From NCBI GenBank assembly GCA_902800025.1, contig CADCDA010000001.1, positions 88,288 to 152,287 of the forward strand: a stretch of DNA of 64,000 nucleotides, read 5' to 3'. Numbering within the stretch: the first letter of the stretch is position 1; every line of letters starts with the position of its first letter. This document shows, piece after piece, positions 1 through 64,000 of the stretch. The notes below the pieces were generated by a model. The model was not told the DNA's origin, made no database searches, and saw only the letters and a program-made list of their open reading frames with translations. A program made the translations under genes and the position numbers. This DNA is from an uncultured Erysipelotrichaceae bacterium. GTDB taxonomy: Bacteria; Bacillota_I; Bacilli_A; RFN20; CAG-826.

Positions 1-22
1 TTGAAAGCGAAGGAGCAAAACA

Positions 23-1303
23 ATGATTAAAGTTGATGTTAGTAATGTCATTAGTGAAGAAGAAATTGCTAAATATAGTGAAAAGGCTAAAACCATCAAT
101 AAGATGATTAATGAAAAGACCGGACCAGGAAACGATTTCTTAGGTTGGGTTGATTGGCCAGAAAACTACGATAAAGAGGAATTAGAAAGATTAATTAGGG
201 ACGCTAAATATGTTAGAGAAAATTTTGACGTTTTAGTGGTCGCAGGTATTGGAGGATCCTATCTAGGAGCAAGATGTGCTTTAGACGCTCTTAAAGGAAT
301 TAAAAATACTGAAAAACCAGAAATCATTTTCATGGGTCAAACATTCTCACCAAATTACACCGCTCAAGTTCTCGATTATTTAAAAGATAAGAACTTTGCC
401 ATTAACGTTATTTCTAAAAGTGGCACCACCACTGAAACCTCTATTGCCTTTAGATTATTAAAGAGCCTTTTAGAAGAAAAAGTTGGCAAAGAAAACGCAA
501 GAAAGGCCATATTTGCGGTAACTGACAAAGAAAAAGGCGCTCTTAAAACCTTATGCAACCAAGAAGGATATTCCACATATGTCTTACCAGGAAATATCGG
601 TGGTAGATATTCTGTCCTTACCCCAGTTGGCTTATTCCCACTTGCAGTAAGTGGAGTCGATGTCAAAGCGATGTTAGAAGGCGCTAAAGTAGCCAAGAAA
701 GAATTTGATAATCCAAATCTTAAAGAAAATAGTTGCTATCGCTATGCGGTCAGTAGAGATTATATGTACCGTCATGGTCATCCAGTTGAGATGTATGTCA
801 CATATGAACCACAAATGACTCAAATCTCCGAATGGTTAAAACAATTATTTGGTGAAAGTGAAGGAAAAGAAAAGAAAGGCTTACTACCAACAAGCGCGAC
901 TTTCTCAACCGACCTCCACTCCTTAGGACAATTCATCCAAGATGGTTCACCAATCTTATTTGAAACAATCTTAAATGTTATTAATCCTCAATTAGACGTC
1001 GTTATCCCAAGCGATAAAGATGATTTAGATGGACTTAACTATTTAGCAGGCAAGAAACTCTCTTATGTCAACCAAATGGCGTATCAAGGAACATTAAACG
1101 CTCATGAAGTTGATGGAGGTGTTCCATGTAACGTTATTACCATTGAAAAAATGGACGCTAAAACACTCGGTTACCTCTTCTATTTCTTCATGAGAGCATG
1201 CGCTTTAAGTGCCTATTTACTCGAAATCAATCCATTTAACCAACCAGGCGTTGAAATCTATAAGAAAAATATGTTCCATCTCCTCGGTAAAAAAGGATAT
1301 TAA
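23..1303 (+). CDS. pgi: Glucose-6-phosphate isomerase
   Basis: 426-aa ORF with the short Firmicute-type PGI architecture (SIS domains, GIGGS, DKEK motifs). AAGGAG Shine-Dalgarno 6 nt upstream of the ATG. Confidence 0.9.
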   Translation: MIKVDVSNVISEEEIAKYSEKAKTINKMINEKTGPGNDFLGWVDWPENYDKEELERLIRDAKYVRENFDVLVVAGIGGSYLGARCALDALKGIKNTEKPEIIFMGQTFSPNYTAQVLDYLKDKNFAINVISKSGTTTETSIAFRLLKSLLEEKVGKENARKAIFAVTDKEKGALKTLCNQEGYSTYVLPGNIGGRYSVLTPVGLFPLAVSGVDVKAMLEGAKVAKKEFDNPNLKENSCYRYAVSRDYMYRHGHPVEMYVTYEPQMTQISEWLKQLFGESEGKEKKGLLPTSATFSTDLHSLGQFIQDGSPILFETILNVINPQLDVVIPSDKDDLDGLNYLAGKKLSYVNQMAYQGTLNAHEVDGGVPCNVITIEKMDAKTLGYLFYFFMRACALSAYLLEINPFNQPGVEIYKKNMFHLLGKKGY

Positions 1304-1331
1304 CTATATTTATATAGTTTAACCGTTTAGA

Positions 1332-1360
1332 AAATCGTCAGCGAAATTGACGATTTTTTT
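1332..1360 (+). terminator. Rho-independent terminator downstream of pgi
   Basis: Hairpin AATCGTCA-GCGAAAT-TGACGATT followed by TTTTTTT. Confidence 0.7.
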
Positions 1361-1361
1361 A

Positions 1362-1390
1362 TTGATTTATATATATCATAATGGTATATT
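1362..1390 (+). promoter_or_regulatory. Sigma-A-type promoter for the tRNA cluster
   Basis: TTGATT (1362-1367), 17-nt spacer, extended -10 TGgTATATT (1382-1390); the first tRNA starts 24 nt downstream. Confidence 0.6.
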
Positions 1391-1413
1391 ATTTAACGCG
1401 TATCTGCAAAAGC

Positions 1414-1489
1414 GGATGCTTAGCTCAGCTGGGAGAGCATCGCCTTTACACGGCGGAGGTCGGGGGTTCGAGCCCCTCAGCATCCACCA
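1414..1489 (+). tRNA. tRNA-Val (anticodon TAC)
   Basis: Cloverleaf folded by eye: acceptor GGATGCT/AGCATCC, D-arm GCTC..GAGC, anticodon loop TTTACAC, T-loop TTCGAGC, encoded CCA. Confidence 0.85.
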
Positions 1490-1508
1490 CTATACGCCAA
1501 AATAAAAT

Positions 1509-1592
1509 GGAGGGGTAGCGAAGAGGCTAAACGCGGCTGACTGTAAATCAGCTCCTTAGGGTTCGGCGGTTCGAATCTGCCCCCCTCCACCA
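1509..1592 (+). tRNA. tRNA-Tyr (anticodon GTA)
   Basis: Acceptor GGAGGGG/CCCCTCC, anticodon loop CTGTAAA, long variable arm, T-loop TTCGAAT, encoded CCA. Confidence 0.85.
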
Positions 1593-1600
1593 CCTATTAT

Positions 1601-1676
1601 TGGGGTGTAGCCAAGAGGTAAGGCAACAGACTTTGACTCTGTCATCTCAGTGGTTCGATCCCACTCACCCCAGCCA
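1601..1676 (+). tRNA. tRNA-Gln (anticodon TTG)
   Basis: Acceptor TGGGGTG/CACCCCA, anticodon stem ACAGA/TCTGT with loop CTTTGAC, T-loop TTCGATC, encoded CCA. Confidence 0.85.
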
Positions 1677-1681
1677 ATTTT

Positions 1682-1757
1682 GACTCGCTAGCTCAGTCGG
1701 TAGAGCACTTGACTTTTAATCAAGGGGTCCGGAGTTCGAATCTCCGGCGAGTCACCA
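1682..1757 (+). tRNA. tRNA-Lys (anticodon TTT)
   Basis: Acceptor GACTCGC/GCGAGTC, anticodon loop CTTTTAA, T-loop TTCGAAT, encoded CCA. Confidence 0.85.
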
Positions 1758-1772
1758 CTTGATTAAAAAGAT

Positions 1773-1860
1773 GCCCAGGTGGCGGAACAGGTAGACGCAC
1801 AAGACTTAAAATCTTGCGGATGTATAATCCGTACCGGTTCGATTCCGGTCCCGGGCACCA
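1773..1860 (+). tRNA. tRNA-Leu (anticodon TAA)
   Basis: Class II tRNA with long variable arm (GCGGATGTATAATCCGT), anticodon loop CTTAAAA, T-loop TTCGATT, encoded CCA. Confidence 0.8.
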
Positions 1861-1865
1861 ACAAG

Positions 1866-1902
1866 TGAAAAAAAGACTACTTATGTAGTCTTTTATTTTT
1901 TG
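1866..1902. terminator. Bidirectional rho-independent terminator (tRNA cluster on +, adhE on -)
   Basis: Hairpin AAGACTAC-TTAT-GTAGTCTT flanked by an A-run upstream and a T-run downstream. Confidence 0.75.
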
Positions 1903-1911
1903 CTTTTAAGG

Positions 1912-4524
1912 CTATTCGCCTTTATAAGCTTTCTTTAAGATTTCTTTCATGTCTTCCACGAGTGGAACTCTTGGATTACATGGTGAACATTGATCTTCAA
2001 AGGCGAGAACCGCAACACGATCAAGCTTTGACATATATTCTTCTTCAGAAATACCATAGCTTGCAAAGTTATCGCTTAAGCCAATTGAAGTTTGTAAATC
2101 ATGACATGCTTTCGCTAATGATTCAACACCTTCTGCTGGAGTAGATGCTGGTAAACCTAATAAACGAGCGATATCTTGATATTTCTTATCAGCGCAGTAT
2201 TCATTATATTTTGGCCACACAGATAATTTTGTTGGAACTTGTCCGTTATATCTAATGACATATGGGAGAAGAACACCACATGTATGTCCGTGAACTGTAT
2301 GGAATTCAGCGCCAACTTTATGGGCTAATGAGTGAGTCATTCCTAAGAATGCGTTTGCGAATGCCATACCAGCAATAGTTGCGGCATTATGCATCTTTTC
2401 ACGAGCTTCTAAGTCATGAGTACCGTCTTTGACTGCTCTTGGTAAATATTTGAAGACTAATTCAATAGCCTTAATGGCTAAACCATCAGTAAAGTCACTA
2501 GCCATAACAGAGACATATGCTTCAATCGCATGAGTAAGAACATCCATACCTGTCATAGCGGTTGCTTTTGGAGGTAAGTTTGTTGTAAATTCGGCGTCGA
2601 CAATTGCCACTGTTGGAGTTAATGAATAGTCAGTAAGAGGATATTTCTTATTATTCTTTTTATCAGAAATAACCGCAAATGGAGTCACTTCACTACCGGT
2701 GCCAGAAGTGGTTGGAATACAAATTAAACGGGACTTCTTGCCTAATTCAGGATATTTGAAGGCTCTCTTTCTAATATCCATGAATTTTTGTTTTAAGTCA
2801 TCGAAGTTGACTTCTGGATGTTCATAGAATAACCACATTCCTTTAGCGGCGTCCATGACTGAACCACCACCTAAAGCGATAATGACATCAGGTTTGAAGA
2901 TTTTCATCATCTCCGCGCCTTTTCTTACTGTTTCAATATCTGGATCTGGTTCAACATCACAGAATAATTGCATTTGTACTTTATTTCTTCTTAAGTTAAG
3001 TTGATCAGCAATCTTCTTGAAGAAGCCGAATTCCACCATTGAGGTATCGGTAACGATAAAGGCTTTATTAATATCTTTACAAGATTTTAAATATTGAATT
3101 GAATTACGTTCAAAATAAATTTTTGAAGGAACTTTAAACCACTGCACTGTATTTCTCCTTTTACCAACTTTTTTGATATTTAATAAGTTGATGGCGCTGA
3201 CGTTTCCACCGATTGAGTTATGGCCATAACTACCACAGCCCAAAGTCATTGATGGGAGGAAGGAATTATAGATATTTCCGATTCCACCAAAGGAAGATGG
3301 TGTATTCCAGATAATTCTCATCGCTGGAACTTTTTCACCGAAAGCATCCGCCATTGATTGATCAGCGCAGTGAATAGCCGCGCTATGTCCCATTCCATTA
3401 AATGAGACCATTTGGAATGATTTTTCAAATCCTTCTTTATCGTCTTTAACTTTAAAGAATGCCAATACTGGAGAAAGTTTTTCTCTACTGATTGGTTCTT
3501 CTGGTCCAACGGTCTTACATTCAACACCGATAACTGATGTATCTTTAGGAATTTCAAATCCAGCTTGGGAAGCAATCCAATATGGGGATTTACCAACGAT
3601 ATCAGCGTTAAGTTTAGCTTTTTCAACGCCTTCATCTCCTGAAGCGTAGCCAAACATAAATCTAGATAATTTCTTCTTTTCTTCTTTATTTACAAAGTAA
3701 ACTTTGAATTTCTTAAATAAAGCAATTGCTTCATCATAAATTGCTTCATCGATAATCGCTGCTTGTTCAGAAGCACAAACCATACCATTATCGAAAGATT
3801 TAGAACTAACGATATCATTTACTGCTTGTTCAACATTACAGCTCTTATTCATATACGCTGGAACATTACCTGCTCCAACACCCATTGCAGGTTTGCCACA
3901 GCTATAAGCTGCTTTAACCATTGCGTTACCACCAGTAGCAAGAATTGTAGCAACTCCTGGGTGATTCATTAACGCAGATGTCGCTTCCATACTTGGGTGT
4001 TCAATCCATTGAATGCAATCTTTAGGAGCACCAGCCTTAACAGCGGCGTCTCTCATAATAATTGCAGCTTCTTTAGAACATTGTTGGGCATTTGGATGGA
4101 ATGCAAAAATGATTGGGTTTCTTGTTTTTAATGAAATTAAACATTTAAAGATAACTGTACTTGTTGGGTTTGTAACTGGGGTAATACCGCAAATAACACC
4201 AACTGGATCAGCGATTTCGGTAATACCAGTGACTGGGTCATCACTAATAACTCCGACAGTTTTTAAATGTCTCATGTTATTAACGACATATTCACATGCG
4301 AAGAGGTTCTTTGTTGCTTTATCTTCGAAAATTCCTCTTTTTGTTTCATTAATTGCACTTGCAGCGAGTGTGCCGTGATGATCTAATCCAGCAACTGAAC
4401 ACTTAGCGACGATATGATCGATTTGTTCTTGATCAAGATAAAGAAATTCGTCTAACGCAACTGTTGCTTTTTTTACTAGTGCATCAACTTCTTCTTGTGG
4501 GCTAATAATCTTCTCTTTTTCCAT
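1912..4524 (-). CDS. adhE: Bifunctional acetaldehyde-CoA/alcohol dehydrogenase
   Basis: 870 aa: N-terminal aldehyde dehydrogenase domain followed by a C-terminal iron-containing alcohol dehydrogenase domain (GGGSVMD, His-rich metal site). Confidence 0.92.
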   Translation of the reverse strand: MEKEKIISPQEEVDALVKKATVALDEFLYLDQEQIDHIVAKCSVAGLDHHGTLAASAINETKRGIFEDKATKNLFACEYVVNNMRHLKTVGVISDDPVTGITEIADPVGVICGITPVTNPTSTVIFKCLISLKTRNPIIFAFHPNAQQCSKEAAIIMRDAAVKAGAPKDCIQWIEHPSMEATSALMNHPGVATILATGGNAMVKAAYSCGKPAMGVGAGNVPAYMNKSCNVEQAVNDIVSSKSFDNGMVCASEQAAIIDEAIYDEAIALFKKFKVYFVNKEEKKKLSRFMFGYASGDEGVEKAKLNADIVGKSPYWIASQAGFEIPKDTSVIGVECKTVGPEEPISREKLSPVLAFFKVKDDKEGFEKSFQMVSFNGMGHSAAIHCADQSMADAFGEKVPAMRIIWNTPSSFGGIGNIYNSFLPSMTLGCGSYGHNSIGGNVSAINLLNIKKVGKRRNTVQWFKVPSKIYFERNSIQYLKSCKDINKAFIVTDTSMVEFGFFKKIADQLNLRRNKVQMQLFCDVEPDPDIETVRKGAEMMKIFKPDVIIALGGGSVMDAAKGMWLFYEHPEVNFDDLKQKFMDIRKRAFKYPELGKKSRLICIPTTSGTGSEVTPFAVISDKKNNKKYPLTDYSLTPTVAIVDAEFTTNLPPKATAMTGMDVLTHAIEAYVSVMASDFTDGLAIKAIELVFKYLPRAVKDGTHDLEAREKMHNAATIAGMAFANAFLGMTHSLAHKVGAEFHTVHGHTCGVLLPYVIRYNGQVPTKLSVWPKYNEYCADKKYQDIARLLGLPASTPAEGVESLAKACHDLQTSIGLSDNFASYGISEEEYMSKLDRVAVLAFEDQCSPCNPRVPLVEDMKEILKKAYKGE

Positions 4525-4525
4525 A

Positions 4526-5158
4526 TTAGTTCTTCTCCTTATTACTTAACTTATGTTGTAAAATGGCAAAACTACTTGCCATATTTATATTTTCTATAAC
4601 GACGTCATCACCGACATTTAAATGTACTGGAACAAAGTTCCAAATCCCTTTAATTCCTGCGTTCACTAAACGGTCAGCGTTATCTTGAGCAGCAGAAAGA
4701 GGAACAGCGAGAATCGCTATTTCTAACCCTAATTCATCTATCTTGTTTGATAATTGGTAGACACTGTAAATATCTTTTCCGTTAACTTGGCTACCAACTA
4801 AATTTGAGTCGATATCAAATCCACAAACAATATCCAAACCAAAATCATTAAAACCTTTATAGTTCATTAAGGCTTTGCCTAAATGACCAACACCGACAAC
4901 CGCTGCTTTTGTGAGATTGTCATAATGTAAAAAAGCTTTAATATCTTCAATTAATTCATTAATATCTCTACCTAATTTAGGTTTTCCATTATTTGATGAG
5001 ACAACTTGCAAATCTTTTCTTACTTGTTCTTCAGAAAAAGAAAGCGCATTAGCGATCACAGGAGATGAAATGGTCTTATAACCACTATCGCGCATAGATA
5101 ATAAATATTTAAGGTATATAGGGAATCGTTCTAGTTGTCTTTCGGATACTTGTTTCAT
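4526..5158 (-). CDS. rex: Redox-sensing transcriptional repressor Rex
   Basis: 210 aa with an N-terminal winged helix and a Rossmann GxGxxG motif (VGVGHLGKAL). The stop codon lies 1 nt from the adhE start, the classic rex-adhE pairing. Confidence 0.88.
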   Translation of the reverse strand: MKQVSERQLERFPIYLKYLLSMRDSGYKTISSPVIANALSFSEEQVRKDLQVVSSNNGKPKLGRDINELIEDIKAFLHYDNLTKAAVVGVGHLGKALMNYKGFNDFGLDIVCGFDIDSNLVGSQVNGKDIYSVYQLSNKIDELGLEIAILAVPLSAAQDNADRLVNAGIKGIWNFVPVHLNVGDDVVIENINMASSFAILQHKLSNKEKN

Positions 5159-5184
5159 ATATTCAGTATTTTTTTACTGATATA

Positions 5185-5213
5185 ATTATACTCTAGTGAT
5201 TTTGCTGAATCAA
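5185..5213 (-). promoter_or_regulatory. Consensus sigma-A promoter of the rex-adhE operon
   Basis: On the minus strand: TTGATT (5208-5213), 17-nt spacer, TATAAT (5185-5190). It is flanked by two exact 14-nt direct repeats, TTTTTACTGATATA, at 5171-5184 and 5218-5231. Confidence 0.6.
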
Positions 5214-5234
5214 TAAATTTTTACTGATATACCA

Positions 5235-6986
5235 TTAATTTTCGAACTGAAGTTTATAAAGGTTATAATAATAACCTTGCTTATCAATTAGTTCCTGATG
5301 ATTACCACTTTCGATGATTTCTCCGTGCGATAAAACAATAATTTTATCTGCGTTTTGAATTGTTGAAAGTCGATGCGCGACGATGAGCATTGTTCCAATG
5401 TTTTTGATTTTAGATAAGCTTTCTTGAATAACGAGTTCAGTTTCTGTATCAATATTCGCAGTTGCTTCATCAAGAATCATTATTTGTGGTTTATGGATAA
5501 TTGTTCTAGCAAAAGACAATAACTGTCTTTGTCCTGTAGAGAAGTTCTCTCCTTTTTCCACTATTCCTTCTTCAAGTCCATTATCAAGTTGATTGATAAA
5601 AGTATCCGCATTGACATATTTAATCGCATCATTGATTTCTTGGTCACTAAATGAATCATCAAATAAAGTGATATTTTCTTTAATAGTTCCGGTAAAAAGG
5701 AATACATCTTGAAGCATCTGCCCTACTCCTCTTCTTAAAGAAGAGAGTTTAATTGTGTTGATATCAATATCATCAATAAGTATTTGTCCACTTTGAATTT
5801 CAAAATTTCTAACTATTAAATTTAGAATTGTGGTTTTACCAGCTCCTGTAGCGCCGACAAAAGCAATAGTCTCCTTAGGATTAATAACGAATGAAACATC
5901 TTTTAAAATCCAGTTTTCTTTGTCATAAGAGAAATAAACGTGTATAAATTCAATCTTTCCTTTAAACTCACTAATTTCAATTGAGTCTTTTCGATCAACA
6001 ACCTCTGGAACGATATCGAAAAGATTAAATAATCTTTCAATCGCACTTGTTGCTCTAGTAACGTGATTAAGCGCATCGGCAAGAGATTGAATTGGTTCAA
6101 AGAAATAATTAAGGAATAAATAGAAGCTAACGATAACTCCAGCGGAAAGCCCTAGTCTTACGCCCATGTAGATGATAAGAGCAACAGACAATATATAAAT
6201 GAGCGACACTAAAGGTCGATATAAAGAGAAGGCAATAGTAACAGCATATTTAGTTTTAAAGAATTCATGATTCTTTTCTTTAAATATCTTGTTATATTTT
6301 TCTTCTTGTTTAAATAATTGAATAATCTTCATTCCAGAAAGAGATTCATTTAAAAATGAATTGAGATCAGATAGCTGCGCTCTTTCTCTAACAAATATCT
6401 TATGGACTTGTTTCCAGAACACTAAAGAAATAATAAAGATGATAACTGTAACACCAGTCATAATTAGACCAAGTTCCACCGATAAAATAAGCATCCAAAT
6501 ATATACTGCAGTAACAGTTAATAAATCTCTAACAATCATCACTAATGTTCCAGTAAAAAATTCACTTAATTGAGAAGTGTAACTACATACCCTGGTAACT
6601 AAAGAGCCAACCGCCATGTCGTTGAATTGGCTTTGAGACATATTTTCAACGTGTTCAAAAACTTCCATTCTTAAGGAATAGACGATTCTTTGACCAGCTT
6701 TTGTTAAAATCATGCTTTCAATCATTACTAGTGATTGAGTAACAAATGCTACAAAGAAAACTAAGCACGCAATAATGATAATTGTATCTAAGATAACATC
6801 ATCTCTAACGATATAGTCGGTAAAGTAGCCTGTAATACGAGGAGAGATAACACCAAGGAATACGTTAACAAAGATTAGTAAAAGAGAAATAGCGAAAGCT
6901 TTCTTTTCTTTGCGAACATATTTCCAAGTACGTTTTAAAAGCGTTTTGGTTGGTATCTTTTTATGCTCTAATAAGTCTTTCACCAC
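5235..6986 (-). CDS. ABC exporter, fused permease/ATP-binding subunit (ABCB-type, heterodimer partner)
   Basis: Six-TM N-terminal domain plus C-terminal NBD (Walker A GATGAGKTT, signature FSTGQRQLLSFAR, Walker B ILDEAT). Confidence 0.85.
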   Translation of the reverse strand: MVKDLLEHKKIPTKTLLKRTWKYVRKEKKAFAISLLLIFVNVFLGVISPRITGYFTDYIVRDDVILDTIIIIACLVFFVAFVTQSLVMIESMILTKAGQRIVYSLRMEVFEHVENMSQSQFNDMAVGSLVTRVCSYTSQLSEFFTGTLVMIVRDLLTVTAVYIWMLILSVELGLIMTGVTVIIFIISLVFWKQVHKIFVRERAQLSDLNSFLNESLSGMKIIQLFKQEEKYNKIFKEKNHEFFKTKYAVTIAFSLYRPLVSLIYILSVALIIYMGVRLGLSAGVIVSFYLFLNYFFEPIQSLADALNHVTRATSAIERLFNLFDIVPEVVDRKDSIEISEFKGKIEFIHVYFSYDKENWILKDVSFVINPKETIAFVGATGAGKTTILNLIVRNFEIQSGQILIDDIDINTIKLSSLRRGVGQMLQDVFLFTGTIKENITLFDDSFSDQEINDAIKYVNADTFINQLDNGLEEGIVEKGENFSTGQRQLLSFARTIIHKPQIMILDEATANIDTETELVIQESLSKIKNIGTMLIVAHRLSTIQNADKIIVLSHGEIIESGNHQELIDKQGYYYNLYKLQFEN

Positions 6987-8779
6987 TACTCTCCTTTCTT
7001 TGTACTCAGCTGTTGTAAAAGAACCATTCTTGAGAACGTTCCTTCTTGTTTCAAAAGGTTGCTTGGGGTATCAAAAGCCTCAAGAGACCCCTTATTTAAG
7101 ACAATTACCTTATCGGCGCCCATGACTGTTGAGACACGAGAAGCGACGATAATTGTGGTTTTTCCTGCTCTTTGTTCTCTTAAATTCTTTAAGATATTTT
7201 GCTCAGTTTTTAAATCAACCGCACTAACAACATCGTCTAAGATTAAAATTTGTGAATCTTTATAGAAGGCCCTTGCTAAAGATATTCTTTGCTTTTGTCC
7301 ACCAGAAATAGTCGCCCCGTTTTCAGCGATGACTGTCTCTTCTTTATTTTCAAATTCATCTAAGTCTTTTTTAAGATCGCTATAAAGAATTGCTTCACGA
7401 AGTTTAACTTCATCAAGGTTATTATTATCAAAGATAATGTTTTCTTTAATAGAGCCACTAAAAAGGAAATTATCTTGAGGAGAATAAGCAAAGCCTTCTC
7501 TTAAAGAAGATAGCTTAATATCCATAATGTCATTATCATCAATATAAACTTGGTTTCTATTTACGTTATAAAGTCTAGTTAATGTATTGACTAAAGTGGA
7601 CTTCCCACTACCAACTGCACCGACAATTCCAATTAATTCCCCTTCTTTTATTTCTAAAGAAATATCTTTTAAAGAATCTTTACTTGCTCCTTCATATCTA
7701 AACGAGAAATGATCTAATTTGATATTCCCTTTAATCTCAACATCCTTTGCGTTCTCATTGTCTTTAATGTTTATTGGTATATCTAAAAAGTTAGCCACTC
7801 TTCGATAAGAGGTTCTGGCTTTAGAAAACATCGTTATCACTTGCCCCAAAGCGATCATTGGCCACACTAAAGTGTAAAAATATCCTTGGAATGTAACGAG
7901 CTGTCCAGGATCTAATTCAATTTTATACCCAAACATAACAATCGGATTATGGGTGACTGTTGCATAAACAAACCAACCACCAAAACCTAATATAATTGCC
8001 GATACCAAAGCAACTATAATACCAATAAGAACATCAAACAAAACTGAAATATAAGTAAATTTAACGTTCGCTTCACTATTTGCTAAAGCAAGTTTATTAA
8101 ACTTATGAATTTGTTGTCTTTCTTTAACAAAGGCTTTAATCACTCTAATACCTGTAAATGATTCTTGAGAGAAATCATATAATCGGTCATTGCTTTCTTG
8201 CCTTAGTCTCCATCTATTTGACATATGCGTTTCACATAACGCGCCTGCTAGTGCAATTAAAAGGATTGGGAAAATAGCGATAAACGCTAGGTTTCGGCTC
8301 AAAATGAACATTTTTACCAGAGCTAAGACTGTTAGGAAAACACCATCAATAACCATCAAAGAACCCCATCCAAGGAACTCTTGTAGGGTTTCTAAATCAT
8401 CTGTGGCCCAGCTCATAATGTTTCCAACTTTATTATTATGATAATAAGAAACATCGAGTTTCTCGGCTTTTTCAAACATTTCTTTTCTTAAATTCTCTTC
8501 AATTCGTTTAGAAGCATAGAACAAAGAAAGCCTCCAAACAATTCTTCCAACAAATAAAACTACCGCAATCACGATAGTGCTTAATATCGTTTGGATGAAT
8601 TCTTGACTTTGAACGTCAATCGTTCCTTCTTTGTCAAGCTTATCAACTAGGCCACCGATGATTTCTGGGATTCGTAATTGAAATATATCAACAGTCACTA
8701 ACGCTGCAAGGCCAATTAAAAAGAAGATAATAAATCTCGGGTAATATTTCCTAACATATTTTCCCCAAATGAGTAACAT
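6986..8779 (-). CDS. ABC exporter, fused permease/ATP-binding subunit (ABCB-type, heterodimer partner)
   Basis: TMD plus NBD (GAVGSGKST, ISGGQKQRISLARA, ILDD). Overlaps the downstream partner gene by 1 nt, indicating translational coupling. Confidence 0.85.
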   Translation of the reverse strand: MLLIWGKYVRKYYPRFIIFFLIGLAALVTVDIFQLRIPEIIGGLVDKLDKEGTIDVQSQEFIQTILSTIVIAVVLFVGRIVWRLSLFYASKRIEENLRKEMFEKAEKLDVSYYHNNKVGNIMSWATDDLETLQEFLGWGSLMVIDGVFLTVLALVKMFILSRNLAFIAIFPILLIALAGALCETHMSNRWRLRQESNDRLYDFSQESFTGIRVIKAFVKERQQIHKFNKLALANSEANVKFTYISVLFDVLIGIIVALVSAIILGFGGWFVYATVTHNPIVMFGYKIELDPGQLVTFQGYFYTLVWPMIALGQVITMFSKARTSYRRVANFLDIPINIKDNENAKDVEIKGNIKLDHFSFRYEGASKDSLKDISLEIKEGELIGIVGAVGSGKSTLVNTLTRLYNVNRNQVYIDDNDIMDIKLSSLREGFAYSPQDNFLFSGSIKENIIFDNNNLDEVKLREAILYSDLKKDLDEFENKEETVIAENGATISGGQKQRISLARAFYKDSQILILDDVVSAVDLKTEQNILKNLREQRAGKTTIIVASRVSTVMGADKVIVLNKGSLEAFDTPSNLLKQEGTFSRMVLLQQLSTKKGE

Positions 8780-9292
8780 TTATTCTTTTGTCTCCTCTTT
8801 AATTTTCTTCTGATTGCGTCGATGAATTAAATAGTAAACCAAAAATGTAATTCCTCCAAATAATAGATATCCAGAGAAATCAATTAAAATATCAGTAAAA
8901 GCAAACGCTCTTCCAGGAGCGGTTAATTGTAATAGTTCACTAATAACAGCAACTGATAAACCAAGCGCTAAAGAATTGATGACAATTCTCTTTTTCATCT
9001 TATCAAAATCAGTGTGTCCAAAAATGAATGTTAGAGTTGTTAAAATACCGCTAACACCAAATAGTCCGAAGTGTCCGATTAATTTCCTCACCAAATGGTG
9101 AGCGAATTCTGGATCAGTCGCAATTCTTGAATTAGGCGCTATTGCTTTAAAGATATTTATAATGAATTGAGTAATCCCTAAACTCTGTGAAGAACTACCA
9201 CTCGCATCTACTGCGCCTTCGATCAAAATGAAAATATTTATCGCGATTGATAAGGCTAGAAAAATAAAAAATAGTATCCTTCTCTTTTTCAT
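8780..9292 (-). CDS. VanZ-like family membrane protein
   Basis: 170 aa with 4-5 TM segments and VanZ-family topology. Its stop abuts the ABC exporter start, so the three genes are probably co-transcribed. Confidence 0.55.
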   Translation of the reverse strand: MKKRRILFFIFLALSIAINIFILIEGAVDASGSSSQSLGITQFIINIFKAIAPNSRIATDPEFAHHLVRKLIGHFGLFGVSGILTTLTFIFGHTDFDKMKKRIVINSLALGLSVAVISELLQLTAPGRAFAFTDILIDFSGYLLFGGITFLVYYLIHRRNQKKIKEETKE

Positions 9293-9305
9293 TCTAGAAA
9301 TAATT

Positions 9306-9336
9306 TTATATGAAAATTATATCTAAGTGTTATAAT
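9306..9336 (+). promoter_or_regulatory. Extended -10 promoter, probably producing a leaderless or near-leaderless mRNA
   Basis: TGtTATAAT at 9328-9336 sits only 7 nt before the ATG at 9344. No Shine-Dalgarno sequence is present. Confidence 0.5.
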
Positions 9337-9343
9337 AATCTCT

Positions 9344-10462
9344 ATGACAGTAGAAAAAATCAATGAACTCATTATAAATATCCTCGGTGAAGGGGCAAAA
9401 ATCGACCACGAAATGTTAGGTGGTATGATGAATATGTCTTACCAAGTCGTAGACAAAAATGGTAAGAAATATATCCTTTATATTCCAACCGAACAAGCTA
9501 ATGAAATGGTGGACCGTGTTTTAGAAAAAGAGCACCAAAGAATCATTTACGAATTAGGTATCACAAGCAAGAATGTTTATTTCGATGAAAAGACCGGTAT
9601 TAAAATGAACGAATTTATCGAAGGAGATTCCATCAATAATATCGCTTCTTTTGATTATGATAAAATTGCTGCATTATTCAAAAAGTTACATAGCTCAATC
9701 ATGCTATCTAGAAAAGACTACGCTCCATTTACTAGATTTACTGAAATCTATGAAAAAGAAGCCCTTGAATTTAATAAAGAAATTTCTCCTTTATATACTG
9801 AATTAAGGGACTTCCTATTCGCTAAACGTGATTTTTTAGAGTCTCAACCACTCGTTTTATCTCATAACGACGCTCAAAGAAGTAACATTGTCAAAACTCC
9901 TAATGATGAATACTATTTTATCGATTTTGAGTTCGTTGGAAATAACGATCCAATTTATGATATTGCGGCCTTTGGTAACGGTTTAGTGTCCGAAGGAAGA
10001 AAATTATTAGAAAAATATTTTAACGGTAACCCAACTGATAATGAAATTAGAAGATACTATTTATGGAGAATCTACATTTCCTTGCAGTGGTATAACGTCG
10101 CCATCACTAAACATTATCGCGGAGAAGGTGAGAAACATGGTTTCAACTTCTTAGATGTCGCTACTCATTTCTTAAATAACGCCAAAGATGCTTATGATGG
10201 ATATCATCTAGAAATTAGAGATAAAGAAGTTGAAGATGACACTATCGCTTTAATCATCACCACCTTAGATAAAGTTAGACATTTCTTAAGAAAAGATGGA
10301 GGAGACTGTGAATTTGTTTCCTTTGAAAATGGAGTGGTCTATGTCAAAATGCAAGGAGCCTGCGAAGGTTGCTCATTCGCTTATAATGACATTAAAGATT
10401 TAGTGGAAGTCATCCTCCAAGAAGAAGTTCCTGGAGTAGTTGAAGTTCGACTCGCGGAGTAA
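9344..10462 (+). CDS. Choline/aminoglycoside-kinase-like phosphotransferase fused to a C-terminal Nfu/NifU-like Fe-S domain
   Basis: Residues 1-300 carry the Brenner motif HNDAQRSNIV and IDFEF (ChoK/APH fold). Residues 300-372 match the NifU C-terminal domain (DGGDCEFVSFENGVVYVKMQGACEGCS). Confidence 0.6.
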   Translation: MTVEKINELIINILGEGAKIDHEMLGGMMNMSYQVVDKNGKKYILYIPTEQANEMVDRVLEKEHQRIIYELGITSKNVYFDEKTGIKMNEFIEGDSINNIASFDYDKIAALFKKLHSSIMLSRKDYAPFTRFTEIYEKEALEFNKEISPLYTELRDFLFAKRDFLESQPLVLSHNDAQRSNIVKTPNDEYYFIDFEFVGNNDPIYDIAAFGNGLVSEGRKLLEKYFNGNPTDNEIRRYYLWRIYISLQWYNVAITKHYRGEGEKHGFNFLDVATHFLNNAKDAYDGYHLEIRDKEVEDDTIALIITTLDKVRHFLRKDGGDCEFVSFENGVVYVKMQGACEGCSFAYNDIKDLVEVILQEEVPGVVEVRLAE

Positions 10463-10463
10463 T

Positions 10464-10538
10464 TGGGGTATAGCCAAGTGGAAAGGCATCTGGCTCTGAA
10501 CCAGACATTCCTTGGTTCGAATCCAAGTACCCCAGCCA
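10464..10538 (+). tRNA. tRNA-Gln (anticodon CTG)
   Basis: Acceptor TGGGGTA/TACCCCA, anticodon loop CTCTGAA, T-loop TTCGAAT, encoded CCA. It starts 2 nt after the upstream stop codon. Confidence 0.8.
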
Positions 10539-10540
10539 AA

Positions 10541-10576
10541 CAAAAAATAAACAGAAGCAATTGCTTCTGTTTTTTG
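10541..10576. terminator. Bidirectional rho-independent terminator
   Basis: Hairpin ACAGAAGCAA-TTGCTTCTGT between an A-run and a T-run. It would terminate the + unit (CDS plus tRNA-Gln) and the minus-strand IMPase gene. Confidence 0.75.
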
Positions 10577-10582
10577 ATATTT

Positions 10583-11377
10583 TTACTTAAGTAAATTTTC
10601 TTTTCTATTAACTACGATGTAACCGTTTCTATTATAGACATCTTCGCGGTTATAGGTAATTTCTTTGCCGTTTGGTTCAACGAATATTCCACCTGCTTCA
10701 GTAACGATAATTTGACACGCTGCAGTGTCCCATTCTTTCGTGTTAGGCGAAGAACGGAAAGTAATTTCTGCTAATCCATGAGCGATTGCACATGGCTTAA
10801 GTGAACTGCCCTTTTTCATTACGTGTTTAATGACATCGCTATGCCTTTCAATAAACTCTTCTTCATCCTTAGTAAAATGGAAGACAGAGGTGAGCATTGT
10901 TAAGTCGTTTATTTTATCATTTACGTGGATTCTTATAGGGTTTTCGCCTAATTTTTGATAAAATGCGCCATTGCCTAAACTTGCGAAATATAACTCATCA
11001 AGAGCAGGAGCAACAACGACTCCAACAACTAGTTTATGTTTATAGCTTAAGGCGATGTTCGTTGTGAATTGACCGTCTTTAGCAACGAAATCTTTCGTTC
11101 CATCAACTGGATCAACAATCCACACAAAGTCATTTTTAAGTCTATCCAAATTATCGGTGCTTTCTTCGGTTAGAAAGGCATGAGTAGGAAAGGCTTTATG
11201 TAAGTGTTCACGAATGATTTGATCAGCAGCCTTATCAGCGTTAGTAACTGGAGAATTATCTTCTTTGATTTCAACATCAAAGCCTTTGTTATAAATCTCC
11301 ATGATTTTATCTTTGGCTTTTAAGCCAGCTTTAATCGCTTCTTGTAATTCTTTTTCCCACATAATTATTCTCTCCAT
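10583..11377 (-). CDS. Inositol monophosphatase / 3'(2'),5'-bisphosphate nucleotidase family protein
   Basis: IMPase-fold motifs VWIVDPVDGT and WDTAA. Confidence 0.75.
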   Translation of the reverse strand: MERIIMWEKELQEAIKAGLKAKDKIMEIYNKGFDVEIKEDNSPVTNADKAADQIIREHLHKAFPTHAFLTEESTDNLDRLKNDFVWIVDPVDGTKDFVAKDGQFTTNIALSYKHKLVVGVVVAPALDELYFASLGNGAFYQKLGENPIRIHVNDKINDLTMLTSVFHFTKDEEEFIERHSDVIKHVMKKGSSLKPCAIAHGLAEITFRSSPNTKEWDTAACQIIVTEAGGIFVEPNGKEITYNREDVYNRNGYIVVNRKENLLK

Positions 11378-12315
11378 TCGGCAAGAGTGTTATCAAGGTC
11401 TTTAAGAATATCATCAATGACACCATAATCTAGGCTCTTGAGTTGGGCTCCACTAGCGTGAGCGTGGCCACCACCACCAACACGGACAGCGCATGGTTGA
11501 ATCTCTGGTCCATTACTTCTGATTTCGACTCTGACTCTACCATCATCGTATTCAGCAAATGAGCACCAAATTGGATATCCTTCAATGTTTCCTAATAAAT
11601 TGACGTTATTACTAGCGGCGTTAGCAGATAATTTGAGTCTATGTAGTTTCTCTTTAGAGTAGATGATATAGATGACGCCACCTTTGGTTTTCTTATAGTG
11701 AGTCATGATATATCCTCTAGCAGAAACTGATCTCTCATCTGTTTTCGCTAATATGGTGTTAAGTAGTTCGATATTCGCACCGTGATCGGCGAGATATTTT
11801 GCTCTTTCAAATGTTTGTGAATAATTGGTGACAAATTGGAATTTCGCACTATCGGTGACTGTTCCTAAATATAAAGCTGTGGCTCCTAGAGGACTAATAT
11901 CAACTCCAAGTTCCATAGCCATACCTGTAATCATGTCACATGTCGAGTTTGCAGCAGTATCAACAACTTGTGGTCCTTCTGTAAACATTAATGTATCGAT
12001 ATGATGGTCAATTTTAGCCCAAGCTTTACAGTTGAAGATTCTAGAATCTTCCATTCTAGGTAAATCATTTCCATCAACAAGTATCGCAAGCGAATTAGAA
12101 ATAATGTCATCCCCAATTTTATCCATAGATGGAAGTATTGAGAAAAACCTCGGGCATCCAGTTCCAGTTATATAAACTTTCTTATTTGGATAAAGGGCGT
12201 GAATAAGTTCCCTTAATCCAACTTGAGCCCCGTAGCAATCGCCATCAGGATTAATGTGTCCAAATATAACGATTGAGTCGTATTTTTCAATAAGCTCAAC
12301 TATTTGTTCAAACAT
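11365..12315 (-). CDS. nrnA: DHH/DHHA1 phosphoesterase (nanoRNase/pAp phosphatase NrnA-like)
   Basis: N-terminal DHH motifs (GHINPDGD, DHH) and a C-terminal DHHA1 domain with a GGGH motif. Confidence 0.8.
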   Translation of the reverse strand: MFEQIVELIEKYDSIVIFGHINPDGDCYGAQVGLRELIHALYPNKKVYITGTGCPRFFSILPSMDKIGDDIISNSLAILVDGNDLPRMEDSRIFNCKAWAKIDHHIDTLMFTEGPQVVDTAANSTCDMITGMAMELGVDISPLGATALYLGTVTDSAKFQFVTNYSQTFERAKYLADHGANIELLNTILAKTDERSVSARGYIMTHYKKTKGGVIYIIYSKEKLHRLKLSANAASNNVNLLGNIEGYPIWCSFAEYDDGRVRVEIRSNGPEIQPCAVRVGGGGHAHASGAQLKSLDYGVIDDILKDLDNTLAEWRE

Positions 12316-12320
12316 TTGGA

Positions 12321-12719
12321 TTAAAATTCATCTCCTTCAGAAGATTCTTCTTTTTCTTCGTCTGATTCTTCTTCACTAGATTCATCATTAGTGGTTTCGT
12401 CGAACATTCTGTTGTATTCAACTTCGTCGTCTTCTTCACTATCTTCGTCACTTGTTTGGACATCACTATAGACATCTCTCATATCAATATGGACTTTATC
12501 AAAAGTATGTCTTTCTCTTAAATCCCATTCGTTTTCACCTAAGGTGACAAATCTGCCATCGAGCATCATGTTGGTAAAGAATTGACCAGCTTTTTTATTA
12601 GCTTCTTCTTCACTTAAACCACTTTGTTCTTTGACATATTCCCAAATTTGGGAAAAGTTGACTGATGATTCGTGACTAGCAACGAACTCATATGCAATTT
12701 CAATTAATGATTTAGACAT
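12321..12719 (-). CDS. rpoE: DNA-directed RNA polymerase delta subunit
   Basis: N-terminal HARE-HTH-like region followed by a highly acidic D/E/S tail, characteristic of Firmicute RpoE. Confidence 0.8.
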   Translation of the reverse strand: MSKSLIEIAYEFVASHESSVNFSQIWEYVKEQSGLSEEEANKKAGQFFTNMMLDGRFVTLGENEWDLRERHTFDKVHIDMRDVYSDVQTSDEDSEEDDEVEYNRMFDETTNDESSEEESDEEKEESSEGDEF

Positions 12720-12736
12720 TTGTGTGTCTCCTTTCT

Positions 12737-14356
12737 CTACATCTTTTCAGGGGCGGATACGCCGACCAAGTAAAGTGCATTCTTTAATACAATTTTGCTA
12801 GCTAAGCATAAACCTAATCTAGCTGAGGTAACTTCTATGTTATCTCGATCTATAACTCGGCATTCAGTGTAGAAAGCATGAACTTTTTCTGCTAACTCGT
12901 GAATGTAGTTAGTAATTTTATAAGGTGCTTTTTCTTTAGAAGCAATTTTCACTACGTCTTCAAAAGAAGCAAGCTTCTTTGCGAGCTCTAACTCGCTAAA
13001 TTCTTTTAATAAAGAACCGGTTTCATCAATTTTAATATCAGAAGCACTATTTAAAACTGATGATAATCTCGCATGAGCGTACTGAGCGTAATAAACTGGG
13101 TTATCACTACTTTGTTTAACTGCAAGGTCTAAATCAAAGTCGAGATGGCCACTAGCAGCTCTCATAACAAAGAAATATCTAGCTGCATCAACACCCGCGT
13201 CTTCACATAGTTCTCTTAATGTATAACCATTGCCTGTTCTCTTAGAGAGTTTGAATTCTTTTCCGTCTTTCATCATCCTCACCATTTGAATGAGTTCGAT
13301 ATCAAGAACGTCTTGGCTATATCCGTGCATCATGAGTGCGCTCTTCATACGATTAATGTATCCGTGATGGTCAGCGCCTAAAACGTCGATGAGTTTATCA
13401 AAACCACGAGATAATTTATTGACGTGATAAACGATATCAGGCATGAAATAAGTGTATTCACCATTAGATTTAACGATGACACGATCTTTGTCATCTAAGA
13501 AATCAGTAGTTCTTAATACTTTTGCACCACCATCGAGGTAGATATGGTCTTTAAGATATTCAATTTCTTTTTCAACTGCGCCATTAGCTCTAATCGCTTT
13601 TTCGCTACTAAAAACATCGAAAACAATATTGAATGTTTTGAGGTCTTCTCTAATCTTTTCAAGCTCTAATTCTTGGCCAACAAGCTTAAAGAACTCAAGT
13701 GGATTGTCTTTTTCAAGTAATTTATCGCCATACTTTTCGCGGATCTTTTTAGCGATGATTTTAACATCTTCACCATGGTATCCATCTTCTGGCAGATTAA
13801 ATGGTAACCCAAGATCTTCTTTATATCTTTCAATAAGCGACTCACCTAAATGATCAATTTGATTGCCAGCGTCATTAATATAGTATTCTCTAGTGACATC
13901 ATAACCATCGAAATCTAAGATTCTACTAATCGCATCTCCAATAGCGGCCCCTCTAGCGTGACCGACATGAAGATCGCCCGTTGGGTTAGCAGAAACGAAT
14001 TCCACATTGACCTTCTCGTTTTTCTTAGCGGATCGACCAAAGTTGTCGTTTTCTTTAATAATGCGTTGAACAATTCCAGTGATACTATCATTTTTCATAT
14101 AGAAATTAATGAAACCTGGACCCGCAATTTCAATATGGTCAATTTGGTCTTTGCTGATTTTATCAACAATTAAACCAGCAACATCTCGAGGAGATTTGCC
14201 AAAAACTCTCGCTAGTTTCATTGCGACATTGGTCGCATAGTCACCATGAGTTGGATCTTTAGAGTTCTCAACGACAATTTCGTTAAGATCTAAATCCACT
14301 CCTAGTTCCTTAAGAGCGAGTTGAATATTTTGTTTTAATAAATCTCTGATTTCCAT
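12737..14356 (-). CDS. argS: Arginine--tRNA ligase
   Basis: 539 aa class I aminoacyl-tRNA synthetase with a HIGH-like PTGDLHVGH motif and an ArgRS anticodon-binding C-terminus. Confidence 0.92.
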   Translation of the reverse strand: MEIRDLLKQNIQLALKELGVDLDLNEIVVENSKDPTHGDYATNVAMKLARVFGKSPRDVAGLIVDKISKDQIDHIEIAGPGFINFYMKNDSITGIVQRIIKENDNFGRSAKKNEKVNVEFVSANPTGDLHVGHARGAAIGDAISRILDFDGYDVTREYYINDAGNQIDHLGESLIERYKEDLGLPFNLPEDGYHGEDVKIIAKKIREKYGDKLLEKDNPLEFFKLVGQELELEKIREDLKTFNIVFDVFSSEKAIRANGAVEKEIEYLKDHIYLDGGAKVLRTTDFLDDKDRVIVKSNGEYTYFMPDIVYHVNKLSRGFDKLIDVLGADHHGYINRMKSALMMHGYSQDVLDIELIQMVRMMKDGKEFKLSKRTGNGYTLRELCEDAGVDAARYFFVMRAASGHLDFDLDLAVKQSSDNPVYYAQYAHARLSSVLNSASDIKIDETGSLLKEFSELELAKKLASFEDVVKIASKEKAPYKITNYIHELAEKVHAFYTECRVIDRDNIEVTSARLGLCLASKIVLKNALYLVGVSAPEKM

Positions 14357-14398
14357 GTGAATATTTCATTATACTTATTACTAATAAATTAGCAATAA

Positions 14399-14878
14399 TT
14401 ATTTTCTTCTAAGTAATACGATCGACGAAGCTTCAATCGCCTCTCCTTGACCGACCCCACCAAAGCCTTCGTTAGTGCCGGCCTTGATAGATACTTGTCC
14501 TATATCGACTTTTAAAAGTTTGGCAACGTTTTCTCTCATCGCTATGATATGGTCTTTTAATTTTGGTTTTTCTAAAGAAACAAAGATATCAACATTATTA
14601 ACTTGGTATCCTTTGTCTTCCATCATCTTAACGACTTTAGAAACGATAACACTACTATCCATGTTTAATGTTTCATTAGATGTATCTGGAAAATGCTTTC
14701 CTAAATCGCCTAATGCAAGCGCGCCTAAAATAGATTCCGCTAAAGCGTGATATAAAACATCACCATCACTATGAGCGAGTTCTCCTTTTTCAAAAGGGAC
14801 AACCACACCACCAATGATGAGTTTTCTATTTTCTACTAAACGATGAATATCTTTGCTAAATCCAATACGGTAGTCCAT
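14399..14878 (-). CDS. ispF: 2-C-methyl-D-erythritol 2,4-cyclodiphosphate synthase
   Basis: 159 aa with IspF motifs (IGFSKDIHRL, SDGDVLYHA). Overlaps ychF by 1 nt. Confidence 0.88.
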   Translation of the reverse strand: MDYRIGFSKDIHRLVENRKLIIGGVVVPFEKGELAHSDGDVLYHALAESILGALALGDLGKHFPDTSNETLNMDSSVIVSKVVKMMEDKGYQVNNVDIFVSLEKPKLKDHIIAMRENVAKLLKVDIGQVSIKAGTNEGFGGVGQGEAIEASSIVLLRRK

Positions 14879-15993
14879 TATTTTTTACCTGAAACATTAA
14901 ATTTGAAGAACATGATATCTCCATCTTTTGGAAAATATCCTCTTCCTTCAGTACGTAGTTTACCCGCTTCTTTAACCGCAGCTTCTGTTCCTAATTCATG
15001 TATTGCGTCATATGGATACACTTCTGCGCATATGAAGCCTCTTTCAAAGTCGGTATGAATGATACCAGCACAGTTAGGGGCGCTCATTCCATTTTTAAAT
15101 GTCCATGCACGACATTCATCAGCTCCGACAGTGAAGAATGTAGATAAATTTAATAATTTATATGTGGCTTTAATTAATCTAGAAAGACCACTATCACTAA
15201 TTCCTAAATCTTTTAAGAATTCGGCACGATCTTCCTTTGGAAGCTCTGATAATTGAGATTCAATTTCACAGCTTACAGGAATAACTTCATTGCCTTCTTT
15301 GGAAGCATATTCTTTAACTTTGTTATATAACTCACAGTTATCGATATCGATAAGATCCTCTTCGCCAACATTAGCGACATAAATAATCGATTTTTTAGTT
15401 AATAAATGATAATTCTTAACAACTTCTTCTTGTTCACTATTAAGGGAAACTGTTCTAGCGGCAAATCCTTGTTCAAGAGCTTCTTTTAAAGGAGATAACG
15501 CGGACATTTCTAAAACAGACTCTTTATCTTTTAAGATACGGGCTTTGTTCTCAATCTTTTCAATTCTTTTCGTGACAGTATCAAGATCAGCCATAACGAG
15601 TTCAAGATTAATGACTTCGATATCTCTAATCGGATCAACATCACCTTCAACGTGGATGATATCTGCGTTTTTGAAACATCTAACTACTTCAACAATCGCA
15701 TCGCATTCACGAATATGCGATAAGAACTGGTTTCCTAATCCTTCGCCTTTAGAAGCCCCTCTAACTAAACCAGCAATATCATAAAATTCAATTGTCGCTG
15801 GAATAGTTCTTTCAGGTTTAAAGACATTCACTAAAAAATCAAGTCTTTCATCTGGAACCGCTACCACTCTTGTGTTTGGGTTAATTGTCGCAAACGGATA
15901 ATTTGCAGCCTCAACATGCGAATTAGTAATCGCATTAAAAAGAGTAGATTTTCCTACGTTTGGTAATCCAACTATGCCTGCTTTTAATCCCAT
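14878..15993 (-). CDS. ychF: Ribosome-binding ATPase YchF
   Basis: Obg-family GTPase motifs (GLPNVGKST), plus a C-terminal TGS domain. Confidence 0.92.
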   Translation of the reverse strand: MGLKAGIVGLPNVGKSTLFNAITNSHVEAANYPFATINPNTRVVAVPDERLDFLVNVFKPERTIPATIEFYDIAGLVRGASKGEGLGNQFLSHIRECDAIVEVVRCFKNADIIHVEGDVDPIRDIEVINLELVMADLDTVTKRIEKIENKARILKDKESVLEMSALSPLKEALEQGFAARTVSLNSEQEEVVKNYHLLTKKSIIYVANVGEEDLIDIDNCELYNKVKEYASKEGNEVIPVSCEIESQLSELPKEDRAEFLKDLGISDSGLSRLIKATYKLLNLSTFFTVGADECRAWTFKNGMSAPNCAGIIHTDFERGFICAEVYPYDAIHELGTEAAVKEAGKLRTEGRGYFPKDGDIMFFKFNVSGKK

Positions 15994-16069
15994 CTTAATA
16001 CATCCTTTTGATTTATATCAAAGTATATTATACGCATTAAGGCCTCTTTTACAAAGAGAAAAATACATT

Positions 16070-18859
16070 TTACTGTAAACACTCAATCGCATTAAGTTTC
16101 GAGATTTTTCTCGAAATGAGTAAAGAACTAAGTAAAGATATCGTTAGAGCGACACCAATCATATATAAAAGTGAAAGAGGATTTAGTACGAACACAGATT
16201 CAACGTATAAAAGTTCAGACATCGTTTTTGATAAGACTATAGAGACAACAAGCAACTCAATAGATGAGAAAACAAACGAAAGTCCAGTCATCATTAATGA
16301 ATGAAAATAGACGAATTTTCGACTCTCTTTTTCTTTAACTCCTAAGCATCTTACAAGTCCGATATCTTTCTTAATCTCCATAAAATGGAGGTAGTTACAA
16401 ATAAAAAGAATAAGAGCCGCGATTATGACACTTGTAACAGAAACAATTAGCATAATGGTTTCGATATATCCACAAATCTTATCAACGCTATCTTTGACAT
16501 CTTTTAAGGGAGCATTAACTGATAACTGTGGAAACGCCCGATTTAGTTTTTGAATAATTGCCTCTTCATTTCCTTCATCAATTCTAATTGCGAGATTATT
16601 TATTCTTAATTCAAATGTCGATATTCCTAACATCGCTTGGAAAAAGAGAATCGACCAAGACTCGTGATGAGAAATTGAAAGTTTACCACTATCAGTTATA
16701 CCGACTATTTTTAAAGGTGCAATTTCAAATTCTCTGGTCACATATCCATTCGCTAATAAGTTCTCCTTAATTGGGAAAGAGAGATAGATAAACTTATTGA
16801 GCGGATCATTAATTTCTAATCGATTTGCTAGACTACTACTGATGAGGATTTCTTGAAAATTAGCGGGTTCCCTACCTGTTAACAAAGAATAATGTGGCTC
16901 AAACACAAATCCATTCAGACTGCTTTTTGAGAAATGCCCTTCTAATATTTCATCTGGTACATTTACATTTAATGAGTCCTCATATTTGATATAAGACATA
17001 TTATCGTTAATGTCCCAAATATATTCTTCTTTATTGGATAAATATGTCATCCTAGAAAAGCCCATCATGAGGCTTTGTTCATAAATAGAATAGCCGACAT
17101 TACTTCCATAAGTTACTTCATACACCCCTTTAGTGGTCTTTTTACAATAATCACCGATAAAAGAAGGAATATCATCCTTATTAGTGCGATGAATCATCAT
17201 CACTCTTGGACAGTGATATGTTTCTATATCCTCATATAAAATTGGATAATATTTTTTATCAAGTATTTCAAAATCGATATCTTCATTTTCTAAAGAAAAT
17301 CTATTATCCATTAAAAAGGCATCTCTACCACTAGAGAAATTCATATAGAAAGATTTGATTAACGCCCAAGGATATTCGCTATTTATATTAATGTTTTTTG
17401 TCGATGGCAAATGAGCTTCGTTTTCAAGCATATATTCATTCCATATTGGATTGGAATGGTAGATAAGTGTTTTACTTGATAAGACAAACGATTTTAAACT
17501 CAATGGAATTCGGACTTCATATTCCCAGTTTTCATTTGCTAAACAAAATAAAAGATTTAGACCATTATTCTCGATATAGTTTGATAAAGATTTGACCGTT
17601 CTTGCTATTCCAAGCTGATAACATAGTTCATTAATTGTCAGCATCGGCATTGACAAAACTACCTCATTATCTTGTAGGGAATCCACTGTTTTTGGGTATT
17701 GATCTCCTTGGATGTTTTCTAATAATTCAAATTCATTTATGTGTTCAGCGTTAAAAGATCCAATGGGTCTAGTAACATCTGTATCAATTGATAGGAAGTT
17801 ATCTGTTGGAAACAAATATCCAGTGTTCCAATAATAGACTCCTATCCGACTAATACCTTTGTTATACTTAACTATTTCATTTACTTCACTATAAGTGGCC
17901 GAGGTGATTATATCTCTATTTGTTGTTGGGTTTTTCGATGAAACAACAAGTTTATCGCTATCGATGATTGCAGAATAGCTTCTGTACATATTAGTAGAGA
18001 TTATATCTCTAAGTGTGCTTGCTAATCCTACTCCAATTAACCCTAACGATGTAGATAGACTAATAAAAGCTGTCCTCCATTTTCTTCTTTTGATGGAATT
18101 AACCGTGTGATTAAACAAAAACTTAAAAGGCAAACTTTTCTTTTTATCATCATATTTAAGATCAATGATTGGCAAATACTCTTTATGAGGGTTGCGATTT
18201 TGATAATAATCTCCAATGGCTCTGCCATCTTTCATTTTGATTATTCTGTCCGCGTATTTTTTAGTTAATCCTTCATCATGGCTAACCATCACCACTAAAG
18301 AAAAAGCACTAACTTTTTTAAGTATTTCCATTACTATCTCGCTATTTTTATCATCCAAATTGCCAGTTGGTTCATCAGCGAGTAATAAAGAAGGGGAATT
18401 CGCTATTGCCCTAGCAATCGCCACTCTTTGTTTTTCTCCTCCGCTCAAATTTGATACCGGCTCATTAATTTTATGTAGGAGTCCCACTAATTTAAGTAGG
18501 TCTTCAACTCTTTTTGCTTTTTTAGCCTCCTTATCAACACCACATAAATTAATCGAAAGAAGAATGTTTTCTTTAACAGTTTCAAATTCAAATAGTTTAT
18601 AGTCTTGAAAGACAAATCCAATCTTTTTATTTCTTAACGTTTCTTTTTCTTTTTCACTCATTTGGCTATATTTTCTTCCGTCAAACACAATGTCACCCTT
18701 AAAGTCCATCAAAGATGACAGGATGTTTAAAAGAGTTGTCTTGCCACATCCGGAAGGACCATTAATAATAACTAAACCATATCGGGGGAGTCTTTTAGAA
18801 AAATTAGACAATACTTTTCTACCATCAAATTCCTTGGTGACATTTTCAATTCGTATCAT
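16070..18859 (-). CDS. Fused ABC ATP-binding/FtsX-type permease (MacB-like) with a roughly 500-aa extracytoplasmic domain
   Basis: N-terminal NBD (GPSGCGKTT, LSGGEKQRVAIARA, LLADEPT), one TM, a large ectodomain, and a C-terminal 3-TM FtsX-like bundle. Confidence 0.8.
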   Translation of the reverse strand: MIRIENVTKEFDGRKVLSNFSKRLPRYGLVIINGPSGCGKTTLLNILSSLMDFKGDIVFDGRKYSQMSEKEKETLRNKKIGFVFQDYKLFEFETVKENILLSINLCGVDKEAKKAKRVEDLLKLVGLLHKINEPVSNLSGGEKQRVAIARAIANSPSLLLADEPTGNLDDKNSEIVMEILKKVSAFSLVVMVSHDEGLTKKYADRIIKMKDGRAIGDYYQNRNPHKEYLPIIDLKYDDKKKSLPFKFLFNHTVNSIKRRKWRTAFISLSTSLGLIGVGLASTLRDIISTNMYRSYSAIIDSDKLVVSSKNPTTNRDIITSATYSEVNEIVKYNKGISRIGVYYWNTGYLFPTDNFLSIDTDVTRPIGSFNAEHINEFELLENIQGDQYPKTVDSLQDNEVVLSMPMLTINELCYQLGIARTVKSLSNYIENNGLNLLFCLANENWEYEVRIPLSLKSFVLSSKTLIYHSNPIWNEYMLENEAHLPSTKNININSEYPWALIKSFYMNFSSGRDAFLMDNRFSLENEDIDFEILDKKYYPILYEDIETYHCPRVMMIHRTNKDDIPSFIGDYCKKTTKGVYEVTYGSNVGYSIYEQSLMMGFSRMTYLSNKEEYIWDINDNMSYIKYEDSLNVNVPDEILEGHFSKSSLNGFVFEPHYSLLTGREPANFQEILISSSLANRLEINDPLNKFIYLSFPIKENLLANGYVTREFEIAPLKIVGITDSGKLSISHHESWSILFFQAMLGISTFELRINNLAIRIDEGNEEAIIQKLNRAFPQLSVNAPLKDVKDSVDKICGYIETIMLIVSVTSVIIAALILFICNYLHFMEIKKDIGLVRCLGVKEKESRKFVYFHSLMMTGLSFVFSSIELLVVSIVLSKTMSELLYVESVFVLNPLSLLYMIGVALTISLLSSLLISRKISKLNAIECLQ

Positions 18860-20952
18860 AGGCTCTGTAATTCTCCTTTGATTGATTTTCTTTTAGAAAA
18901 TGAAATAGGAATTAAAGTAGAAAAAGAAACCACTAGCATCACGACAAGAACAATAAGTAATGGGAATAGAAACTTAATACCAAGGAATTCTAAAAACGGA
19001 ATTACAATAAGTTCCTTAATATCTAAATACTTATATATAAGAATATTGGCTAGTTTCATTAGGCCAAATGAAATACAAACCGATAAAAGAATAGACAAAA
19101 ACCCGTTTACCATTGATTCTTGTAAATAGATTTCTTCTATTTGATCACTAGAAGCTCCAATTGAAGATAAAATAGCGCTTTTCTTATGATCTTCCGAAAA
19201 GCTAGTAAAAGACATTATGCTTAAAATTAGTAATGCTCCAACAAACGCAATAACTAGGAAAAGAATGACACCATATTCTGCGACAGAAAGAAAATTAAAA
19301 AGCGAATCAGTAAGTACCATGGACTGACTCGTGAAGACAAGACCATCACTGAAAATAGAATTATCAAACGGAGTAATCCTATCATTAAAATTCTTCAAAA
19401 ATAGCAAATATGAATATGAAGAAATAATCGCATTATTGTCAGCGTTCATTACTCTATCGTACCAAGTAATATCTTCGTTATTGTAGGTTGATAGATTAAC
19501 TAGAATATAATCTTTACAATATTCTTCAATAGCTAAATAGGAGTAATAGATTTTAGGAGTTGGTAAATAGTTAATTTCTTCAACGATGGCAGAAATTTTT
19601 ATTTTCTTATTCAATCTAAAAATATCATTGACATATTCTTCGGTGTTCGTGACATAAGTCGTTTCAGTTTCATGCTCGATAGTCAAATACTCATTAAGTG
19701 GGTTTTTGCCAATTTCTTTTCTAATTAGATTAGCGGCGCTTTGATTGATTATAACTTCATCGATTGCGGCTTCATCTGGAAGCGTTCCATCCACTATTAA
19801 ACTCCTATCAATATGCTGCCTATCAAATGAGTATATTGGAGTGAATAATAAATCATCAACTATCTCATCATCATATAAAATCTTAATATTTTGTGGGAGA
19901 ATTGCCGAAAAGTTTATGCAAATCTCATATTTTTCAGAAATTTTGGAATTAGACTTAAGGTTTTCATAGTCAGGTCTAGATGACTTGGTTAAAGAAAGCA
20001 TTCCACTCCCTCCAGTTGACGTTTCTTTTGAAACACTTCCAGAGCCAAAATCAAGCTGTTTATAGCACGCCTCCTTTATTGACTTATCCTTGTTATTTAT
20101 AAACCCAACCACTAAATATAGCATCGATAAAACAATCGTTAACGCCACCGAACTAAAGACGTTTCTTTTTATTCTTCTTTTATAGTTACTACTTGCAATT
20201 CGATTGATCCACGATGAACTTCTTTTCATCTGTTTTTTACTAAAACGAATGCTATCTTCTTTTTTATTAATTACTTCATCTTTTACAATTTGGCCATTTG
20301 CTATTTCAATAATTCTATCAGAGTACTGTTTTGTTATTTGAAGGTTATGCGACACCATGATGACTAGCGTGTTTTCACTAATCTTTTTTATTAGTTCCAT
20401 TACATTAGTGGTGTTATCAGAATCTAATGCGCCAGTCGGTTCGTCACACAATAAAATTTTAGGGTCATTCACTATAGCTCTAGCAATACTGACTCTTTGC
20501 TTTTCTCCTCCAGATAATTTGCTTGCTTTTAGATTAAACAGTTCTTCTTTAATCCCCACCATCTTTAAGGATTTAATTGCCTTTTCTTTGCTTTTCTTTG
20601 CGGAATCTCCTTTGATAAGAGAAGGCAATTCGACATTATATAGAACCGTTTCTTCATCTATTAAATTGTAGTTTTGAAACACGATTCCGATATCTTGATT
20701 AAAGAATGTCGTATTTGTTCTTTTATTAAACGATTTATAAGGTCGCCCATATAAATAGATTTCTCCTTCTGTAGGTGTATCAATTCTTGCTATAAGATTT
20801 ATAAGCGTTGATTTCCCACTTCCAGATTTTCCATTAATCGCCACTATTCCTGTTGAATCAAACGATAGATTAATGGGGCCGAGTGCAGTAAAAAAACGAT
20901 CTTTTCCGATTGGGTATCGCTTTGCTAAATTCTTAATTAAAAGTGTTTTCAT
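18856..20952 (-). CDS. Fused ABC ATP-binding/FtsX-type permease (MacB-like), paralogous partner
   Basis: NBD (GKSGSGKST, LSGGEKQRVSIARA, LLCDEPT) plus ectodomain plus FtsX-like C-terminus. Its stop overlaps the downstream gene start by 4 nt (ATGA). Confidence 0.8.
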   Translation of the reverse strand: MKTLLIKNLAKRYPIGKDRFFTALGPINLSFDSTGIVAINGKSGSGKSTLINLIARIDTPTEGEIYLYGRPYKSFNKRTNTTFFNQDIGIVFQNYNLIDEETVLYNVELPSLIKGDSAKKSKEKAIKSLKMVGIKEELFNLKASKLSGGEKQRVSIARAIVNDPKILLCDEPTGALDSDNTTNVMELIKKISENTLVIMVSHNLQITKQYSDRIIEIANGQIVKDEVINKKEDSIRFSKKQMKRSSSWINRIASSNYKRRIKRNVFSSVALTIVLSMLYLVVGFINNKDKSIKEACYKQLDFGSGSVSKETSTGGSGMLSLTKSSRPDYENLKSNSKISEKYEICINFSAILPQNIKILYDDEIVDDLLFTPIYSFDRQHIDRSLIVDGTLPDEAAIDEVIINQSAANLIRKEIGKNPLNEYLTIEHETETTYVTNTEEYVNDIFRLNKKIKISAIVEEINYLPTPKIYYSYLAIEEYCKDYILVNLSTYNNEDITWYDRVMNADNNAIISSYSYLLFLKNFNDRITPFDNSIFSDGLVFTSQSMVLTDSLFNFLSVAEYGVILFLVIAFVGALLILSIMSFTSFSEDHKKSAILSSIGASSDQIEEIYLQESMVNGFLSILLSVCISFGLMKLANILIYKYLDIKELIVIPFLEFLGIKFLFPLLIVLVVMLVVSFSTLIPISFSKRKSIKGELQSL

Positions 20953-21031
20953 AAAAAAGTCCTCTCATATTAATAAGAGGAGAAAAAATCGATTTTTTTA
21001 AAAATTTTCTTAAACTTTTTTTATTTTTTTA

Positions 21032-22636
21032 TTATTCTGCTTCCATTTTGACCGCTGCTGGAACCTTTGGAAGTCCTGGCATTGTCATAATAGAACCAGT
21101 GAGAGCAACGACGAATCCTGCACCAGCAGAAAGTCTAATTTCTCTAATAGTGATGACAAAGTCATCTGGTGCATTTAAGATCTTTGGATTATCAGTTAAT
21201 GATAACGGGGTTTTAGCGATACATACAGGAATCTTGTCATAACCAAGTTTGTTATACTTTTCAATTTGTGCTTCAGCTTCCTCGGTGTACACCACTTCTT
21301 TAGCACGATAGATTTCTTTACAAATCTTTTCAATCTTAGCTTTGATTGGAAGTTCAACTTCGTAAAGTGGATGATAATGACTTTCTTTTGTTTCTAAGGT
21401 ATTAAGCACTTTCTTTGCGAGATCAACTCCACCAGCAGCGCCTCTAGAGAATGAATCACAGAAAGCATATTCATAACCATTTTCATTACAGAATTCAATT
21501 AACGCTTTTGTTTCATTTTCCGTATCGCTTGCAAAGTGATTAATACAAATAACTGCTGGAATACCATATTTTGCAACGTTTTCCATGTGTCTTTTTAAGT
21601 TAGCGCTACCAACTTTAAGAGCTTCAACGTTTTCTTTATCTAATTCTTCAAAGAGGACTCCACCATGAAGTTTTAATGCCCTAATAGTCGCCACCACAAC
21701 TACTGCGTCTGGTTTTAATCCACCAACACGGCATTTAATATCTAAGAATTTTTCTGCACCTAAGTCAGCACCGAAGCCTGCCTCTGTCACCACGATTGGT
21801 GCGAGTTTTAATCCGAGCTTAGTAGCGATAATTGAATTACATCCGTGAGCGATATTTGCGAAAGGACCGCCATGGATTAAGGCAGGATTGCCTTCTAGAG
21901 TTTGAACTAAGTTAGGATTGAAGGCTTGTCTCATTAACTTAAGAATAGCTTTTGAAATCTTAAGTTGTTCAAGATAAACAGGTTCATCATTGAAGTTATA
22001 CGCAACAACAATCTTTTTAATACGAGCAACAAAATCGTCTGGATCACTTGCTAAACAAAGGACCGCCATTAATTCACTAGCGACAGTAATAACGAATTCA
22101 TCTTGTCTAGGAGCGCTTTTCTTTTCATTTTGATTAACAGTGACACTTCTTAATGCTCTATCATTCATATCTAAAGCGCGTTTCCAGATGATTTTCTCTG
22201 GATTAATGCCTAATTCATTACCTTGGAAGATATGGTTGTCAATCACCGCGGAAATGAGGTTTATTGAACTAGTTAAAGCGTGCATATCACCTGTGAAATG
22301 AAGATTAATATCTTCGCTAGGAATAACACTAGCCTTTCCTCCACCAGTCGCTCCACCTTTTAAACCAAAAACTGGTCCTAATGATGGTTCTCTTAAACAA
22401 AGCATGGAGTTCACTCCGATATAATGTAAGCCATCATGTAAAGCGATTGAGGTTGTAGTCTTTCCTTCTCCAGCTTTTGTTGGAGTAATCGCTGTTACTA
22501 AAACTAGCTTACCGTTTTTCTTATCTTTTAATTCTTCATTGATTCTTAAATCAATCTTAGCCTTATCTAAGCCATATGGAATTACGTATTCTTTTTTAAT
22601 TCCAGCTTTTTCTGCAATTTGATAAATGTCTAACAT
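21032..22636 (-). CDS. fhs: Formate--tetrahydrofolate ligase
   Basis: 534 aa FTHFS with the P-loop TPTKAGEGKTTT and conserved central and C-terminal blocks. Confidence 0.92.
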   Translation of the reverse strand: MLDIYQIAEKAGIKKEYVIPYGLDKAKIDLRINEELKDKKNGKLVLVTAITPTKAGEGKTTTSIALHDGLHYIGVNSMLCLREPSLGPVFGLKGGATGGGKASVIPSEDINLHFTGDMHALTSSINLISAVIDNHIFQGNELGINPEKIIWKRALDMNDRALRSVTVNQNEKKSAPRQDEFVITVASELMAVLCLASDPDDFVARIKKIVVAYNFNDEPVYLEQLKISKAILKLMRQAFNPNLVQTLEGNPALIHGGPFANIAHGCNSIIATKLGLKLAPIVVTEAGFGADLGAEKFLDIKCRVGGLKPDAVVVVATIRALKLHGGVLFEELDKENVEALKVGSANLKRHMENVAKYGIPAVICINHFASDTENETKALIEFCNENGYEYAFCDSFSRGAAGGVDLAKKVLNTLETKESHYHPLYEVELPIKAKIEKICKEIYRAKEVVYTEEAEAQIEKYNKLGYDKIPVCIAKTPLSLTDNPKILNAPDDFVITIREIRLSAGAGFVVALTGSIMTMPGLPKVPAAVKMEAE

Positions 22637-22648
22637 CTTTCATTCCCC

Positions 22649-23554
22649 CTAAATGGATTTTAATAATTCATCTTGTGATTCAAATAATTCATATTCGAAT
22701 TGATTTTTGAAGAACGTCACTTGCCTTTTCGCATAGTTTCTCGTTCTCTTTTGAATGAGGCTAATCGCATCATCTAATGAGCAATTACCATGTAAGAAGT
22801 CGATTATTTCCTTATATCCAATACCTTGTCTAGCAGTTAAAGACAATTCATATTTGTTTAATAATTCTTTAACTTCTTCAACTAGTCCGTTATCGACCAT
22901 CTCAATGACTCTTTTATTGATATTCTCGTATAGCTGTTCTCTATTTGGCGATAAGAAGAGGAAACGCACATTTGGATAAACGAGTTCATGTTTTTGAGAA
23001 TTAATTCTTTCGCTTTTAGTTTTGTCGCTTGATCGAATCATCGATATCGCTCTAATTAATCTCTTACGATTGTTCTCGTGAATCTTTAAGCTCGCTTCAT
23101 AATCTAGCTTTTGTAATGTCTCATACAAAGTATGATTATCAAGTTCTTCTAAATCAGAATCATCTCTTTCTTCCTCGATAGGAAAGTCATAATCATAAAG
23201 AGTTGCCCTTAGATATAATCCTGTTCCTCCAACTAGTACGACATCCTTGTTACTTTTCAAACACTTATCGATTTCTTCTCGACACAGTTTTTGAAATTCC
23301 ATTACAGAGAATGTTTTATCAGGAGAAACAATATCTAATAGATGATATTTTTTATAATGTGGATCATCCTTTTCAAGCTTTGAAGTTCCAATGTTCATAT
23401 CTTTATAGATTTGAAAAGCATCAAAATTAATTGCGTCGCAGTTCAGCAAATCAATTAATTTATTCGCGACACTGGTCTTGCCGCTACAAGTAGGACCCAT
23501 CACTACGTAAATCATTGGGAATACTATATAACAAAAAGAAGTGAAATTCATCAC
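22649..23554 (-). CDS. miaA: tRNA dimethylallyltransferase
   Basis: P-loop GPTCSGKTS, DAFQIYKDMNIGTSK and a C-terminal IPPT fold. The start is tentative: 23554 gives a 4-nt overlap with the upstream gene, or Met-14 at about 23515. Confidence 0.88.
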   Translation of the reverse strand: MMNFTSFCYIVFPMIYVVMGPTCSGKTSVANKLIDLLNCDAINFDAFQIYKDMNIGTSKLEKDDPHYKKYHLLDIVSPDKTFSVMEFQKLCREEIDKCLKSNKDVVLVGGTGLYLRATLYDYDFPIEEERDDSDLEELDNHTLYETLQKLDYEASLKIHENNRKRLIRAISMIRSSDKTKSERINSQKHELVYPNVRFLFLSPNREQLYENINKRVIEMVDNGLVEEVKELLNKYELSLTARQGIGYKEIIDFLHGNCSLDDAISLIQKRTRNYAKRQVTFFKNQFEYELFESQDELLKSI

Positions 23555-23823
23555 TTCTTGTTAATTATTTCACAAATTTGTAATAAATACTCGCTAACTT
23601 CGTTCTCTAACTCTTTATAATTTACCACTAGAGGATGGGAATTATATTGCTTTAAGAGTTGATTTTTCTTTTCTTTATCTGAAGTTTTAGCGATCTCTCT
23701 TTTTAGTTCTTTTATTTCTTCAGAAGAGTCTACAAGTTCTTTAATCCTTTTATATTCTTGGAATAGCGGTAATGAATTGAGTTCGTTTTTTAACTCATAC
23801 GTTAATTCAATTGCTTTATTCAT
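23551..23823 (-). CDS. YlbF/YmcA (Com_YlbF, RicA-like) family protein
   Basis: 90-aa helical protein. The segment LPLFQEYKRIKELV resembles the IPVIQEF block of YmcA/YheA-family proteins. It sits between miaB and miaA with overlapping start and stop codons. Confidence 0.45.
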   Translation of the reverse strand: MNKAIELTYELKNELNSLPLFQEYKRIKELVDSSEEIKELKREIAKTSDKEKKNQLLKQYNSHPLVVNYKELENEVSEYLLQICEIINKK

Positions 23824-25255
23824 TTACCAATTCTCCAAGTAAAGAATATGTATGGCTCTCATTTATTTTAACATTAACAATTTTACCAATGAGACTTTCA
23901 TCGCCTTTAAAATGCACTAGTTTGTTGCTTTCGGTGTAGCCAGATAACATATCTTTATCGGTTTTACTTGCTCCATCAACTAATACTTTATATGTACCAC
24001 CAACATATGACTTAGCGTCCTTTTCAATGTTAACCTCCAAATGCTTGACAAGTTCTTTAAATCTTCTGCTCTTATCAGCGTAGGAAACATTGTCATCAAT
24101 TTTAGCGGCAGGTGTACCTCTTCTTGGCGAATATATGAAAGTAAATGCACTTTCGTATTTTACGATATCAACCAAGGACAAAGTGTCTTTAAATTGCTCC
24201 TCGGTTTCATTAGGAAATCCAACAATAATATCAGTGGATAAAGATAGGCCTGGAATCTTCTCTCTCATCTCTTTAACAAGATTAAGATAATGTTCGCGTG
24301 TATATCTTCTTCCCATAAGCTTTAAAACTTCATCATTACCTGATTGGACAGGGAGGTGAATACATTTCATGATATTATCGTATTTCGCAATAATTTCTAT
24401 CATTTTGCTGGAAAAATCCCACGGATGAGAAGTTGTAAATCTAATTCTTGGAATACCCATTTTCGCTGCTTCTTCTAGGATGTCAGCGAAGTCATAACCT
24501 TCGTTTAAATCCTTGCCATAAGCGTTAACATTTTGACCGAGGAAAGTAATCTCCTGATAGTTCGCTTTTTTTAGTTCTCTAACTTCATCCATAATCTCAT
24601 TAAACTTACGAGATCTTTCTTTTCCTCTTGTGTAAGGAACGATGCAGTAAGTACAGAACTTATTGCAGCCATAAATAATATTCACGAACGCTTTATATTC
24701 GTTGTTTCTTTTGACGAGTTTATTCTCAATTACTTCGCCTTGTTTTGACTTGATTGAGATTAACCTAATATCTGAGTTGTATGTTTCATAAATCAAATCT
24801 AATAATTGATCGATTTCATGGGTTCCAAAATATAGATTAACTTCAGGGAATTTGTCTTGAAGAATTTGTAAGATTTCAGGTTGCTCCACCATACATCCAC
24901 AGATTCCTAAAACGAGTTTTTTATTTATGCGGCGATATTTTTTTAAATTACCAATTTCACCATAAACTTTATCTTCTGCGTTTTCTCTAACCGCACAAGT
25001 ATTAATGATAATAACGTCAGCCTCGCTTGGATCTTCAGTCTTAGTGAAATTCACACTTTCAAGCATGCCTCTCATCGTCTCTTCATCTCTAACATTAGCC
25101 TGACATCCATATGTGTGGATATAGTATTTTTTGCCCTTACCAAGTTCTTCCATTTCTTTTAAATGGGCGGTTGAAGCATCAAGAAAAATCGTATCGCTTT
25201 TTTGACGATTACGCGCCTCTATTAAATCTGGATAATTAATAATCTTTGTTTTCAT
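23816..25255 (-). CDS. miaB: tRNA-i6A37 methylthiotransferase
   Basis: MTTase N-domain, radical-SAM CxxxCxxC (CNKFCTYC) and a TRAM domain. Confidence 0.9.
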   Translation of the reverse strand: MKTKIINYPDLIEARNRQKSDTIFLDASTAHLKEMEELGKGKKYYIHTYGCQANVRDEETMRGMLESVNFTKTEDPSEADVIIINTCAVRENAEDKVYGEIGNLKKYRRINKKLVLGICGCMVEQPEILQILQDKFPEVNLYFGTHEIDQLLDLIYETYNSDIRLISIKSKQGEVIENKLVKRNNEYKAFVNIIYGCNKFCTYCIVPYTRGKERSRKFNEIMDEVRELKKANYQEITFLGQNVNAYGKDLNEGYDFADILEEAAKMGIPRIRFTTSHPWDFSSKMIEIIAKYDNIMKCIHLPVQSGNDEVLKLMGRRYTREHYLNLVKEMREKIPGLSLSTDIIVGFPNETEEQFKDTLSLVDIVKYESAFTFIYSPRRGTPAAKIDDNVSYADKSRRFKELVKHLEVNIEKDAKSYVGGTYKVLVDGASKTDKDMLSGYTESNKLVHFKGDESLIGKIVNVKINESHTYSLLGELVNE

Positions 25256-25257
25256 AT

Positions 25258-26043
25258 TTATTTTTCAACTTGGTAAATAGGGAATATTTCAATACATTTG
25301 CCACTTATATCATCAATATTTAAGACAACTGCAGAGAATAGCCCTTTTCCTTCATTAGGAATATCAAACTTCACGTTATTGCCGTACATAAGCTTATTAA
25401 CGACTGTTCCTTTATCAAATCCTAAAGCGCCGTCATATAGCCCAGTCATGCCGACATCTGATATAAAAGCTGTTCCGCCTTCTAAAATACGATAGTCCCT
25501 AGTTTGTACGTGTGTATGAGTACCTAGGACCGCACTGACTTTACCATCTAGAGCGTATGCAAAGCATATCTTTTCTCCGGTGGCTTCGGCATGGAAGTCA
25601 ACGATATGAACAGTTGCTTGTTCTTCAGCGCTATCTAAATAGTCGATTAAAGAGTAATAAGGATTATTAACTTCCTCTTTCATAAAGGCCGAGCCTAAAA
25701 CATTAGTGACCCTAACACTTACTCCATTGACGTCAAATACAGCACTTCCTTCGCCTGGATATTCACTAGTAAGATTAAGAGGACGTATTAATCGATCAAC
25801 TCGATCAATATATCCCCTAAGATCTTTTTTACTATCGTAATGATTGCCTAAGGTAATTACATCAATACCACTATCGATTAATTCCATATAGTGATGACGT
25901 AATAAGCCTTTTCCGTGGCTAGCGTTTTCTCCGTTAGCGATAACGAAATCAATCTCGTATTTCTCAACTAACGTAGATAAATAATCTTTAATCATTCGTC
26001 GACCAATACGACCGACGATATCTCCGATAAATAAAATTTTCAA
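25258..26043 (-). CDS. ymdB: YmdB-like metallophosphoesterase (2',3'-cAMP phosphodiesterase family)
   Basis: MKILFIGDIVG start and GNH metallophosphatase motifs. Conserved position downstream of rny. Confidence 0.85.
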   Translation of the reverse strand: MKILFIGDIVGRIGRRMIKDYLSTLVEKYEIDFVIANGENASHGKGLLRHHYMELIDSGIDVITLGNHYDSKKDLRGYIDRVDRLIRPLNLTSEYPGEGSAVFDVNGVSVRVTNVLGSAFMKEEVNNPYYSLIDYLDSAEEQATVHIVDFHAEATGEKICFAYALDGKVSAVLGTHTHVQTRDYRILEGGTAFISDVGMTGLYDGALGFDKGTVVNKLMYGNNVKFDIPNEGKGLFSAVVLNIDDISGKCIEIFPIYQVEK

Positions 26044-26067
26044 AATAGCTCTTTCTAGAAGTAAAAG

Positions 26068-27660
26068 TTACTTCGCTGTTTCCACAGCACGGTATTCTCT
26101 AATAACAGAGACTTTAATTTGACCTGGATAGGTCATTTCATTTTCAATGCGTTCTTTAATCTCTTTAGCGAGTTTAAAGGCACCGATATCATCAATCTTT
26201 TCAGGAATTACCATAACACGTAATTCTCTGCCTGATTGCATTGCATAACTTTGATAAACACCATCGAAGGATTTACAAATCTCTTCGAGTTTTTCAATTC
26301 TTTGAATATAGTTCTCAAGCATTTCACTTCTTGCACCTGGTCTAGCAGCGCTTAATGTATCAGCCGCTTGGACTAAATGAGAAATGATATACTTAGCAGG
26401 AACATCACCATGGTGAGATTCAATTGCATTGATAACGACATCACCTTCACCATATTTCTTTGCTAAACGTGCGCCAACTTCAACGTGGCTACCATCGACT
26501 TCAAAGTCTGCGGCTTTACCAATATCGTGTAGGAGTCCAGCTCTTTTGGCTAAATTTTGATCTAATCCTAATTCAGCCGCCATAGTTCCAGCTAGATAAG
26601 CAACTTCAATAGAGTGCTCTAATGCATTTTGACCATAGGAGGTACGATATCTTAATCTACCAACATAGTCTAAGAGTTCACGATTAATTCTTGGTAAGCC
26701 AAGTTTAAAGGCGACATCTTGACCGGTCTTATGGATAGTTTCATCAACTTCTTGTTTACACTTTTCAACGATTTCTTCAATTCTTCCAGGTTGAATACGT
26801 CCGTCTTTAATTAAGGCTTCTAACGCCATACGGGCGATTTCTCTTCTAATTGGATTGAAGCAGCTGACTGTAATAACTTCTGGGGTATCATCAATAATTA
26901 AATCAACACCTAAAAGCGTTTCTAAGGTACGAATATTACGTCCTTCACGTCCAATAATACGACCTTTCATTTCGTCGTTAGGAAGAGCAACAACCGCCAC
27001 CGTCTTATCAATTGTGGTTTCTTGAGCGTATTTACTCATCGCTAAAGCTAAAATCTCTTGAGACTTAGCAGTCACTTGTTCTTTCGCTTCGTCTTCCTTA
27101 TTTTTGATGTATTGAGCAATTTCTTTAGAAGTCTTGGATTCAACTCTCGCAAAGAGTTCGTCTTTAGCTTCTTGTGTTGACATTTGAGCAACTTTTTCAA
27201 GTTCGACGATGATAGAATCAATCTTCTCTTGCAAGAGTTGATCTTTCTTGTCGACTTCTTTTAAACGACGATTTAAGTTTTCATTCTTTTCATCAAGAGT
27301 GTTTTCTTTTTGAATAAGAGCAGTATCACGTCGATCGATACTTTGTTCTCTTTGAAGAAGTTTGTTTTCTTGCGCAGATATCTCAAGCTTCCTCTCCTTG
27401 ATTTCTTTATCTGCTTCGTTTTTCATTTCATTGATTGTTTGTTTACCATCAAGTTGAGCGTTTTTAATGATGTGTTCGGCTTTGATTTCAGCTTCTCTAA
27501 TAATTTTATTAGCCTTGTTTTGATCTCTTTGTTTCTTAAAGAATGGAACAAAGAAAACAATTGCAGCACCTAAAAACAATCCGACAAACGCTAAAATGAT
27601 TGGTAAGCCAATTTCTGTAAATGCGTTTAATACAACTGGCATACTAATATGTCCTTTCAA
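26068..27660 (-). CDS. rny: Ribonuclease Y
   Basis: N-terminal TM, a long coiled-coil, a KH domain and an HD domain (HDIGK). Confidence 0.92.
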
Positions 27661-27854
27661 ATAATATAGTCAAAAGACTATTTACCTAAAATCATCCTAA
27701 AAATATTATTAAGTATGATTTTTATATGTAACAGGCATCGCCTGATAAACTAATTTCTCTATTGAGAATCTATAGGTAAGTATCTCTTCGGAAGATACAC
27801 TTGTATTATACAAGAATTATTACCCATCACAAATAATTTTATCTAATTAGTAGA

Positions 27855-27882
27855 AAATAAGAAAAACCGTCTAAAGACGGCT
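27855..27882 (-). terminator. Rho-independent terminator of recA
   Basis: Minus-strand RNA forms the hairpin CCGTC-UUUA-GACGG followed by UUUUUCUUAUUUU. Confidence 0.7.
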
Positions 27883-27894
27883 TTCTATAAATCG

Positions 27895-28950
27895 TTATTC
27901 TTTTGGTGCTTCTTTAATTTGCTTTAAGAGTTTCTCTCTTACATCAGCGTTTGATTTGATGTACTCTTTAGCACTATCTCTTCCTTGAGCGATTTTGCTG
28001 CCTTCGTATTCAAACCACGAACCACTCTTTTTGATGATTCCGAGTTCAACAGCACGATCAAGAATTTCACTCTCTTTAGAGATACCTTCACCATAGATGA
28101 TATCGATTTCACATTGTTTGAACGGTGGACTCACCTTATTCTTCACAACCTTAATGCGGCAGGTGTTACCTGTGACGTCGCTTCCAACTTTAATAGCTTC
28201 AGTTCTTCTAATATCAAGTCTAATTGATGCGTAGAATTTTAATGCTCTTCCACCAGAAGTAGTTTCTGGATTTCCATACATCACACCAACTTTTTCTCTT
28301 AATTGGTTGATGAAGATAATGGCACATTCTTTCTTGTTGAGAATACCAGCGAGTTTACGCATTGCTTTAGACATAAGTCTAGCTTGCATACCAACTGAGT
28401 TGTCACCCATTTCACCATCAAGTTCTGCTTGTGGAACAAGAGCAGCAACAGAGTCAACGATCACTAAATCGATTGCGCCACTATTAGCTAACATTTCAGC
28501 GATTTCGAGAGCTTGCTCACCACTATCAGGTTGAGAAAGGATGAGTTCATCAACATTGACACCTAATTTTTTTGCATAGTTAGGATCAATCGCATGCTCT
28601 GCGTCAATAAAGGCGGCTCTTCCACCTTGTTTTTGACATTCAGCAATCGCGTGTAAAGCAAGAGTAGTCTTACCACTACTTTCTGGACCAAAAATTTCAA
28701 TAATTCTTCCTTTTGGATATCCACCTACACCTAAGGCTTCATCTAATAGAAGGGATCCAGTTGGGATAACAGACACTTCAACTGCAGGTCTTTCCCCGAG
28801 TTTCATGACTGCACCTTTACCAAATGTTTTTTGGATTTGTTTTAGAACCTCGTCGAGTTCTTTTTCATTGAGTTCGTTTTTCTTTTCCATATAAGTCTCC
28901 TCATTTATTAAAGAGTCAAAAAATTCGATTTTTTTAATTATTTTCTTCAA
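27895..28950 (-). CDS. recA: Recombinase RecA
   Basis: 351 aa with Walker [10 protein letters not shown] and conserved L1/L2 loops. Confidence 0.95.
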
Positions 28951-29404
28951 TTATTTTTTCTAAAAGTTCGTAAGCAATTTTAATTGCTTCATTTTGAATA
29001 TTTTTTCTATCGCCTTCAAGTTGATAGGCAAATACTTGAACTTTGTCATAGAATGCAACACCGATATAAACTTCGCCAACTTTTTTACCTTCCATCGCAG
29101 TTGGCCCAGCGTTTCCAGTAAATGAAATGCAATAATCAACATTAAGAAGCGATTTAGCGTGGCTCGCCATTTGTCCAGCAATCTCTTGAGAAACAACACC
29201 ATACGTGTCTATATCAGTGTACGAAATACCTAAGATGCGCGCTTTCTCCTCTGTTGCATATGTGACGAGTGCGCCTTTAAAGAAATGGGATGCACCACTT
29301 ACAGATGTGATGTCGCTAGCAAAAGCGCCACCAGTAAATGATTCTACTGATCCTAATGTTCTTCCTTTTTCTCTAAAGATTCGATTGATATCGGCACTAG
29401 TCAT
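28934..29404 (-). CDS. cinA: CinA C-terminal domain protein (PncC-like NMN deamidase domain only)
   Basis: 156-aa stand-alone CinA_C domain ([14 protein letters not shown]). The N-terminal MoCF-biosynthesis domain of full-length Bacillus CinA is absent. Confidence 0.75.
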
Positions 29405-30060
29405 TATTTGTTTTCTTCCTTTTGAGAACTAAAAACTTTCTTATTTTGAACGACGTAAATAATACCGCTAATCAATGAAACTGCTGTTGCTAAATAAACA
29501 AAAATAGCAGTGACAGATAAATACTCTTGATATGGGTTATTTGGATAAATGTAATGGAATGGGAAATCGTTCAATAAAACCGCACCGATTGCCACCATTT
29601 GTAGGACAGTTTTTAACTTTCCAAAAATGTTTGCAGCAATCACAACACCTTTTTGAGCAGCAATGAATCTAAGAGCATCAACAACTGTGTCTCTAGCGAC
29701 CATAATGATGACGCACCAGACTGGAATTAATGACACTTGTTCCACCGCATATCGAGCAAAGAAGCGAGGAGCTGCTAGGAAAATAAGCATTGAACTGACC
29801 AATAGTTTATCGGCGACAGGATCTAAAAATTTTCCTAAGTCAGTAACTTGGTTATTCTTTCTCGCTAATTTTCCATCTAAATGATCTGTGTAACTAGCGA
29901 TGACAAAGAACACGAAAATGATTAAGAAAATTAGGTTAATTCTAGAATTGCCTAAAACCGGTGTTTGTAGATCAGGAATTATTGATAAAACAAATAACGT
30001 AATAATTAGTATTACGGTAGCAATAATTCTTGAGAATGTAATTTTTGTAGGAAGATTCAT
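29404..30060 (-). CDS. pgsA: CDP-diacylglycerol--glycerol-3-phosphate 3-phosphatidyltransferase
   Basis: CDP-alcohol phosphotransferase motif DHLDGKLARKNNQVTDLGKFLDPVADK. Confidence 0.88.
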   Translation of the reverse strand: MNLPTKITFSRIIATVILIITLFVLSIIPDLQTPVLGNSRINLIFLIIFVFFVIASYTDHLDGKLARKNNQVTDLGKFLDPVADKLLVSSMLIFLAAPRFFARYAVEQVSLIPVWCVIIMVARDTVVDALRFIAAQKGVVIAANIFGKLKTVLQMVAIGAVLLNDFPFHYIYPNNPYQEYLSVTAIFVYLATAVSLISGIIYVVQNKKVFSSQKEENK

Positions 30061-30085
30061 AATTTCCTCTTTTCTATTGAAGTGA

Positions 30086-30430
30086 GTCTTCGATCCTGTA
30101 AGCCATGTTTTGTCTAGGATGATAATTTATCTAAGAATATTCTTACTTGAGTTGATTCGGTTCTCTATCAAGTCTCCCCTACCAAATTTGGGTTTCTCGC
30201 TTACGGGGTTTACCGCGTTCCACTTTGCTCTTTCAAACAAACTTCGTCACTGTGGCACTTTCAGGAATCCTACCATGGGTTGCCCTTTAGGTCGATTTCC
30301 GCCGTCACGCACTCCTACGTGCCTAGTGTTATTTTTTCCACTAGCGCAATCACTACAGCCGTCACAGACTGTGCGAGCATGGACTTTCCTCTAACTAACT
30401 AGTAGCCAGCAATCATCCAGATCGAAGGTT
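30086..30430 (-). ncRNA. rnpB: RNase P RNA, Bacillus type (type B)
   Basis: The minus strand contains AGAGGAAAGTCCATGCTCGCACAG, GGGCAACCCATGG, AAAGTGCCACAGTGACGAAG, GGAACGCGGTAAACCCC, GAAACCCAAATTTGGTAGGGGA and ACAAAACATGGCTTACAGGATCGAAG. The P1 helix pairs CCTTCGATC with GATCGAAG. It lies immediately downstream of gpsB, as in Bacillus subtilis. Confidence 0.85.
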
Positions 30431-30793
30431 TTATCTTATTTCTTCGGGATTCATATTTAGCTTTTCGTAAATAATCATCTCCAACTTCCCGATACGTTGA
30501 AGAAGTTCGTAGTTATCAATATGGATATCTTTACGATCTTTGGAAATATATTTCCATTTATTTCTTTCTTTTTCTAGTTCTTCTTTTAATTCGGCGTTTG
30601 CTTTCCTTAATTCTTCTAATTCTTTGGCAACTTTTTCAGTGTCAATTCCACTAGGAATATTCTCATAAGTCTCATAGTCTTCAATAATCTTATCTAAGAC
30701 TTTATCAACCTCAAGAGGATCATATCCACGTGGGGTATTAGAGAATCTCTTATTAAGGAGCTCTTTACTAGTAAAATTAATCTTTTTATCCAT
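30431..30793 (-). CDS. gpsB: Cell-cycle protein GpsB / DivIVA-domain protein
   Basis: 120 aa with an N-terminal DivIVA domain (FSNTPRGYDPLEVDKVLD) and a coiled coil. Confidence 0.75.
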   Translation of the reverse strand: MDKKINFTSKELLNKRFSNTPRGYDPLEVDKVLDKIIEDYETYENIPSGIDTEKVAKELEELRKANAELKEELEKERNKWKYISKDRKDIHIDNYELLQRIGKLEMIIYEKLNMNPEEIR

Positions 30794-30923
30794 ATCTCTT
30801 ATATTATCTCTTATATTAAATTATTTTTCTATGAAAAATTACTGAATATAGCACAAAATATTTAATAATTTGATTTTCATTTTCTTGAAAAGAAGATTTC
30901 ACACTTATAAACTTATTACGAAT

Positions 30924-31649
30924 ATGAAACGAGTATTAAAAAATTTTAAAGGCCATAAGCATCTCTGCTTCCTCGATTTCGAAGGAACACAATTCTCTCA
31001 CGAAATGATTGCCTATGGCGCTGTCCTAGTTACCATCGATAAAGAAGGTAACATAGTTAAACAAAAGCCTGCATTAAAGAAATATGTCAGAGCTAAAAAC
31101 GCAGTCGGCAAATACGTTGAAAATCTTACAGGTATCACTAGATTAGACTTGGATCGTTTTGGCGTTAGTTTTTCAGTCGCCATGAAAGACTTGAAAAAAT
31201 ATTGCGGTATTCATTTTAAAGGTTGTTCATTTTTAACATTTGGAAATCACGATATCAGAATCTTAAATCAATCAATCTCATATAACTTAGATGCTCCAAA
31301 AGATTTATGCACAGTAATTAAAAGCAACTATGTTGATTTCCAAGCAATCCTCGCTGAATTCATTAAGGATGACCACAATAATCCATATTCATTAACAAAC
31401 TATTTAAACGTCTTCAATTTAGAGTTTGATGGTGAAGCACATGATCCAGAATATGACGCTGTTAATCTTATGAGATTATATCAAGCATTCATGAAAGACA
31501 CTGATGTTATTGAAAAAGAATTTTTCAAGAATATGAAAAGACACACATTTAATCCAGCGCCAATTGATAGAGTAATCAAAGACTTACTCGATGGCAAGAC
31601 AGTAACACCAGAAGATTTCAAATCATATATTGATAACTATATCGAATAG
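30924..31649 (+). CDS. DEDDh-family 3'-5' exonuclease (DnaQ/KapD-like)
   Basis: Exo I motif FLDFEGT, exo III HDPEYDAVNLMRLY. Start assigned at the ATG at 30924 (MKRVLKNF) rather than the upstream non-ATG extension in the ORF track. The stop lies 1 nt before the recU start. Confidence 0.7.
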   Translation: MKRVLKNFKGHKHLCFLDFEGTQFSHEMIAYGAVLVTIDKEGNIVKQKPALKKYVRAKNAVGKYVENLTGITRLDLDRFGVSFSVAMKDLKKYCGIHFKGCSFLTFGNHDIRILNQSISYNLDAPKDLCTVIKSNYVDFQAILAEFIKDDHNNPYSLTNYLNVFNLEFDGEAHDPEYDAVNLMRLYQAFMKDTDVIEKEFFKNMKRHTFNPAPIDRVIKDLLDGKTVTPEDFKSYIDNYIE

Positions 31650-31650
31650 T

Positions 31651-32244
31651 ATGAAATATCCTAACGGGCAAGAATATAAACCAAATTCAAAAAAAGAAAG
31701 ACAATCTCATAAATCAAAAGCTGAGATTTCTTTAAGCAGCGCCAATAGAGGTATGGACCTCGAACACGAGATCAATTTATCTAATGATTATTACCGTGAT
31801 CACGACATCTGTTTAATCACAAAGAGGCCGACTCCTATCAATATTGTAAAAGTTGACTACTCAAAAGGCGCTAAAATTACACACGCCTATTTTGAAGAAC
31901 AATCAACCACCGACTATAACGGAGTGTATAAATCTCGCTATATTGATTTCGAAGCTAAAAATACCAAAAACAGGACTTCATTCCCGTTAAGCAATATCAC
32001 CAAACACCAGATCGAACATCTTAAAAGGGTACTATTCCACGGAGGAATTGCTTTCTTCATCATTAACTTTGAATCATTAGGAAAAATCTATTTATTAGAT
32101 GCAAGTTATGTGATTGAGTTTTATGAACACGGAGAAAGAAAATCAATTCCATATGACTGCTTTGTCACTAACGGAATTGAAATCGAACAAGGATATAATC
32201 CAAGAATTAATTATATAGAAGCAATTGAGAAGAAATACTTCTAG
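31651..32244 (+). CDS. recU: Holliday junction resolvase RecU
   Basis: MKYPNGQEY N-terminus parallels B. subtilis RecU (MIRYPNGK...). Conserved NRGM(x)LE motif and catalytic D/E residues. Start taken at Met-8 of the ORF-track model. Confidence 0.85.
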   Translation: MKYPNGQEYKPNSKKERQSHKSKAEISLSSANRGMDLEHEINLSNDYYRDHDICLITKRPTPINIVKVDYSKGAKITHAYFEEQSTTDYNGVYKSRYIDFEAKNTKNRTSFPLSNITKHQIEHLKRVLFHGGIAFFIINFESLGKIYLLDASYVIEFYEHGERKSIPYDCFVTNGIEIEQGYNPRINYIEAIEKKYF

Positions 32245-32864
32245 TATTTACAGTATTTTCTAAGCGCGCATTCTTCACATTTTGGAGAACGAGCCGTACA
32301 AAAATAACGACCGAAATGAATTAGTTGATGATGAGTCTTGATCCAATTAGATTCTGGAATCAACTTTTTTAATTTCTTCTCAATATCAATTGGTTCATCT
32401 TTACTATTTGCGATACCAAGTCGATTGGTAATTCTAATAATATGAGTGTCCACTGGCAAATCAGGTATTTTAAATACTTCAATACGAATAACGCCTGCTG
32501 ATTTATTACCGATTCCAGGAAGTGTTTGTAACAAATCTTTATCACTAGGTAATTCCCCATGAAAATCAGTAATAATTTTATGAACTATACCTTTGATATT
32601 TTTAGCTTTGTTCTTATATAAGCCAAGTTGCTTAATTCTTTCTTCTATTTCCTCTAGCGAGGCATTTTCTAAATCCTTTAAACTAGGAAAATCGTTAAAT
32701 AACTTGTAGGTAACCGCATTAACTGCTTTATCGGTAGTCTGCGCGCTGAGCATTACGGCGATTGCTAATTCGTAGTCGCGATTATAAAAAAGCTCACATT
32801 TTGCGTTAGGAAAAAGTGAGTCAACATAATTAGAGATAATAGACATTGTCTCTTTATTAATCAT
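32241..32864 (-). CDS. nth: Endonuclease III
   Basis: HhH-GPD motif (LPGIGNKSAGV) and a C-terminal 4Fe-4S cluster loop, CTARSPKCEECALRKYC. Confidence 0.9.
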   Translation of the reverse strand: MINKETMSIISNYVDSLFPNAKCELFYNRDYELAIAVMLSAQTTDKAVNAVTYKLFNDFPSLKDLENASLEEIEERIKQLGLYKNKAKNIKGIVHKIITDFHGELPSDKDLLQTLPGIGNKSAGVIRIEVFKIPDLPVDTHIIRITNRLGIANSKDEPIDIEKKLKKLIPESNWIKTHHQLIHFGRYFCTARSPKCEECALRKYCKY

Positions 32865-33507
32865 CGCTTTTTTTCACCCAAGGTATTTTCGCAATACGAA
32901 TTGTTTCTTCTAAGTTCTTGTCCCATTCACTACTTAATGGAGTGTGACCTTCATTTTCAAGATCATCTCTTTGAGACCAACTTAATAAAATCTTATCAAC
33001 ACTTCTTAAAGTTTTCTTTCCTCTAGAAAGAGCTTCTTTTAATGCATCAATAATTAATTTATCGCTATAACCATAACTTACCCACTCATGAATCTTGCTG
33101 ATTTCAACTGGGCTTAATGATCTATTTAGTAACTTTTCAAAGTTAAAATAAATGTTGTCTAATTCTTCAGAAATTCTTTTGCTAGTTTTTTCTTCCTCTT
33201 CTTTAGATAAGAAGATTTGGAACTCACGATAAAGCTTTTGCTTTAATGGTTCTAAAGATGCAACTATTTGTTTGCCAACTGTCTTATATTCAAAAAATCC
33301 TTTAGTAATTAAAGTCGCTAGAATCGTGTCGATCTCTTTAATGTCCAAAGACATCTTGAGAGATAATAAGTCGGCAGTCACAAATGGATTGCCTTGAGAG
33401 ATTAAATGATCAATAACAAAAATAGTTGCAAGCTCATTCTCTTTGATTTTGAGTTTCTTGTAATTCTCGATTAATAAATATCTAAAATCAATCGCTTCGG
33501 TAATCAT
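32857..33507 (-). CDS. dnaD: DnaD-domain replication initiation/membrane attachment protein
   Basis: Winged-helix N-domain plus a DnaD-like C-domain carrying the YxxxIxxxW-type motif (YGYSDKLIIDALKEAL ... ILLSW). Adjacent to nth, as in Bacillus. Confidence 0.7.
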   Translation of the reverse strand: MITEAIDFRYLLIENYKKLKIKENELATIFVIDHLISQGNPFVTADLLSLKMSLDIKEIDTILATLITKGFFEYKTVGKQIVASLEPLKQKLYREFQIFLSKEEEEKTSKRISEELDNIYFNFEKLLNRSLSPVEISKIHEWVSYGYSDKLIIDALKEALSRGKKTLRSVDKILLSWSQRDDLENEGHTPLSSEWDKNLEETIRIAKIPWVKKSDD

Positions 33508-33544
33508 TTGTATATCTACTTTATCACTTTCTTATCACGTAAAT

Positions 33545-34201
33545 CTATATTATTCCGTGGCTTTTTAATATTTCTATTAATTCTTCTTGATGAGATGATT
33601 TTTTAATCTCCTGGTTAATCTTATCGACATTAATCAATTTAGCTTTAGAAAAGTTATGTTCTAAAACTTCTTTGAGTTCCTTTTCAATTTCAAACCCAGT
33701 TTCTAGTTGAAAACGATACACTCTTATGATTCTTAAAGGATCTTCATTTATACGTTTTAGGGGCTTTCCTATCATTCTAATGACTTTTTTATCGATATCT
33801 TTTCTACCACCAACAAGGTCGATAACTTCGAGTTTGTCATTCATATACATCGCATTAATTGTGATATCTCTTCTAAAAACATCTTCTTTAATACTCTTTG
33901 TAAAACAAATTTTACTTGGATGACGATAATCACTATAGCCATCTTCTTTCCTAAGGGTGGTTATATCAAATTTAGTGTCTTCAATCTTTAACTTCACACT
34001 TCCATATTTTTCAAAAGTGTAATCAGCGTTATTTAAAAACTCTTTCATTTCACTTGGAGTAGCGTCAGTCACTAAATCCATGTCATCTAGTTCTTTACCT
34101 AAAAGGTAATCTCTAACAGTTCCTCCGACGAGATATAATAAAAAACCGTGTTTTTCAAAATCACTGGATAGTTTTTTATATAATTCAAGTTTACGATTCA
34201 T
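33545..34201 (-). CDS. Minimal class-II CCA/poly(A)-type nucleotidyltransferase (head and neck only)
   Basis: 218 aa with motif A GGTVRD, the catalytic DMDLVTD, motif RRDITINAM and EDPLRIIR. It lacks the body and tail tRNA-binding domains of 400-aa CCA enzymes. Confidence 0.65.
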   Translation of the reverse strand: MNRKLELYKKLSSDFEKHGFLLYLVGGTVRDYLLGKELDDMDLVTDATPSEMKEFLNNADYTFEKYGSVKLKIEDTKFDITTLRKEDGYSDYRHPSKICFTKSIKEDVFRRDITINAMYMNDKLEVIDLVGGRKDIDKKVIRMIGKPLKRINEDPLRIIRVYRFQLETGFEIEKELKEVLEHNFSKAKLINVDKINQEIKKSSHQEELIEILKSHGII

Positions 34202-34228
34202 ATATTAATTATATTAATAAAAAGGCAA

Positions 34229-34258
34229 AACAAAAAGACCTTTGTCAGGTCTTAATGA
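34229..34258 (-). terminator. Rho-independent terminator of hup
   Basis: Palindrome AAGACCT-TTGTC-AGGTCTT followed on the minus strand by a U-run. Confidence 0.7.
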
Positions 34259-34261
34259 TTT

Positions 34262-34549
34262 TTAATCATCGTTAAGCTTGCTTTTAAACTCTTTAGCCAA
34301 GTGGATAACAACGGTATTTTTTGGTTTGATTTCAATTTCTGTATGTTTCTTTGGATGAGTTCCTTTTCTTCCGGACTTCATTTTTGGTTCGAAGACACAG
34401 AAATTTTTGATGTTAACACTTTGGCCGTCAAGAAGCGTATCAGCAATTAATTCAAATGTGGCATCGATAATTCTTTTTGTGTCTGCTTTTGATGAATGTG
34501 TGGCATCCGCAACGATATCGATGATTTCATTTTTATTAAGTTTTTCCAT
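34262..34549 (-). CDS. hup: DNA-binding protein HU
   Basis: 95 aa with an HU/IHF fold and a GRNPKT-like arm (SGRKGTHPKKHTEIEI). Confidence 0.88.
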   Translation of the reverse strand: MEKLNKNEIIDIVADATHSSKADTKRIIDATFELIADTLLDGQSVNIKNFCVFEPKMKSGRKGTHPKKHTEIEIKPKNTVVIHLAKEFKSKLNDD

Positions 34550-34587
34550 GATGAAATATCTTCTCCTCTACGTTTTATTATACCCCT

Positions 34588-35907
34588 CTATTTTTCTTTC
34601 TTACTATGTCTTTTTAAAGAAAATTTAATTGGAGTTCCATCAAAGTTGAATGTTTCACGTAATCTATTTTCTAAATATCTTTGGTAAGAGAAATGCATAA
34701 AGTTAGGATCATTAACCACAAGGGTAATGGTTGGCGGGGCACTTAATACTTGTGTTCCGTAATAAATCTTTAATCTTCCGCCATTAAAGTCTGGGGCTTG
34801 GTTCATTACTTGTGCTTCTTGAAGAACATCATTTAAAACTGATGTCTTAATACGAGTGTGATAAGCTTCATGAACTAACACCAAAGCGTCAAATAAAGTA
34901 TTAAGTCTTTTTCTTTGTAACGCACTTACATAAATAACAGGTGCATAGTCTAAGAATTTATATTCGTTTCTAATGGTCTTTGTAAAAGATGACATTGTGT
35001 TTGTGTCTTTATCAACAAGATCCCATTTATTAACAACGATAATGATCGCTTTATGTAAATCAGTTGCGTATTGAATAACGTGTTTATCTTGTTCGAGGAT
35101 TCCTTTATCACCATCGATAACAAGTAAAACAATTTCACTTCTTTCAATCGCTTTTAAAGCGCGGATAGCAGAATACTTATCAATTGCTTCGTATATTTTG
35201 CCTTTTTTCTTAAGACCGGCAGTGTCGATAACAACATAATTTCTTCCATCTTTAGTAAAAGGAGTATCAATTGAGTCTCTGGTTGTACCAGAAATATCAC
35301 TAACAATGACTCTTTCTTCACTTAATATAGCGTTAGTTAAAGATGATTTCCCAACATTAGGTCTTCCAATAAGACAGAATGTTACAACATCTTCCCTTTT
35401 TTCTTCTTTTTCATCCTTAATAAAATCGACAATTCGATTAAGAATTTCACCGATTCCAACGCCATGAGATCCACTCACAGGAATTGGTTCACCTAATCCG
35501 AGAGAGTAAAACTCTGCTGCATTAGCACTTTGAATGCCTTCGTCAATTTTATTAACGGCTAAGATAATTGGTTTTTTCACTTTGTGAAGCATTTTAGCGA
35601 CCATTCTATCATCGCTAGTAACTCCAACTTGTCCATCAGTGACAAAGATAATAATATCTGCTTCATCAATAGCAATATTAGCTTGGATTCTTATTTGTTC
35701 TTGGAATGGTCTATTTGCAATTTCGATTCCACCAGTGTCGATCAAAGTAAAAGTCTTTTTCAACCATGTCGCGTTCGCATATAAACGATCTCTAGTAATA
35801 CCAGCTTCATCATCAACAATCGCTCTTCGATCTCCGATGATACGATTAAAAATCGTTGATTTACCAACGTTAGGACTTCCAACAATTGCAACGATTGTAT
35901 TAGGCAT
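34588..35907 (-). CDS. der: GTPase Der (EngA)
   Basis: Two tandem GTPase domains (GSPNVGKST and GRPNVGKSS) plus a C-terminal KH-like domain. Confidence 0.92.
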   Translation of the reverse strand: MPNTIVAIVGSPNVGKSTIFNRIIGDRRAIVDDEAGITRDRLYANATWLKKTFTLIDTGGIEIANRPFQEQIRIQANIAIDEADIIIFVTDGQVGVTSDDRMVAKMLHKVKKPIILAVNKIDEGIQSANAAEFYSLGLGEPIPVSGSHGVGIGEILNRIVDFIKDEKEEKREDVVTFCLIGRPNVGKSSLTNAILSEERVIVSDISGTTRDSIDTPFTKDGRNYVVIDTAGLKKKGKIYEAIDKYSAIRALKAIERSEIVLLVIDGDKGILEQDKHVIQYATDLHKAIIIVVNKWDLVDKDTNTMSSFTKTIRNEYKFLDYAPVIYVSALQRKRLNTLFDALVLVHEAYHTRIKTSVLNDVLQEAQVMNQAPDFNGGRLKIYYGTQVLSAPPTITLVVNDPNFMHFSYQRYLENRLRETFNFDGTPIKFSLKRHSKKEK

Positions 35908-36580
35908 TATTTTCCTCTTTTTCTTTCAACTTCTTATCAATTATTTCAATAATTGCATTAACAACTTCTTCAACAGTCATAAATGAAGTATCTAAAGTAA
36001 TTGCATCAGTTGCACATCTAAGTGGGGCAAAATCACGGTGCGAGTCAATATAGTCTCTTTTTCTCACATCATTTTCAATTTCTTCTAATGTACAAGGGAT
36101 GCCTTTAGAAATACTTTCATCATAGCGACGTACTGCACGAGTTTCCACAGAAGCAATTTGGAAAATTTTCACATCAGCGTCTGGAAGAACATATGTTCCA
36201 ATATCTCTTCCATCCATAATGACAGAATGTTTGGCCGCCATTTTTCTTTGTTGATCAACAAGGAAAAGTCTGATGTCTTTATAAGAGGCAATATAACTTA
36301 CGTTACCAGAAACACGTGGTTCTCTGATTTCCCTAGTAATATCAATATCGTTACAAAGAACTTGTCCGTTTGGTCTAAGTTTAATTGTTACTTCAGGAAT
36401 AAGAGCACAGCACTCTTCTTCTGATTCACAGTTGACACCTTTTTCCATGCAATACCATGTGAAAGCACGATACATTGCACCGGTGTCAATGTAGGTATAA
36501 CCTTTAATCTCTGCAATTCTTTTTGCAACAGTACTTTTTCCAGCAGCGGCTGGTCCATCAATCGCAATACTAATTTTCAT
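35900..36580 (-). CDS. cmk: Cytidylate kinase
   Basis: P-loop IDGPAAAGKST and the CMP-binding motif DGRDIGT. Confidence 0.9.
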   Translation of the reverse strand: MKISIAIDGPAAAGKSTVAKRIAEIKGYTYIDTGAMYRAFTWYCMEKGVNCESEEECCALIPEVTIKLRPNGQVLCNDIDITREIREPRVSGNVSYIASYKDIRLFLVDQQRKMAAKHSVIMDGRDIGTYVLPDADVKIFQIASVETRAVRRYDESISKGIPCTLEEIENDVRKRDYIDSHRDFAPLRCATDAITLDTSFMTVEEVVNAIIEIIDKKLKEKEENNA

Positions 36581-36593
36581 ATTTTATCACCCC

Positions 36594-36815
36594 TTAAAAT
36601 AGTTTTAGTCCGAATATCACAAGTAGAGTAATAATCACCAAGCAAATTAAAATAATGGCTATATTCTCCACTCTTTTTTTAGTTTTCATTTTAAGAAAAA
36701 GTCCCATTTCTGTGGAGACTTCTTCTGTTTTTTGGGGGGCAAAAAAACCTTTGCTATCCCCTTTAGAGATAGATTTACGATATTGTTGATATTTGTTAAC
36801 TCTTGTTTCTTTCAT
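36594..36815 (-). CDS. Small membrane protein, unknown function
   Basis: 73 aa with a basic N-terminus and a single C-terminal TM segment (IAIILICLVIITLLVIFGL), in the cmk-lysS intergenic position. Confidence 0.4.
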   Translation of the reverse strand: MKETRVNKYQQYRKSISKGDSKGFFAPQKTEEVSTEMGLFLKMKTKKRVENIAIILICLVIITLLVIFGLKLF

Positions 36816-36837
36816 ATCGCAATCCTTTGTAAGTTAA

Positions 36838-38325
36838 TTATCGATCTTTCATCATTGGGAATAAGATGACTTCTCTGATGTTCTCTTGATTGGTGAGTAA
36901 CATACATAATCTATCAATGCCCATTCCGATTCCTCCGGCTGGAGGCATGCCATATTCAAGGGCTTCAATGAAGTCGTTATCCATTTCATTAGCTTCTTCA
37001 TCGCCCAATTCTTTGGCTTTAAGTTGAGCAAGGAATCTTTCTTTTTGATCAATTGGATCATTTAATTCGGTATAAGCATTAGCAAGTTCCCTACCATTGA
37101 CGAATAATTCAAATCTTTCAGTGTATCTTGGATCTTTGCCTTTTTTGGTTAATGGAGATACCTCGATTGGATAAGAATAGACGAATGTTGGTTGAATAAG
37201 ATCTGCTTCGCAGAACTCTTCGAAGAACTCGTTCATAACATGTCCAACTGTGTTTTTATGTTTTTCTAATTTAATGCCACGCTCATCAGCGAGTTTTTTC
37301 GCTTCTTCAAATTCATAGATGTTTCTAAAATCAACACCGGTTTTTTCTAAAATGAGATCCGCCATTGAAATCCATCTAAATGGTTTATGGAAGTCGATGA
37401 CTTTATCTTGATAAGTGATAATATCACTACCAGTAACATCTTTTGCGGCTTTTCTAATCATGCCTTCCGCAAGCTTTCTCATTCCTTGTAAATCGGAATA
37501 AGCTTGGTAAGCTTCAATAGTTGTGAATTCTGGATTATGGGAAGCATCCATACCTTCATTTCTAAATAAACGGCCAATTTCGTATACTCTTTCCATTCCG
37601 CCAACTAATAATCTTTTAAGATTAAGTTCTGTAGCGATTCTTAAATAGAAGTCTTTATCAAGAGCGTTCATATGCGCTACGAAAGGACGAGCATTAGCAC
37701 CACCAAGAATTGGTGAAAGGACAGCGGTTTCAACTTCAACGAAATCTTGTCCATCTAAGTATTCCTGAATACTTCTAATTAATCTTGGACGTGCAAACGC
37801 CACAGCGCGACTATCTTCATTAACAATTAAGTCTAAATATCTTCTTCTACTTCTCTCCTCAACATCAACAAGTCCATGGAACTTTTCTGGAAGAGGATGT
37901 AAGCACTTAGTTAAATGAGTGTACTTCTCTGCTCTAATAGTAAGTTCACCAGTACGTGTCTTCATGATGCGGCCAGTAACGCCAACGATATCTCCGATAT
38001 CAGCGAGCTTGAATAACTCATATGTTTTTTTGCCAACTACATCAATACCCATATAAACTTGGATATTGCCAGTTTTATCTTGGATATTCATGAATGATGC
38101 TTTACCCATTCTTCTGATATTTTTAATTCTTCCAGCAACTGTTGCCATCGGCTTGAGTCTTTCTAATGAGTTAGGACTCTTTTTTGTATAAGCATCACGT
38201 ATATTTTTAACAGAATGTGTAACTTTAAAAGCCTTTCCAAAAGGATCAACATGGAAAGATTTATACTTTTCTAACTTCTCACGTCTAGCTAATTCTTGAT
38301 CATTCAAATTTTGATTGTTATCCAT
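36838..38325 (-). CDS. lysS: Lysine--tRNA ligase (class II)
   Basis: 495 aa with an OB-fold N-domain and class II motifs 1-3 (FRNEG, GGIGMGIDRL). Confidence 0.93.
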   Translation of the reverse strand: MDNNQNLNDQELARREKLEKYKSFHVDPFGKAFKVTHSVKNIRDAYTKKSPNSLERLKPMATVAGRIKNIRRMGKASFMNIQDKTGNIQVYMGIDVVGKKTYELFKLADIGDIVGVTGRIMKTRTGELTIRAEKYTHLTKCLHPLPEKFHGLVDVEERSRRRYLDLIVNEDSRAVAFARPRLIRSIQEYLDGQDFVEVETAVLSPILGGANARPFVAHMNALDKDFYLRIATELNLKRLLVGGMERVYEIGRLFRNEGMDASHNPEFTTIEAYQAYSDLQGMRKLAEGMIRKAAKDVTGSDIITYQDKVIDFHKPFRWISMADLILEKTGVDFRNIYEFEEAKKLADERGIKLEKHKNTVGHVMNEFFEEFCEADLIQPTFVYSYPIEVSPLTKKGKDPRYTERFELFVNGRELANAYTELNDPIDQKERFLAQLKAKELGDEEANEMDNDFIEALEYGMPPAGGIGMGIDRLCMLLTNQENIREVILFPMMKDR

Positions 38326-38388
38326 AAGATAAAACCTCCAAACTATAAATAAGTATATACGAATATTTGACTGTTTTAATAGTCAAAA

Positions 38389-39372
38389 TTAATTTATATC
38401 AATATTTTCTTTAAGATAGTCATTTATGATGGTTTCTAAATCACCATAAGTATTCAATTCATTTGATAATCTTATCTTCAAATATCTTGAATTTGGAAAC
38501 CCATTAAAAAATTTAGAAGCTATGCCTCGATACATTCTCATTCCAACAAGCTCACCTTTTTCTTTTACATATTCTCTAGCGAGTTCTTTACATAGTTCAA
38601 CTTGCTCTAAACAAGTAGGAACCTCGATATCTTTGCCTTCAAAGTAACTATTGATGTTTTTAATGAGGTAAGGGTTACCAACTCCACCACGGGCCACCAT
38701 TACAGCATCGGCTCCTGTAATTTTAATTGCTTCTGCAGCATCTAAATAAGTATTGATGTTACCACTGACGATTAGAGGAATACTCATTTTACTTCTTAAA
38801 TCTTTCACCAATTCCCAATGTGGTAAACCACCATACATCTCTTTTGTGGTTCTTGGATGAATTGCAACAAGTGCCGCTCCAGCCTTCGTGACTTCATCAA
38901 TAACTTCTAAGAAGTTAACATGCTTAGAATCAATACCTAATCTAATCTTTACGGTAACTGGTTTATCCGTCACTTCTTTCATTGCTCTAACAATATCACC
39001 ACAAAGCTTTGGATTTTTCATTAAAGCCGAGCCTGCGCCAGTCTTAAAAACCTTGTTTACTGGACAACCCATATTGATATCAAAAAATGCGATATTTGGA
39101 TTTAATGACTCAGCGATTTTTACAGCTTTTGCCATTGTTTCTGGAGAACTACCAAACAGTTGAACACATGTAGGAAGTTCACTCTTTTCAAAATTTAAAT
39201 AGGAAAGCGTTTCTTTGTTTCCATAGATTAAACCCATATCAGAAATCATTTCAGTAACCACATATCCAGGTCCGAATTTTGACATGAATTTTCTGTAACC
39301 TAAAGATGTAATTCCCGCCATTGGAGCAAGAACTACCTTGTTCTTTATTTGGATGTCACCAATTTTAAACAT
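38389..39372 (-). CDS. dusB: tRNA-dihydrouridine synthase
   Basis: TIM-barrel Dus family (APMAGIT, catalytic Cys in NMGCP). Confidence 0.88.
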   Translation of the reverse strand: MFKIGDIQIKNKVVLAPMAGITSLGYRKFMSKFGPGYVVTEMISDMGLIYGNKETLSYLNFEKSELPTCVQLFGSSPETMAKAVKIAESLNPNIAFFDINMGCPVNKVFKTGAGSALMKNPKLCGDIVRAMKEVTDKPVTVKIRLGIDSKHVNFLEVIDEVTKAGAALVAIHPRTTKEMYGGLPHWELVKDLRSKMSIPLIVSGNINTYLDAAEAIKITGADAVMVARGGVGNPYLIKNINSYFEGKDIEVPTCLEQVELCKELAREYVKEKGELVGMRMYRGIASKFFNGFPNSRYLKIRLSNELNTYGDLETIINDYLKENIDIN

Positions 39373-39387
39373 ATAAAGAAAAAGGAG

Positions 39388-41460
39388 TTATTCCCCTTTC
39401 TCCTCTCCCTCAGGTTGTTGAGGCTCTTCAACTACAGCGTCAACCACTGGAGGATTTTCTTGAACTTCATCTTTTTTAAGATGACGATGTTCTAATAAGT
39501 AATCAATCTCTTCAGCTGTGATTTGTTCGTGCTCAATAAGAGTTTGTGCAATTAATTCAACATCATCTTTATATTTCTTAATTAAATCAAGAGCTTGCTG
39601 ATGAGCTTCATTAATAATCTTTTGAACTTCACTATCAATTTTTTCAGCAGTTGCTAAAGAGAAATTCTTTTGAGTGGATGTATAGTCTCTTCCAAGGAAG
39701 ACACTACCTGTATCTCTTTCATATTGAATTGGTCCTAACGATGACATACCAAGTTCGGTAACCATCATACGAGCAATTCTAGTAGCCATTTCGATATCGT
39801 TTTGTGCACCACTAGAAACATCTTCAAAGAAGACTTCTTCTGCGGATCTACCACCAAGGTATCCAACAATACGAGCTTCGAGTTCTTTCTTGGTAAGTAA
39901 GAATCTATCTTCCTCAGGTGTCATACGGACATGACCACCAGTGTTTCCACGTGGAATAATAGTAATCTTTTGGACTTTATCAGAGTGTTCTAACTTAAGG
40001 CCAATAATTGCGTGTCCTGCTTCATGGTGAGCGACAACATCTCTTTCATGCTTATTAAGTGAACGTGAAGATTTGGCTGGTCCAGCAATTCTTCTATCAA
40101 TAGCTTCGTCAATTTCCGCCATCGAAATAGCTGGTTTCTTGCGTCTTACAGCCAAAATTGCAGCTTCATTCATGATGTTTTCAATATCCGCACCAGAGAA
40201 GCCAACTGTTCTTTTGGCGATTTGAGAGAAATCAACATCCTTTTCAAGTTTTTTGTTTCTTGAATGAACTTTGAAGATTGCTTCTCTACCTTCTCTATCA
40301 GGTAAGGAAACTGTAATCTTTCTATCGAAACGACCAGCACGTAATAAGGCTGGGTCAAGAACGTCATCTCTATTTGTTGCTGCCATAACGATAATGCCAG
40401 AGTTATCAGAGAAGCCATCCATCTCAACTAATAATTGATTAAGAGTTTGTTCTCTTTCATCGTTTCCACCACCTAAGCCAGCGCCTCTTTGTCTACCAAC
40501 AGCATCGATTTCATCGATGAATACGAGACATGGAGCATTTTGCTTAGCGGTTCTGAACATATCTCTAACACGTCCAGCACCAACACCAACGAACATTTCA
40601 ACGAAGTCAGAGCCTGAAATTGAGAAGAATGGAACTCCAGCTTCTCCAGCAACTGCTTTCGCTAGTAATGTTTTACCAGTACCTGGTGAGCCAACTAAAA
40701 GGATACCTTTTGGAAGCTTAGCACCAAACTTTGTGTATTTTTGAGGATCTTTAAGATATTCAACGATTTCTTCCATTTCAGCTTTTTCTTCGTCACATCC
40801 TGCAACGTCTTTAAACCTGACTTTAGAATCTTGAATTCTTCTCGCTCTGGATTTATTAAAATCCATTGCTTGTCTATTCGCGCCATTAACGGAACTAGAT
40901 AATCTTGAGAATAAGAAAATTAATAAGATGATAGAAACACCAACAGTGATAATTGTTGGTCCCCATTGATCCCACCATGTTGTTTGATAAATGTCGCTAA
41001 CTAAAAGACCTTCACCAGAAGTAACTCTATCATTAATTAACTTATTTAAGCTTACATTGTCGACATTAATAATATCGCCTTCGTGATAGATGTTTCCTTC
41101 ATAAGTAATTGTCTTACCGGTTTCAACTGCCACTTTATAAGTGAACTCTTCACTTGTGTAAGTAAATTTGTCTGTATTATAGGTATAAGTTGTTTTCTTT
41201 CCATTTTTGTTAGTGAATGTACCTGTAAATGTTGCTAATTCACTACCATAATGGTGTGTAACAGTTGCAGACTCAACACGGTCATTAATCAATGCTGAAA
41301 CATATTCGGTACGATTTAAATGAGTAGATGTATCTCTACTTCCAAAAATTCTATAAACAAAAAGTCCAATTAAGCCAACTGTTAATAAAACGATAATAAT
41401 GAAACCTATAGAAATTCGTCTACGTGGTAAATTTTCATTTGGTTGTTGTTCATCAGGCAT
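39388..41460 (-). CDS. ftsH: ATP-dependent zinc metalloprotease FtsH
   Basis: Two TM segments, AAA+ module (GSPGTGKT, second region of homology) and HEAGH zinc site. Strong GGGAGG Shine-Dalgarno. Confidence 0.95.
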
Positions 41461-41529
41461 ATTCTTACCTCCCGACCATTAATAAGAGCGATATCAAAAA
41501 GTTTGATATTACAAAGATTATATTAGTTT

Positions 41530-41566
41530 TTCTTAATATTGAAAAGTAAAACACATTAAATGTGTA
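41530..41566 (-). terminator. Rho-independent terminator of tilS
   Basis: Hairpin ACACAT-TTA-ATGTGT located 4 nt after the stop, then UUUACUUUUC. Confidence 0.6.
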
Positions 41567-41568
41567 TC

Positions 41569-42783
41569 TTATAATTTCACAATAAAGTTGTTTTCTTTAC
41601 TTAAAACAAAGTCTTTTTGGTAGCGAGGAATATAAAGTGGGTCATTGTTTTTATTCAGTATAATAGGCCATCTACCTCTAAGTCTCATTGGCATTTTCCA
41701 ATCGATAAATAAACGTCTAGCATATGCCTTATAACCATTTATGAAAATATAGTCATCAGGTTTAACCGCTCTAATAACAATTGGATAATCAGAATCCGAA
41801 ACATTCCTATTTCTTGCCCCGTTAGTGAAATCCAAACAGAAAAATGGAGTGTCTAGTATTCCTGGTCTATCTAAAATATATGAATAATTAAAGGAAAAAT
41901 GAGTAGCTCTATCAATATCAACCTCATCATATTCTTTCAAGAAATAAAGTCCTCTTTTTATTTCAAAATTGATATTAGGTTTTTTGCTTAAAATGGCCTT
42001 TTTAATTTCACCTACATTTTCTTTAGATAAATAGTAAGATTCTTTGATTCTTTTCACCATTATATTTAATGCATATTTTAGAGTTAGATCGTCTAATGAA
42101 GCAAGATAATTTGCAGAATGAATTTTCGCTAAATCGATTGAGCTAATAAGTTTGTCCAAATCTCTATTTCTATTTTCGATTTCCTTTAAAATATCTGTTC
42201 TATCTTTTTCACTCATCAATTCGACAATTTCATGCCTGATCTTGTTTCTAAGAATCGAGACATCAAAATTGGTTTTATCGATGGCGTATGGCACGTGATT
42301 TTTATCACAATAATCTTGAAGTTCTCGCTTGCTATAATCAAGAAGAGGTCTAACAACATCCATGCCCTTAATTACGCTTTTTTGCTTAATTCCAAAATAA
42401 ATTGGGCAGTTTTGTCGTCTTTTTTGCATTAAATAAGTTTCAATTAGGTCATCTTGATGATGTGCGACTAGTAAGGAGTCGTATCCATATTCTTTGTATA
42501 GTTTTGAGAAGAAGTAATATCTAATTTCGCGGCACTTTGCCTCAGTCTTTCCTAGCGGACTATCAGTGCATTCATGAACATAAACTTGTACGCCGAAAGC
42601 GCTCGCGTATTCTTTTAATCCTTCTACTTCTGAAGTCGACTCTTCTCGAATATGATAATTCACAATTGCACACTCAAAATTATAGCCACTATTTTTAAGC
42701 ATATGAAAAAGGGCCATTGAGTCTGGTCCATACGAACAAGCGAGTAAATATTTTTTGTTTTTATCAAGCTTCAATTCTTTCAT
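41569..42783 (-). CDS. tilS: tRNA(Ile)-lysidine synthetase
   Basis: N-terminal PP-loop ATPase SGGxDS variant (CSYGPDSMAL). Confidence 0.85.
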   Translation of the reverse strand: MKELKLDKNKKYLLACSYGPDSMALFHMLKNSGYNFECAIVNYHIREESTSEVEGLKEYASAFGVQVYVHECTDSPLGKTEAKCREIRYYFFSKLYKEYGYDSLLVAHHQDDLIETYLMQKRRQNCPIYFGIKQKSVIKGMDVVRPLLDYSKRELQDYCDKNHVPYAIDKTNFDVSILRNKIRHEIVELMSEKDRTDILKEIENRNRDLDKLISSIDLAKIHSANYLASLDDLTLKYALNIMVKRIKESYYLSKENVGEIKKAILSKKPNINFEIKRGLYFLKEYDEVDIDRATHFSFNYSYILDRPGILDTPFFCLDFTNGARNRNVSDSDYPIVIRAVKPDDYIFINGYKAYARRLFIDWKMPMRLRGRWPIILNKNNDPLYIPRYQKDFVLSKENNFIVKL

Positions 42784-43000
42784 ATGATACTTTTTCTCTT
42801 TTACCTACAATCTCTATAGATACTTTGATATCAAACTTCTTTTCTCCAAAGGTGATATTAACTATATCTCCATCCTTAACTTCACTACTTGGTTTGGCTT
42901 CTTTATTGTTTATTAAAACCAATCCTCGCAAGCAATATTCTTTTGCGATGGTTCTTCTTTTAATAATTCTAGCTTCTTTCAGGAATAGATCTATCCTCAT
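42764..43000 (-). CDS. S4-domain RNA-binding protein (YabO/RqcP, Hsp15-like)
   Basis: 78-aa S4 fold (MRIDLFLKEARIIKRRTIAKE ...) in the conserved position between mfd and tilS, as B. subtilis yabO is. Confidence 0.7.
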   Translation of the reverse strand: MRIDLFLKEARIIKRRTIAKEYCLRGLVLINNKEAKPSSEVKDGDIVNITFGEKKFDIKVSIEIVGKREKVSYERIEA

Positions 43001-46000
43001 GCTTCTTCAATCACTTTATTAGTTCTAATAACTCCTACTAATGATTTTAATATATTCTCAAAATCATTTAACCAATTTTGTTTCTTAGTCATAACAATCT
43101 TAAATTTTCGATTCACGTAACTAATTTTAATAATTTGTAAATATGGGATAAGCGCCTCAAAAAGTATATTTCCGATACCTTTAATACGAATAAAGTTATC
43201 TCCTAAATTGATTTCTATATTATATTTGCTTTCTTTTACTTCGCGTATATCACATTCTTTGACCATTAAATCGATATTTCGCTTCATAAAAAGCTGTTCT
43301 ACTTCTATTGGGAGTTTTCCATATATATCTCTTGTCTTTGCTTTAATCTTCATTAAGCCTTCATTAGTGGTAACTGACATGATTTCATAATAAAGTTCAA
43401 TCTTATCGCTGTCGTTAGCGTATTCCTTTGGGATATAGGCATCAAAATTCACTCCGAGGTTTAAATTATACTGTGGAACTTCTTTTTCAACTTCACCAGC
43501 CTGCTCTTTAACTGCCTCATTTAATAACTTGATATACATATCTAAGCCAATAGAGTCAATAAATCCTGCCTGTTCTGGTCCCAAAATATCTCCTGCCCCT
43601 CTAATCATTAAATCTCTTTGAGCGATTCGATATCCGCTTCCTAAAGCAGTGAATTCTTGTAGGGTTCTAAGTCTTTTTTGTGCATCTTCCTTTAAAGATT
43701 TATTTCCGTTATACATTAAATAGGCATATGCGATACGGTTTCCACGGCCCACTCTTCCTTTAATTTGATAGAGTTGGGCTAAACCATAATGATCACTATC
43801 ATCAACGATAATCATATTTGCGTTAGGGACATCAATACCATTTTCAATAATTGATGTACACACTAAAATCTGTACTTCGCCAGAATAGAATTTCATCATG
43901 ACATCTTCGATGTCGTTTTTATTCATCTTTCCATGAGCAACTGCAATTACTGCTTCTGGTAATTGCTTTTTTAGTCTATTCGCGATTTCATAAATCGTCT
44001 CGATATTGTTATGAAGATAAAATACTTGCCCTTCTCTTCCTAGTTCTCTTTGAATTAATTCTTTAACAATGTCTGCTTTAAAAGGAGTGACATATGTCTG
44101 GATTGGCATTCTTTCACTAGGTGGAGTATTGATTTGTGATAAACTTCTTACGCCTAAAAGTGAGATTTGCAATGTTCTAGGGATTGGAGTTGCACTCAAA
44201 GTCAAAACATCAATGTTGTTTTTAAGTTCTTTAATCTTTTCTTTTTGTTCAACACCAAATCTTTGCTCTTCATCAACCACTAGTAATCCTAAATCTTTAT
44301 AAATAATATCGTTAGACAATAGTCTATGAGTTCCAATAACAAGATGAATCTTTCCTTCTGCAACACCTTTTATATATTCTTTTTGCTTCTTCTCAGGAAC
44401 CAAACGTGAAAAGACTGCCACTTTTATGTCAAAACCCGCAAAACGCGCAACAGCGGTCTCAAAATGCTGTCTAGCAAGTAATGTGGTTGGACATAATAAC
44501 GCAACTTGCTTTCCTGAATTAATAGCCTTAAAGATCGCTCTAAAAGCAACTTCGGTTTTACCAAATCCAACATCTCCGCATAATAAACGGTCCATTGGAT
44601 GAGTGCTTTCCATATCTTTCTTGATTTCTTGTAACGATCTTTCTTGATCCTTTGTTAATTCAAAATCGCAACTATCTTCAAATGCTTTTTGGAATTCATC
44701 ATCAGGAGAGAATGCAAAGCCTTCAATTTTGCTTCTTTCAACATAAAGATTAAATAAACGCTCCGCCAAATCATGGATTCTCTTCTTAATCTTTTCTTTT
44801 TGCTTTTCCCAATCTTTCGTATGTAGATGAGATAAGCGAGGCCTTACGCCTTCTTTTCCAATATATTTTCTTATTAAAGATAATTGATTAAGTGGAACAT
44901 AAAGTATTTCACCGCCAAAATAAGCAATCTTTAAATAGTCTTGGTGTTTTCCTTCTACTTCAAGAGTTTGTAACTCTAAAAATTCACCAATACCTTGATA
45001 CTCATGGACGACATAATCGCCAGGAGATAAATCTTCTTCGCTTCTGACAATCGTCGCTTCTTTAAATCTATTATCAAATCTAGTAACTCTTATTTTGTGG
45101 TTAAATAGTTCCTTACTAGTAAGGAATGCGACTTTTTCTTCTTCTAAAACAAAACCAATGGGTAAAGAAGATATTGCTAATCCAACTTGTCTTTTTGATG
45201 GAAGAGATAAATCATCCACCATTTCGAAAGGAATATTTTCACTATTTAATAAATCAATAACAGCTTCTAAATGCTCTTTGTTATCTAACGAAACATTTAC
45301 CTTATAGTTTTGATTAGTGTAAGAACGAATAATGTTAACTGCATCAATGTCTTTATTTGACTCAAAAGGAATATATTTACAGTTAAAGACAATATCCTTA
45401 TCATCACTTTGTAAAATTGATGTTCTTATAAGATTACTTCGATTAAACGGAAGTCTATCATATTCATAAAATAGTGATAAATGCGAAATAGATTTCCCAG
45501 ATTCAAATAGTTCATATAAGAAAGTTGTCGATTCTTCTAACATCATTTGAGCGTTTTCGCTAATCGCATGCTCATCCACTAAAACAACATCATAATCACG
45601 ACAATAATCGATTAAAGAATTCTTTCTGTTTGATATCAAAGAAAAGTAACGATATAGGTTAGGAGAATAATTATATTCAAGTATGTCTTGTATATCGGTT
45701 TCTACTACATTCCTTAAATGATCAAAATCGGTAGGATGAAGGAATGATTTGTCCTTTTCAAGTTGAGACATTATTAGTTCAGGAGCAGCTTTACTTTCCT
45801 CTTCAGAAAATAAGAAATCATTAGCAGGTAAAACCACTACTTTATTGATCTCGTCTTTACTAGTTTGAGAAGCAATATCAAAGAATCTAATTGATTCAAT
45901 TTCATCACCAAAAAGCTCAATGCGAACTGGGTTATCATAATTAACTGAGAAGATATCTAGGATGTCGCCTCTAGACGCAAATTGAAGTGATTGATCAATT

Positions 46001-46446
46001 TTATTCACTTGGCTATAACCTGCTTTAACTAGTTTCTTTTTTAGCTCAGTTAAATTGATTTCTTGCCCAACCTTAAAAGTAAAAGTACTATCGATAAAAA
46101 CCTGTTTTTCAGGCAAAAAACGTAAAATTGAAGCGAGATTTGCCACAATTATTTCATTTTCGTTATTTAAAATCTCGTTAAGTGTGTAGATTCTATTAGC
46201 GGCCATTTCTTTGCTTAAAGAAAGATTTTCGGCTCTAATTAGTTCATCGTTCATGAACATTGAAATCTTCGCTTCTGGGAGTAAAGTCTTCAAAAGAGAA
46301 AACACTTTTTGTGCCTTGTATAGATTAGAAGTGATAAGCAAATATTTATGATGTTCTTCTAAAAATGCAGCAGATGTTAAAAGAGAAATTCCCACTAAAT
46401 CGTTAACGACAAAATGCCCACTTCTTGTTAGGAAGGGGGGTATCAC
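42997..46446 (-). CDS. mfd: Transcription-repair coupling factor
   Basis: 1149 aa with UvrB-homology N-domains, an RNAP-interaction domain and superfamily-2 helicase motifs (GDVGFGKTEVA, DEEQRFG). Confidence 0.95.
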   Translation of the reverse strand: MIPPFLTRSGHFVVNDLVGISLLTSAAFLEEHHKYLLITSNLYKAQKVFSLLKTLLPEAKISMFMNDELIRAENLSLSKEMAANRIYTLNEILNNENEIIVANLASILRFLPEKQVFIDSTFTFKVGQEINLTELKKKLVKAGYSQVNKIDQSLQFASRGDILDIFSVNYDNPVRIELFGDEIESIRFFDIASQTSKDEINKVVVLPANDFLFSEEESKAAPELIMSQLEKDKSFLHPTDFDHLRNVVETDIQDILEYNYSPNLYRYFSLISNRKNSLIDYCRDYDVVLVDEHAISENAQMMLEESTTFLYELFESGKSISHLSLFYEYDRLPFNRSNLIRTSILQSDDKDIVFNCKYIPFESNKDIDAVNIIRSYTNQNYKVNVSLDNKEHLEAVIDLLNSENIPFEMVDDLSLPSKRQVGLAISSLPIGFVLEEEKVAFLTSKELFNHKIRVTRFDNRFKEATIVRSEEDLSPGDYVVHEYQGIGEFLELQTLEVEGKHQDYLKIAYFGGEILYVPLNQLSLIRKYIGKEGVRPRLSHLHTKDWEKQKEKIKKRIHDLAERLFNLYVERSKIEGFAFSPDDEFQKAFEDSCDFELTKDQERSLQEIKKDMESTHPMDRLLCGDVGFGKTEVAFRAIFKAINSGKQVALLCPTTLLARQHFETAVARFAGFDIKVAVFSRLVPEKKQKEYIKGVAEGKIHLVIGTHRLLSNDIIYKDLGLLVVDEEQRFGVEQKEKIKELKNNIDVLTLSATPIPRTLQISLLGVRSLSQINTPPSERMPIQTYVTPFKADIVKELIQRELGREGQVFYLHNNIETIYEIANRLKKQLPEAVIAVAHGKMNKNDIEDVMMKFYSGEVQILVCTSIIENGIDVPNANMIIVDDSDHYGLAQLYQIKGRVGRGNRIAYAYLMYNGNKSLKEDAQKRLRTLQEFTALGSGYRIAQRDLMIRGAGDILGPEQAGFIDSIGLDMYIKLLNEAVKEQAGEVEKEVPQYNLNLGVNFDAYIPKEYANDSDKIELYYEIMSVTTNEGLMKIKAKTRDIYGKLPIEVEQLFMKRNIDLMVKECDIREVKESKYNIEINLGDNFIRIKGIGNILFEALIPYLQIIKISYVNRKFKIVMTKKQNWLNDFENILKSLVGVIRTNKVIEEA

Positions 46447-46492
46447 TCTATTAGATTTGAGGAGTTTAAATAGTTTCGTTAACGTTCCTCCT

Positions 46493-47044
46493 TTAGTTAT
46501 ATTTTGTCATCGCTAAATCAAAGTTCATTTTAAGAATATCTTTTAACGCATTAGCTGCGTCATTAATCGCTTGATCAATTGCTTCTCTTTCATCTTTCGT
46601 TGGTTTTGATAGAACATAATCAATCGTATCGTAGGTTGGCTCTCCAATTCCGATTCTAATTCTTTTAATATTTTCAGTTCCTAAGTTCTCAATGATGTTT
46701 TGCATGCCTTTATGTCCACCGCTTGAGCCACTTGGTCTAAGTCTAATCTTTCCTACAGGTAAAGCCATTTCGTCATAAACAACGATAATGTCATTAATAT
46801 CAATTTTGAAATAATTAACAATCTCTCTAACTGATTCTCCAGAAAGATTCATAAATGTTTGTGGCTTCAAAATAAAAATATCCTCATCAAACACCTTTCC
46901 TCTTCCCACTAATCCTTTGAAAGATTCTTTATCAACATCAATTTGAGCAAGTTCACTAAAAAGATCAACTGCGTCAAATCCCATGTTGTGTCTTGTATGT
47001 TCGTATTTCTTTCCTGGATTTCCTAATCCGACAATTAGTTTCAT
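46493..47044 (-). CDS. pth: Peptidyl-tRNA hydrolase
   Basis: MKLIVGLGNPG ... HNMGF ... GHKG motifs. Confidence 0.93.
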   Translation of the reverse strand: MKLIVGLGNPGKKYEHTRHNMGFDAVDLFSELAQIDVDKESFKGLVGRGKVFDEDIFILKPQTFMNLSGESVREIVNYFKIDINDIIVVYDEMALPVGKIRLRPSGSSGGHKGMQNIIENLGTENIKRIRIGIGEPTYDTIDYVLSKPTKDEREAIDQAINDAANALKDILKMNFDLAMTKYN

Positions 47045-47084
47045 ATCTTTTATATATTACATCAAACGTTAATTTATATTAACG

Positions 47085-47125
47085 ATTATTTTTAAAAAGA
47101 AAACCCTCAGTCTTGAACTGAAGGT
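47085..47125 (-). terminator. Rho-independent terminator of the lipoprotein gene
   Basis: Hairpin CCTTCAGT-TCAAG-ACTGAGGG followed by UUUUCUUUUU on the minus strand. Confidence 0.6.
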
Positions 47126-47147
47126 TTGTAAATCTAATAAGTTAATT

Positions 47148-48311
47148 CTAGCCTAATGGTCCACCAGCATTGATAATCATTTTGATTAATTCAATAATGG
47201 CATTGATATCAATTGTGTATTCTGCAGCTTCTTCTTCGGTTAATGGATCAAATTGTGCTTGTTCATTATATGAAACATTAACGTCAACAGAACCTTGAAC
47301 ATCAACTTCTGGGTTTGCTGTTGTGGCGTCAAGTCTCACGCCGAGATATTCAAGAGCAAGAGCGTTTGTGCTACCAGTTGTGTTGCCAACTAATAAACCA
47401 ACACCCGCTGTTCCTTTAGAGAATGTGTTTTGATATTCAGCGGCTTGTTCGATATTGCCCATTTCTTCGACGACATCTCTTTCAACGGTAACGCCAACTC
47501 TATTAACTTTTCCGCTACTATCTTTATATTCAAATAAAGAAGGAACGTTTTCATCTAATTGAGCCATAATATCATCGATATTAATTAAAGAGAAGATAAA
47601 TGGAAGTCCTACTTTAGCGGTATATAAATAATAACCAAGTGGATCAATTGTTGTTGTTCCGCTTTGTTCATCGATAGTTACTTCTGGAACTGTGTAAATA
47701 GCTTTTCCACCAGCGAAGAATGTATCATACATTTGTTCAACATCAATTTGAATTTGTTGTGATGGGTCAAGAGAAAGGAAATAATCAACTACTTTTTGTA
47801 AAACTGGAACTAAATTCTCTTTGACGCTTGGATCAGAGATATCAAGATAAACCTTTGCGCTGTCTTCGGAAACATAATAGTAAGCATTGAGTTTTAATCC
47901 AGAGACAGAGATTGCGCCAATGTTTGGAATTTCGCTAACTGTAAGTGACAAGTCCTTTATGTCTAAATATGCTGAAGCATATTCTTCTTGAGTTTCAGGG
48001 ATATTGAAATAAGCATCAGCTTGTAATTTTAACGAAGCATTGCCTGTTGTGTCTTCGCCAAAAGGAATGCCTTTCGCGTTAACATCGATATCAAGAGAAA
48101 GTTTGATTGAATCTTGTAATAAAGAATTTGCAATACCATCGATGAAAGATTTTAAATCGGCTTTATAAGTGCTTTTACTTTCCTCTGCAGTTGTAACTTC
48201 AGTGCCACCTGCTGGTAATTCGACTTTTGTTGAAAATCCTGCTGGAGCTGGATTATTACAAGCAGTCATAGCCATTACTAATGGCAAAGCTAATAATTTG
48301 GATTTTTTCAT
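47148..48311 (-). CDS. Lipoprotein of unknown function
   Basis: Signal peptide plus lipobox (MAMTAC) followed by a D/E/T-rich mature domain. No recognisable catalytic motifs. Confidence 0.6.
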   Translation of the reverse strand: MKKSKLLALPLVMAMTACNNPAPAGFSTKVELPAGGTEVTTAEESKSTYKADLKSFIDGIANSLLQDSIKLSLDIDVNAKGIPFGEDTTGNASLKLQADAYFNIPETQEEYASAYLDIKDLSLTVSEIPNIGAISVSGLKLNAYYYVSEDSAKVYLDISDPSVKENLVPVLQKVVDYFLSLDPSQQIQIDVEQMYDTFFAGGKAIYTVPEVTIDEQSGTTTIDPLGYYLYTAKVGLPFIFSLINIDDIMAQLDENVPSLFEYKDSSGKVNRVGVTVERDVVEEMGNIEQAAEYQNTFSKGTAGVGLLVGNTTGSTNALALEYLGVRLDATTANPEVDVQGSVDVNVSYNEQAQFDPLTEEEAAEYTIDINAIIELIKMIINAGGPLG

Positions 48312-48399
48312 GAAATGAATCTCCTTTTTTGTTATTGATTAATTATATCACTATTATAATTTGTTAAAAACAAATAAAAAAGATATACTATATGAGGTT

Positions 48400-49365
48400 A
48401 TGAAAACAAAAGAATGGTTCAAAACATTATTAGCAGGCATGGGAATTGGAATTAGTAGCGCGATCCCAGGAGTTTCAGGTGGTACAATCGCTGTTATTTT
48501 AAAAGTATACGAAAAGCTACTTTGGGCAATAAGTAATATCTTTAAAGAATTTAAGAAGGCAGTTATTTATCTACTTCCTGTCTTAATAGGTGTCGTCCTC
48601 GCTCTTATTCCAACGATCTATTTAATGGACAAAGCGTTAAATGGTTTCTTGTTTGGAATTGTGTGTTTATTTGCCGGTTTTATTATCGGTAGCATTCCAG
48701 GAATTACCGATGAAGTTAAAGGCGAAAAGCCACAAAGAAACCACTTAATTGCGTTAATTGTCTCAATTTTAGTCGCTATTGGATTAGGGGTCGCTAGTGT
48801 TCTAGCTAAAGTTGATGCATCTGCTTTATTAGTAACTCCAAAATGGTGGGTATATATCATTCTTATTCCAGTTGGATTTGTTGCTTCCATCGCTCTAGTT
48901 GTGCCAGGACTATCAGGTAGTATGTTGCTTCTTTTATTAGGCTTTTATAAGCCTCTTATTAGTTCCACTGTTGATACTGTTAAAGAATGTTTAGGTGGCA
49001 ATTGGTCTAATTTTGGCCAACAAATCGGTATCCTCGCTTGTTTTGCTGTCGGAGTTATTATCGGCTTCTATTTAATCTCTAAATTAATGCACTTCTTACT
49101 TAGCAAATATCGAATTACAACATTCTATTCAATTATTGGATTTGTTATCGGTAGCACAGTCGCGTTATTCTTCAACTTTGAAATCTATGAATATTATCTT
49201 GTTTGGGCAAGCGGAACATATATCAAAGTTCCTTTATATATTGAAATTCCAATCGCTGTAGTTCTTCTTGTTGGAGGAACAATTGCCTCTTACGCGCTCG
49301 TTAAATATAAAAGAAAAATAGATTCAGAAAATCAAAATAAAGAAATAGAAAACAGTTCGAATTAG
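48400..49365 (+). CDS. DUF368 family membrane protein (PopT-like candidate undecaprenyl-phosphate translocase)
   Basis: Polytopic membrane protein with DUF368 hallmarks (IPGVSGGT near the N-terminus and a repeated PGLSGS). Start set at the in-frame ATG at 48400 (GAGGT just upstream), because a TATAAT box immediately precedes the TTG at 48361. Confidence 0.7.
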   Translation: MKTKEWFKTLLAGMGIGISSAIPGVSGGTIAVILKVYEKLLWAISNIFKEFKKAVIYLLPVLIGVVLALIPTIYLMDKALNGFLFGIVCLFAGFIIGSIPGITDEVKGEKPQRNHLIALIVSILVAIGLGVASVLAKVDASALLVTPKWWVYIILIPVGFVASIALVVPGLSGSMLLLLLGFYKPLISSTVDTVKECLGGNWSNFGQQIGILACFAVGVIIGFYLISKLMHFLLSKYRITTFYSIIGFVIGSTVALFFNFEIYEYYLVWASGTYIKVPLYIEIPIAVVLLVGGTIASYALVKYKRKIDSENQNKEIENSSN

Positions 49366-49380
49366 CGAACTGTTTTTATT
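49352..49380 (+). terminator. Rho-independent terminator of the DUF368 gene
   Basis: Hairpin AGTTCG-AATTAG-CGAACT overlapping the stop codon, followed by TTTTT. Confidence 0.65.
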
Positions 49381-49392
49381 TATATAAATAAA

Positions 49393-51525
49393 CTAGATAC
49401 GATTTAATCTAATTATCGCTTCTTCATTTTCAATGGATTCGACGTAGAATTCCCATCCTAATTCAAGTCCACTATTAAGGAGATAATCTGAAGATTTATA
49501 TAACTCTTTATACGCAAATTGTTTGCCATATTTTTCCATTGAGAAGGAATCACCTTCTTTAAATAAAGAACTTCCATTAAATAGGTTTGATTCAGATCTT
49601 TCATAAATATGTGTAGCGTCTTCATCATTTCTAATTAATGATAAGAGATTGAAATAGGAATATTTCCTATCAATTCTTGCTAAAGGTGTGACATGTGATT
49701 CCATAACGCTTTCATCGATATAGGTGTTTGAGAAAGCGTTTTGTAAACTTCTTTGTCCGCCAGAGGCATCACTAATTAAATCTTCCGTATAAGTGTAATA
49801 TCGATCCACTGTATATGTTAATCTTGCGTCAACATGCCATAAACGGATGCCAATATCTTTCGTTCCTTTTGGATAAACAGAACCAGAAGCAACATATTGG
49901 TGATTACAATCAAAACTATTAAGTCCAGTTGGAGTAAATAACTCCAAAACGAGATATTCATCAAATGGTGAATTATATTCATTCCACGATGGAGTTAAAA
50001 CAATTAGATCACCGGTGTCTTGAAAAGACCCTAATTTGATTCTACAACTTTCAGTTGGAATATATGGACTAGTCCATCCTAAAGACATAACTGAATATGG
50101 ATCATGACCGCCGACATTATAGTCCTGCATTGAAAAACCACCAGACGCTAAATAAGCGTGCGAGCTATAATCGTAATAATCAACAAGTCCTAAAACATGG
50201 CCCATTTCATGAATATATGTATGGGAGTCAAGCAAACAATATGTTGTGCTGCCTTTACTATAAGGTGAACCAGTACGGTCATATGCAGTTGTTTGCCCGT
50301 ACATAAAATCATAACTGGCCCATAAGAACGTTTTAGCATTTGGATTTTCCGGATTTTGTCCATTTGATTCAATCCAATAGCAATACGCCCAGAGATTATT
50401 ATAATCAGAATATTCTTCGCTAACTCCATAGGAGTTACAATCAGGTGCGGCATAAATGACGATAACTCCATCTAAATAGCCATCACCATCACTATCGTAA
50501 TCAGTTCTTTTTTCATCATTGTGATTAGTGAAATACCAATTAACCGCATCATTAACAACTTTTTGTGTTTTAGTGGCCTTTTCAGAACTGTCTTGTCCAA
50601 TATCATCAACGCTGATTTCTGGTTCATACCATTCGCTAACTTTTCCACTTAAAACTAATTCGTCTCTACTTTCAGTTTTATAGAATGAAGAAACGCTATG
50701 CCATCCAGTGTCACTAGTCTCACCAAAGAAAGACTTTTCAATATCATTTCTAATATTCGTTTTGCTACCAGAAAGCTTAAAGAAGTCGCCTGAATCAGTA
50801 AACCAGAGAGGAATGACTAAGATATTAATTTCTCCGCTTGTTGGGCAATTTCTAGGAGACATTGTTTTATAAGTTTGCCCAATCACCACTCTTTCGCTTG
50901 CAGGTAAAACTGAAAATGACAAAGATGTGGAAATATATTCAGATGTACTTGATTTTACTTTGATAGTTAACGTCGTTGTTCCAGTTTCTTCTTCGTAGAA
51001 ATAATACGATGACTTATCGATCTTTTTGATAACGCTGGTTTCTTTATCAGATTCAACAATAATCTCTTCAGTAAAGTTAGAAGGGTTAACTGTAACATTA
51101 AAGAATGTTTCTTCCATAGTCTTTAGACTAGTTGTTTCACATTCCACATTTATATCGGTAGCATAGACATGACTTGAATAAACATTAATCGTAATGGTGT
51201 TTGACTTAATCGCTCCAACATAAGCTGTAACTTCATATTCTCCTGCCTTAGCAAAAGCCTGAGCAGGTGAATAAGAAACACCATTTGAATATAAAGTGAC
51301 GTTGACATTGTTATATGTTAATTTTTCAACGCTCTCATCAGTGTATAATGCATAAATTTCTAATTCGTTCTTTTCTCTAAAAACATCACCGACAACATAA
51401 GCATTATGAATATCATTAATCTCCACTTGCTCGACTTTATTAAACATACGATTAAAAGGAGTTTCGCAGCTTCCGAGTGCAAACAAAATCGTTATTAGTG
51501 GCAAAATATATAATTCCTTTTTCAT
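49393..51525 (-). CDS. M6-family (immune inhibitor A-like) zinc metalloprotease lipoprotein
   Basis: Lipobox FALGSC, then the zinc site HEMGHVLGLVDYYD (HExxHxxGxxD(E)Y, cf. InhA HEYGHNLGLPDEYD). Start placed at the ATG MKKELY at 51525, downstream of the track's TTG start. Confidence 0.7.
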   Translation of the reverse strand: MKKELYILPLITILFALGSCETPFNRMFNKVEQVEINDIHNAYVVGDVFREKNELEIYALYTDESVEKLTYNNVNVTLYSNGVSYSPAQAFAKAGEYEVTAYVGAIKSNTITINVYSSHVYATDINVECETTSLKTMEETFFNVTVNPSNFTEEIIVESDKETSVIKKIDKSSYYFYEEETGTTTLTIKVKSSTSEYISTSLSFSVLPASERVVIGQTYKTMSPRNCPTSGEINILVIPLWFTDSGDFFKLSGSKTNIRNDIEKSFFGETSDTGWHSVSSFYKTESRDELVLSGKVSEWYEPEISVDDIGQDSSEKATKTQKVVNDAVNWYFTNHNDEKRTDYDSDGDGYLDGVIVIYAAPDCNSYGVSEEYSDYNNLWAYCYWIESNGQNPENPNAKTFLWASYDFMYGQTTAYDRTGSPYSKGSTTYCLLDSHTYIHEMGHVLGLVDYYDYSSHAYLASGGFSMQDYNVGGHDPYSVMSLGWTSPYIPTESCRIKLGSFQDTGDLIVLTPSWNEYNSPFDEYLVLELFTPTGLNSFDCNHQYVASGSVYPKGTKDIGIRLWHVDARLTYTVDRYYTYTEDLISDASGGQRSLQNAFSNTYIDESVMESHVTPLARIDRKYSYFNLLSLIRNDEDATHIYERSESNLFNGSSLFKEGDSFSMEKYGKQFAYKELYKSSDYLLNSGLELGWEFYVESIENEEAIIRLNRI

Positions 51526-51551
51526 TTCTTTATCTATTATTATCACAAGAA

Positions 51552-51571
51552 AAGACCTTTGCAAAGGTCTT
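51552..51571 (-). terminator. Terminator hairpin of the small C11 peptidase gene
   Basis: Perfect 20-nt palindrome AAGACCTTTGCAAAGGTCTT followed by a U-run on the minus strand. Confidence 0.6.
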
Positions 51572-51583
51572 TTTCATAGAAAC

Positions 51584-52933
51584 TTATCTAAACAATGCTC
51601 TCCAATTGCTGAAGTTTGTGAAGTTAGCGCTGTAATTCACTTGGTTGTAATAATCTTCCATTGGAACCACAACACATAGTCCATTAGATTCGCCTGCCGC
51701 ATTGCCTCTTTTGTTATAAAGAATAACATCATCAAGAGCATCTTTTGCAGCTTGGATTTGTTCCGAATAACCCGCAAGAAGTGCGCTATTTTCCATTTTT
51801 ACGAGGGCATCATAAGCATCAAATGTACCATAGAAATAATAGCCATGAAGCGTATATGTTCCATCATTATTATTAGAGAACCAAGATGTTGGATAACCAT
51901 AATAATGCGTATATGTGTAGTAGTCATTAGATTCAAACACTTGGTTAGCGTAGCTCTTAACTCTTTTCATTATTGTTCTAAATGAGGTCTTGTTAGTGCT
52001 AACAGTGGTTTTGATATCTTCCGCCAATGTTTCAATCGCATTTTTATATGCACCGATATTATCAAGATTGATAACTGATAAGTTTTGATCGTTGCTTATG
52101 TCATAACCATATCGTCTATAATAGTCAACCATATCATCAACTGATTTGATAAATCCATCACAGACTGCGGTAAGGACTTCTTCAACTGGTTTATGTTCAT
52201 ATAAGTCATCAACCCAGGCATCATATGCCCATCCTTCTCCGACTTCAGCTTCTTCAGAAGCAACCATATATTTGAAATAATTACTGTTGATTTCAGCGAT
52301 ATCTTGAACAGACATCAAACAAGCATCATAACCAATCCAATCTAGCTTTTCAGTTCTGCCAACTGTTTTGAACGCTCCTTTAATGGCTTCAGCGACTTCA
52401 TTATCTGTTAATGAGTCATTGCGGAATGATTCATCAAAGCATACACCATCAAGGGCGCCACCATGATTCCACAATATTACACCAGTCTTTTCAGCAGGAT
52501 ATTCAGTTAAACCCCATTCGAGGAAGCTTTGAAATGTCTTTTTACTTCCCATGCTTGCTTTTAAGAGGTGGTCATCTTTGACAAGATTATTATTTTCAAC
52601 GTGATATCTACCAAGTTCTTTAGAACTAATTCCTAATTCTTTTGACCATTCTTTTGCACCACCAGTTTGAACGATGATGTTAACATCATCAGGTTGACCT
52701 TTAACAGATAAAATCTCTTTTAAGTCAGCAGTAGCAAGTCCAATAGGTCCTTTATCAATTAAGATTCCTTGAGAATTGTAATCACTATAATGTTCACTCT
52801 CTAAGTCTGCACCACACATATAAATCATGATTGTAGTGTCAGCAACGCGAGGACCATTAGCGTTAAGATTATATGAGCAACCAGCCATTGTTAAAAAACT
52901 AACAGCGGTTAAAAGCATTAGTCTTTTTTTCAT
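51584..52933 (-). CDS. Clostripain-like (peptidase C11) cysteine protease lipoprotein
   Basis: Lipobox LTMAGC. C11 catalytic dyad context WNHGGALDG (His) and IGYDACLMS (Cys). MCGADLESE block. Confidence 0.7.
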   Translation of the reverse strand: MKKRLMLLTAVSFLTMAGCSYNLNANGPRVADTTIMIYMCGADLESEHYSDYNSQGILIDKGPIGLATADLKEILSVKGQPDDVNIIVQTGGAKEWSKELGISSKELGRYHVENNNLVKDDHLLKASMGSKKTFQSFLEWGLTEYPAEKTGVILWNHGGALDGVCFDESFRNDSLTDNEVAEAIKGAFKTVGRTEKLDWIGYDACLMSVQDIAEINSNYFKYMVASEEAEVGEGWAYDAWVDDLYEHKPVEEVLTAVCDGFIKSVDDMVDYYRRYGYDISNDQNLSVINLDNIGAYKNAIETLAEDIKTTVSTNKTSFRTIMKRVKSYANQVFESNDYYTYTHYYGYPTSWFSNNNDGTYTLHGYYFYGTFDAYDALVKMENSALLAGYSEQIQAAKDALDDVILYNKRGNAAGESNGLCVVVPMEDYYNQVNYSANFTNFSNWRALFR

Positions 52934-53007
52934 GTCTAGTCCTCCTTAACCCTCATTTAGGGTTATCTTATTATCCAACTTTTATATGATAAATTCCACT
53001 ATTTTCT

Positions 53008-53037
53008 TGTAAAAAAGAAAAGGCTGCACCGCAACCT
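53008..53037 (-). terminator. Terminator of the large C11 peptidase gene
   Basis: Minus-strand RNA hairpin GGUUGC-GGU-GCAGCC followed by UUUUCUUUUUU. Confidence 0.55.
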
Positions 53038-53058
53038 TCTCTATATTTTATATAGTTT

Positions 53059-55812
53059 TTATGCCCACCATTCACCATATTGAGCACATAAAGCTTGCCA
53101 CTTTTTAAAGTTTGTTCTTTCTGCACTATAACATGGTGTATAGGTATTTCCTTGATATACAACAACAGTTGTTTGATTATATCCGCTAATTGGGCAGAAC
53201 ATACAAAGTCCATTACTTCCATTCATTTGTGATCCATGTCTTTCATAGACAACCATCTCGGATAAAATGCTAAGAATTGTGTCAATTTGATTAGATAATG
53301 ATGAGAAAGTGCTATTGCCTTTAACATTAGTTAAAGCGCCCTTGGCATCGAATATATCATATACATAGCCGTTGTTATAATCATTCGTGTCGGCTTGACC
53401 AAATTTCTTTGCTTTATTGACTAATGAAGTAAATGTATTCCATTTGCTTTCAGTCATCATTGAAGTCAATGATTCCGCCATATCTTCCCAAGCTTCTTTA
53501 TAAGCCGCCATTTTTGATAAATCAAGAACGGATTGGGTTTGATCATATAGATGTTGAGCTTCATAGTAATCCATGAATGTATCACCAATCTTGGATAATA
53601 AGGTTACTGTATTAACACCTGATGGATTGCTATATAAAGTTGGTAACCAAGCATCATAATCATAGCCACCGCCATATTCGGATTCTTGTGAACAAATCAT
53701 GTAATTGAAGTTACGACTATTCCACTCAGCAACATCTTGAACCGCCATTAAGCAAGCGTCATATGCGATGAATTCTAAATTCTCAGTAATACCTGCTGTC
53801 GTTTTAGCAGCGGTAACTGCTTGATCGACTTCGTCAGCGTATAAACTGTCGTTGCCGAAATTTTCATCGAAACAGCATCCATCCATTGCGCCACCATGGT
53901 TCCACATAAATAAACCATATCTCTCAGCAGGATAGTTTTCAAAACCCCACTCCAAGAAACTTTGTAAAGTTTCTGGTTTGCCCATACTAGCTTTGGCTAA
54001 TGATTGCTTTTTGATCATTTCTTTACTAGAACTATTGATTTCAAATCTCTCTAATTTACTAGCATCGACATAACTTGTATCCCAGCTACTTGCACCACCA
54101 GTTTCGACAACGATTTTAACACTATCTGGTTGGCTAGTGCGCTTTGAAAGAATTTCATTGATATCGCTTGTCGCATATCCACCACCTTGAGAATCACTTT
54201 CAAGGTCCGCGCCACAAATATAGAAGAGTAAAGTCCAATCATCTAAAACTTGTTCACTAACTGTAACAGCACATGTTGCGGTCTTATTTCCATCCTCAGT
54301 AGTAACAGTAATGGTTGTACTACCAATAGAGACACCTTTAACCACACCATTTGTAACAGTTGCGATAGATGTATTATTAGATTTCCAAGTAACATTTTTA
54401 TTTGTTGCATTAGATGGAGAAATTGTAGGTTCTAAGGTCTTTTCCTTTCCAACACCAATATTTAAGGTTGTTTGAGAAAGGCTAACACCGCTAACAGAAA
54501 CGTTCTTAACTGTAACTGTACAAGAGCCAACTACATCGCTACCATCCTCAGCTTTTCCAGTTGCGGTGATTGTCGTTGTGCCAGCTTTAAGTCCAGTAAC
54601 TAAACCCGTTGAACTAACAGTAGCGACACTCTTATCTGATGAATCCCAAGTAACACTCTTTTGATTAGTGTCAGAAGGAGTAAATTTAGGAGTTAATTGA
54701 ACAGCTGATCCAACATTAACGTCAGTATTTTCCAAACTAATTGAACTTGGATAAATCTTTACAAGAGGTTCAGCCTCAATTTTAATTAAAGAAACAATTA
54801 CTCTTTTTCTTGAACCACTATTTTCAAGTTGAAGCCAAGTAGATTCGTTTTGGCTTGTAAAAGAATATTCATAATCAGCGTAAGATGAGTTAGAAATTGA
54901 TTTAGTTTTAGCGGTTGTTTCTGCGCTTGTAGAAACTTTTAATTGGCAGCCACTATCGCTTCCGTATTCTTTTGCAGTAACCGTTATTTTATTAATAATT
55001 AAAGCATCGGCAAATGTGAATTTGACGCTACCATTTCTACTACTAGAGCCGAGTCTCATTGATTCTTCGCCTGTTCCATAGACATTGTTGACAGAAGCAG
55101 AAGATACTTCAATATCGTGATAAGTAAATGAGGATGATGTAATAGATGTACCACTAGTAACTACTGATGGAATAATAACCATTCCATCCACTGAAGGTGG
55201 AACTTGTTTAGCGTTAACAGTAACAGTACAAGTTGCTTTAACTGTAGATTTACTATTACTAGTTGCAGTTATAACTGCACTACCTTCTTTTAATGTTGTA
55301 ACAGCGCCATTATTTACAGTAGCAACATCAGTGTTAGAACTAGTCCATTTAACAGTTCTATCACTTGCGTTACTTGGTAAAACAGTGGCAACTAAAGTAA
55401 ATGAATCACCTTCTGTCACTTCTTTACTAGTTTCGTTTAATGTAATAGAAGACACTTCAACATTTTTATCAGAAACAGTGATGCTACATGTAGCCTTCAC
55501 TGTATTTTTACTATTGCTTGTAACGGTAACAGTGGTATTACCAGCCTTAAGAGCAGTTACCATTCCTGCTCTGTCAATAGAGGCAACATCAGAGTTTGAA
55601 CTATTCCATGTAACGTCTTTATTTGTCGCATCACTTGGTAAAACAGTCGCGATTAATTGAAAAGTATCATCAACAACTAAATTCTTAGAAGTTTCATTTA
55701 AAGTTATGGAAGTAACCTCTTTAACGTTAACGACTTCTCCTGGATTAATTGATGCACATCCAGCAAGAGACATTACCGCTATAACAGTGAATAAAAACAT
55801 TTTACTTTTCAT
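53059..55812 (-). CDS. Surface lipoprotein with multiple Big_2 Ig-like repeats fused to a C-terminal clostripain-like (C11) peptidase domain
   Basis: Lipobox MSLAGC. Repeated Big_2-type units (VTWxSSNxxVATV...G.TT.TAT). C-terminal C11 motifs YICGADLESD, MWNHGGAMDG and IAYDACLMA. Start placed at MKSKMF (55812). Confidence 0.7.
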   Translation of the reverse strand: MKSKMFLFTVIAVMSLAGCASINPGEVVNVKEVTSITLNETSKNLVVDDTFQLIATVLPSDATNKDVTWNSSNSDVASIDRAGMVTALKAGNTTVTVTSNSKNTVKATCSITVSDKNVEVSSITLNETSKEVTEGDSFTLVATVLPSNASDRTVKWTSSNTDVATVNNGAVTTLKEGSAVITATSNSKSTVKATCTVTVNAKQVPPSVDGMVIIPSVVTSGTSITSSSFTYHDIEVSSASVNNVYGTGEESMRLGSSSRNGSVKFTFADALIINKITVTAKEYGSDSGCQLKVSTSAETTAKTKSISNSSYADYEYSFTSQNESTWLQLENSGSRKRVIVSLIKIEAEPLVKIYPSSISLENTDVNVGSAVQLTPKFTPSDTNQKSVTWDSSDKSVATVSSTGLVTGLKAGTTTITATGKAEDGSDVVGSCTVTVKNVSVSGVSLSQTTLNIGVGKEKTLEPTISPSNATNKNVTWKSNNTSIATVTNGVVKGVSIGSTTITVTTEDGNKTATCAVTVSEQVLDDWTLLFYICGADLESDSQGGGYATSDINEILSKRTSQPDSVKIVVETGGASSWDTSYVDASKLERFEINSSSKEMIKKQSLAKASMGKPETLQSFLEWGFENYPAERYGLFMWNHGGAMDGCCFDENFGNDSLYADEVDQAVTAAKTTAGITENLEFIAYDACLMAVQDVAEWNSRNFNYMICSQESEYGGGYDYDAWLPTLYSNPSGVNTVTLLSKIGDTFMDYYEAQHLYDQTQSVLDLSKMAAYKEAWEDMAESLTSMMTESKWNTFTSLVNKAKKFGQADTNDYNNGYVYDIFDAKGALTNVKGNSTFSSLSNQIDTILSILSEMVVYERHGSQMNGSNGLCMFCPISGYNQTTVVVYQGNTYTPCYSAERTNFKKWQALCAQYGEWWA

Positions 55813-55927
55813 CTTATTTGCCTTCTTCACTCTCTTTAGAGAGATAGTATATAATAGACCATCAAAAAGCATATGTCTATTATTATTTTCAAATAATAAA
55901 TGATAAAAAATTAAAAAATAAGATCCA

Positions 55928-55966
55928 ATCAAATATAAAAAATCACACCCATGTGCAGGTGTGATT
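55928..55966 (-). terminator. Rho-independent terminator of the opp operon
   Basis: Hairpin AATCACACC-TGCACATG-GGTGTGATT followed by UUUUUUAUAUUU on the minus strand. Confidence 0.7.
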
Positions 55967-55973
55967 CTTATAG

Positions 55974-57488
55974 TTATTTGAGTTTTTCTTTATATTTTTC
56001 TAACTCAACAGAGTTCGCTAAGACCCAGTGGCCAGGAACGATTTCTGTAAGTTTTGGTGCTTCTTTAGAATAATCGTGTTCCTTAGAAGGAATATAAAGA
56101 TATCTAGTTCTCTTTTTCTCACTAAGTGGATCTGGTTTTGGAATCGCAGATAATAATGCGTGAGTGTATGGGTGAAGTGGATGTGCAAATAATTCATCAC
56201 TAGTTGCTAATTCAACAATTTCACCATAATACATAACAGCGATTCTGTCACAGAAATACTTAACGACTGATAAGTCGTGAGCAATAAAGAGAATCGTTAA
56301 GCCCATCTCTTCTTTAAGATCATTAAGTAGATTAATGATTTGCGCTCTAATGGAGACGTCTAGCGCAGAGATAGGTTCGTCACAAATCAAGAATTGTGGA
56401 TTCATAATTAAGGCTCTAGCGATACCGATACGTTGACGTTGACCACCAGAGAATTCGTGTGGATAACGCGAAGCGTATTCTGGAAGTAAGCCAACCTTAA
56501 CAAGAACTTCCTTCACTCTTTGTGAATTCTTATAACGATTGTATTGACCTTGAATATGAAGACCTTCTTGAATGATATCTTCAACTGTCATACGAGGATC
56601 AAGAGAATCGACAGGATCTTGGAAAATCATTTGCATTTTGCTCATGAGTTTCTTATCAACATGCTTGTTATCATATTTGATTTGAGCAATAGCTTCGATT
56701 TGTTCTTTTTCAACTTCATCGATGTGCTTTCTAATCGCATCTCTTTCCTTAGAATATCTCTCTCTAATCGCTTCAATTTGTTTAGCGGTTTCTTCATTTG
56801 GAGCGACTTTCTTCGATTCTTTGTATTCTTTAGTCAATTGTTTGAGTTCTTCATTTAACTTCTCAAGTTTGACTTTTCTGACTTCGGCTTCGGAAGAATA
56901 CTCACGATTGATTTCTTCAATCTTATTTGCTCTAGCGACTTCATCATCGATATTTGTATTGTATTGAGTAATACGATCCTTATGTTCGACTTTGAGGTCT
57001 TGGAGTTCTTGTTCAATCTTACTGACTTCAAGATTGATTTGTTCAATCTTTTCCACTAAGCCAGTTGAATCTCTAAGCTTATTGATTTCATCATCTTCAA
57101 GTTTATGAAGTTCTTTGATCTTTTTACGACCGCGAATCTTTGTCCATTTGATTTCTTTTTCGTTCCATCTACTACCGGCAGAAACACGTCTTCCTTCAAA
57201 ATAAACAGAACCAGAAGTGATGTTATAAAGTCTAATCAAACTTCTACCTGTTGTGGTTTTACCACAACCAGATTCACCGACTAAGCCAAAACATTCACCT
57301 TTTTTAATATCAAATGAAACGTCATGAACAGCCTTAGTTTTAAACGCACTACGACCATGACCAAATTTGAAGAATTGTTTTAAGTGTCTAACAGATAATT
57401 CAACACCGTTATCCACTAATTCTTGACGGAAGGAAGGAGTTCTTTTCTTAAATCTCGCTTCAACGCGATAAACTAAACCTTTAAGCAT
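55974..57488 (-). CDS. oppF: Oligopeptide ABC transporter ATP-binding protein OppF with a coiled-coil insertion
   Basis: Walker A GESGCGKTT, signature FSGGQRQRIGIARA, Walker B ICDEPIS and an Opp C-terminal extension. An approximately 170-aa K/E-rich heptad insertion lies between the Walker A/Q-loop half and the signature motif. Confidence 0.85.
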   Translation of the reverse strand: MLKGLVYRVEARFKKRTPSFRQELVDNGVELSVRHLKQFFKFGHGRSAFKTKAVHDVSFDIKKGECFGLVGESGCGKTTTGRSLIRLYNITSGSVYFEGRRVSAGSRWNEKEIKWTKIRGRKKIKELHKLEDDEINKLRDSTGLVEKIEQINLEVSKIEQELQDLKVEHKDRITQYNTNIDDEVARANKIEEINREYSSEAEVRKVKLEKLNEELKQLTKEYKESKKVAPNEETAKQIEAIRERYSKERDAIRKHIDEVEKEQIEAIAQIKYDNKHVDKKLMSKMQMIFQDPVDSLDPRMTVEDIIQEGLHIQGQYNRYKNSQRVKEVLVKVGLLPEYASRYPHEFSGGQRQRIGIARALIMNPQFLICDEPISALDVSIRAQIINLLNDLKEEMGLTILFIAHDLSVVKYFCDRIAVMYYGEIVELATSDELFAHPLHPYTHALLSAIPKPDPLSEKKRTRYLYIPSKEHDYSKEAPKLTEIVPGHWVLANSVELEKYKEKLK

Positions 57489-59262
57489 TGGTCTTTCCTC
57501 CTTTCGCCGCTTTTAAAGAATTCTCGATACGAGTCTTAACAATCTTTGGCATTTCCACTTTTGGCGCTCTTGGATCAAGTAACCAAGTTGCAGCGTAGTG
57601 GGTATCGCTAATCTTAAATAGAGGTGGCTCTTTCTTAAAGTCGATAGCCATCGCATATTTACTACGTAAAGCAAATGCATCACCCTTAGGTGGGTAAATC
57701 ATGTTAGGAGGTGTACCTGGAATTGCTTCAAGTTTTTCTTTACTGTTGATATCTGGGATAGAAGATAGAAGTGCCCAAGTATATGGATGTCTTGGGTCAT
57801 AGAAAATATCATCTTCAGTACCATATTCAACAATCTTACCTGCATACATAACGGCGACTCTATCCGCCATATTAGCAACGACACCTAAGTCGTGAGTAAT
57901 AAAGATACAGGAAATATTTCTTTCTCTTTTTAATCTATTGATTAATTCGAGAATTTGAGCTTGGATTGTCACGTCTAACGCAGTGGTTGGTTCGTCACAA
58001 ATAAGAATATCTGGGTCAGCAGTTAAAGCGATTGCAATAACGATACGTTGACGCATACCACCAGAGAATTCAAATGGATATTGTTTAAATCTCTTTTCTG
58101 GGAATGGGATACCAACTTCTTCCATAATTTTAAGAGCGCGAGCTTTAGCTTCAGCCTTAGTGATTTTGGTTTCAGAAACATATCTACTCTTTTCAGCGGC
58201 AAGCAAACGCTTCATTTCTTCAGGATTATTCGCGTGTTCGCTCTTAATCTTTTCAACATTCGCGTTATATTGAGCCTTTAATTCTTTCGCGTATTGTTTG
58301 ACTTCTTTCTTGGCTTCTTTGCTCTTAGCCTTGAAAGCAATCTTAGTTTCTTTAATGACAGGACTATATTTTTCTTTTAATGCCTTTTTAGAATCTGTAT
58401 TGCTATTATTTACATCTTCAATTTCTGCATCATATTTCGCCCTAACTTCACTCACTTTTTCATTAACGTGAGATTTGATTTCAGCGATTTCTTGATTGAT
58501 TAAGGCCTTTTCTTGCGCGTTTTCTTCTTTTAATGCAAGTAAATCGGCGTCTAACTTTTCTTTGAGAGCCGCCTTCTTTTCATTAGCGATTGTTAAAGCT
58601 GCTTCATCAGCGTTTTGAGTTTGTGCGTCAATTGCTTTAACTTCGTCTTTATACTTTTCTTTAACTTCTAAAACTTTACCGTTATATTCCAAAGATAAAG
58701 TATAGAGTCGACCGCTTCTAGTCATTGATGGTTCGTTCTTAATAGATTCGATTTCTTTCTTGCGTTCACTCTTAAGGAACTTAATCTTTTCATTACGAGC
58801 GTTGACCGCCATTTTGTATTCAGTTTGAGCGTTCTTATAAGCGACGAGTTCAGTGGCCACTAAGTCACTATATTTCTTCTTTAAACGAGAAGAGTTAATG
58901 AGCATCGCTTCTGTAATTTGTTTACCAATTCTAACAATTGGGTTTAATGATGAAAGTGGGTCTTGGAAAATCATTCCAATCTTATGACCTCTAATACGAT
59001 GGAATTCATCCTCACTAACTTTAGTGAGGTCTTCACCTTCGTACATGATAGATCCGCCCATAATACGACCATTCGCGGCTAAAATACCCATGATGGTCTT
59101 ACTAGTAACAGACTTACCACTACCAGATTCTCCAACAATACATAAAGTTTCACCTTTATATAAGTCGAAGGAAACTCCTCTAACAGCTTGAACATAACCA
59201 TGGTCTGTGGAGAAGTTCACTTTTAAGTCTTTAACAGACAAAACAATTTCTTTGTTTTCCAT
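57481..59262 (-). CDS. oppD: Oligopeptide ABC transporter ATP-binding protein OppD with a coiled-coil insertion
   Basis: Walker A GESGSGKSV, signature FSGGMRQRIVIAIA, Walker B ICDEPTT. An approximately 260-aa K/E/A-rich coiled-coil insertion at the same topological position as in OppF. Confidence 0.85.
   Translation of the reverse strand: MENKEIVLSVKDLKVNFSTDHGYVQAVRGVSFDLYKGETLCIVGESGSGKSVTSKTIMGILAANGRIMGGSIMYEGEDLTKVSEDEFHRIRGHKIGMIFQDPLSSLNPIVRIGKQITEAMLINSSRLKKKYSDLVATELVAYKNAQTEYKMAVNARNEKIKFLKSERKKEIESIKNEPSMTRSGRLYTLSLEYNGKVLEVKEKYKDEVKAIDAQTQNADEAALTIANEKKAALKEKLDADLLALKEENAQEKALINQEIAEIKSHVNEKVSEVRAKYDAEIEDVNNSNTDSKKALKEKYSPVIKETKIAFKAKSKEAKKEVKQYAKELKAQYNANVEKIKSEHANNPEEMKRLLAAEKSRYVSETKITKAEAKARALKIMEEVGIPFPEKRFKQYPFEFSGGMRQRIVIAIALTADPDILICDEPTTALDVTIQAQILELINRLKRERNISCIFITHDLGVVANMADRVAVMYAGKIVEYGTEDDIFYDPRHPYTWALLSSIPDINSKEKLEAIPGTPPNMIYPPKGDAFALRSKYAMAIDFKKEPPLFKISDTHYAATWLLDPRAPKVEMPKIVKTRIENSLKAAKGGKTNA

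Positions 59263-64000: not shown

Follow-up and report, generated by a model that had tools for sequence, protein, structure and literature searches.

In-frame fusion of a LicA-like kinase domain and an Nfu domain in a putative, probably leaderless transcription unit ending with tRNA-Gln(CUG)

We report that an uncultured rumen/gut Bacilli genome carries, within the 64,000 nucleotides analysed here (referred to as the window), a gene in which a small-molecule kinase domain of the ChoK/APH fold is joined in frame to an Nfu-type Fe-S carrier domain, and that this gene is followed almost without a gap by tRNA-Gln(CUG) and an intrinsic terminator. Together with the promoter these elements appear to form one self-contained transcription unit, the parts of which are individually known (Table 1). 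Comparison of 74 related loci provides insight into how the arrangement came about: the fusion is real but built of known parts, and it looks like a merger of neighbouring genes.

Table 1. Predicted features of the fusion locus (window coordinates)
Feature	Positions	Strand	Basis and remarks
Putative transcription unit (promoter, fusion ORF, tRNA-Gln(CUG), terminator)	9300-10584		
Inverted repeat ATAATTTT-ATATG-AAAATTAT over the -35 region	9300-9320	.	Read from the sequence
Extended -10, TGtTATAAT	9328-9336	+	Sequence; no good -35
Fusion ORF, 372 aa	9344-10462	+	ATG start; TAA stop included
LicA-like ChoK/APH-fold small-molecule kinase domain	9344-10213	+	Pfam, PDB profile, Foldseek; approximately residues 1-290
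Linker EIRDKEV	10214-10234	+	Comparison with L030, L042 and L021; approximately residues 291-297
Nfu-type (NifU C-terminal) Fe-S carrier domain	10235-10459	+	Pfam, PDB; C340-x-x-C343
tRNA-Gln, anticodon CTG	10464-10538	+	ARAGORN; Rfam, 66.5 bits
Bidirectional intrinsic terminator	10549-10584	.	10-bp stem and 4-nt loop (10549-10572), then T-run

The fusion is conserved in a clade of related genomes

An earlier, sequence-only reading of this region had proposed an in-frame fusion of a ChoK/APH-type phosphotransferase and a NifU domain, and both parts match Pfam above the cutoffs. Specifically, Choline_kinase (PF01633) matches residues 23-210 with 53.1 bits (cutoff 29) and APH residues 27-227 with 40.4 bits (cutoff 23.2), while the C-terminal part, where the lack of a NifU match would have contradicted that reading, scores 73.3 bits (cutoff 27) against NifU (PF01106) over residues 306-368, i.e. 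profile positions 3-66 of 67. The three motifs it had named (HNDxxxxN, DFE and CxxC) are all intact and invariant in 20 homologues: H174-N-D176-AQRS-N181 and D194-F-E196 in the kinase domain (alignment A1), and C340-EG-C343 in the Nfu domain, where both cysteines are invariant in the 20 fused proteins as well as in 60 nfu sequences.

It is practically out of the question that errors of assembly or sequencing created the ORF from two genes, be it through a frameshift or through a chimeric contig. The identical 372-aa protein is present on 16 metagenome contigs in public assemblies, and the same frame runs uninterrupted through 21 genomes from different studies; a frameshift or chimera is ruled out by these data, and the fusion stands. 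The database search that the earlier reading had recommended returned the same architecture in at least 120 protein clusters, with both domains present in all of the top 120 homologue clusters (68-99% identity), and the fusion persists through the whole clade, in which identity falls to ≈66% while both domains retain residues that never vary. On a wider scale it is rare: a search of 1.84 billion representatives gave a single 50%-identity cluster with this fusion in its 150 best matches. NCBI annotates the protein as "NifU family protein", and literature searches for an Nfu/choline-kinase fusion found nothing relevant. Since the fusion, the position of the tRNA and the spacing between the -10 element and the ATG each recur in independent genomes, the arrangement reflects more than chance.

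Bacterial Nfu proteins such as S. aureus Nfu and B. subtilis YutI are stand-alone proteins. In sister genomes Nfu is likewise a stand-alone protein of 76 aa, to which the Nfu domain studied here is 66-91% identical. The domain resembles the Staphylococcus epidermidis NifU-like protein 1XHJ in having a full-length Pfam NifU match and the CxxC motif (PDB profile match to 1xhj, E 1.3e-14), but differs from stand-alone Nfu in being tethered to a 290-residue kinase and in lacking a start codon of its own. Indeed, no in-frame start codon lies ahead of V331/M336 in the Nfu domain, so this domain would be made only as part of the fusion. In relatives with adjacent genes, the kinase stop codon is followed by a ≈90-nt spacer with the promoter of nfu and then by the start codon of nfu; in the fusion, the linker stands where these elements would be. 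It is short and predicted with low confidence, with a dip in pLDDT.

The kinase domain resembles LicA in fold but not in its choline-binding residues

LicA of Streptococcus pneumoniae (PDB 4R77/4R78/4R7B; PMC4364537) is the best match to the kinase domain both in sequence profile (4r77, E 9e-31, residues 4-240) and in structure, where LicA entries are the top Foldseek matches (E 5.5e-16, TM 0.75 on target). The two share the bacterial short-loop ChoK fold and the identically numbered Asp176, Asn181, Asp194 and Glu196, but the identity is ≈26%, and LicA Thr29, Asn32, Lys45, Val178, Glu180 and Tyr197 correspond to Met29, Ser, Tyr46, Gln, Ser and Phe197 here. LicA binds choline through the Thr29 hydroxyl, Glu213 and an aromatic cage formed by Tyr197, Trp251, Trp254 and Tyr268 (PMC4364537). 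Our protein has no acidic residue equivalent to Glu213, which balances the charge of the quaternary amine in LicA, FGNG being found in place of LFLE, and only W249 plausibly aligns with the cage, the C-terminal residues of which are not confidently alignable. Hence, neither the LicA set of choline-binding residues (Thr29, Glu213, Tyr197/Trp251/Trp254/Tyr268) nor the basic residue on strand β3, which is Lys45 in LicA and Arg in most ChoK proteins, is found. Because Thr29, Lys45 and Glu213 are replaced, the domain is not a demonstrable LicA orthologue; judged by these positions, "choline kinase" is a designation of fold and family and not a substrate assignment, and neither a choline-like substrate nor activity itself is certain.

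The gene context also departs from that of LicA, being of the dagK-plsC type and not a lic operon. Genes for DAGK_cat/YegS_C and PlsC acyltransferase proteins lie directly 5' of the kinase gene in 16 loci, where the kinase is normally the last member of a dagK-plsC-kinase lipid cluster, and no lic-type domain was found among the Pfam-annotated genes of contig stretches that between them overlap the larger part of the window. Kinase relatives also occur joined to unrelated proteins (Ham1/RdgB, Crp-like and NTP-transferase). Those fused to Ham1/RdgB are of the canonical Ser29/Arg46 type (36-40% identity) and might hint at a role in nucleotide metabolism; the dagK-plsC synteny of the closer relatives suggests lipids instead. 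Cluster look-ups returned almost no curated names. We also considered CcrZ/YtmP, a conserved single-copy housekeeping kinase of Bacilli that acts in the Firmicutes cell cycle (PDB 7S3L; PMC9135335). It has the same APH/ChoK superfamily fold, but the match is weak (7s3l, E 6e-5, residues 86-207) and membership was rejected on the NCBIfam CcrZ model (NF046102; 14.2 bits, equivalog cutoff 400). Thiamine kinase and GntI were likewise dismissed, every NCBIfam score being far under its cutoff.

Promoter and start codon

The promoter element TGTTATAAT is located 7 nt upstream of the ATG, i.e. 7 nt separate the end of the -10 hexamer from position 9344, and there is no Shine-Dalgarno (SD) sequence. 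Both points had been noticed before, and the calculated anti-SD duplex energy agrees with the second: it is +0.1 kcal/mol for the fusion ORF, whereas 45 ORFs of the window gave a median of -7.3. Most other genes in the window use an SD sequence, and the fusion gene is in this respect an exception within its genome. The leaderless type of promoter suggested by the earlier reading is also seen in relatives: 31 of 51 orthologous upstream regions have TGnTAnnnT at a distance of 6-8 nt from the ATG. All loci with this geometry, the present one included, start with ATG, A9344 is the sole purine at the expected start position, and position -1 is a pyrimidine in all fused loci. The sequence thus combines three features of a leaderless mRNA (no SD sequence, an AUG start and a -10 element placed for a start at the A of the AUG), and from this geometry and its conservation the mRNA is probably leaderless. 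Leaderless bacterial mRNAs include those of lambda cI, Tn1721 tetR and many actinobacterial genes; the likeness lies in a -10 element ≈7 nt before the AUG (taken as the start point here) and the missing SD sequence, while the difference is that most other genes of this window rely on SD sequences. An alternative start at ATG 9434, the only SD-like option, lies inside the GGMMN P-loop and was rejected because it would remove a part of the N-terminal structure that is conserved and that lines up with LicA from residue 4 onward.

The 51-nt intergenic region between the fusion gene (+) and a divergent VanZ-like gene (-) also contains the inverted repeat listed in Table 1. Its arms are conserved, with at most one mismatch per arm, in the window and in 14 of 20 further fused loci that were compared, and its centre is variable. 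We regard the repeat as a candidate operator, or as overlapping divergent promoters.

tRNA-Gln(CUG) and the terminator

The TAA stop codon (10460-10462) and the tRNA gene are separated by a single nucleotide, T10463. The sequence-only reading placed the tRNA two nucleotides after the stop codon, which holds if the second base after the stop was meant; the spacer itself is exactly 1 nt. The tRNA is predicted to have U1-A72, G73, an encoded CCA and U at position -1, and it reads CAG, a rare codon that makes up 9% of the Gln codons. The terminator that had been noted after the tRNA is present as a hairpin and T-run, the segment spanning tRNA and hairpin giving z = -4.0. It is common to the fusion gene and a convergent IMPase-family gene with a stop codon ending at 10583, and most related loci likewise have a hairpin and T-run after the tRNA. 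Apart from the tRNA, an Rfam scan of positions 9000-10900 (E up to 1) gave sub-threshold noise only.

With a gap of 1 nt there is no terminator and no room for a promoter between the ORF and the tRNA gene, and the kinase promoter is the only evident driver of both Nfu and tRNA-Gln(CUG) after the fusion. The tRNA lies directly 3' of nfu in 21 of 21 fused loci and in 41 of 42 unfused loci, the exception being cut by a contig end. In every locus not cut in this way its position relative to the last base of the nfu stop codon ranges from 10 nt upstream to 21 nt downstream, and 18 of the 22 fused loci (window included) have a 1-nt gap. The anticodon is CUG throughout, except that the first of two nfu copies in one locus (L059) is followed by tRNA-Gln(UUG). 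The short gap, the conserved position and the lack of a conserved promoter in nfu favour the earlier proposal that the tRNA is processed from the 3' end of the mRNA; to us this is the only simple reading, with co-transcription and the RNase P site deduced from geometry and conservation.

The closest precedent for such an mRNA-tRNA arrangement is, by analogy, E. coli secG-leuU, where RNase P separates the secG mRNA from leuU, giving the tRNA a mature 5' end, and the mRNA then decays fast (Mohanty & Kushner 2008, PMC2241853). As in that operon, the ORF and the tRNA of our locus would share one transcript with an intrinsic terminator. The locus described here differs in its one-nucleotide spacer, in its probably leaderless mRNA and in the conservation of the gene-tRNA pairing, which is present in 62 of the 63 related loci, a contig end accounting for the one without it. 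To our knowledge, tRNA-Gln(CUG) directly 3' of nfu has not been reported for the Staphylococcus or Bacillus genes. A further difference is the organism, a low-GC Gram-positive bacterium; such bacteria generally rely on RNase Y and RNase J rather than RNase E.

Origin of the fusion

Among the related loci, 21 are fused, 10 have adjacent kinase and nfu genes (about 50-105 nt apart) and 8 have the two genes separated on the same strand (1.1-3.6 kb). The fused sequences form one monophyletic clade in a neighbour-joining tree of the kinase domain, comprising at least 22 species-level genomes. On the evidence of these loci, the nfu-tRNA-Gln(CUG)-terminator module is old, conserved and ancestral in the lineage, and the leaderless-type promoter was already on the kinase gene before the fusion. 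A search with the Nfu domain alone for distant taxa returned close relatives only, and the nfu-tRNA linkage was thus sampled in this lineage and in Coprobacillus. Since the nfu-tRNA-Gln(CUG) pair and the leaderless kinase promoter would each predate the fusion, our data suggest a merger of neighbouring genes and not a designed pairing.

Discussion

Taken as a whole, we consider it probable that the locus arose by gene merger and is read from a leaderless start into a co-transcribed tRNA released by RNase P, with two separately working protein domains. A deletion that began at the stop codon of the kinase gene and ended at the start codon of nfu would have removed the nfu promoter and joined the frames. 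Transcription would begin at or beside A9344, with ribosomes loading straight on the 5' AUG, and the primary transcript would continue past the tRNA to the terminator. RNase P would then cleave after U10463, freeing the tRNA and leaving an mRNA that ends 1 nt beyond the stop codon and is probably short-lived, as for E. coli secG; the 3' trailer of the tRNA, including the terminator, would be trimmed to the encoded CCA. A position behind a protein gene may be a way to express a rare-codon tRNA, for which demand is low. The two domains most likely retain separate jobs: the kinase may phosphorylate a small polar alcohol of membrane-lipid or teichoic-acid head-group metabolism, and the Nfu domain may dimerise via its CxxC motif and carry an Fe-S cluster, of the [4Fe-4S] or [2Fe-2S] type, to client enzymes.

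Two parts of this reading meet competing explanations. For the tRNA, a promoter of its own inside the 3' coding part, with an mRNA that merely overlaps it, seems to us quite unlikely. AT-rich coding DNA can contain promoters, and TTGAAA-N16-tgCAAAAT at 10323-10350, with a TG extension, lies ≈113 nt 5' of the tRNA. However, such matches are common in DNA of 35% GC (a scan of this region found 13 promoter-like sites, 6.8 being expected by chance), and this one is not conserved, its hexamers falling on variable codons. Moreover, a codon-wise scan of third-position entropy in 60 nfu genes revealed no conserved third-position block and no synonymous constraint that would mark an internal promoter, on which ground this candidate was rejected; the ORF-tRNA junction is also free of a terminator, so transcription from the upstream promoter would in any case read through. 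Still less likely, in our view, is that the first domain is a pseudokinase or scaffold, phosphotransfer having been abolished by the changes of Thr/Ser29 to Met and of the β3 Lys/Arg46 to Tyr, and that the protein is in effect an enlarged Nfu, as the NCBI name would have it. In LicA, the T29A substitution leaves about 10% activity, and Lys45 is in contact with the phosphate mimic (PMC4364537). In the clade of the window neither residue is retained, Met29 and Tyr46 being invariant there, while more distant relatives keep Ser29/Arg46 (the Arg is retained at 31-37% identity). Against this, H174, D176, N181, D194 and E196 are invariant even in a distant set (A2) of relatives with 31-45% identity, the whole 290-residue domain is strongly constrained with a mean column identity of 80%, and Met29/Tyr46 kinases that are not fused have been retained as genes of their own.

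The last alternative concerns an influence of the two domains on each other. A functional fusion, in which the Fe-S cluster or dimerisation of Nfu switches the kinase in response to iron, oxygen or redox state, or the kinase regulates Fe-S delivery, is unlikely but has several observations on its side: every member of the clade has retained the fusion, the CxxC and catalytic residues are invariant, the kinase and nfu genes are less than 4 kb apart even when unfused, and the unusual Met29 and Tyr46 sit in the nucleotide-binding lobe. The last two lose force on closer comparison. Genes on the opposite strand intervene between kinase and nfu in both separated loci that were read (L034 and L048), so the ancestral linkage would be one of synteny and not of an operon, and Met29/Tyr46 occur in unfused relatives of the wider clade too and are not tied to the fusion. 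The short, low-confidence linker and the fusions of kinase relatives to other partners, which suggest promiscuous fusion, also count against coupling. A more ambitious version, that the leaderless ORF and tRNA form a regulatory device with an Fe-S-gated kinase and not just compact packing, we regard as a long shot. If it were true, RNase P cutting 1 nt beyond the stop codon would let the processing of a rare-codon tRNA-Gln(CUG) decide both the lifetime of the only Nfu mRNA and its mode of termination, Fe-S delivery would be coupled to tRNA processing or growth rate, and in the fused clade the sole Nfu would be tethered to a lipid head-group kinase that has a remodelled nucleotide-binding lobe (Met29/Tyr46) and is gated by Fe-S occupancy, making the protein an iron/redox-sensing small-molecule kinase.

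We return to separately working domains in a merged gene. If the deduced transcript structure is right, the locus offers a clean natural model of leaderless translation in a low-GC Gram-positive bacterium, a counterpart in bacteria of "tRNA punctuation", in which RNase P cleaves a single base past a stop codon, and a gene fusion seen at all its stages (separated, adjacent and fused). The comparison also flags an uncharacterised but widely conserved ChoK-like kinase subfamily beside dagK and plsC in rumen/gut Bacilli, with an active site that departs from LicA at experimentally important positions. The main value lies in annotation, as "NifU family protein" conceals a kinase, and in a tractable test case; current understanding is not overturned.

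The window also encodes RNase Y and a class B RNase P RNA (Rfam; 30094-30424). Finally, in one relative (L047) the RNase P cut, at the site predicted from the tRNA position, would fall before the stop codon.

Identification of the kinase-Nfu-tRNA locus

The sequence-only reading had placed a ChoK/APH kinase domain and a NifU domain in one frame, a tRNA-Gln(CUG) gene right after the stop codon with a terminator beyond, and an extended -10 element 7 nt from the ATG without a Shine-Dalgarno (SD) sequence. Pfam confirmed both domains, and all named motifs were found, i.e. H174-N-D176-AQRS-N181 and D194-F-E196 (ChoK/APH) and C340-EG-C343 (Nfu). The tRNA coordinates were obtained and the fold of the terminator hairpin agrees with the prediction; the 17 nt ahead of the ATG have zero anti-SD complementarity (+0.1 kcal/mol), the norm in the window being a clear GGAGG-type site in most of 45 long ORFs (median -7.3). 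The observation is therefore confirmed as stated. An Rfam scan of 9000-10900 at E-value level gave no element besides the tRNA.

Features of the fusion locus and of other RNA genes in the window
Feature	Position	Strand	Remark
Fusion ORF	9344..10462	+	ATG start, 372 aa; sole plus-strand ORF of interval
Extended -10 TGtTATAAT	9328-9336	+	7 nt to ATG
Choline_kinase domain	residues 23-210		Pfam, above gathering score
APH domain	residues 27-227		Pfam, above gathering score
NifU (PF01106) domain	residues 306-368		Pfam, above gathering score
TAA stop of fusion ORF	10460-10462	+	single base T10463 between stop and tRNA
tRNA-Gln, anticodon CTG	10464-10538	+	ARAGORN and Rfam
Terminator hairpin, 10 bp, and T-run	10549-10572		scored as terminator on both strands
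VanZ-like gene, divergent	8780-9292	-	Pfam VanZ
Inositol-monophosphatase-family gene, convergent	10583-11377	-	
Val(UAC)-Tyr-Gln(UUG)-Lys-Leu(UAA) tRNA cluster	1414-1860		holds major tRNA-Gln(UUG)
RNase P RNA, bacterial class B	30094-30424	-	273.9 bits

The identical 372-aa protein is encoded by 16 contigs from public assemblies. Database searching, as had been suggested for the fusion, recovered the same architecture: among 816 homologues from 5.8 billion protein clusters, the best 120, at 68-99% identity and lengths of 354-392 aa (mostly 371-376), have both domains without exception. When 1.84 billion representatives (50% identity) were scanned exhaustively with HMMER, P0095 alone among the best 150 hits covered both domains; the other full-length proteins among these were ~285-aa kinases, ~80-aa Nfu proteins and kinases with other partners, and the rest were fragments. 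Thus the architecture is real and limited to one narrow clade. An assembly or frameshift artefact, the chance of which we put at next to nil, was rejected given the 16 identical copies and the 120 two-domain homologues. Our data also correct the annotation, since the one name this architecture bears, 'NifU family protein [Bacilli bacterium]', was assigned automatically. Literature searches for an Nfu/choline-kinase fusion found no relevant report, and the fusion of a ChoK-like kinase with an Nfu domain appears undescribed so far.

Separated, adjacent and fused loci

Scanning one genome per GTDB species gave 74 related loci; apart from Coprobacillus, their sources are uncultured 'Bacilli/Erysipelotrichaceae' MAGs of rumen, gut or digester origin. 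The loci were compared by tblastn per domain, ORF reading and ARAGORN. In eight loci nfu is separated, 1.1-3.6 kb downstream of the kinase gene on the same strand, and in the two of these with ORFs read (L034 and L048) the intervening genes are on the opposite strand; two Coprobacillus loci have nfu on the strand opposite to the kinase. Ten loci have a 285-aa kinase ORF and, beyond a spacer of ~50-105 nt, an nfu of 76 aa that has a separate start codon, and the frames are joined in 21 loci and the window. A neighbour-joining tree built on the kinase domain places every fused sequence in a single clade, so the fusion arose once. At the junction ~5 residues link the end of the kinase (...DGYxxEIK) to the beginning of Nfu (DDTxxLIxxTLDK...), both termini being retained, which means that the stop codon of the kinase, the spacer and the start codon of nfu have gone. 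The Nfu part in the window has no in-frame start codon ahead of V331/M336 and can therefore be made only within the fusion.

Two loci (L023:832-2175 and L024) represent a kinase-only sister clade of the fused genes; here the kinase may carry a ~165-aa N-terminal hydrophobic extension (447-aa open frame); the next gene is response-regulator-like, and there is no nfu or tRNA-Gln close by.

The kinase domain

By profile, S. pneumoniae LicA is the closest relative of solved structure (4r77, E 9e-31, residues 4-240), and the AlphaFold model of the fusion protein (pLDDT 86, pTM 0.76) matches LicA first (E 5.5e-16), then other choline/ethanolamine kinases. Profile alignment was used to map the residues that the LicA structure paper (PMC4364537) describes. 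The catalytic residues Asp176, Asn181, Asp194 and Glu196 are retained, whereas Thr29, the hydroxyl of which LicA needs for activity (PMC4364537), is replaced by Met, Lys45 by Tyr, Asn32 by Ser, Val178 by Gln and Tyr197 by Phe, and Glu213, the counter-charge for choline's quaternary amine (PMC4364537), has no equivalent; on these differences a LicA orthologue was rejected. Relatives of 31-37% identity keep Ser29 and Arg46, and Met29/Tyr46 (the residues at LicA Thr29/Lys45) mark the wider clade of the window, unfused members included. No NCBIfam equivalog cutoff was reached (GntI, 67 bits, cutoff 357; thiamine kinase, 49 bits, cutoff 299; CcrZ, 14 bits, cutoff 400).

The best clue to function is gene context. 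In 16 unfused loci (L020, L025-L032, L035, L039-L043 and L046) the kinase is last in a same-strand run of a DAGK_cat/YegS_C lipid kinase (dagK), a PlsC-type acyltransferase and the kinase, its start abutting or overlapping the plsC stop in two of them, L027 and L042. The fused clade has a divergent VanZ-like gene in place of this upstream dagK-plsC run. The retained catalytic residues, the failed LicA and equivalog membership and this context lead us to assign the domain, on sequence grounds, as a putative active small-molecule kinase of the ChoK family, the predicted substrate most likely being a polar head-group precursor. The Met29/Tyr46 subfamily linked to dagK-plsC appears undescribed so far. 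More distant relatives are fused with Ham1/RdgB, a Crp-like regulator or nucleotidyltransferases, and the family seems prone to fusion. The proteins P0140, P0141 and P0143 (36-40% identity) have the kinase C-terminal to a Ham1/RdgB non-canonical NTP pyrophosphatase, several more HMMER hits match these in length (470-500 aa) and in the C-terminal placement of the kinase, and P0167 has a cNMP-binding/Crp HTH module at its C-terminus.

Promoter and start region

We aligned the 60 nt before the kinase start from 51 sequences, unfused kinases included. TAnnnT lies 4-12 nt upstream of the ATG in 40 of the 51, with the TG extension in 32, and the gap to the ATG is 6-8 nt in 31 of these 32; this geometry is shared with unfused kinases, so it is older than the fusion. 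The base preceding the ATG is a pyrimidine in all fused loci, and in the window A9344 is the sole purine at the expected start position. Together these features match the standard leaderless-mRNA signature, from which we infer the transcription start. No promoter is present where the kinase directly follows plsC (L020, L027, L042), and a few loci (L031, L032, L045) have a GAGGA SD sequence in place of the leaderless-type promoter.

The 51 nt between the divergent VanZ-like and kinase genes contain an inverted repeat (9300-9320, 8-bp arms, ATAATTTT-N5-AAAATTAT) that lies over the -35 region. Of 20 further fused loci examined, 14 share with the window the conserved arms around a variable centre; in the L007 group another palindrome (ATACAATTAATAATTGTAT) is present farther upstream. 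The repeat is a candidate operator for a putative regulator, or a pair of overlapping divergent promoters. The VanZ-like gene has no recognisable SD sequence before its ATG at 9292 and a minus-strand TATAAT (9321-9316) 23 nt upstream, and may be a second SD-less gene in this common short region.

The nfu-tRNA-Gln module

The Nfu domain in the window is orthologous to the 76-aa Nfu that sister genomes encode as a separate protein (66-91% identity) and matches the Staphylococcus epidermidis NifU-like protein 1xhj at E 1.3e-14. Both cysteines are invariant in the fused-protein alignment and in the nfu genes. Among the genes of the window are those of Fe-S client enzymes, namely an endonuclease III that has a 4Fe-4S domain and a radical-SAM enzyme of MiaB/RimO type.

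In all nfu loci, be they fused, adjacent, separated or isolated, a tRNA-Gln gene follows on the same strand (the sole tRNA-less locus is at a contig edge), with CUG as anticodon everywhere but after the first of two nfu copies in L059. The stop-tRNA gap is 1 nt in 18 of 22 fused genes (TAA-T-TGGGG; range 0 to 5 nt) and -10 to +21 nt in 42 unfused loci, too short for a tRNA promoter, and most loci have a hairpin and T-run downstream of the tRNA. Where nfu stands alone, a near-consensus extended -10 of its own (TGTGCTAATAT or TGTGCTATTAT) precedes the ATG by 7-19 nt, again without SD. An embedded promoter was sought by third-codon-position entropy across 60 nfu genes, and no block of synonymous constraint was seen. 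From the conserved tight gap and the lack of room or constraint for a tRNA promoter we conclude that nfu and tRNA-Gln(CUG) have probably long been expressed as a single transcript in this lineage, a lineage-wide transcription unit that, with its gap of 0-21 nt, appears undescribed so far. The tRNA-Gln(CUG) of the window has U1-A72, G73 and an encoded CCA, and reads CAG, which is rare (33 of the 363 Gln codons counted across 25 genes of the window).

Proposed origin and expression

The make-up of the locus, the order and conservation of its parts and the evolutionary series are established. We propose that kinase and nfu, as neighbouring genes, were brought into one frame by a deletion that also took away the nfu promoter, leaving the leaderless kinase promoter as driver of kinase, Nfu and tRNA. 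The transcript would run from A9344 to the terminator at 10549-10584, and RNase P would cut after U10463, giving an mRNA end one base beyond the stop codon. This cut would leave the mRNA open to fast breakdown, on the model of E. coli secG-leuU, where separation of mRNA from tRNA by RNase P leads to fast mRNA degradation (PMC2241853). The RNase P RNA in the window supplies the enzyme for the proposed tRNA release, and its class B fits a low-GC Gram-positive host. The two protein domains would work independently. Every element has precedent, i.e. ChoK/APH kinases (LicA), Nfu carriers, leaderless mRNAs and RNase P-processed mRNA-tRNA operons (secG-leuU), and the locus would offer a clean system in which to study leaderless translation and the joint maturation of mRNA and tRNA.

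Stable retention across the clade would suit a functional fusion, with Fe-S-gated kinase activity or a kinase regulating Fe-S delivery; however, the opposite-strand genes in the separated loci read, the promiscuous partners of the kinase family and the pre-fusion age of Met29/Tyr46 argue for an opportunistic merger of neighbouring genes and make a functional fusion unlikely. An internal tRNA promoter within the coding region is quite improbable given the entropy result, and with its catalytic residues kept the kinase domain is very improbably a pseudokinase.

Neighbouring tRNA genes and unusual nfu loci

The tRNA cluster lies upstream of the kinase locus in many relatives, ~65 nt to ~3.5 kb away, and is syntenic with it across the lineage (the window, L003, L007, L031, L034 and others). 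In some genomes tRNA-Leu ends merely 65-160 nt ahead of the kinase start; the window has ~7.5 kb between the two, filled by genes on the minus strand (adhE, rex, two ABC transporters, vanZ).

The stand-alone nfu at L047:727-1037 (contig CAVEYA010000029.1) lacks the usual stop codon and its frame enters the tRNA-Gln(CUG) by 10 nt (...caa ctT GGG GTG TAG), so the stop codon is tRNA nucleotides 8-10 and RNase P cleavage would produce a non-stop mRNA; the overlap may be genuine, the tight packing taken to its limit, or may reflect an error in the sequence of this one MAG. In L059:1-960 (contig CAJOQN010000101.1) both nfu copies have TGcTATATT 7-8 nt ahead of the ATG, i.e. leaderless geometry, and end in TAA-T before a tRNA-Gln, copy 1 leading into tRNA-Gln(UUG)-Lys-Leu and copy 2 into tRNA-Gln(CUG), which suggests that nfu was duplicated by recombination between two tRNA-Gln genes.

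Follow-up and report, generated by a model that had tools for sequence, protein, structure and literature searches.

A conserved pair of fused NBD-FtsX genes in uncultured Bacilli is predicted to encode a heterodimeric type VII ABC machine

Two adjacent genes, here called A and B, in the genome of an uncultured, reduced-genome member of the Bacilli probably encode the subunits of a single heterodimeric type VII ABC machine with a constitutive role in the cell envelope. Every relative examined keeps the two genes together, so a two-subunit, ATP-driven machine at the cell surface is their most likely product. Both genes lie on the minus strand of the window, which is the whole stretch of 64,000 nucleotides that was analysed:

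18856-20952, minus strand: gene A, 698 aa, the upstream gene of the pair, a fused NBD-TM1-ectodomain-FtsX half-transporter
16070-18859, minus strand: gene B, 929 aa, the downstream gene, a fused half-transporter of the order NBD, TM1, large ectodomain, FtsX
18856-18859, minus strand: ATGA stop/start overlap of A and B (translational coupling), read from the sequence

The junction between the genes reads CCT-ATGA-TAC, and the TGA stop codon of A and the ATG start codon of B share these four central nucleotides. The two proteins are paralogs that are 32% identical over 372 aa, from the NBD through TM1 into the beginning of the ectodomain (E 3e-45). Their ORF lengths and E-values are far beyond chance. 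A single gene broken by a frameshift can be ruled out because each ORF begins with a complete NBD and because the two-gene layout is kept in relatives. A preliminary description of this DNA had proposed two fused NBD-FtsX genes joined by an ATGA overlap, encoding paralogs with the order NBD, one TM helix, large ectodomain and three-TM FtsX bundle. Both minus-strand ORFs are present as described, and Pfam, hydropathy and AlphaFold2 (AF2) models agree on the following domain order:

20263-20952, minus strand: nucleotide-binding domain of A, residues ~1-230, from motif residues in the homolog alignment
20098-20160, minus strand: TM1 of A, residues ~265-285, from hydropathy; the AF2 helix 261-296 comprises TM1 and stalk
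19270-20097, minus strand: ectodomain of A, residues ~286-561, ~276 aa, from AF2 and column identity
18883-19269, minus strand: FtsX bundle TM2-TM4 of A, residues ~562-690, from Pfam (563-690) and helices 543-587, 602-643 and 662-687
18185-18859, minus strand: nucleotide-binding domain of B, residues ~1-225, from motif residues in the homolog alignment
18011-18073, minus strand: TM1 of B, residues ~263-283, from hydropathy and the model helix 260-298
16457-18010, minus strand: ectodomain of B, residues ~284-801, ~518 aa, from AF2 and column identity
16091-16456, minus strand: FtsX bundle TM2-TM4 of B, residues ~802-923, from Pfam (805-923) and helices 784-838, 848-884 and 894-920

The NBDs match the Pfam ABC_tran family with E-values of 2.9e-33 (A) and 1.4e-31 (B). 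Across 117 homologs of A, the core of Walker A (G41-T49), the Q-loop (Q93), the signature (S147-Q152), the Walker B/catalytic glutamate residues (D170 and E171) and the H-loop (H202) are invariant. The equivalent elements of B are likewise invariant across 109 homologs (the core of Walker A, G34-T42; Q85; the signature, S139-Q144; D162 and E163; H194). Both chains, as judged from these alignments, carry intact and fully consensus ATPase motifs. The FtsX C-terminal domain is recognized by Pfam at residues 563-690 of A (E 1.9e-07) and 805-923 of B (E 1.4e-09), and hydropathy combined with AF2 secondary structure places its three helices at ~562-680 and ~802-915, respectively. Each chain thus has four TM helices in a 1+3 topology. 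Basic residues flank the cytoplasmic ends of TM1 in both proteins, as expected for cytoplasmic NBDs and outward-facing ectodomains.

The AF2 models have pLDDT values of 85.0 (A) and 87.7 (B). In Foldseek searches, the top seven matches to the A model are full-length MacB chains (E 9.5e-38 to 9e-29, TMq 0.62-0.64, TMt up to 0.73), and the top seven matches to the B model are also full-length MacB chains (E 5.2e-32 to 4e-25, TMt 0.60-0.65), at a sequence identity of only 13-20%. MacB is the best structural match of both models, which upholds the MacB-like type VII architecture proposed earlier. The NBD motifs, the four-TM module and the superposition of the folds all assign A and B to the type VII ABC superfamily with the MacB/FtsX fold. 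We predict that the pair constitutes a subfamily of this well-known superfamily.

The two ectodomains, first estimated at about 500 and 300 aa, measure ~518 aa in B and ~276 aa in A; these figures include the stalk helices, and the globular parts comprise ~485 and ~246 aa. Disorder of these domains had been named as an observation that would speak against the pair as a machine. Instead, both ectodomains are predicted with confidence to be well folded, and their columns are conserved. The pLDDT blocks are mostly 84-93 in A, which has a mixed alpha/beta fold, and mostly 84-94 in B, with none below 74. Column identity is 0.50-0.73 in the A ectodomain and 0.46-0.75 in that of B. Both also contain many invariant positions of the aromatic, Gly, Pro and Asn types, and B has 25 invariant residues between Y295 and P784.

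Sequence relatives of the ectodomains outside the A and B families were not detectable in Pfam or among PDB sequences. Five A-type and five B-type ectodomains gave no Pfam family match at E<=5, MacB_PCD included, and profile searches with the A and B ectodomains alone gave no PDB sequence match. A MacB_PCD-type periplasmic domain (Porter plus Sabre) is not recognizable by sequence in either protein. When the two ectodomains are compared with hhalign, they match weakly and only at a Sabre-like motif, which in B lies near residues 660-725 and is preceded by ~350 extra residues. The N-terminal half of the B ectodomain does not match the A ectodomain in hhalign. An internal duplication that gave B two Sabre-like modules was considered as well. 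The hhalign comparison of the N-half with the C-half lines up NEVVLS...LKSFVLS...H..W with QEILISS...LKIVGIT...H..W, and this duplication is not established at an E-value of 0.09 and a probability below 1%.

The pair is conserved as a unit. Seven distinct related loci had enough upstream sequence to be counted, with B identities of 61%, 56%, 42% and ~28%; a metagenome scan with the closer alignment yielded three loci. An A-type gene lies directly upstream of the B-type gene in all seven, with a start/stop overlap of 4 or 8 nt in each case. Orthologs occurring singly had been suggested as the pattern that would contradict a joint function; neither gene was found alone in any locus or genome fragment examined, and the two stay together down to ~28% identity. 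In addition, the longest contig has the same length for at least 40 clusters of A and B proteins, and we used this identity as a proxy for location on the same contig. Among 569 representative clusters, B-type proteins are mostly 915-944 aa long down to 23% identity. Genes around the pair include fhs, miaA, miaB, ychF, ispF and argS, and the same housekeeping neighbours recur in the related loci, with miaA/fhs/DUF951 upstream and ychF downstream. The only carriers in a scan of genome contigs are MAGs labelled 'Bacilli bacterium' and 'uncultured Bacillales', and a profile search with distant members and two cluster look-ups added no other carriers by name. The pair is vertically inherited across a deep lineage, with near-constant protein lengths and a fixed housekeeping position. 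Such synteny suggests, as far as gene order can, that the pair has a core role.

A heterodimer of A and B is inferred from their strict co-occurrence, from the conserved start/stop overlap and by analogy with paired ABC half-transporters. A precedent for a heterodimeric type VII TMD is LolCE (PMC5985334). One observation counts against a heterodimer: many obligate ABC heterodimers are marked by a degenerate ATP site, and this asymmetry is absent here, where both NBDs are fully consensus.

Type VII machines such as MacB, LolCDE, FtsEX, BceAB and YbbAP pass force across the membrane, and solutes are not carried through them. In the proposed A:B machine, each chain would contribute one catalytically complete ATPase, a TM1/TM2 stalk, a three-helix FtsX bundle and its own ectodomain. 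Both ATP sites of the assembled complex would be active, and its outer crown would be asymmetric, with ~276 aa from A and 518 aa from B. Judged from MacB, LolCDE and FtsEX, closure of the NBDs on ATP may be transmitted through the stalk helices to the ectodomains (mechanotransmission), and work would be done on a target on the external side of the membrane, not on a solute carried across it. The fixed housekeeping position, vertical inheritance, constant lengths and lack of adaptor or sensor genes beside the pair point to a constitutive envelope function, which would act on an endogenous, conserved substrate or partner. Candidate targets are molecules anchored by lipid or embedded in the membrane, which the pair would extract or release, and surface proteins whose activity it would control. 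Lipoprotein or adhesin release and antimicrobial-peptide extrusion, the roles named in the preliminary description, find no support in these data.

A and B might instead form A2 and B2 homodimers. They would then be two independent MacB-like machines with no more in common than their transcription and regulation. The canonical forms of MacB and FtsX are homodimeric (PMC5985334), and with complete consensus motifs in each NBD, either chain could form two active sites with itself. We consider this arrangement unlikely, however, since the overlap and 1:1 adjacency persist in every locus from 61% to ~28% identity, as expected of subunits that are needed in equal amounts, and since no examined genome fragment has one gene and lacks the other.

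It is also doubtful that the pair, whether as a heterodimer or as homodimers, is a resistance pump for antimicrobial peptides, bacteriocins or macrolides of the Gram-positive MacB/YknYZ/Lcn972 type. In its favour, this function is fulfilled by many MacB homologs of Gram-positive bacteria (PMC5985334), relatives are auto-annotated by JGI as 'antimicrobial peptide transport system permease', and the NBDs score 191 (A) and 190 (B) bits against the NCBIfam model of a putative bacteriocin-export ABC protein (TIGR03608), although its cutoff of 254.85 is not reached. These scores are generic, with the FtsE, LolD and PhnC models scoring alike. The LolD model (TIGR02211, cutoff 307.75) gives 190 bits for A and 175 for B, the FtsE model (TIGR02673, cutoff 264.85) gives 180 for A and 196 for B, and the MacB model (NF007826, cutoff 966) gives 181 for A and 137 for B over the NBD and TM1 only; none of these cutoffs is reached either. 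Neither an HlyD/MacA-like nor a biotin-lipoyl-like adaptor is encoded next to the pair, here or in related loci L001, L003, L013 and L014, and the other window ORFs scanned include none either. A two-component system (histidine kinase/response regulator), including one of the BceRS type, is lacking from the window and the related loci examined, and bacteriocin or immunity genes are lacking from every locus examined. Together with the fixed housekeeping position, these absences argue mildly against an inducible peptide-resistance module. A housekeeping position and near-constant length over such deep divergence would be unusual for accessory resistance genes.

The proposed A:B heterodimer shares features with several known type VII systems and matches none of them. 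MacB (PDB 5lil, 5lj7, 5gko and 5nik) is also a single chain, which runs from an N-terminal NBD through an amphipathic helix and TM1 to an extracytoplasmic domain and then to the FtsX helices TM2-TM4. However, MacB is a homodimer from a single gene, whereas here there are two unequal paralogs, and the periplasmic domain of MacB is ~200 aa (PMC5985334), compared with ~276 and 518 aa and no Pfam MacB_PCD match in A and B. MacB also works with the MacA adaptor and TolC, and here no adaptor gene is nearby.

LolCDE, another type VII system, resembles the pair in that its membrane subunits, LolC and LolE, are non-identical paralogs that divide the work between them, and in being a housekeeping system; its substrate is lipid-anchored and lies in the outer leaflet. 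In contrast, LolD is a separate protein, whereas an NBD is fused to each TMD in A and B. The ectodomains of LolC and LolE are similar to each other and of MacB-like size, and those of A and B are larger and unequal. The LolA/LolB carriers and the outer membrane of the Lol system are not expected in a member of the Bacilli.

BceAB and YbbAP illustrate that type VII machines can use two non-identical FtsX modules, with ectodomains that are unequal or present on only one of them. YbbAP is described as extracting hydrophobic compounds together with a surface hydrolase (PMC12646458). In both systems a single 10-TM polypeptide holds the two FtsX modules and the NBD is a protein of its own, whereas here two 4-TM chains each have their own NBD. 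BceAB is tied to the BceRS two-component system, and here there are no sensor genes and no 10-TM permease.

FtsEX has the type VII fold, a housekeeping role without transport and an ectodomain that controls a partner enzyme. In a lineage-specific FtsEX analogue, nothing would be transported; the ectodomains of A and B would instead dock and activate a hydrolase of the cell wall or a different enzyme of division or the envelope. Such a role would suit the housekeeping synteny, the conserved ectodomains (for partner docking), the rank of FtsE as the best NCBIfam match of B and the prediction that most RF39 and ML615J-28 species have a thin peptidoglycan wall and have lost many standard hydrolases and PBPs (PMC10868615), but it is improbable, given that FtsE and FtsX are separate proteins and A and B are fused, that FtsX is a homodimer with a small ectodomain, that the defining NCBIfam cutoffs are not reached and that no hydrolase or coiled-coil activator gene adjoins the pair in the loci examined.

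Arrangements listed in a review of the MacB family include fused and separate NBDs, homodimeric and heterodimeric TMDs, and tandem-fused TMDs; an NBD-fused heterodimer is not among them (PMC5985334). Our literature searches found no characterised Mollicutes homolog and no homolog that is a MacB heterodimer. If the A:B heterodimer forms, then it adds this arrangement to the type VII ABC machines, and its natural asymmetry would make it suited to the study of how a single ATPase cycle serves two unlike ectodomains. In a large uncultured lineage of the gut, the pair is a conserved and apparently core part of the surface, and its function would inform surface maintenance in reduced-genome Bacilli.

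The preliminary description had placed the pair in a wall-less cell, a premise that these data do not support. According to predictions by Field et al. (2024), a thin peptidoglycan wall is retained by most species of two related uncultured orders, RF39 and ML615J-28, and is missing only from some RFN20 families (PMC10868615). The genes of the window give mixed hints on cell-wall status. No peptidoglycan genes occur in the 10 kb beyond each window end, an absence that over ~84 kb in all is no proof of a missing wall. A bolder proposal, which we offer tentatively and regard as unlikely, is that the pair encodes an essential machine of the envelope that defines a lineage of uncultured Bacilli with reduced genomes, the group between Erysipelotrichales and Mollicutes. 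This machine would then be the first type VII heterodimer of NBD-fused half-transporters, with the ~350-residue insertion of B as a new docking or catalytic module. It would take on work that walled Bacilli assign to FtsEX-like or other systems lost in this lineage, either hydrolase control or the handling of lipids, lipoproteins or glycopolymers.

Directly ahead of gene A is one further element:

20960-20981, minus strand: terminator-like hairpin with a T-run, found by scan, 9 pairs, ending 7 nt before the ATG of A

The 3' arm of this hairpin contains GAGAGGA, the only Shine-Dalgarno (SD)-like sequence ahead of A, and its predicted MFE is -11.2 kcal/mol. Among the seven related loci, five have a clear equivalent anti-SD/SD hairpin with a different stem sequence, and in L014 and L015 it is less distinct. 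The hairpin was rejected as a dedicated riboswitch-like element because the leader is only ~80 nt and because like hairpins precede other window genes. Similarly stable hairpins lie a few nucleotides ahead of the start codon at a few other genes of the window, such as 38389-39372 and 53059-55932.

The pair under study consists of two genes, A and B, on the minus strand of the window.

18856-20952, minus strand: A, open reading frame of 698 aa
16070-18859, minus strand: B, open reading frame of 929 aa

At their junction (...CCT ATG A TAC...), the TGA stop codon of A shares four bases with the ATG start codon of B. Each protein has an N-terminal ABC ATPase domain (NBD; Pfam E = 2.9e-33 for A and 1.4e-31 for B) and a C-terminal FtsX domain (Pfam; residues 563-690 of A and 805-923 of B). 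Hydropathy places a single TM helix past the NBD, near residues 265-285 of A and 263-283 of B, and three more toward the C terminus; these positions delimit an extracytoplasmic stretch of about 276 aa in A and 518 aa in B. Clusters of basic residues occur before TM1 and after TM2 in both sequences, which fits cytoplasmic NBDs and ectodomains that face outward. The two proteins align with 32% identity over 372 aa (E = 3e-45) that run from the NBD through TM1 into the beginning of the ectodomain, and by sequence they are paralogs. The open reading frame coordinates, the ATGA overlap, the NBD-TM-ectodomain-FtsX order, and the ectodomain sizes all agree with the preliminary description, far beyond what chance would produce.

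The analyses rest on homolog alignments (109 sequences of B type, 117 of A type), and both monomer structures were predicted. Mean pLDDT is 87.7 for the B model, in which no segment falls below 50; its ectodomain blocks score mostly 84-94 and never below 74. For the A model the mean is 85.0, and most ectodomain blocks score 84-93. Both predicted structures carry the hallmarks of MacB: TM1 is a long helix that is preceded by an amphipathic one and extends as a stalk, the ectodomain mixes alpha and beta structure, the TM2 helix is very long, and two more TM helices follow. In Foldseek searches of the PDB, the top seven matches of both models are full-length MacB chains (5lil, 5lj7, 5gko, 5lj6, 5nik), with E = 5.2e-32 to 3.5e-25 and a TM-score normalized to MacB of 0.60-0.65 for B, and with E = 9.5e-38 to 8.8e-29, TMq of 0.57-0.64, and TMt of up to 0.73 for A. 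Both proteins are clearly members of the type VII (MacB/FtsX-fold) ABC superfamily.

No Pfam family, MacB_PCD included, matches the ectodomains of five A-type and five B-type proteins even at E <= 5, and ectodomain profiles find nothing meaningful among PDB sequences. When the A and B ectodomain profiles are compared with each other, one short stretch aligns (L-x-G-R-x-P...E-I-V-I-S...L...P-L-N...L-K-I-V-G, E = 0.023), which we take to resemble the Sabre subdomain motif of MacB/LolC-type permeases. Since this stretch lies near residues 660-725 of B, the roughly 350 residues of the B ectodomain for which neither A nor MacB has an equivalent come after the first Porter-like beta-alpha-beta unit and ahead of the Sabre-like region. 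Visual inspection hints at an internal duplication of the Sabre-like module in B, but the signal is not significant (E = 0.09). Across the 109 B-type and 117 A-type homologs, column identity in the ectodomains (0.46-0.75) is little lower than in the NBDs, and the invariant positions include many aromatic, Gly, Pro, and Asn residues.

Related loci carry the same pair, with the following identities of their B proteins to B of the window.

L001 and L002: 61%
L015-L017: about 56%
L003 and L004: 42%
L013 and L014: about 28%

The A stop codon overlaps the B start codon in all seven distinct loci, by either 4 nt (ATGA) or 8 nt (ATGAnTnA). The window and the related loci keep miaB, ylbF, and miaA upstream, with or without fhs or DUF951, and ychF, ispF, and argS downstream, at times with a cold-shock gene ahead of them. 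An exhaustive HMMER search with the B ectodomain and TMD as query returns 569 representative clusters, 184 of them at E <= 1e-30; full-length B-type clusters are mostly 915-944 aa, at identities down to 23%. Two homology searches give at least 40 A and B clusters whose longest contigs are identical in length, which serves as a proxy for a shared contig. Family members are labeled only "MAG: Bacilli bacterium" or "uncultured Bacillales bacterium," and no cultured carrier is among those found. The preliminary description had named disordered ectodomains and orthologs occurring singly as findings that would speak against its heterodimer. Confident pLDDT values and sequence conservation do not bear out disorder, and no single orthologs turned up, the A-type gene lying directly upstream of the B-type gene in every related locus with enough upstream sequence. 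IS605 OrfB/TnpB-like (Cas12f1-like_TNB) genes or fragments occur near the syntenic block in one relative (L001, 14365-14796, minus strand) and about 7 kb past the low-coordinate end of the window on its own contig (L019, 2678-2875, minus strand).

Because the two non-identical half-transporters are always adjacent, always keep their translational coupling, and are both strongly constrained, A and B are best read as a heterodimeric type VII ABC machine, which we consider probable; the main structural rival, two co-expressed homodimers, is unlikely. Such constant adjacency, coupling, and constraint is what is observed for subunits of a single complex, and LolCE is an existing precedent for heterodimeric TMDs in the type VII class (PMC5985334). 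Many ABC heterodimers have one degenerate site, whereas the catalytic motifs of A and B are complete in both chains. The core residues of every motif are invariant among the 117 A-type and 109 B-type homologs, so the heterodimer would have two competent ATP sites. By analogy with MacB, LolCDE, and FtsEX, NBD closure would be relayed through the stalk to the ectodomains.

Unlike MacB proper, the pair has no adaptor and no MacB_PCD sequence match, scores far below the MacB equivalog, and includes in B an ectodomain about 2.5 times the size of that of MacB. In contrast to LolCDE and FtsEX, the NBDs of A and B are fused, and scores against those systems are below cutoff. Each chain has four TM helices, compared with ten in BceAB, and the pair is not accompanied by a two-component system. 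A review of the MacB family covers NBDs that are fused or separate and TMDs that are homodimeric, heterodimeric, or tandem-fused, and a heterodimer of NBD-fused half-transporters is not among them (PMC5985334); our literature search found no paper on one. Automated annotation already covers these proteins as "ABC transporter ATP-binding protein/permease," so the domain architecture itself is not new. What is new is the obligate unequal pair, its sequence-orphan ectodomains, and its conservation as a core trait of an uncultured lineage.

The fixed housekeeping position, vertical inheritance, and near-constant size of the pair favor the view that it works constitutively at the cell surface, on a substrate or partner that is endogenous and conserved. 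The pair could extract or release a lipid-anchored or membrane-embedded molecule in the manner of LolCDE or YbbAP, or it could control a surface enzyme as FtsEX does. Antimicrobial-peptide detoxification is possible but less favored, since no HlyD/MacA-type adaptor, histidine kinase, response regulator, bacteriocin, or immunity gene is seen in the window or the related loci, which point neither to a tripartite pump nor to an inducible resistance module. NBD similarity to FtsE, LolD, the lactococcin-972 exporter, and MacB is generic and in all cases below curated cutoffs.

The short leader of A contains a potential control element.

20960-20981, minus strand: 9-bp terminator-like hairpin with a T-run, ending 7 nt ahead of the A ATG

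Its 3' arm (GAGAGGA) is the sole Shine-Dalgarno-like sequence ahead of A. An equivalent anti-SD/SD hairpin with a T-run precedes the A-type gene in five of seven related loci (L001, L003, L013, L016, L017), despite changes in stem sequence and even in which gene lies upstream; in L014 the hairpin takes another form, and in L015 folding is only weak. The leader has no good promoter match, so the pair is probably expressed by read-through at a damped level, and the hairpin may damp or gate this expression. Comparable stable hairpins occur just before the start codons of a few other window genes (e.g., 38389-39372 and 53059-55932), and they may be a general trait of a compact genome rather than a dedicated control element. 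A promoter-like site after the B stop codon (TTGTAA-16-TATAAT) would serve ychF.

The preliminary description supposed a wall-less cell. Hints in the window about a cell wall are mixed, with Mollicutes-like features on one side and envelope-polymer genes on the other.

30094-30424, minus strand: class B RNase P RNA (274 bits)
30431-30793, minus strand: DivIVA/GpsB-like gene
31630-32244, plus strand: recU/nth site
48361-49365, plus strand: DUF368/VCA0040-like, undecaprenyl-phosphate-translocase-like gene

The window is part of a contig of about 400 kb. The GC content is near 34%, the sequence reads through under the standard genetic code, and the RNase P RNA is consistent with a Bacillota/Mollicutes-type organism. 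The recU gene is followed by a convergent endonuclease III gene (nth) and not by ponA, which follows recU in Bacillus subtilis, and this arrangement looks Mollicutes-like. The DivIVA/GpsB-like, VanZ-like, and DUF368 proteins suggest some lipid-linked envelope polymer chemistry. A thin peptidoglycan wall is predicted to be kept in most RF39 and ML615J-28 species and to be absent in some RFN20 families (Field et al. 2024, PMC10868615). An unusual 372-aa fusion (9344-10462, plus strand) joins a choline/ethanolamine-kinase (APH-fold) domain to a C-terminal NifU-like domain, and the choline kinase could indicate that surface molecules carry phosphocholine.

An Opp operon with unusually expanded subunits (55974-62515, minus strand) continues beyond the window on the same contig (L018, 6903-9980), and we take it to resemble Mollicutes Opp systems. 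OppC has 736 aa; in OppD (593 aa), a large insertion spreads the ABC domain across residues 28-427; and OppA, which lies just beyond the window, has 1025 aa. Beside this operon, large predicted proteases and Ig-like proteins cluster (49393-55932 and 62746-63915, minus strand; L018, 2750-6910). In one of them (957 aa), Big_2 repeats are joined to a clostripain C11 peptidase. The cluster also has another C11 peptidase of 449 aa, an M6-like protein of 723 aa, a Big_2 protein of 389 aa, and, just outside the window, an S8 peptidase of 1386 aa. Together with Opp, their predicted functions suggest a peptide-scavenging lifestyle.

Two sizeable open reading frames in the window have no Pfam match at E <= 0.001 (47148-48311, minus strand, 387 aa; 30870-31649, plus strand, 259 aa). 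Adjacent genes at 5235-8779 (minus strand), whose coordinates share base 6986, encode a second pair of ABC half-transporters with ABC_membrane plus ABC_tran domains (597 and 583 aa). This arrangement is classic for heterodimeric type IV exporters, and the VanZ-like gene (8780-9292, minus strand) lies directly upstream of the pair. A bifunctional AdhE gene adjoins one for a Rex-like redox repressor (Put_DNA-bind_N plus CoA_binding; 1912-5158, minus strand).

Follow-up and report, generated by a model that had tools for sequence, protein, structure and literature searches.

The 64-kb stretch of DNA analyzed here (the window) carries a class II nucleotidyltransferase gene that encodes only the catalytic head and neck of the enzyme, is intact, and is under purifying selection. 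Its product is one of a large clade of ~220-aa proteins from Erysipelotrichales-like and other uncultured Bacilli, and we read these short proteins as truncated cca orthologues of the Erysipelotrichales-like lineage. A cca orthologue reduced to its catalytic half and kept in a repair-only role is, in our judgment, the probable explanation of the data as a whole. CCA-adding enzymes are a textbook case of template-independent, sequence-specific polymerization, and the C-terminal half of the protein is considered to hold the tRNA during the switch from C to A addition. To our knowledge, all class II CCA-adding enzymes studied have four domains.

The gene and its boundaries

The gene and its flanking elements are as follows.

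33545..34201, minus strand: class II nucleotidyltransferase, head and neck only, read as a truncated cca orthologue (ATG start, 218 aa; Pfam, NCBIfam and PDB matches)
32857..33507, minus strand: dnaD, the downstream neighbor (Pfam DnaD_N and DnaB_2)
34235..34253, minus strand: terminator-like hairpin 3' of hup and upstream of the nucleotidyltransferase gene (7-bp stem, then TTTGTTTT)
34208..34213, minus strand: TATAAT hexamer whose end lies 6 nt from the ATG, found by sequence inspection; no Shine-Dalgarno element accompanies it

The nucleotidyltransferase ORF is uninterrupted from its ATG, and only 37 nt lie between its stop codon and the start of dnaD, with which it is probably co-transcribed. 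On the other side, the hairpin stands between hup and the ORF. The TATAAT hexamer is a possible promoter of a leaderless mRNA, to judge from its placement; a promoter scan did not call it, and its -35 region is poor. The TATAAT-to-ATG geometry is identical at three related loci (L021, L022 and L013), and the spacing is 8-9 nt at two more (L018 and L012).

That this is a real gene, bounded by a terminator and dnaD rather than cut short by the ORF caller, had been proposed in the initial annotation and is upheld: because length is conserved across the family, dN/dS is 0.06-0.10, the predicted fold is confident and synteny is conserved, the gene is neither a pseudogene nor an artefact. The frameshifted continuation into 33508-33544 that would have marked a pseudogene is not there; the interval is simply the 37-nt gap, followed by dnaD, and has no similarity to a body or tail. 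Using 118 C-terminal regions as tblastn queries, no body/tail similarity was found in this gap, in the alternative frames of dnaD, or in the rest of the 64-kb window, the only weak matches falling in the HD domain of RNase Y (~26.4-26.7 kb). Full-length queries likewise match only 33.5-34.2 kb and the HD domain, such that the window contains no second nucleotidyltransferase, and Pfam annotation of 30 further ORFs turned up neither a second nucleotidyltransferase nor a body or tail. Here, too, the related loci agree: no body/tail coding remnant is present in 335 kb across 24 of them.

Domain content and predicted fold

The only Pfam domain in the 218-aa protein is PF01743 (PolyA_pol head domain; residues 22-142, E 3e-36). 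The best NCBIfam match, NF009814 (Firmicute CCA tRNA nucleotidyltransferase), is matched over positions 15-203 of its 396, with a score of 207.4 bits, below the curated equivalog cutoff of 290. In a phmmer search of the PDB, residues 14-201 align gaplessly to residues 14-201 of 1MIV, the 404-aa class II CCA-adding enzyme of Geobacillus. The protein ends at the neck/body junction, with PF13735 wholly absent and the end of PF12627 missing, which together make up a body and tail of about 185 residues. The absence of these domains, noted from the ORF alone at the outset, is thereby confirmed, and the alignment with class II CCA enzymes that had been recommended as a check identifies the protein as a head-and-neck-only member of that class. 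Models for other specificities fit far less well: two PcnB models give 118 bits against a cutoff of 306 (TIGR01942) and 89 against 702 (NF008634), and the A-adding model NF041569 gives 53 against 1440.

The AlphaFold (AF2) model of the 218-aa protein has a pLDDT of 93.8 and a pTM of 0.88, which predicts that head and neck form an autonomous module. Foldseek returns only class II CCA enzymes and poly(A) polymerases, about half of each target being covered; the TM-score is 0.84-0.88 when normalized on the query and about 0.5 on CCA enzyme structures of 366-395 residues.

Conserved motifs and clade-specific substitutions

The signatures GGTVRD...DMD, RRDITINA, DLVGGRKD and EDPLRIIRVYRF are all present, and they are invariant across the family. 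Placed on the sequence, the catalytic elements are these.

34067..34129, minus strand: motif A, V25-T45, VGGTVRDYLLGKELDDMDLVT; D40 and D42 are its catalytic carboxylates (by conservation)
33995..34009, minus strand: beta-turn element, K65-V69, KYGSV (by alignment to 1MIV; HGTV in full-length enzymes)
33905..33952, minus strand: flexible-loop region, R84-C99, full length (gapless against 1MIV)
33851..33874, minus strand: motif B, R110-A117, RRDITINA, ribose-discriminating (R110, R111, D112, T114 and N116 invariant)
33797..33820, minus strand: motif C, D128-D135, DLVGGRKD, the spring element (PMC8563995) (D128, G132 and D135 invariant)
33710..33745, minus strand: motif D, E153-F164, EDPLRIIRVYRF, the amino-acid template selecting CTP or ATP (by conservation)
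33599..33631, minus strand: degenerate motif E, N191-K201, NVDKINQEIKK (D193/K194 in place of the E-R pair)

Motif A residues G26, G27, R30, D31, D40 and D42 are invariant among 56 family members and reach 98-100% in the short clade and in full-length enzymes alike. Within the short clade, conservation is 100% at R110, R111 and D112 of motif B and at E153, D154, R157, R160 and R163 of motif D, and P155 is a clade-specific residue at a position that is A in 71% of full-length enzymes. The flexible loop lacks the deletion seen in CC-adding enzymes, and R84, Y89, D91, R93 and P95 are kept in both clades; this loop is also the lowest-pLDDT block of the AF2 model (73-84). With no loop deletion and no C-terminus, the 218-aa protein has the hallmarks of neither the CC-adding nor the A-adding enzymes.

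Motif E is another matter. In 95 full-length enzymes its consensus, xERxxxExxK, has E in 99% and R in 100%, whereas in the short clade the first of these positions is variable and the second is K in 95%, the window protein having D193-K194. The initial description of a complete set of head and neck motifs accordingly holds for motifs A-D and fails for motif E. The clade has also changed systematically at other positions where conservation among full-length enzymes is 82-100%, so that the full list reads G63F, T68S, E79D, A119Y and E193/R194 to x/K. The beta-turn has YGS in place of HGT, a change that includes T68S, with G63F nearby. Position 79, Asp here and Glu in 98% of full-length enzymes, is presumably the proposed third carboxylate of 1MIV, on the strand neighboring motif A. 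Substitution at such positions suggests, on the evidence of the alignments, altered function or altered mechanics. With DK for ER in motif E, with A119Y and G63F, and with no C-terminus, the protein may or may not have the product specificity of full-length enzymes. The head and neck of the short clade are, in addition, about 4 charge units more positive than those of full-length enzymes, as would fit compensatory RNA binding; AT-rich codon bias could also account for this charge.

A locus shared with Bacillus cca

All of the short and fusion members (see below) that we examined share a single locus, (dapB/hup)-NTase-dnaD-nth-recU, of which locus L010 gives an extended version, cmk-der-gpsA-spoVIF-spoIVA-hbs-dapB-NTase-dnaD-nth-ponA-recU. 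DnaD is encoded directly 3' in 22 of 24 such loci, and the remaining two are uninformative (L032 ends there). The Bacillus subtilis chromosome presumably continues beyond its cca operon as dnaD-nth-ponA-recU. The operon itself runs ypjD-dapB-mgsA-bshB1-bshA-cca-birA (PMC5372718). By virtue of the order dapB-NTase-dnaD-nth-ponA-recU at L010, the short gene is a positional orthologue of Bacillus cca; dapB/hup on one side and dnaD on the other mark its place as the ancestral one of cca.

The full-length relatives nearest to the short proteins, P0154 and P0236, lie at loci unrelated to this one. P0154, the closest full-length sequence of all, has its own relatives in Clostridia (Defluviitaleaceae, Epulopiscium and Lachnospiraceae).

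A lineage-wide short form

What the initial annotation missed is that the minimal enzyme belongs to a lineage-wide clade with signature substitutions and domain fusions. More than 230 database clusters share a length of 203-240 aa, down to about 31-38% identity. Searching with the window protein returned >120 clusters of 200-235 aa, and a profile of deep members added 120 more of 203-240 aa. The gene is carried on contigs of 1.07 and 1.33 Mb. Its dN/dS is 0.064 and 0.10, as compared with 0.01-0.07 for der, hup, dnaD and nth. A literature search for natural CCA-type enzymes of about 220 aa, or for work on Erysipelotrichia cca, returned nothing.

In a neighbor-joining tree the short and fusion forms make up a single clade, separate from 95 body/tail-containing enzymes. 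Exact bootstrap support for this clade is 48/100, and the best-matching split overlaps it with a median of 0.98 and a 5th percentile of 0.95; on this tree the short and fusion forms would be monophyletic only to within one or two sequences. In the fusion variants the C-terminus is an M19 dipeptidase or a GT2 domain. We considered whether the M19 fusion might be a gene-calling artefact and rejected the idea, as the ORF is continuous and its translation matches the query; the same architecture is common to 8 cluster representatives at 50% identity, with a full-length match to Listeria M19 structures. Some members of the fusion clade have degenerate, low-complexity C-termini.

tRNA genes and encoded CCA

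The window contains six tRNA genes.

1414..1860, plus strand: tRNA cluster Val-Tyr-Gln-Lys-Leu, each with an encoded 3' CCA
10464..10538, plus strand: tRNA-Gln(CUG), with an encoded 3' CCA

The gene sequences bear out the earlier claim that all six encode CCA. Across the contigs that carry the short form, the figure is 9/9, a small sample that includes the window's six; ARAGORN calls all nine as ordinary tRNAs, and the six also match the Rfam tRNA model. Among the nine are genes for Gln, Leu, Arg and Thr; in B. subtilis, many or most of the genes for these isotypes do not encode CCA (PMC5372718, Table 1). In the Tenericutes, CCA is templated in all tRNA genes (PMC5143459), and the Mollicutes lost both CCAase and RNase Z early (PMC4014445). 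From these nine genes, and by analogy with the Tenericutes (PMC5143459, PMC4014445), CCA addition may be dispensable for tRNA maturation.

Proposed function

The initial annotation offered two alternatives, a repair-only minimal CCA enzyme or some other nucleotidyltransferase. Both are consistent with all of our findings; positional orthology to cca, together with the encoded CCA in 9/9 tRNA genes, strengthens the case for repair. As deduced from sequence, then, the short protein is most likely a low-affinity, repair-only CCA enzyme. A Firmicute cca orthologue would have lost its whole C-terminal tRNA-binding half, body and tail, while keeping the full catalytic head and the nucleotide-selecting neck. 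If all tRNA genes in the carriers template CCA, like those of their Mollicutes relatives, de novo CCA synthesis would be unnecessary and the T-loop anchor consequently dispensable. In full-length enzymes it is the C-terminal half that provides the tRNA-binding site anchoring the T-loop, and mini- and microhelices still serve as substrates, albeit poorer ones (PMC7730189, PMC8563995). The remaining core could likewise bind only the acceptor end, with the low affinity at which full-length enzymes act on minihelices, and mend tRNAs trimmed by 3' exonucleases by putting back A76 (or C75-A76), its motif D EDxxR/R template picking CTP or ATP. On this account the short form would be a stable stage on the way from the full cca of Bacillus and other Bacilli to the Mollicutes, where cca is lost completely.

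Swapping C-terminal regions can change whether poly(A) or CCA is the product (PMC2532741), so a core without its C-terminus may not stop at CCA. A more tentative reading is that the bare class II core, with neither tRNA anchor nor partner, is the only tRNA nucleotidyltransferase of Erysipelotrichales-like gut Bacilli as a whole, and that it either makes accurate CCA by recognizing the acceptor end alone or has drifted to other products or substrates. The altered motif E, A119Y, G63F and the M19 and GT2 fusions hint at such a drift. Should the bare-core proposal be true, the short protein would in either case show how small a natural enzyme for template-independent CCA synthesis can be, and would supply a missing step toward the cca-free Mollicutes.

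An unlikely alternative is that the core, for want of the tail that measures the tRNA, has lost its CCA stop or its tRNA preference and been repurposed as a general RNA 3'-tailing enzyme, poly(A) polymerase-like, whose oligo(A) or C/A-rich additions would serve RNA decay or quality control. In chimeras the choice of poly(A) or CCA is set by C-terminal regions (PMC2532741), and A-adding enzymes are restricted in specificity by their body and tail, according to the account of Tretbar 2011 given in PMC3925840. The clade-wide alteration of motif E and other otherwise invariant positions, the tolerance of alternative C-terminal domains, and selection about twice as relaxed as on neighboring housekeeping genes all point the same way. 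Set against this, motif D, with its CTP/ATP selection, the flexible loop and the beta-turn are kept, elements needed for the C-to-A switch, the loop playing no part in polyadenylation (PMC2532741); scores for the PcnB models fall far below their cutoffs (118 vs 306 and 89 vs 702 bits); and, in structure and in sequence, the nearest matches are CCA-adding enzymes rather than poly(A) polymerases.

We regard it as similarly improbable that a full-length cca, or a body/tail protein pairing in trans, lies elsewhere in the genome and makes the short protein a subunit or accessory. The catalytic core is structurally separable from the tRNA-binding half, as seen in the Foldseek matches and in PMC8563995, and bacteria with split CC-adding and A-adding activities are known (PMC7014341). 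Yet it is the short gene that sits at the ancestral cca position beside dapB and dnaD (L010; PMC5372718), body/tail coding is absent from the 64-kb window and the 335 kb of 24 related loci, and redundant copies are unlikely to persist in small genomes such as those represented by the 1.07- and 1.33-Mb contigs. Decay is the remaining alternative: a functionless, truncated cca on its way to loss would find precedent in the Mollicutes, where the gene is gone entirely (PMC4014445), and could draw on a dN/dS somewhat above that of neighboring genes and on the degenerate, low-complexity C-termini of some fusion-clade members. We give this explanation almost no credence, as length and catalytic residues are kept in >230 clusters to about 31-38% identity, dN/dS is still 0.06-0.10, the fold is predicted with confidence, and genomes of about 1.1-1.3 Mb have kept the gene; the conservation data effectively refute it.

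Comparison with known enzymes

The closest known systems are the class II CCA-adding enzymes of Bacillales (Geobacillus stearothermophilus, 1MIV; Planococcus halocryophilus, 6QY6; NF009814), with which the short protein shares head and neck, motifs A-D, the beta-turn, the full loop, the fold, and the chromosomal position of cca. It differs in being without the tRNA-binding body and tail, in scoring below the NF009814 cutoff, in having DK rather than ER in motif E, and in G63F, E79D, A119Y and A155P. Engineered C-terminal deletions and chimeras of class II enzymes (Betat 2004; Tretbar 2011), as they are described in the papers that cite them (PMC2532741, PMC3925840, PMC7730189), likewise part the core from a C-terminus that modulates nucleotide choice. 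Going by those same descriptions, the engineered variants are laboratory constructs, whereas the short protein is natural and maintained by selection across a lineage. A catalytic core can thus be kept by selection without the half that anchors the tRNA, and this natural family of catalytic halves offers a minimal enzyme with which to test what the core recognizes and where it stops.

The Mollicutes, in which CCAase was lost (Grosjean et al. 2014, PMC4014445), are also reduced-genome relatives of the Bacilli whose tRNA genes encode CCA and whose need for CCA addition is relaxed. They deleted the gene, while in the short-form lineage purifying selection maintains its catalytic half, and this implies that nucleotidyltransferase activity of some kind remains of use. 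As an evolutionary intermediate, the short form would connect the templating of CCA across the genome with loss of the tRNA anchor and with the gene loss of Mollicutes. The CCA-adding enzyme of the nematode Romanomermis culicivorax, adapted to armless mitochondrial tRNAs (PMC7730189), similarly leaves the contact between T-loop and C-terminus unused and must obtain its binding from the core (beta-turn region); there the tRNA lost its arms and the enzyme is full length, whereas here it is the enzyme that has lost a half, the tRNA-binding one, and the nine tRNA genes are called as ordinary. PcnB (poly(A) polymerase I) has the class II head domain and core fold in common with the short protein, which lacks the PAP-specific C-terminal region and is nearer in sequence to CCA enzymes.

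The fusion members of the clade, with their M19 dipeptidase or GT2 domains, are not accounted for by a pure repair model. A caution for annotation also follows, in that these proteins are automatically named 'CCA tRNA nucleotidyltransferase' despite failing the curated cutoff and missing half of the enzyme.

Domain architecture of the 218-residue protein

The initial annotation described a minimal CCA/poly(A)-type nucleotidyltransferase in the window; our analysis confirms it as a real and conserved "half" CCA enzyme, found throughout a lineage. The gene and its boundaries are as follows.

33545..34201, minus strand: nucleotidyltransferase ORF, 218 aa, ATG start, intact reading frame
34235-34253: terminator-like hairpin, 3' of hup and upstream of the nucleotidyltransferase gene
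32857..33507: dnaD (DnaD_N + DnaB_2), beginning 37 nt past the nucleotidyltransferase stop

The upstream terminator and downstream dnaD proposed as bounds of the ORF are thus both in place. The sole Pfam domain of the protein is PF01743 (PolyA_pol head; residues 22-142, E 3e-36). The top NCBIfam model is NF009814 (Firmicute CCA tRNA nucleotidyltransferase), matched over positions 15-203 of 396 with 207 bits, under its curated cutoff of 290 bits; the models for PcnB, the proteobacterial CCA enzyme and the A-adding enzyme give far lower scores. In a PDB search, residues 14-201 align without gaps to the same-numbered residues of 1MIV, the 404-aa class II enzyme from Geobacillus stearothermophilus (E 7.5e-36), and the Planococcus CCA enzyme matches equally well. 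The chain retains motif A (GGTVRD...DMD), the beta-turn and a flexible loop of full length, as well as motif B (RRDITINA), motif C (DLVGGRKD) and motif D (EDPLRIIRVYRF), and ends at the neck/body junction, ~17 residues past the position of motif E. A complete set of head and neck catalytic motifs without body or tail, as originally described, is therefore borne out by Pfam, NCBIfam and the 1MIV alignment, save that motif E is non-canonical.

An intact gene under selection

A frameshifted continuation of the reading frame had been raised as a possibility, and none was found: the stop is followed by the 37-nt gap and then dnaD. C-terminal regions taken from 118 homologues and used as tblastn queries detected no body/tail coding in the 64-kb window, the weak matches at 26.4-26.7 kb being to the HD domain of RNase Y, and full-length homologues match the window at 33.5-34.2 kb only. 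Pfam searches of 30 further window ORFs revealed no second nucleotidyltransferase or RNA-binding fragment.

The best 120 database matches to the protein are all 200-235 aa long (56-100% identity), and a profile of the deep members retrieves at least another 120 proteins, all 203-240 aa long but for one of 281 aa. Across 144 proteins of the same size the catalytic motifs are invariant, at identities to the window protein down to 38%. From the two relatives with DNA sequence, dN/dS is 0.064 (93% amino acid identity) and 0.10 (82%), as against 0.01-0.07 for the adjacent genes der, hup, dnaD and nth; purifying selection on the gene is clear, if roughly twofold relaxed by comparison with them. An AlphaFold2 model (56-sequence alignment) is confident, with pLDDT 93.8 and pTM 0.88, and Foldseek matches it in the PDB exclusively to class II CCA-adding, A-adding, CC-adding and poly(A) polymerase (PAP) structures. 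The TM-scores of 0.84-0.88 normalised to the query and ~0.5 to the target indicate that the model covers exactly the head and neck half of those structures. Selection, conserved size and motifs, the lack of a continuation and the confident fold together rule out a pseudogene or ORF-calling artefact, and a dead remnant of cca is hardly credible.

Genomic position and orthology to cca

All clade members (short forms of ~220 aa and fusion forms) whose gene context was examined occupy one locus, with the core order hup-NTase-dnaD-nth-(ponA)-recU, preceded by (gidAB-parAB-...)-cmk-der-(gpsA) and followed past recU by exonuclease-divIVA-pgsA-cinA-recA-rny-ymdB-miaB. Of 24 loci with a short or fused form, 22 encode DnaD directly downstream, at identities from 100% down to 25%; of the other two, L032 ends at that point and L015 has no DnaD match. 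Most informative is locus L010, whose nucleotidyltransferase is 42% identical to ours and which reads cmk-der-gpsA-spoVIF-spoIVA-hbs-dapB-NTase-dnaD-nth-ponA-recU, with dapB overlapping the start of the nucleotidyltransferase gene. In B. subtilis, cmk, der-gpsA, spoIVA and hbs presumably lie upstream of the cca region and dnaD-nth-ponA-recU downstream, cca itself belonging to the operon ypjD-dapB-mgsA-bshB1-bshA-cca-birA.
The operon structure is documented (PMC5372718). Given this shared gene order, the short gene is cca's orthologue by position, the chromosomal region around it being a contracted form of the one in B. subtilis.

The class A PBP gene ponA sits between nth and recU in L008 (10962-13277) and L010 (9980-12298), as we take it to do in B. 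subtilis, whereas the window (31630-32864), L013 and L018 lack it there; spoIVA and spoVIF occur only in L010. From these absences the window lineage looks like the more reduced branch.

Adjoining recU, at 30870-31649 on the plus strand (probable start 30924), is a ~241-aa ORF with a D-x-E motif (FLDFEGTQ). It has no Pfam match at E 1e-5, and its counterparts in L010, L018 and L022 match PF00929 (RNase T/DEDD exonuclease family). The ORF is conserved as part of this gene block. A 3' exonuclease close to a CCA enzyme would hint at turnover of tRNA ends, although this is pure speculation.

Fusion forms and clade-specific substitutions

Within a search space of 1.84 billion cluster representatives, the nearest sequences divide into ~20 distinct representatives of 219-234 aa and proteins of 360-550 aa. 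The C-terminus of the closest longer proteins is not body/tail: eight representatives (P0147, P0138, P0150, P0159, P0169, P0179, P0192, P0209), a sister sub-lineage, carry an M19 (renal-type) dipeptidase, and one (P0133) a GT2 glycosyltransferase.

L008, 8001-9659: M19 fusion P0147, 552 aa, head and neck plus a complete M19 domain in one ORF
L015, 6040-7476 (also in L016): GT2 fusion P0133, 478 aa, between hup and the next gene

The M19 part matches Listeria M19 structures over its full length, and the fusion gene lies directly upstream of dnaD-nth-ponA-recU, the same locus as the short gene. Degenerate, low-complexity N/K/I-rich remnants of the M19 C-terminus persist in relatives P0143, P0155, P0194 and P0215. 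We know of no functional link between a nucleotidyltransferase head and neck and an M19 dipeptidase. A further protein, P0378 (281 aa), bears a short metallo-beta-lactamase fragment (PF00753) and may be a contig-end artefact.

In a neighbour-joining tree of the head and neck region (145 sequences), short and fusion forms make up one clade apart from 95 body/tail enzymes; this exact clade recurs in 48 of 100 bootstrap replicates, the best-matching split overlapping it with a median of 0.98 (5th percentile 0.95). Source names, where given, are "CCA tRNA nucleotidyltransferase [Bacilli bacterium]" or "[Erysipelotrichales bacterium]", and of three loci returned by a genome-collection search the sole GTDB match sharing this synteny belongs to an Erysipelotrichaceae MAG. 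With 1.33-Mb and 1.07-Mb contigs among the carriers, at least some of their genomes are small.

Comparison of 42 clade members with the 95 full-length enzymes shows systematic change at positions 63, 68, 79, 119, 155 and 193-194, which are 71-100% conserved in the latter, or 82-100% with A155 set aside: G63 to F, T68 to S (beta-turn), E79 to D, A119 to Y and A155 to P (these last two throughout the clade, 100%), and, in motif E, the pair E193-R194 to a variable residue plus K (K in 95%). Such substitutions could reflect co-adaptation to the missing body domain, or altered activity. Mean head and neck charge is -0.3 in the clade versus -4.3 in full-length enzymes; these ~4 additional positive units could make up for RNA contacts that were lost, or simply follow from AT-rich genomes.

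tRNA ends, proposed function and alternatives

Each of the six window tRNA genes encodes its 3' CCA, as first reported, and so do three more on contigs with short or fused forms (Val-GAC in L008, Arg-CCG in L034, Thr-CGU in L037), giving nine of nine on carrier contigs. In B. subtilis ~30% of tRNA genes lack CCA, including many or most Gln, Leu, Arg and Thr genes (PMC5372718, Table 1); our rough calculation from those isotype frequencies puts the chance of six out of six for the window genes at ~0.01. In Tenericutes every tRNA gene encodes its CCA (PMC5143459). Grosjean et al. concluded that the CCAase and RNase Z were lost very early in Mollicutes because CCA is encoded (PMC4014445), and by analogy the short enzyme would fit an intermediate state in a lineage related to Mollicutes. 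With CCA templated, the enzyme would be freed from de novo synthesis and could drop its tRNA anchor while retaining the catalytic core.

In class II enzymes the active site and nucleotide-selecting pocket reside in head and neck, the tRNA-binding site, made up of body and tail, holds the T-loop in place during the core's switch from CTP to ATP, and mini- and microhelices are usable but much less efficiently (PMC7730189, PMC8563995). The 218-aa protein might likewise hold the acceptor 3' end between head and neck, with motif D directing addition of C or A; affinity for tRNA would be low, with no measurement of the elbow, yet enough for occasional repair of tRNA-CC or tRNA-C. Judged from sequence, it appears to work like the Firmicute CCA-adding enzyme of class II and to descend from it. 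Since it departs from that family in three defining features (body and tail, motif E, the curated score cutoff), "truncated derivative" is a more apt description than bona fide member. We found no natural class II enzyme of ~218 aa described in the literature searched; the nearest precedents are laboratory truncations and chimeras of class II enzymes, the Romanomermis enzyme, whose core binds armless tRNAs (PMC7730189), and Mollicutes, where the gene was lost outright (PMC4014445).

That the protein is a truncated functional cca orthologue we regard as very probable; that it is specifically a tRNA CCA-repair enzyme we favour with moderate confidence. A PAP catalytic core joined to a CCA-enzyme C-terminus yields CCA (PMC2532741), so C-terminal regions shape the outcome of the reaction, and in A-adding enzymes body and tail reportedly inhibit CC addition, according to work cited in PMC3925840. 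Such C-terminal effects, with the signature substitutions, the charge shift and the clade's tolerance of unrelated M19 and GT2 domains, leave room for a changed product specificity, and a repurposed tailing enzyme is an unlikely alternative. We consider it similarly improbable that the gene is a paralogue of a second cca, or half of a split enzyme whose body/tail protein acts in trans. The case against a second cca copy is indirect: the positional orthology, the small carrier genomes, the lack of body/tail coding in the 64-kb window and 335 kb of related loci, and the clostridial origin of the nearest full-length sequences. The physiological role of the truncated orthologue is probably modest.

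A 372-aa ORF at 9344-10462 (plus strand), stopping 2 nt before tRNA-Gln(CUG), has a choline/ethanolamine kinase-like domain at residues 23-210 and, towards its C-terminus, a NifU-like one at 306-368, an unusual pairing. A class B (Firmicute-type) RNase P RNA at 30094-30424 (minus strand; 274 bits) places the organism among Firmicutes/Bacilli.

Start region of the nucleotidyltransferase gene

No Shine-Dalgarno sequence is found upstream of the gene (34202-34234, minus strand). In the window and in L021, L022 and L013 a TATAAT-like hexamer ends 6 nt ahead of the start codon; in L018 and L012 the distance is 8-9 nt. This suggests a leaderless mRNA, predicted to begin with the A of the ATG or close to it. 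In L010 and L008, GGAGG-type ribosome-binding sites are present instead.

Follow-up and report, generated by a model that had tools for sequence, protein, structure and literature searches.

The window, the whole 64-kb stretch of DNA that was analyzed, comes from an uncultured bacterium of the class Bacilli that is of rumen type and related to mollicutes. It carries two adjacent genes for clostripain-family proteins, here called the small and the large paralogue, between a gene for an M6-like zinc protease and an oligopeptide permease operon. The genes and their transcription signals are as follows.

49349..49376, minus strand: terminator-like hairpin after the M6-like gene, two-way and shared with a convergent gene
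49393..51525, minus strand: M6-like zinc metalloprotease lipoprotein, 710 aa, HEMGH at 439 (Pfam PF05547, TIGR03296)
51584..52933, minus strand: small paralogue gene, intact ORF of 449 aa; lipobox MAGC (Cys19), 13-residue tether, then the C11 domain
52986..53013, minus strand: promoter-like site ahead of the small gene, TTTACA-16-TATCAT, consensus match only
53016..53042, minus strand: terminator-like hairpin after the large gene, 12 pairs and a T run
53059..55812, minus strand: large paralogue gene, 917 aa; lipoprotein signal, two Big_2 domains, CBM-like domain, two Big_2 domains, C11 domain
55851..55879, minus strand: promoter-like site ahead of the large gene, TAGACA-17-TATTAT, consensus match only
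55938..55969, minus strand: terminator-like hairpin of 14 pairs after oppF, between the Opp operon and the large C11 gene
55974..62515, minus strand: oppB-oppC-oppD-oppF, mycoplasma-type oligopeptide permease (NCBIfam and Pfam), immediately upstream of the large gene

Both open reading frames proposed in the first-pass annotation are present on the minus strand, and the start that it implied for the large gene is upheld. The large frame runs in full from 53059 to 55932, and the best start within it is 55812 (MKSKMF..., 917 aa), because a classic lipoprotein signal peptide results and the promoter-like site at 55879..55851 then lies upstream. The exact sequence of the large protein is found in public assemblies. 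In some public gene calls, the large paralogue begins at an ATG 60 nt further upstream and has 937 aa. The small gene has an AGGAGG ribosome-binding site 7 nt before its ATG. Strong terminator-like hairpins stand on both sides of the large gene, one after oppF and one ahead of the small gene, which places the proteases outside the Opp operon. The M6-like gene starts 58 nt after the small gene, and a terminator scan found none between them; the small C11 and M6-like genes are therefore probably co-transcribed.

We compared the two proteins with the peptidase C11 family at the levels of sequence and fold. Peptidase_C11 (Pfam PF03415, clan CD) matches the C-terminal domains of both the small paralogue (111.3 bits, E = 1e-31) and the large one (119.5 bits, E = 3e-34), against a cut-off of 25.8 bits. 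A His in an H-G context followed by a Cys in an A-C context, the order required for C11, is found in both: His157 (codon 52463-52465) and Cys205 (codon 52319-52321) in the small paralogue, and His639 (codon 53896-53898) and Cys687 (codon 53752-53754) in the large one. An acidic residue stands two positions before each Cys (YDAC; Asp203 in the small and Asp685 in the large paralogue). In the family alignment A1, which holds 24 sequences with both paralogues among its rows, both keep 59 of 59 invariant columns, including His157, Asp203 and Cys205 in the small-paralogue numbering. In the profile alignment, the His, Asp and Cys of both fall on NHGGG and FDAC of clostripain, whose catalytic and S1 residues are His176, Asp229 and Cys231 (PMC11296011). 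Taken by itself, this conserved Asp would point to Arg/Lys specificity for both paralogues. The His motif (WNHGGALDG and WNHGGAMDG in the two proteins) and the GADLES block (YMCGADLES and YICGADLES) read as quoted in the first-pass annotation; the Cys context is likewise a conserved motif (IGYDACLM and IAYDACLM), but its variable residue is G/A and not I/G.

The AF2 model of the small paralogue (pLDDT 88.8) has clostripain 9cip as its top Foldseek match in the PDB (E = 1.8e-20, TM 0.64), followed by iotapain, thetapain, the distapain zymogen, fragipain and PmC11; every one of the ten highest-ranking PDB matches is a C11 structure. The large paralogue matches 9cip by PDB sequence search (E = 7e-11), and its own C11 fold would follow from its 38% identity to the modelled small paralogue. 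Both proteins are thus clostripain-family (MEROPS C11, clan CD) cysteine endopeptidases by sequence and fold membership, in line with the original assignment of C11 domains with intact catalytic residues, the Cys being kept in both copies.

Regarding activation, the nine-residue linker that is excised from clostripain and gates its pocket (EKSNPRLNR, 182-190) is an exact insertion relative to the profile of the paralogues' family and is absent from both; the 23-residue clostripain propeptide has no evident counterpart either. Because the family is without the gating linker, both paralogues probably work as single chains. At most one nick would be needed, in the loop after the invariant CxDE motif, where Arg171 is available in the small paralogue only; the large one has no Lys/Arg after CxDE before Lys670. 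Bacteroidales C11 enzymes are activated in trans and cut after Arg147 or equivalent sites (preprint 10.1101/522870), and the matching loop offers this single Arg in the small paralogue but no Arg in the large. If such a cut were obligatory, the large paralogue could stay a zymogen, which would favor the explanation that one or both proteins lack catalysis and act purely as binding proteins or scaffolds at the surface. We consider that explanation highly improbable: neither protein has lost the His, the Cys, the specificity Asp or any other invariant position of the family, and each paralogue is 97-100% conserved across several metagenomes. Moreover, the loop lacks a basic residue in 66 of 119 homologues (53 have one), which makes an obligatory cut at this site unlikely for the family. 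Peptidase activity of both proteins is plausible from the conserved residues.

Each protein begins with a predicted lipoprotein signal, composed of a basic N-terminus, a hydrophobic stretch and a lipobox Cys (MKKRLMLLTAVSFLTMAGC in the small and MKSKMFLFTVIAVMSLAGC in the large paralogue; lipoboxes MAGC19 and LAGC19), and the earlier description of the pair as lipoproteins agrees with this predicted lipidation. A lipobox is found in at least 94 of 120 homologues. The window encodes five predicted lipoproteins, all between 47 and 64 kb, around Opp. The related orders RFN20 and ML615J-28 are without sortases (PMC10868615), which fits lipid anchoring as the route of display.

The large paralogue differs from the small one in its N-terminal extension, which covers about 504 aa past the lipid-anchor Cys. 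Its parts are listed from the C11 domain back to the N-terminus.

53062..54243, minus strand: C11 peptidase domain, aa 524-917 (Pfam)
54253..54501, minus strand: Big_2 domain 4, aa 438-520 (Pfam, DNA repeat)
54502..54756, minus strand: Big_2 domain 3, aa 353-437 (Pfam, DNA repeat)
54766..55209, minus strand: middle domain, all-beta CBM-like jelly-roll of about 148 aa, aa 202-349, without a Pfam family
55210..55461, minus strand: Big_2 domain 2, aa 118-201 (Pfam, 261-nt DNA repeat)
55468..55725, minus strand: Big_2 domain 1, aa 30-115 (best Pfam stretch 32-106)
55756..55812, minus strand: signal peptide and lipobox, MKSKMFLFTVIAVMSLAGC, Cys19, read from the sequence

Four Pfam stretches of Big_2 (PF02368), with 215 bits in total, cover about 340 aa. 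The four domains are 39-58% identical in pairs and recur with a DNA period of 261 nt; domains 1 and 2 are the pair with 58% protein identity, at 75% DNA identity. Domain 4 matches the Big_2 domain of 7quz in the PDB by sequence (E = 5.5e-17). The first-pass annotation had proposed about 550 aa of repeated Big_2 modules; their place N-terminal to the protease is borne out, but the extension is shorter and a CBM-like domain interrupts the repeats. The accompanying idea of a stalk suits Ig-like modules set between anchor and protease.

The middle domain gave no Pfam match over aa 202-349, and its sequence places it in no defined CBM or Pfam family. Its AF2 model, built from a three-sequence alignment, consists entirely of strands (pLDDT 80.6). 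Foldseek matches in the PDB include CBM29, CBM86, CBM32, CBM22 and Cry toxins (TM about 0.5, E about 1e-4), with about 120-150 aligned columns at 12-15% identity, so the model suggests a CBM-like domain by resemblance at the level of the fold only. The domain has only 32 relatives among 1.84 billion representatives. Elsewhere it is fused to nucleases and M6 proteases, a pattern that suggests a general targeting module for scavenging hydrolases.

These modules also bear on whether the proteins are colonisation factors, that is, adhesin-proteases that act on host mucins, immunoglobulins or receptors or on the surface proteins of other microbes, with Big_2 and CBM-like parts as adhesion domains. 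Big_2 is known in adhesins such as intimin, itself among the PDB sequence matches, and the modelled CBM-like domain might bind glycan surfaces; a secreted B. fragilis protease is also reported, in a preprint, to cleave host PAR2. However, the middle domain is carried by nucleases and M6 proteases as well, the conserved neighbors of the C11 genes are nutrient-uptake and housekeeping genes, and the related genomes recovered are all uncultured, mostly from rumen or gut where a source is stated, with no known pathogen among them. A role in colonisation is, in our judgment, quite unlikely.

The pairwise alignment suggested earlier shows 38% identity between the small and large paralogues over 433 aa (BLASTP, E = 4e-86). 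Orthologues in other metagenome genomes are closer, at 54-77% identity for the small and 49-69% for the large paralogue. Since each copy is nearer to its orthologues elsewhere than to its neighbor, the duplication is old: by sequence, two long-separated subfamilies have stayed next to each other, and the duplicated and diverging pair first proposed is not a recent local event. Uncultured rumen and gut genomes of Bacilli/Acholeplasmatales contain a large number of family members, most of them lipoproteins. The C11 genes of the family often stand in arrays of two to four with varied binding modules, and among the 120 closest homologues about one in two is extended by 60 aa or more at the N-terminus, mostly with precomputed Big_2 matches. 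The two-gene layout with an Ig-like stalk is routine in this lineage, which makes the original observation correct but ordinary.

The neighbors are conserved to different degrees. An M6-like gene adjoins a C11 gene in 12 of 79 related loci, all of them within the 56 closer ones (L004-L059). The full order OppBCDF, C11 gene(s), M6-like, VCA0040-like, Pth and Mfd recurs in L004, L014, L021 and L023, with partial versions in L013, L042, L051 and L035, and in L001 and L004 the genes oppB to oppF themselves keep their order. When strict criteria are applied, only two of the 79 loci have Opp no more than 3 kb from a C11 gene; many members of the C11 family are sited elsewhere in their genomes, and adjacency to Opp is kept only in the closest ones. 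Co-transcription of protease and permease was not found, since oppF is followed by the 55969..55938 hairpin and a promoter-like site ahead of the large gene; the link between protease and permease is one of neighborhood only.

The M6-like protease raises the possibility that the C11 enzymes mature surface or secreted proteins of their own cell, for example this metalloprotease or a toxin. The precedent comes from Bacteroidales C11 lipoproteins that activate protoxins, fragipain among them: fragipain converts the inactive protoxin of the B. fragilis toxin BFT, and several toxins of Bacteroidales are activated by C11 enzymes (e.g. PMC8406203). Probable co-transcription with the small C11 gene is in keeping with such a role, as is retention of the pair in the 12 loci, among them several away from Opp (L039, L046, L047, L032, L035). 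However, the alignment of 11 M6-like neighbors, which share an invariant HExGH..GL.DYYDY, shows no pro-domain common to them; short forms have their catalytic domain starting 20-40 residues past the lipobox Cys, and the extra N-terminus of long forms is Ig-like. C11 genes in arrays that reach four members and differ in their binding modules also look more like broad substrate capture than like a single dedicated step of processing. We regard maturation as unlikely, with some weight left to it.

The reading that we favor, with moderate confidence, is that of surface C11 endopeptidases whose Arg/Lys-specific proteolysis feeds peptide uptake by Opp. A lipid anchor would tether each enzyme to the outside of the cytoplasmic membrane, the small one close to it and the large one held some tens of nanometres off by the Ig-like stalk, where its CBM-like module may attach it to a surface that bears glycans. 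Both enzymes would cut proteins after Arg/Lys and, together with the probably co-transcribed M6-like zinc protease, would turn environmental protein into oligopeptides for import by the adjacent permease. Of the two roles first offered, virulence or nutrition, the conserved placement beside Opp and the M6-like gene in rumen-commensal genomes lends support to nutrition only, and nothing here points to virulence. A bolder extension, which we think improbable, is that sortase-poor gut Bacilli related to mollicutes keep arrays of lipid-anchored C11 proteases and M6-like zinc proteases together as a modular "protein utilisation locus". A CBM-like jelly-roll not described before, found also on nucleases of the same lineage, would there dock scavenging hydrolases on plant or host glycans, and the C11 enzymes, having no linker, would be active at all times as single chains, unlike the zymogen rule of characterized C11 enzymes.

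Paired C11 proteases do not overturn current understanding. They do provide a sound annotation for a large block of uncharacterized rumen and gut Bacilli proteins, many of them listed publicly under no other name than "Ig-like domain-containing protein" or "hypothetical". Surface C11 and zinc proteases beside a peptide permease also hint at the amino-acid supply of small-genome, possibly wall-less or thin-walled commensals, and natural linker-less relatives of clostripain could reveal whether C11 enzymes manage without zymogen cleavage.

Among known systems, clostripain (Clostridium/Hathewaya histolytica; C11.001; PDB 9CIP) is both the closest solved structure and the best PDB sequence match. 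The His...Asp-x-Cys arrangement is common to all three proteins, and two further Cys contexts are shared (YYCDAD and AICWDD in clostripain, against YMCGAD and GVCFDE here). The whole domain can be aligned, including its C-terminal part, yet identity is only about 20%; the clostripain equivalog NCBIfam TIGR02806 gives 48.4 bits for the large paralogue against a cut-off of 550 and no match for the small. Clostripain is freely secreted, whereas the paralogues are predicted to be lipid-anchored. The Bacteroidales C11 lipoproteins (thetapain, iotapain, fragipain, PmC11, distapain) share the C11 fold, the lipobox and more than one paralogue per genome, and prefer Lys/Arg at P1 with the same Asp as in the paralogues (preprint 10.1101/522870). 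They differ in phylum and envelope type, are only 14-17% identical in structural alignment, and have about 370 aa without a Big_2 or CBM-like extension. Big_2-decorated surface hydrolases similarly carry tandem Big_2 N-terminal to an enzyme domain; the names "Ig-like domain-containing protein" and "YjdB", also the source annotations of several homologues here, cover the Ig-like part only and leave the protease domain unnamed. Finally, lactic acid bacteria combine a surface-tethered endopeptidase, PrtP, with an oligopeptide ABC permease, Opp. PrtP is a wall-anchored, subtilisin-like serine protease, neither a lipoprotein nor a C11 enzyme, and is a functional analogue only, the coupling of protease and permease at the C11 locus being drawn from gene neighborhood. 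The likeness is that of a protease adjoining Opp in an organism presumably dependent on external amino acids.

The window contains two adjacent genes on the minus strand for lipoproteins of the C11 (clostripain) family, Pfam Peptidase_C11, and we compared their sequences, catalytic motifs and fold with those of known family members.

51584-52933, minus strand: small paralogue gene, an intact ORF of 449 aa
53059-55932, minus strand: large paralogue ORF, intact, with the likeliest start at ATG 55812, giving 917 aa
Catalytic His: His157 in the small paralogue (WNHGGALDG), His639 in the large paralogue (WNHGGAMDG)
Catalytic Cys: Cys205 in the small paralogue (GYDACLM), Cys687 in the large paralogue (AYDACLM)
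Asp two residues before the Cys: Asp203 in the small paralogue, Asp685 in the large paralogue

The start of the large paralogue at 55812 lies downstream of a promoter-like site (55879..55851) and yields a textbook signal peptide for a lipoprotein, MKSKMFLFTVIAVMSLAGC; some public gene calls begin 20 codons further upstream. Several independent metagenome assemblies encode these proteins at 97-100% identity, so both are real, conserved genes, and the G+C of the pair equals that of the remainder of the window.

The Peptidase_C11 profile scores 111.3 bits for the small and 119.5 bits for the large paralogue (cut-off 25.8), and the two proteins share 38% identity over 433 aligned residues (E 4e-86), the pairwise alignment proposed in the first-pass annotation. 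In a 24-member family profile, the His, Asp and Cys of both paralogues align on the NHGGG and FDAC motifs of clostripain, which in its structure hold His176, Asp229 and Cys231 (PMC11296011). All 59 invariant columns of this alignment, of which both paralogues are themselves rows, are kept in the two proteins. The possibility that they are catalytically inactive pseudo-enzymes conflicts with this conservation, as the catalytic positions are fully retained in both. The AlphaFold2 model of the small paralogue (mean pLDDT 88.8, pTM 0.87) has only C11 enzymes as its ten best PDB matches. It matches clostripain with an E value of 1.8e-20 and a TM score of 0.64, and further C11 matches are iotapain, thetapain, the distapain zymogen, fragipain and PmC11, whereas caspases and CHAT proteases rank far below. 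Sequence, motifs and fold thus agree on C11 membership, and both proteins are almost certainly lipid-anchored C11 peptidases; from their conserved His and Cys contexts, the first-pass annotation had taken both to be probably active. The small paralogue also has an aromatic-rich insertion, ESNDYYTYTHYYGYPTSWFSNNNDGTYTLHGYYFYG, at about aa 333-367 (window 51830-51940, minus strand), which the model shows as short, ordered strands (pLDDT 74-90); many relatives share it, and the large paralogue and part of the family lack it.

The family is large. At least 495 homologues of the small paralogue were found in the protein database at E <= 1e-5, and at least 594 encoding stretches in a scan of representative genomes, where the best match among the 80 loci kept was 49% identical. 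In that scan, the closer matches come almost entirely from uncultured genomes that carry the labels Bacilli, Acholeplasmatales, Erysipelotrichales or Bacillales, in many cases from rumen or gut samples, and the more distant matches are Clostridia. A literature search on clostripain in Acholeplasma, RFN20, Mollicutes or the rumen found no paper on this C11 family. Regarding the relationship of the two genes, orthologues of the small paralogue are 54-77% identical to it (database homologues P0002-P0005) and those of the large paralogue 49-69% (homologues P0145 and P0149, and related locus L022), whereas each paralogue is only 35-40% identical to the orthologue group of the other. P0145 even repeats the layout of the large paralogue, with four Big_2 domains and C11. 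By these identities, the small and large paralogues are separate old subfamilies. A recent tandem duplication was rejected on the same values, and the earlier description of the pair as duplicated and diverging was not borne out in that sense, as orthologues elsewhere are closer than the neighbour. C11 genes lie side by side in 12 of 79 related loci, all 12 being within the 56 closer ones (L004-L059), and two loci, L021 and L050, hold four C11 genes.

The large paralogue differs from the small one in its N-terminal part, where Pfam finds four Big_2 stretches. The boundaries below are our own placement.

aa 30-115: Big_2 domain, large paralogue
aa 118-201: Big_2 domain, large paralogue
aa 353-437: Big_2 domain, large paralogue
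aa 438-520: Big_2 domain, large paralogue

The domains are 39-58% identical pairwise. At the DNA level they repeat with a 261-nt period at only 68-78% identity, and this divergence led us to reject an assembly or repeat artefact. About 550 aa of repeated Big_2 modules had been described here; the repeats are present, but the region is shorter and less uniform, at about 504 aa composed of two Big_2 domains, a carbohydrate-binding-module (CBM)-like middle domain and two further Big_2 domains. Among the best 120 homologues of the small paralogue, at least 94 carry a lipobox, and ordinary signal peptides occur among the rest; an N-terminal extension of at least 60 aa is present in 58, most of them with precomputed Big_2 matches. 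In syntenic relatives, whose ORFs reach 1,849 codons when measured from stop to stop, between one and four Big_2 domains occur alongside unassigned regions. This architecture is thus the norm here and no oddity.

The middle domain (aa 202-349) has no Pfam match. Its all-beta model (pLDDT 80.6), for which three sequences were aligned, resembles the jelly-rolls of CBM29, CBM86, CBM32 and CBM22 as well as Cry toxins over local alignments of about 120-150 columns (TM about 0.5, E about 1e-4), a likeness at the fold level only. The domain is rare: an exhaustive HMMER search of 1.84 billion representative proteins gave 32 relatives. Word-index protein searches with the single sequence and with an eight-sequence alignment gave no match, which we read as a limit of the index and not as absence, since the query protein itself is present in the same database. 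The 32 relatives carry C11 (8), M6 (3), Endonuclease_1 (3), ribonuclease (1) and chitobiase-C-like (6) domains, and from these partners the middle domain looks like an accessory module shared by secreted or surface hydrolases in the lineage.

The pair lies beside the genes of an oligopeptide permease (Opp), listed here in minus-strand order with the terminator-like hairpins.

62746-63915, minus strand: Big_2 lipoprotein gene, first in order
62515-55974, minus strand: oppB, oppC, oppD and oppF, second in order, before the large and then the small C11 gene
55969..55938, minus strand: terminator-like hairpin and T run 3' of oppF
53042..53016, minus strand: terminator-like hairpin and T run 3' of the large paralogue gene
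51525-49393, minus strand: M6-like zinc-protease lipoprotein gene (HEMGH), fifth in order, after the small C11 gene
49376..49349, minus strand: terminator-like hairpin and T run 3' of the M6-like gene

The 58 nt between the small paralogue gene and the M6-like gene hold no terminator-like hairpin. From these positions, three transcription units are predicted: the Opp operon, a unit of only the large gene, and one shared by the small and M6-like genes. A single Opp-protease operon was rejected, given the hairpins on both sides of the large gene; the C11 proteases are neighbours of Opp and predicted to lie outside its operon. Beyond the M6-like gene follow a convergent VCA0040-like gene, a 387-aa lipoprotein gene, pth and mfd. 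The same block occurs in loci L004, L014, L021 and L023 and in part in L013, L042, L051 and L035. In 12 related loci, not all of them within the Opp-containing block, C11 and M6-like genes adjoin each other.

The M6-like protein has an invariant HExGH..GL.DYYDY motif and is a conserved partner of the C11 genes; among its relatives, long forms have the catalytic domain preceded by two Ig-like domains, and short forms have it directly after the lipobox. The 387-aa lipoprotein (47148-48311, minus strand) recurs in the corresponding blocks of L023 and L042 and has no Pfam or NCBIfam match; PDB sequence searches gave no match for it or for the M6-like protein. OppC (59262-61472, minus strand; 736 aa) has OppC_N at aa 47-88 and its permease core at aa 550-732, with about 460 unassigned residues separating the N-terminal transmembrane segment from the core. 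In OppD (57481-59262, minus strand) and OppF (55974-57488, minus strand), long insertions interrupt the ATPase domain, and the Mycoplasma mycoides MMSYN1_0167/0168 models match the two proteins best. Among the ORFs of at least 150 aa in the 64-kb window, none encodes an SBP_bac_5 (OppA-type) binding protein. The 389-aa Big_2 lipoprotein (lipobox LTVSSC, one Big_2, about 270 unassigned C-terminal residues) immediately precedes oppB, has a terminator of its own and keeps its position in L004; it could serve Opp as a divergent substrate-binding or capture protein.

The window's five predicted lipoproteins (the Big_2 protein, the large and small C11 proteins, the M6-like and the 387-aa protein) all fall in the 17-kb stretch 47148-63915 around Opp, and the window is housekeeping elsewhere. 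Also present in the window are a 372-aa choline/ethanolamine-kinase-like (APH) protein with a C-terminal NifU-like domain, an unusual fusion (9344-10462, plus strand), adjacent 929- and 698-aa proteins, each fusing an ABC ATPase to an FtsX-type permease (16070-18859 and 18856-20952, both minus strand), and a 259-aa ORF without a Pfam match (30870-31649, plus strand). A class B RNase P RNA (30094-30424, minus strand; 273.9 bits) and five clustered tRNA genes (1414-1860, plus strand) fit a Bacillota chromosome.

We consider it moderately probable, for the reading as a whole, that the two C11 enzymes would cut extracellular proteins after Arg or Lys at the cell surface, one near the membrane and the other on an Ig-like stalk, perhaps docked via the CBM-like module, and that oligopeptides released by them and the M6-like protease would be imported by Opp. 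Sortases are absent from the related orders RFN20 and ML615J-28 (PMC10868615), which fits lipid anchoring as the route of enzyme display. The main rival, which we rank lower, is a processing or activation role, including a cascade from C11 to M6. Its precedent is fragipain, described in PMC8406203 as acting on the BFT protoxin, and it is weakened by the alignment of 11 M6-like neighbours, which share no conserved pro-domain. A host-directed role found no specific support. Surface proteolysis feeding Opp is our preferred reading; the observations of the first-pass annotation hold, and its interpretation is supported in part only.

Lastly, we compared the pair with characterized C11 enzymes. By the NCBIfam clostripain equivalog, which the large paralogue matches at 48 bits against a cut-off of 550 and the small one does not match, neither of the two proteins is a clostripain orthologue. 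The pocket of clostripain is gated by a nine-residue linker between His and Cys (182-190, EKSNPRLNR), which is removed by cuts at Arg181 and Arg190 (PMC11296011). Against the family profile, this linker is an exact insertion (HGGGAR-eksnprlnr-AICWDD versus HGGAL(D)-GVCFDE), and the family of the two paralogues is naturally linker-less; linker-deletion variants of clostripain are active according to the title of a paper cited in PMC11296011. Bacteroides C11 lipoproteins are nicked in trans after Arg147 or a nearby Lys/Arg (preprint 10.1101/522870). In comparison, the loop after the invariant CxDE motif holds one Arg (Arg171) in the small paralogue and no basic residue in the large one, where Lys670 is the first Lys downstream of the His. 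A basic residue occurs in this loop in only 53 of 119 homologues, and we infer that cleavage there is probably not obligatory in the family. Two further cysteines, Cys40 and Cys165 in the small and Cys533 and Cys647 in the large paralogue, are family-invariant within YMCGAD and GVCFDE. Clostripain likewise has both (YYCDAD, AICWDD), whereas in the aligned stretch of the distapain zymogen the first is replaced by Ala and the second has no counterpart; a disulfide or metal site is possible. In summary, the result is a correct, useful annotation of an uncharacterised clade within a known peptidase family. Its domain layout is routine for the clade, and the novelty is minor, comprising the naturally linker-less active-site region, the conserved pairing of C11 with M6-like genes and the rare CBM-like module.
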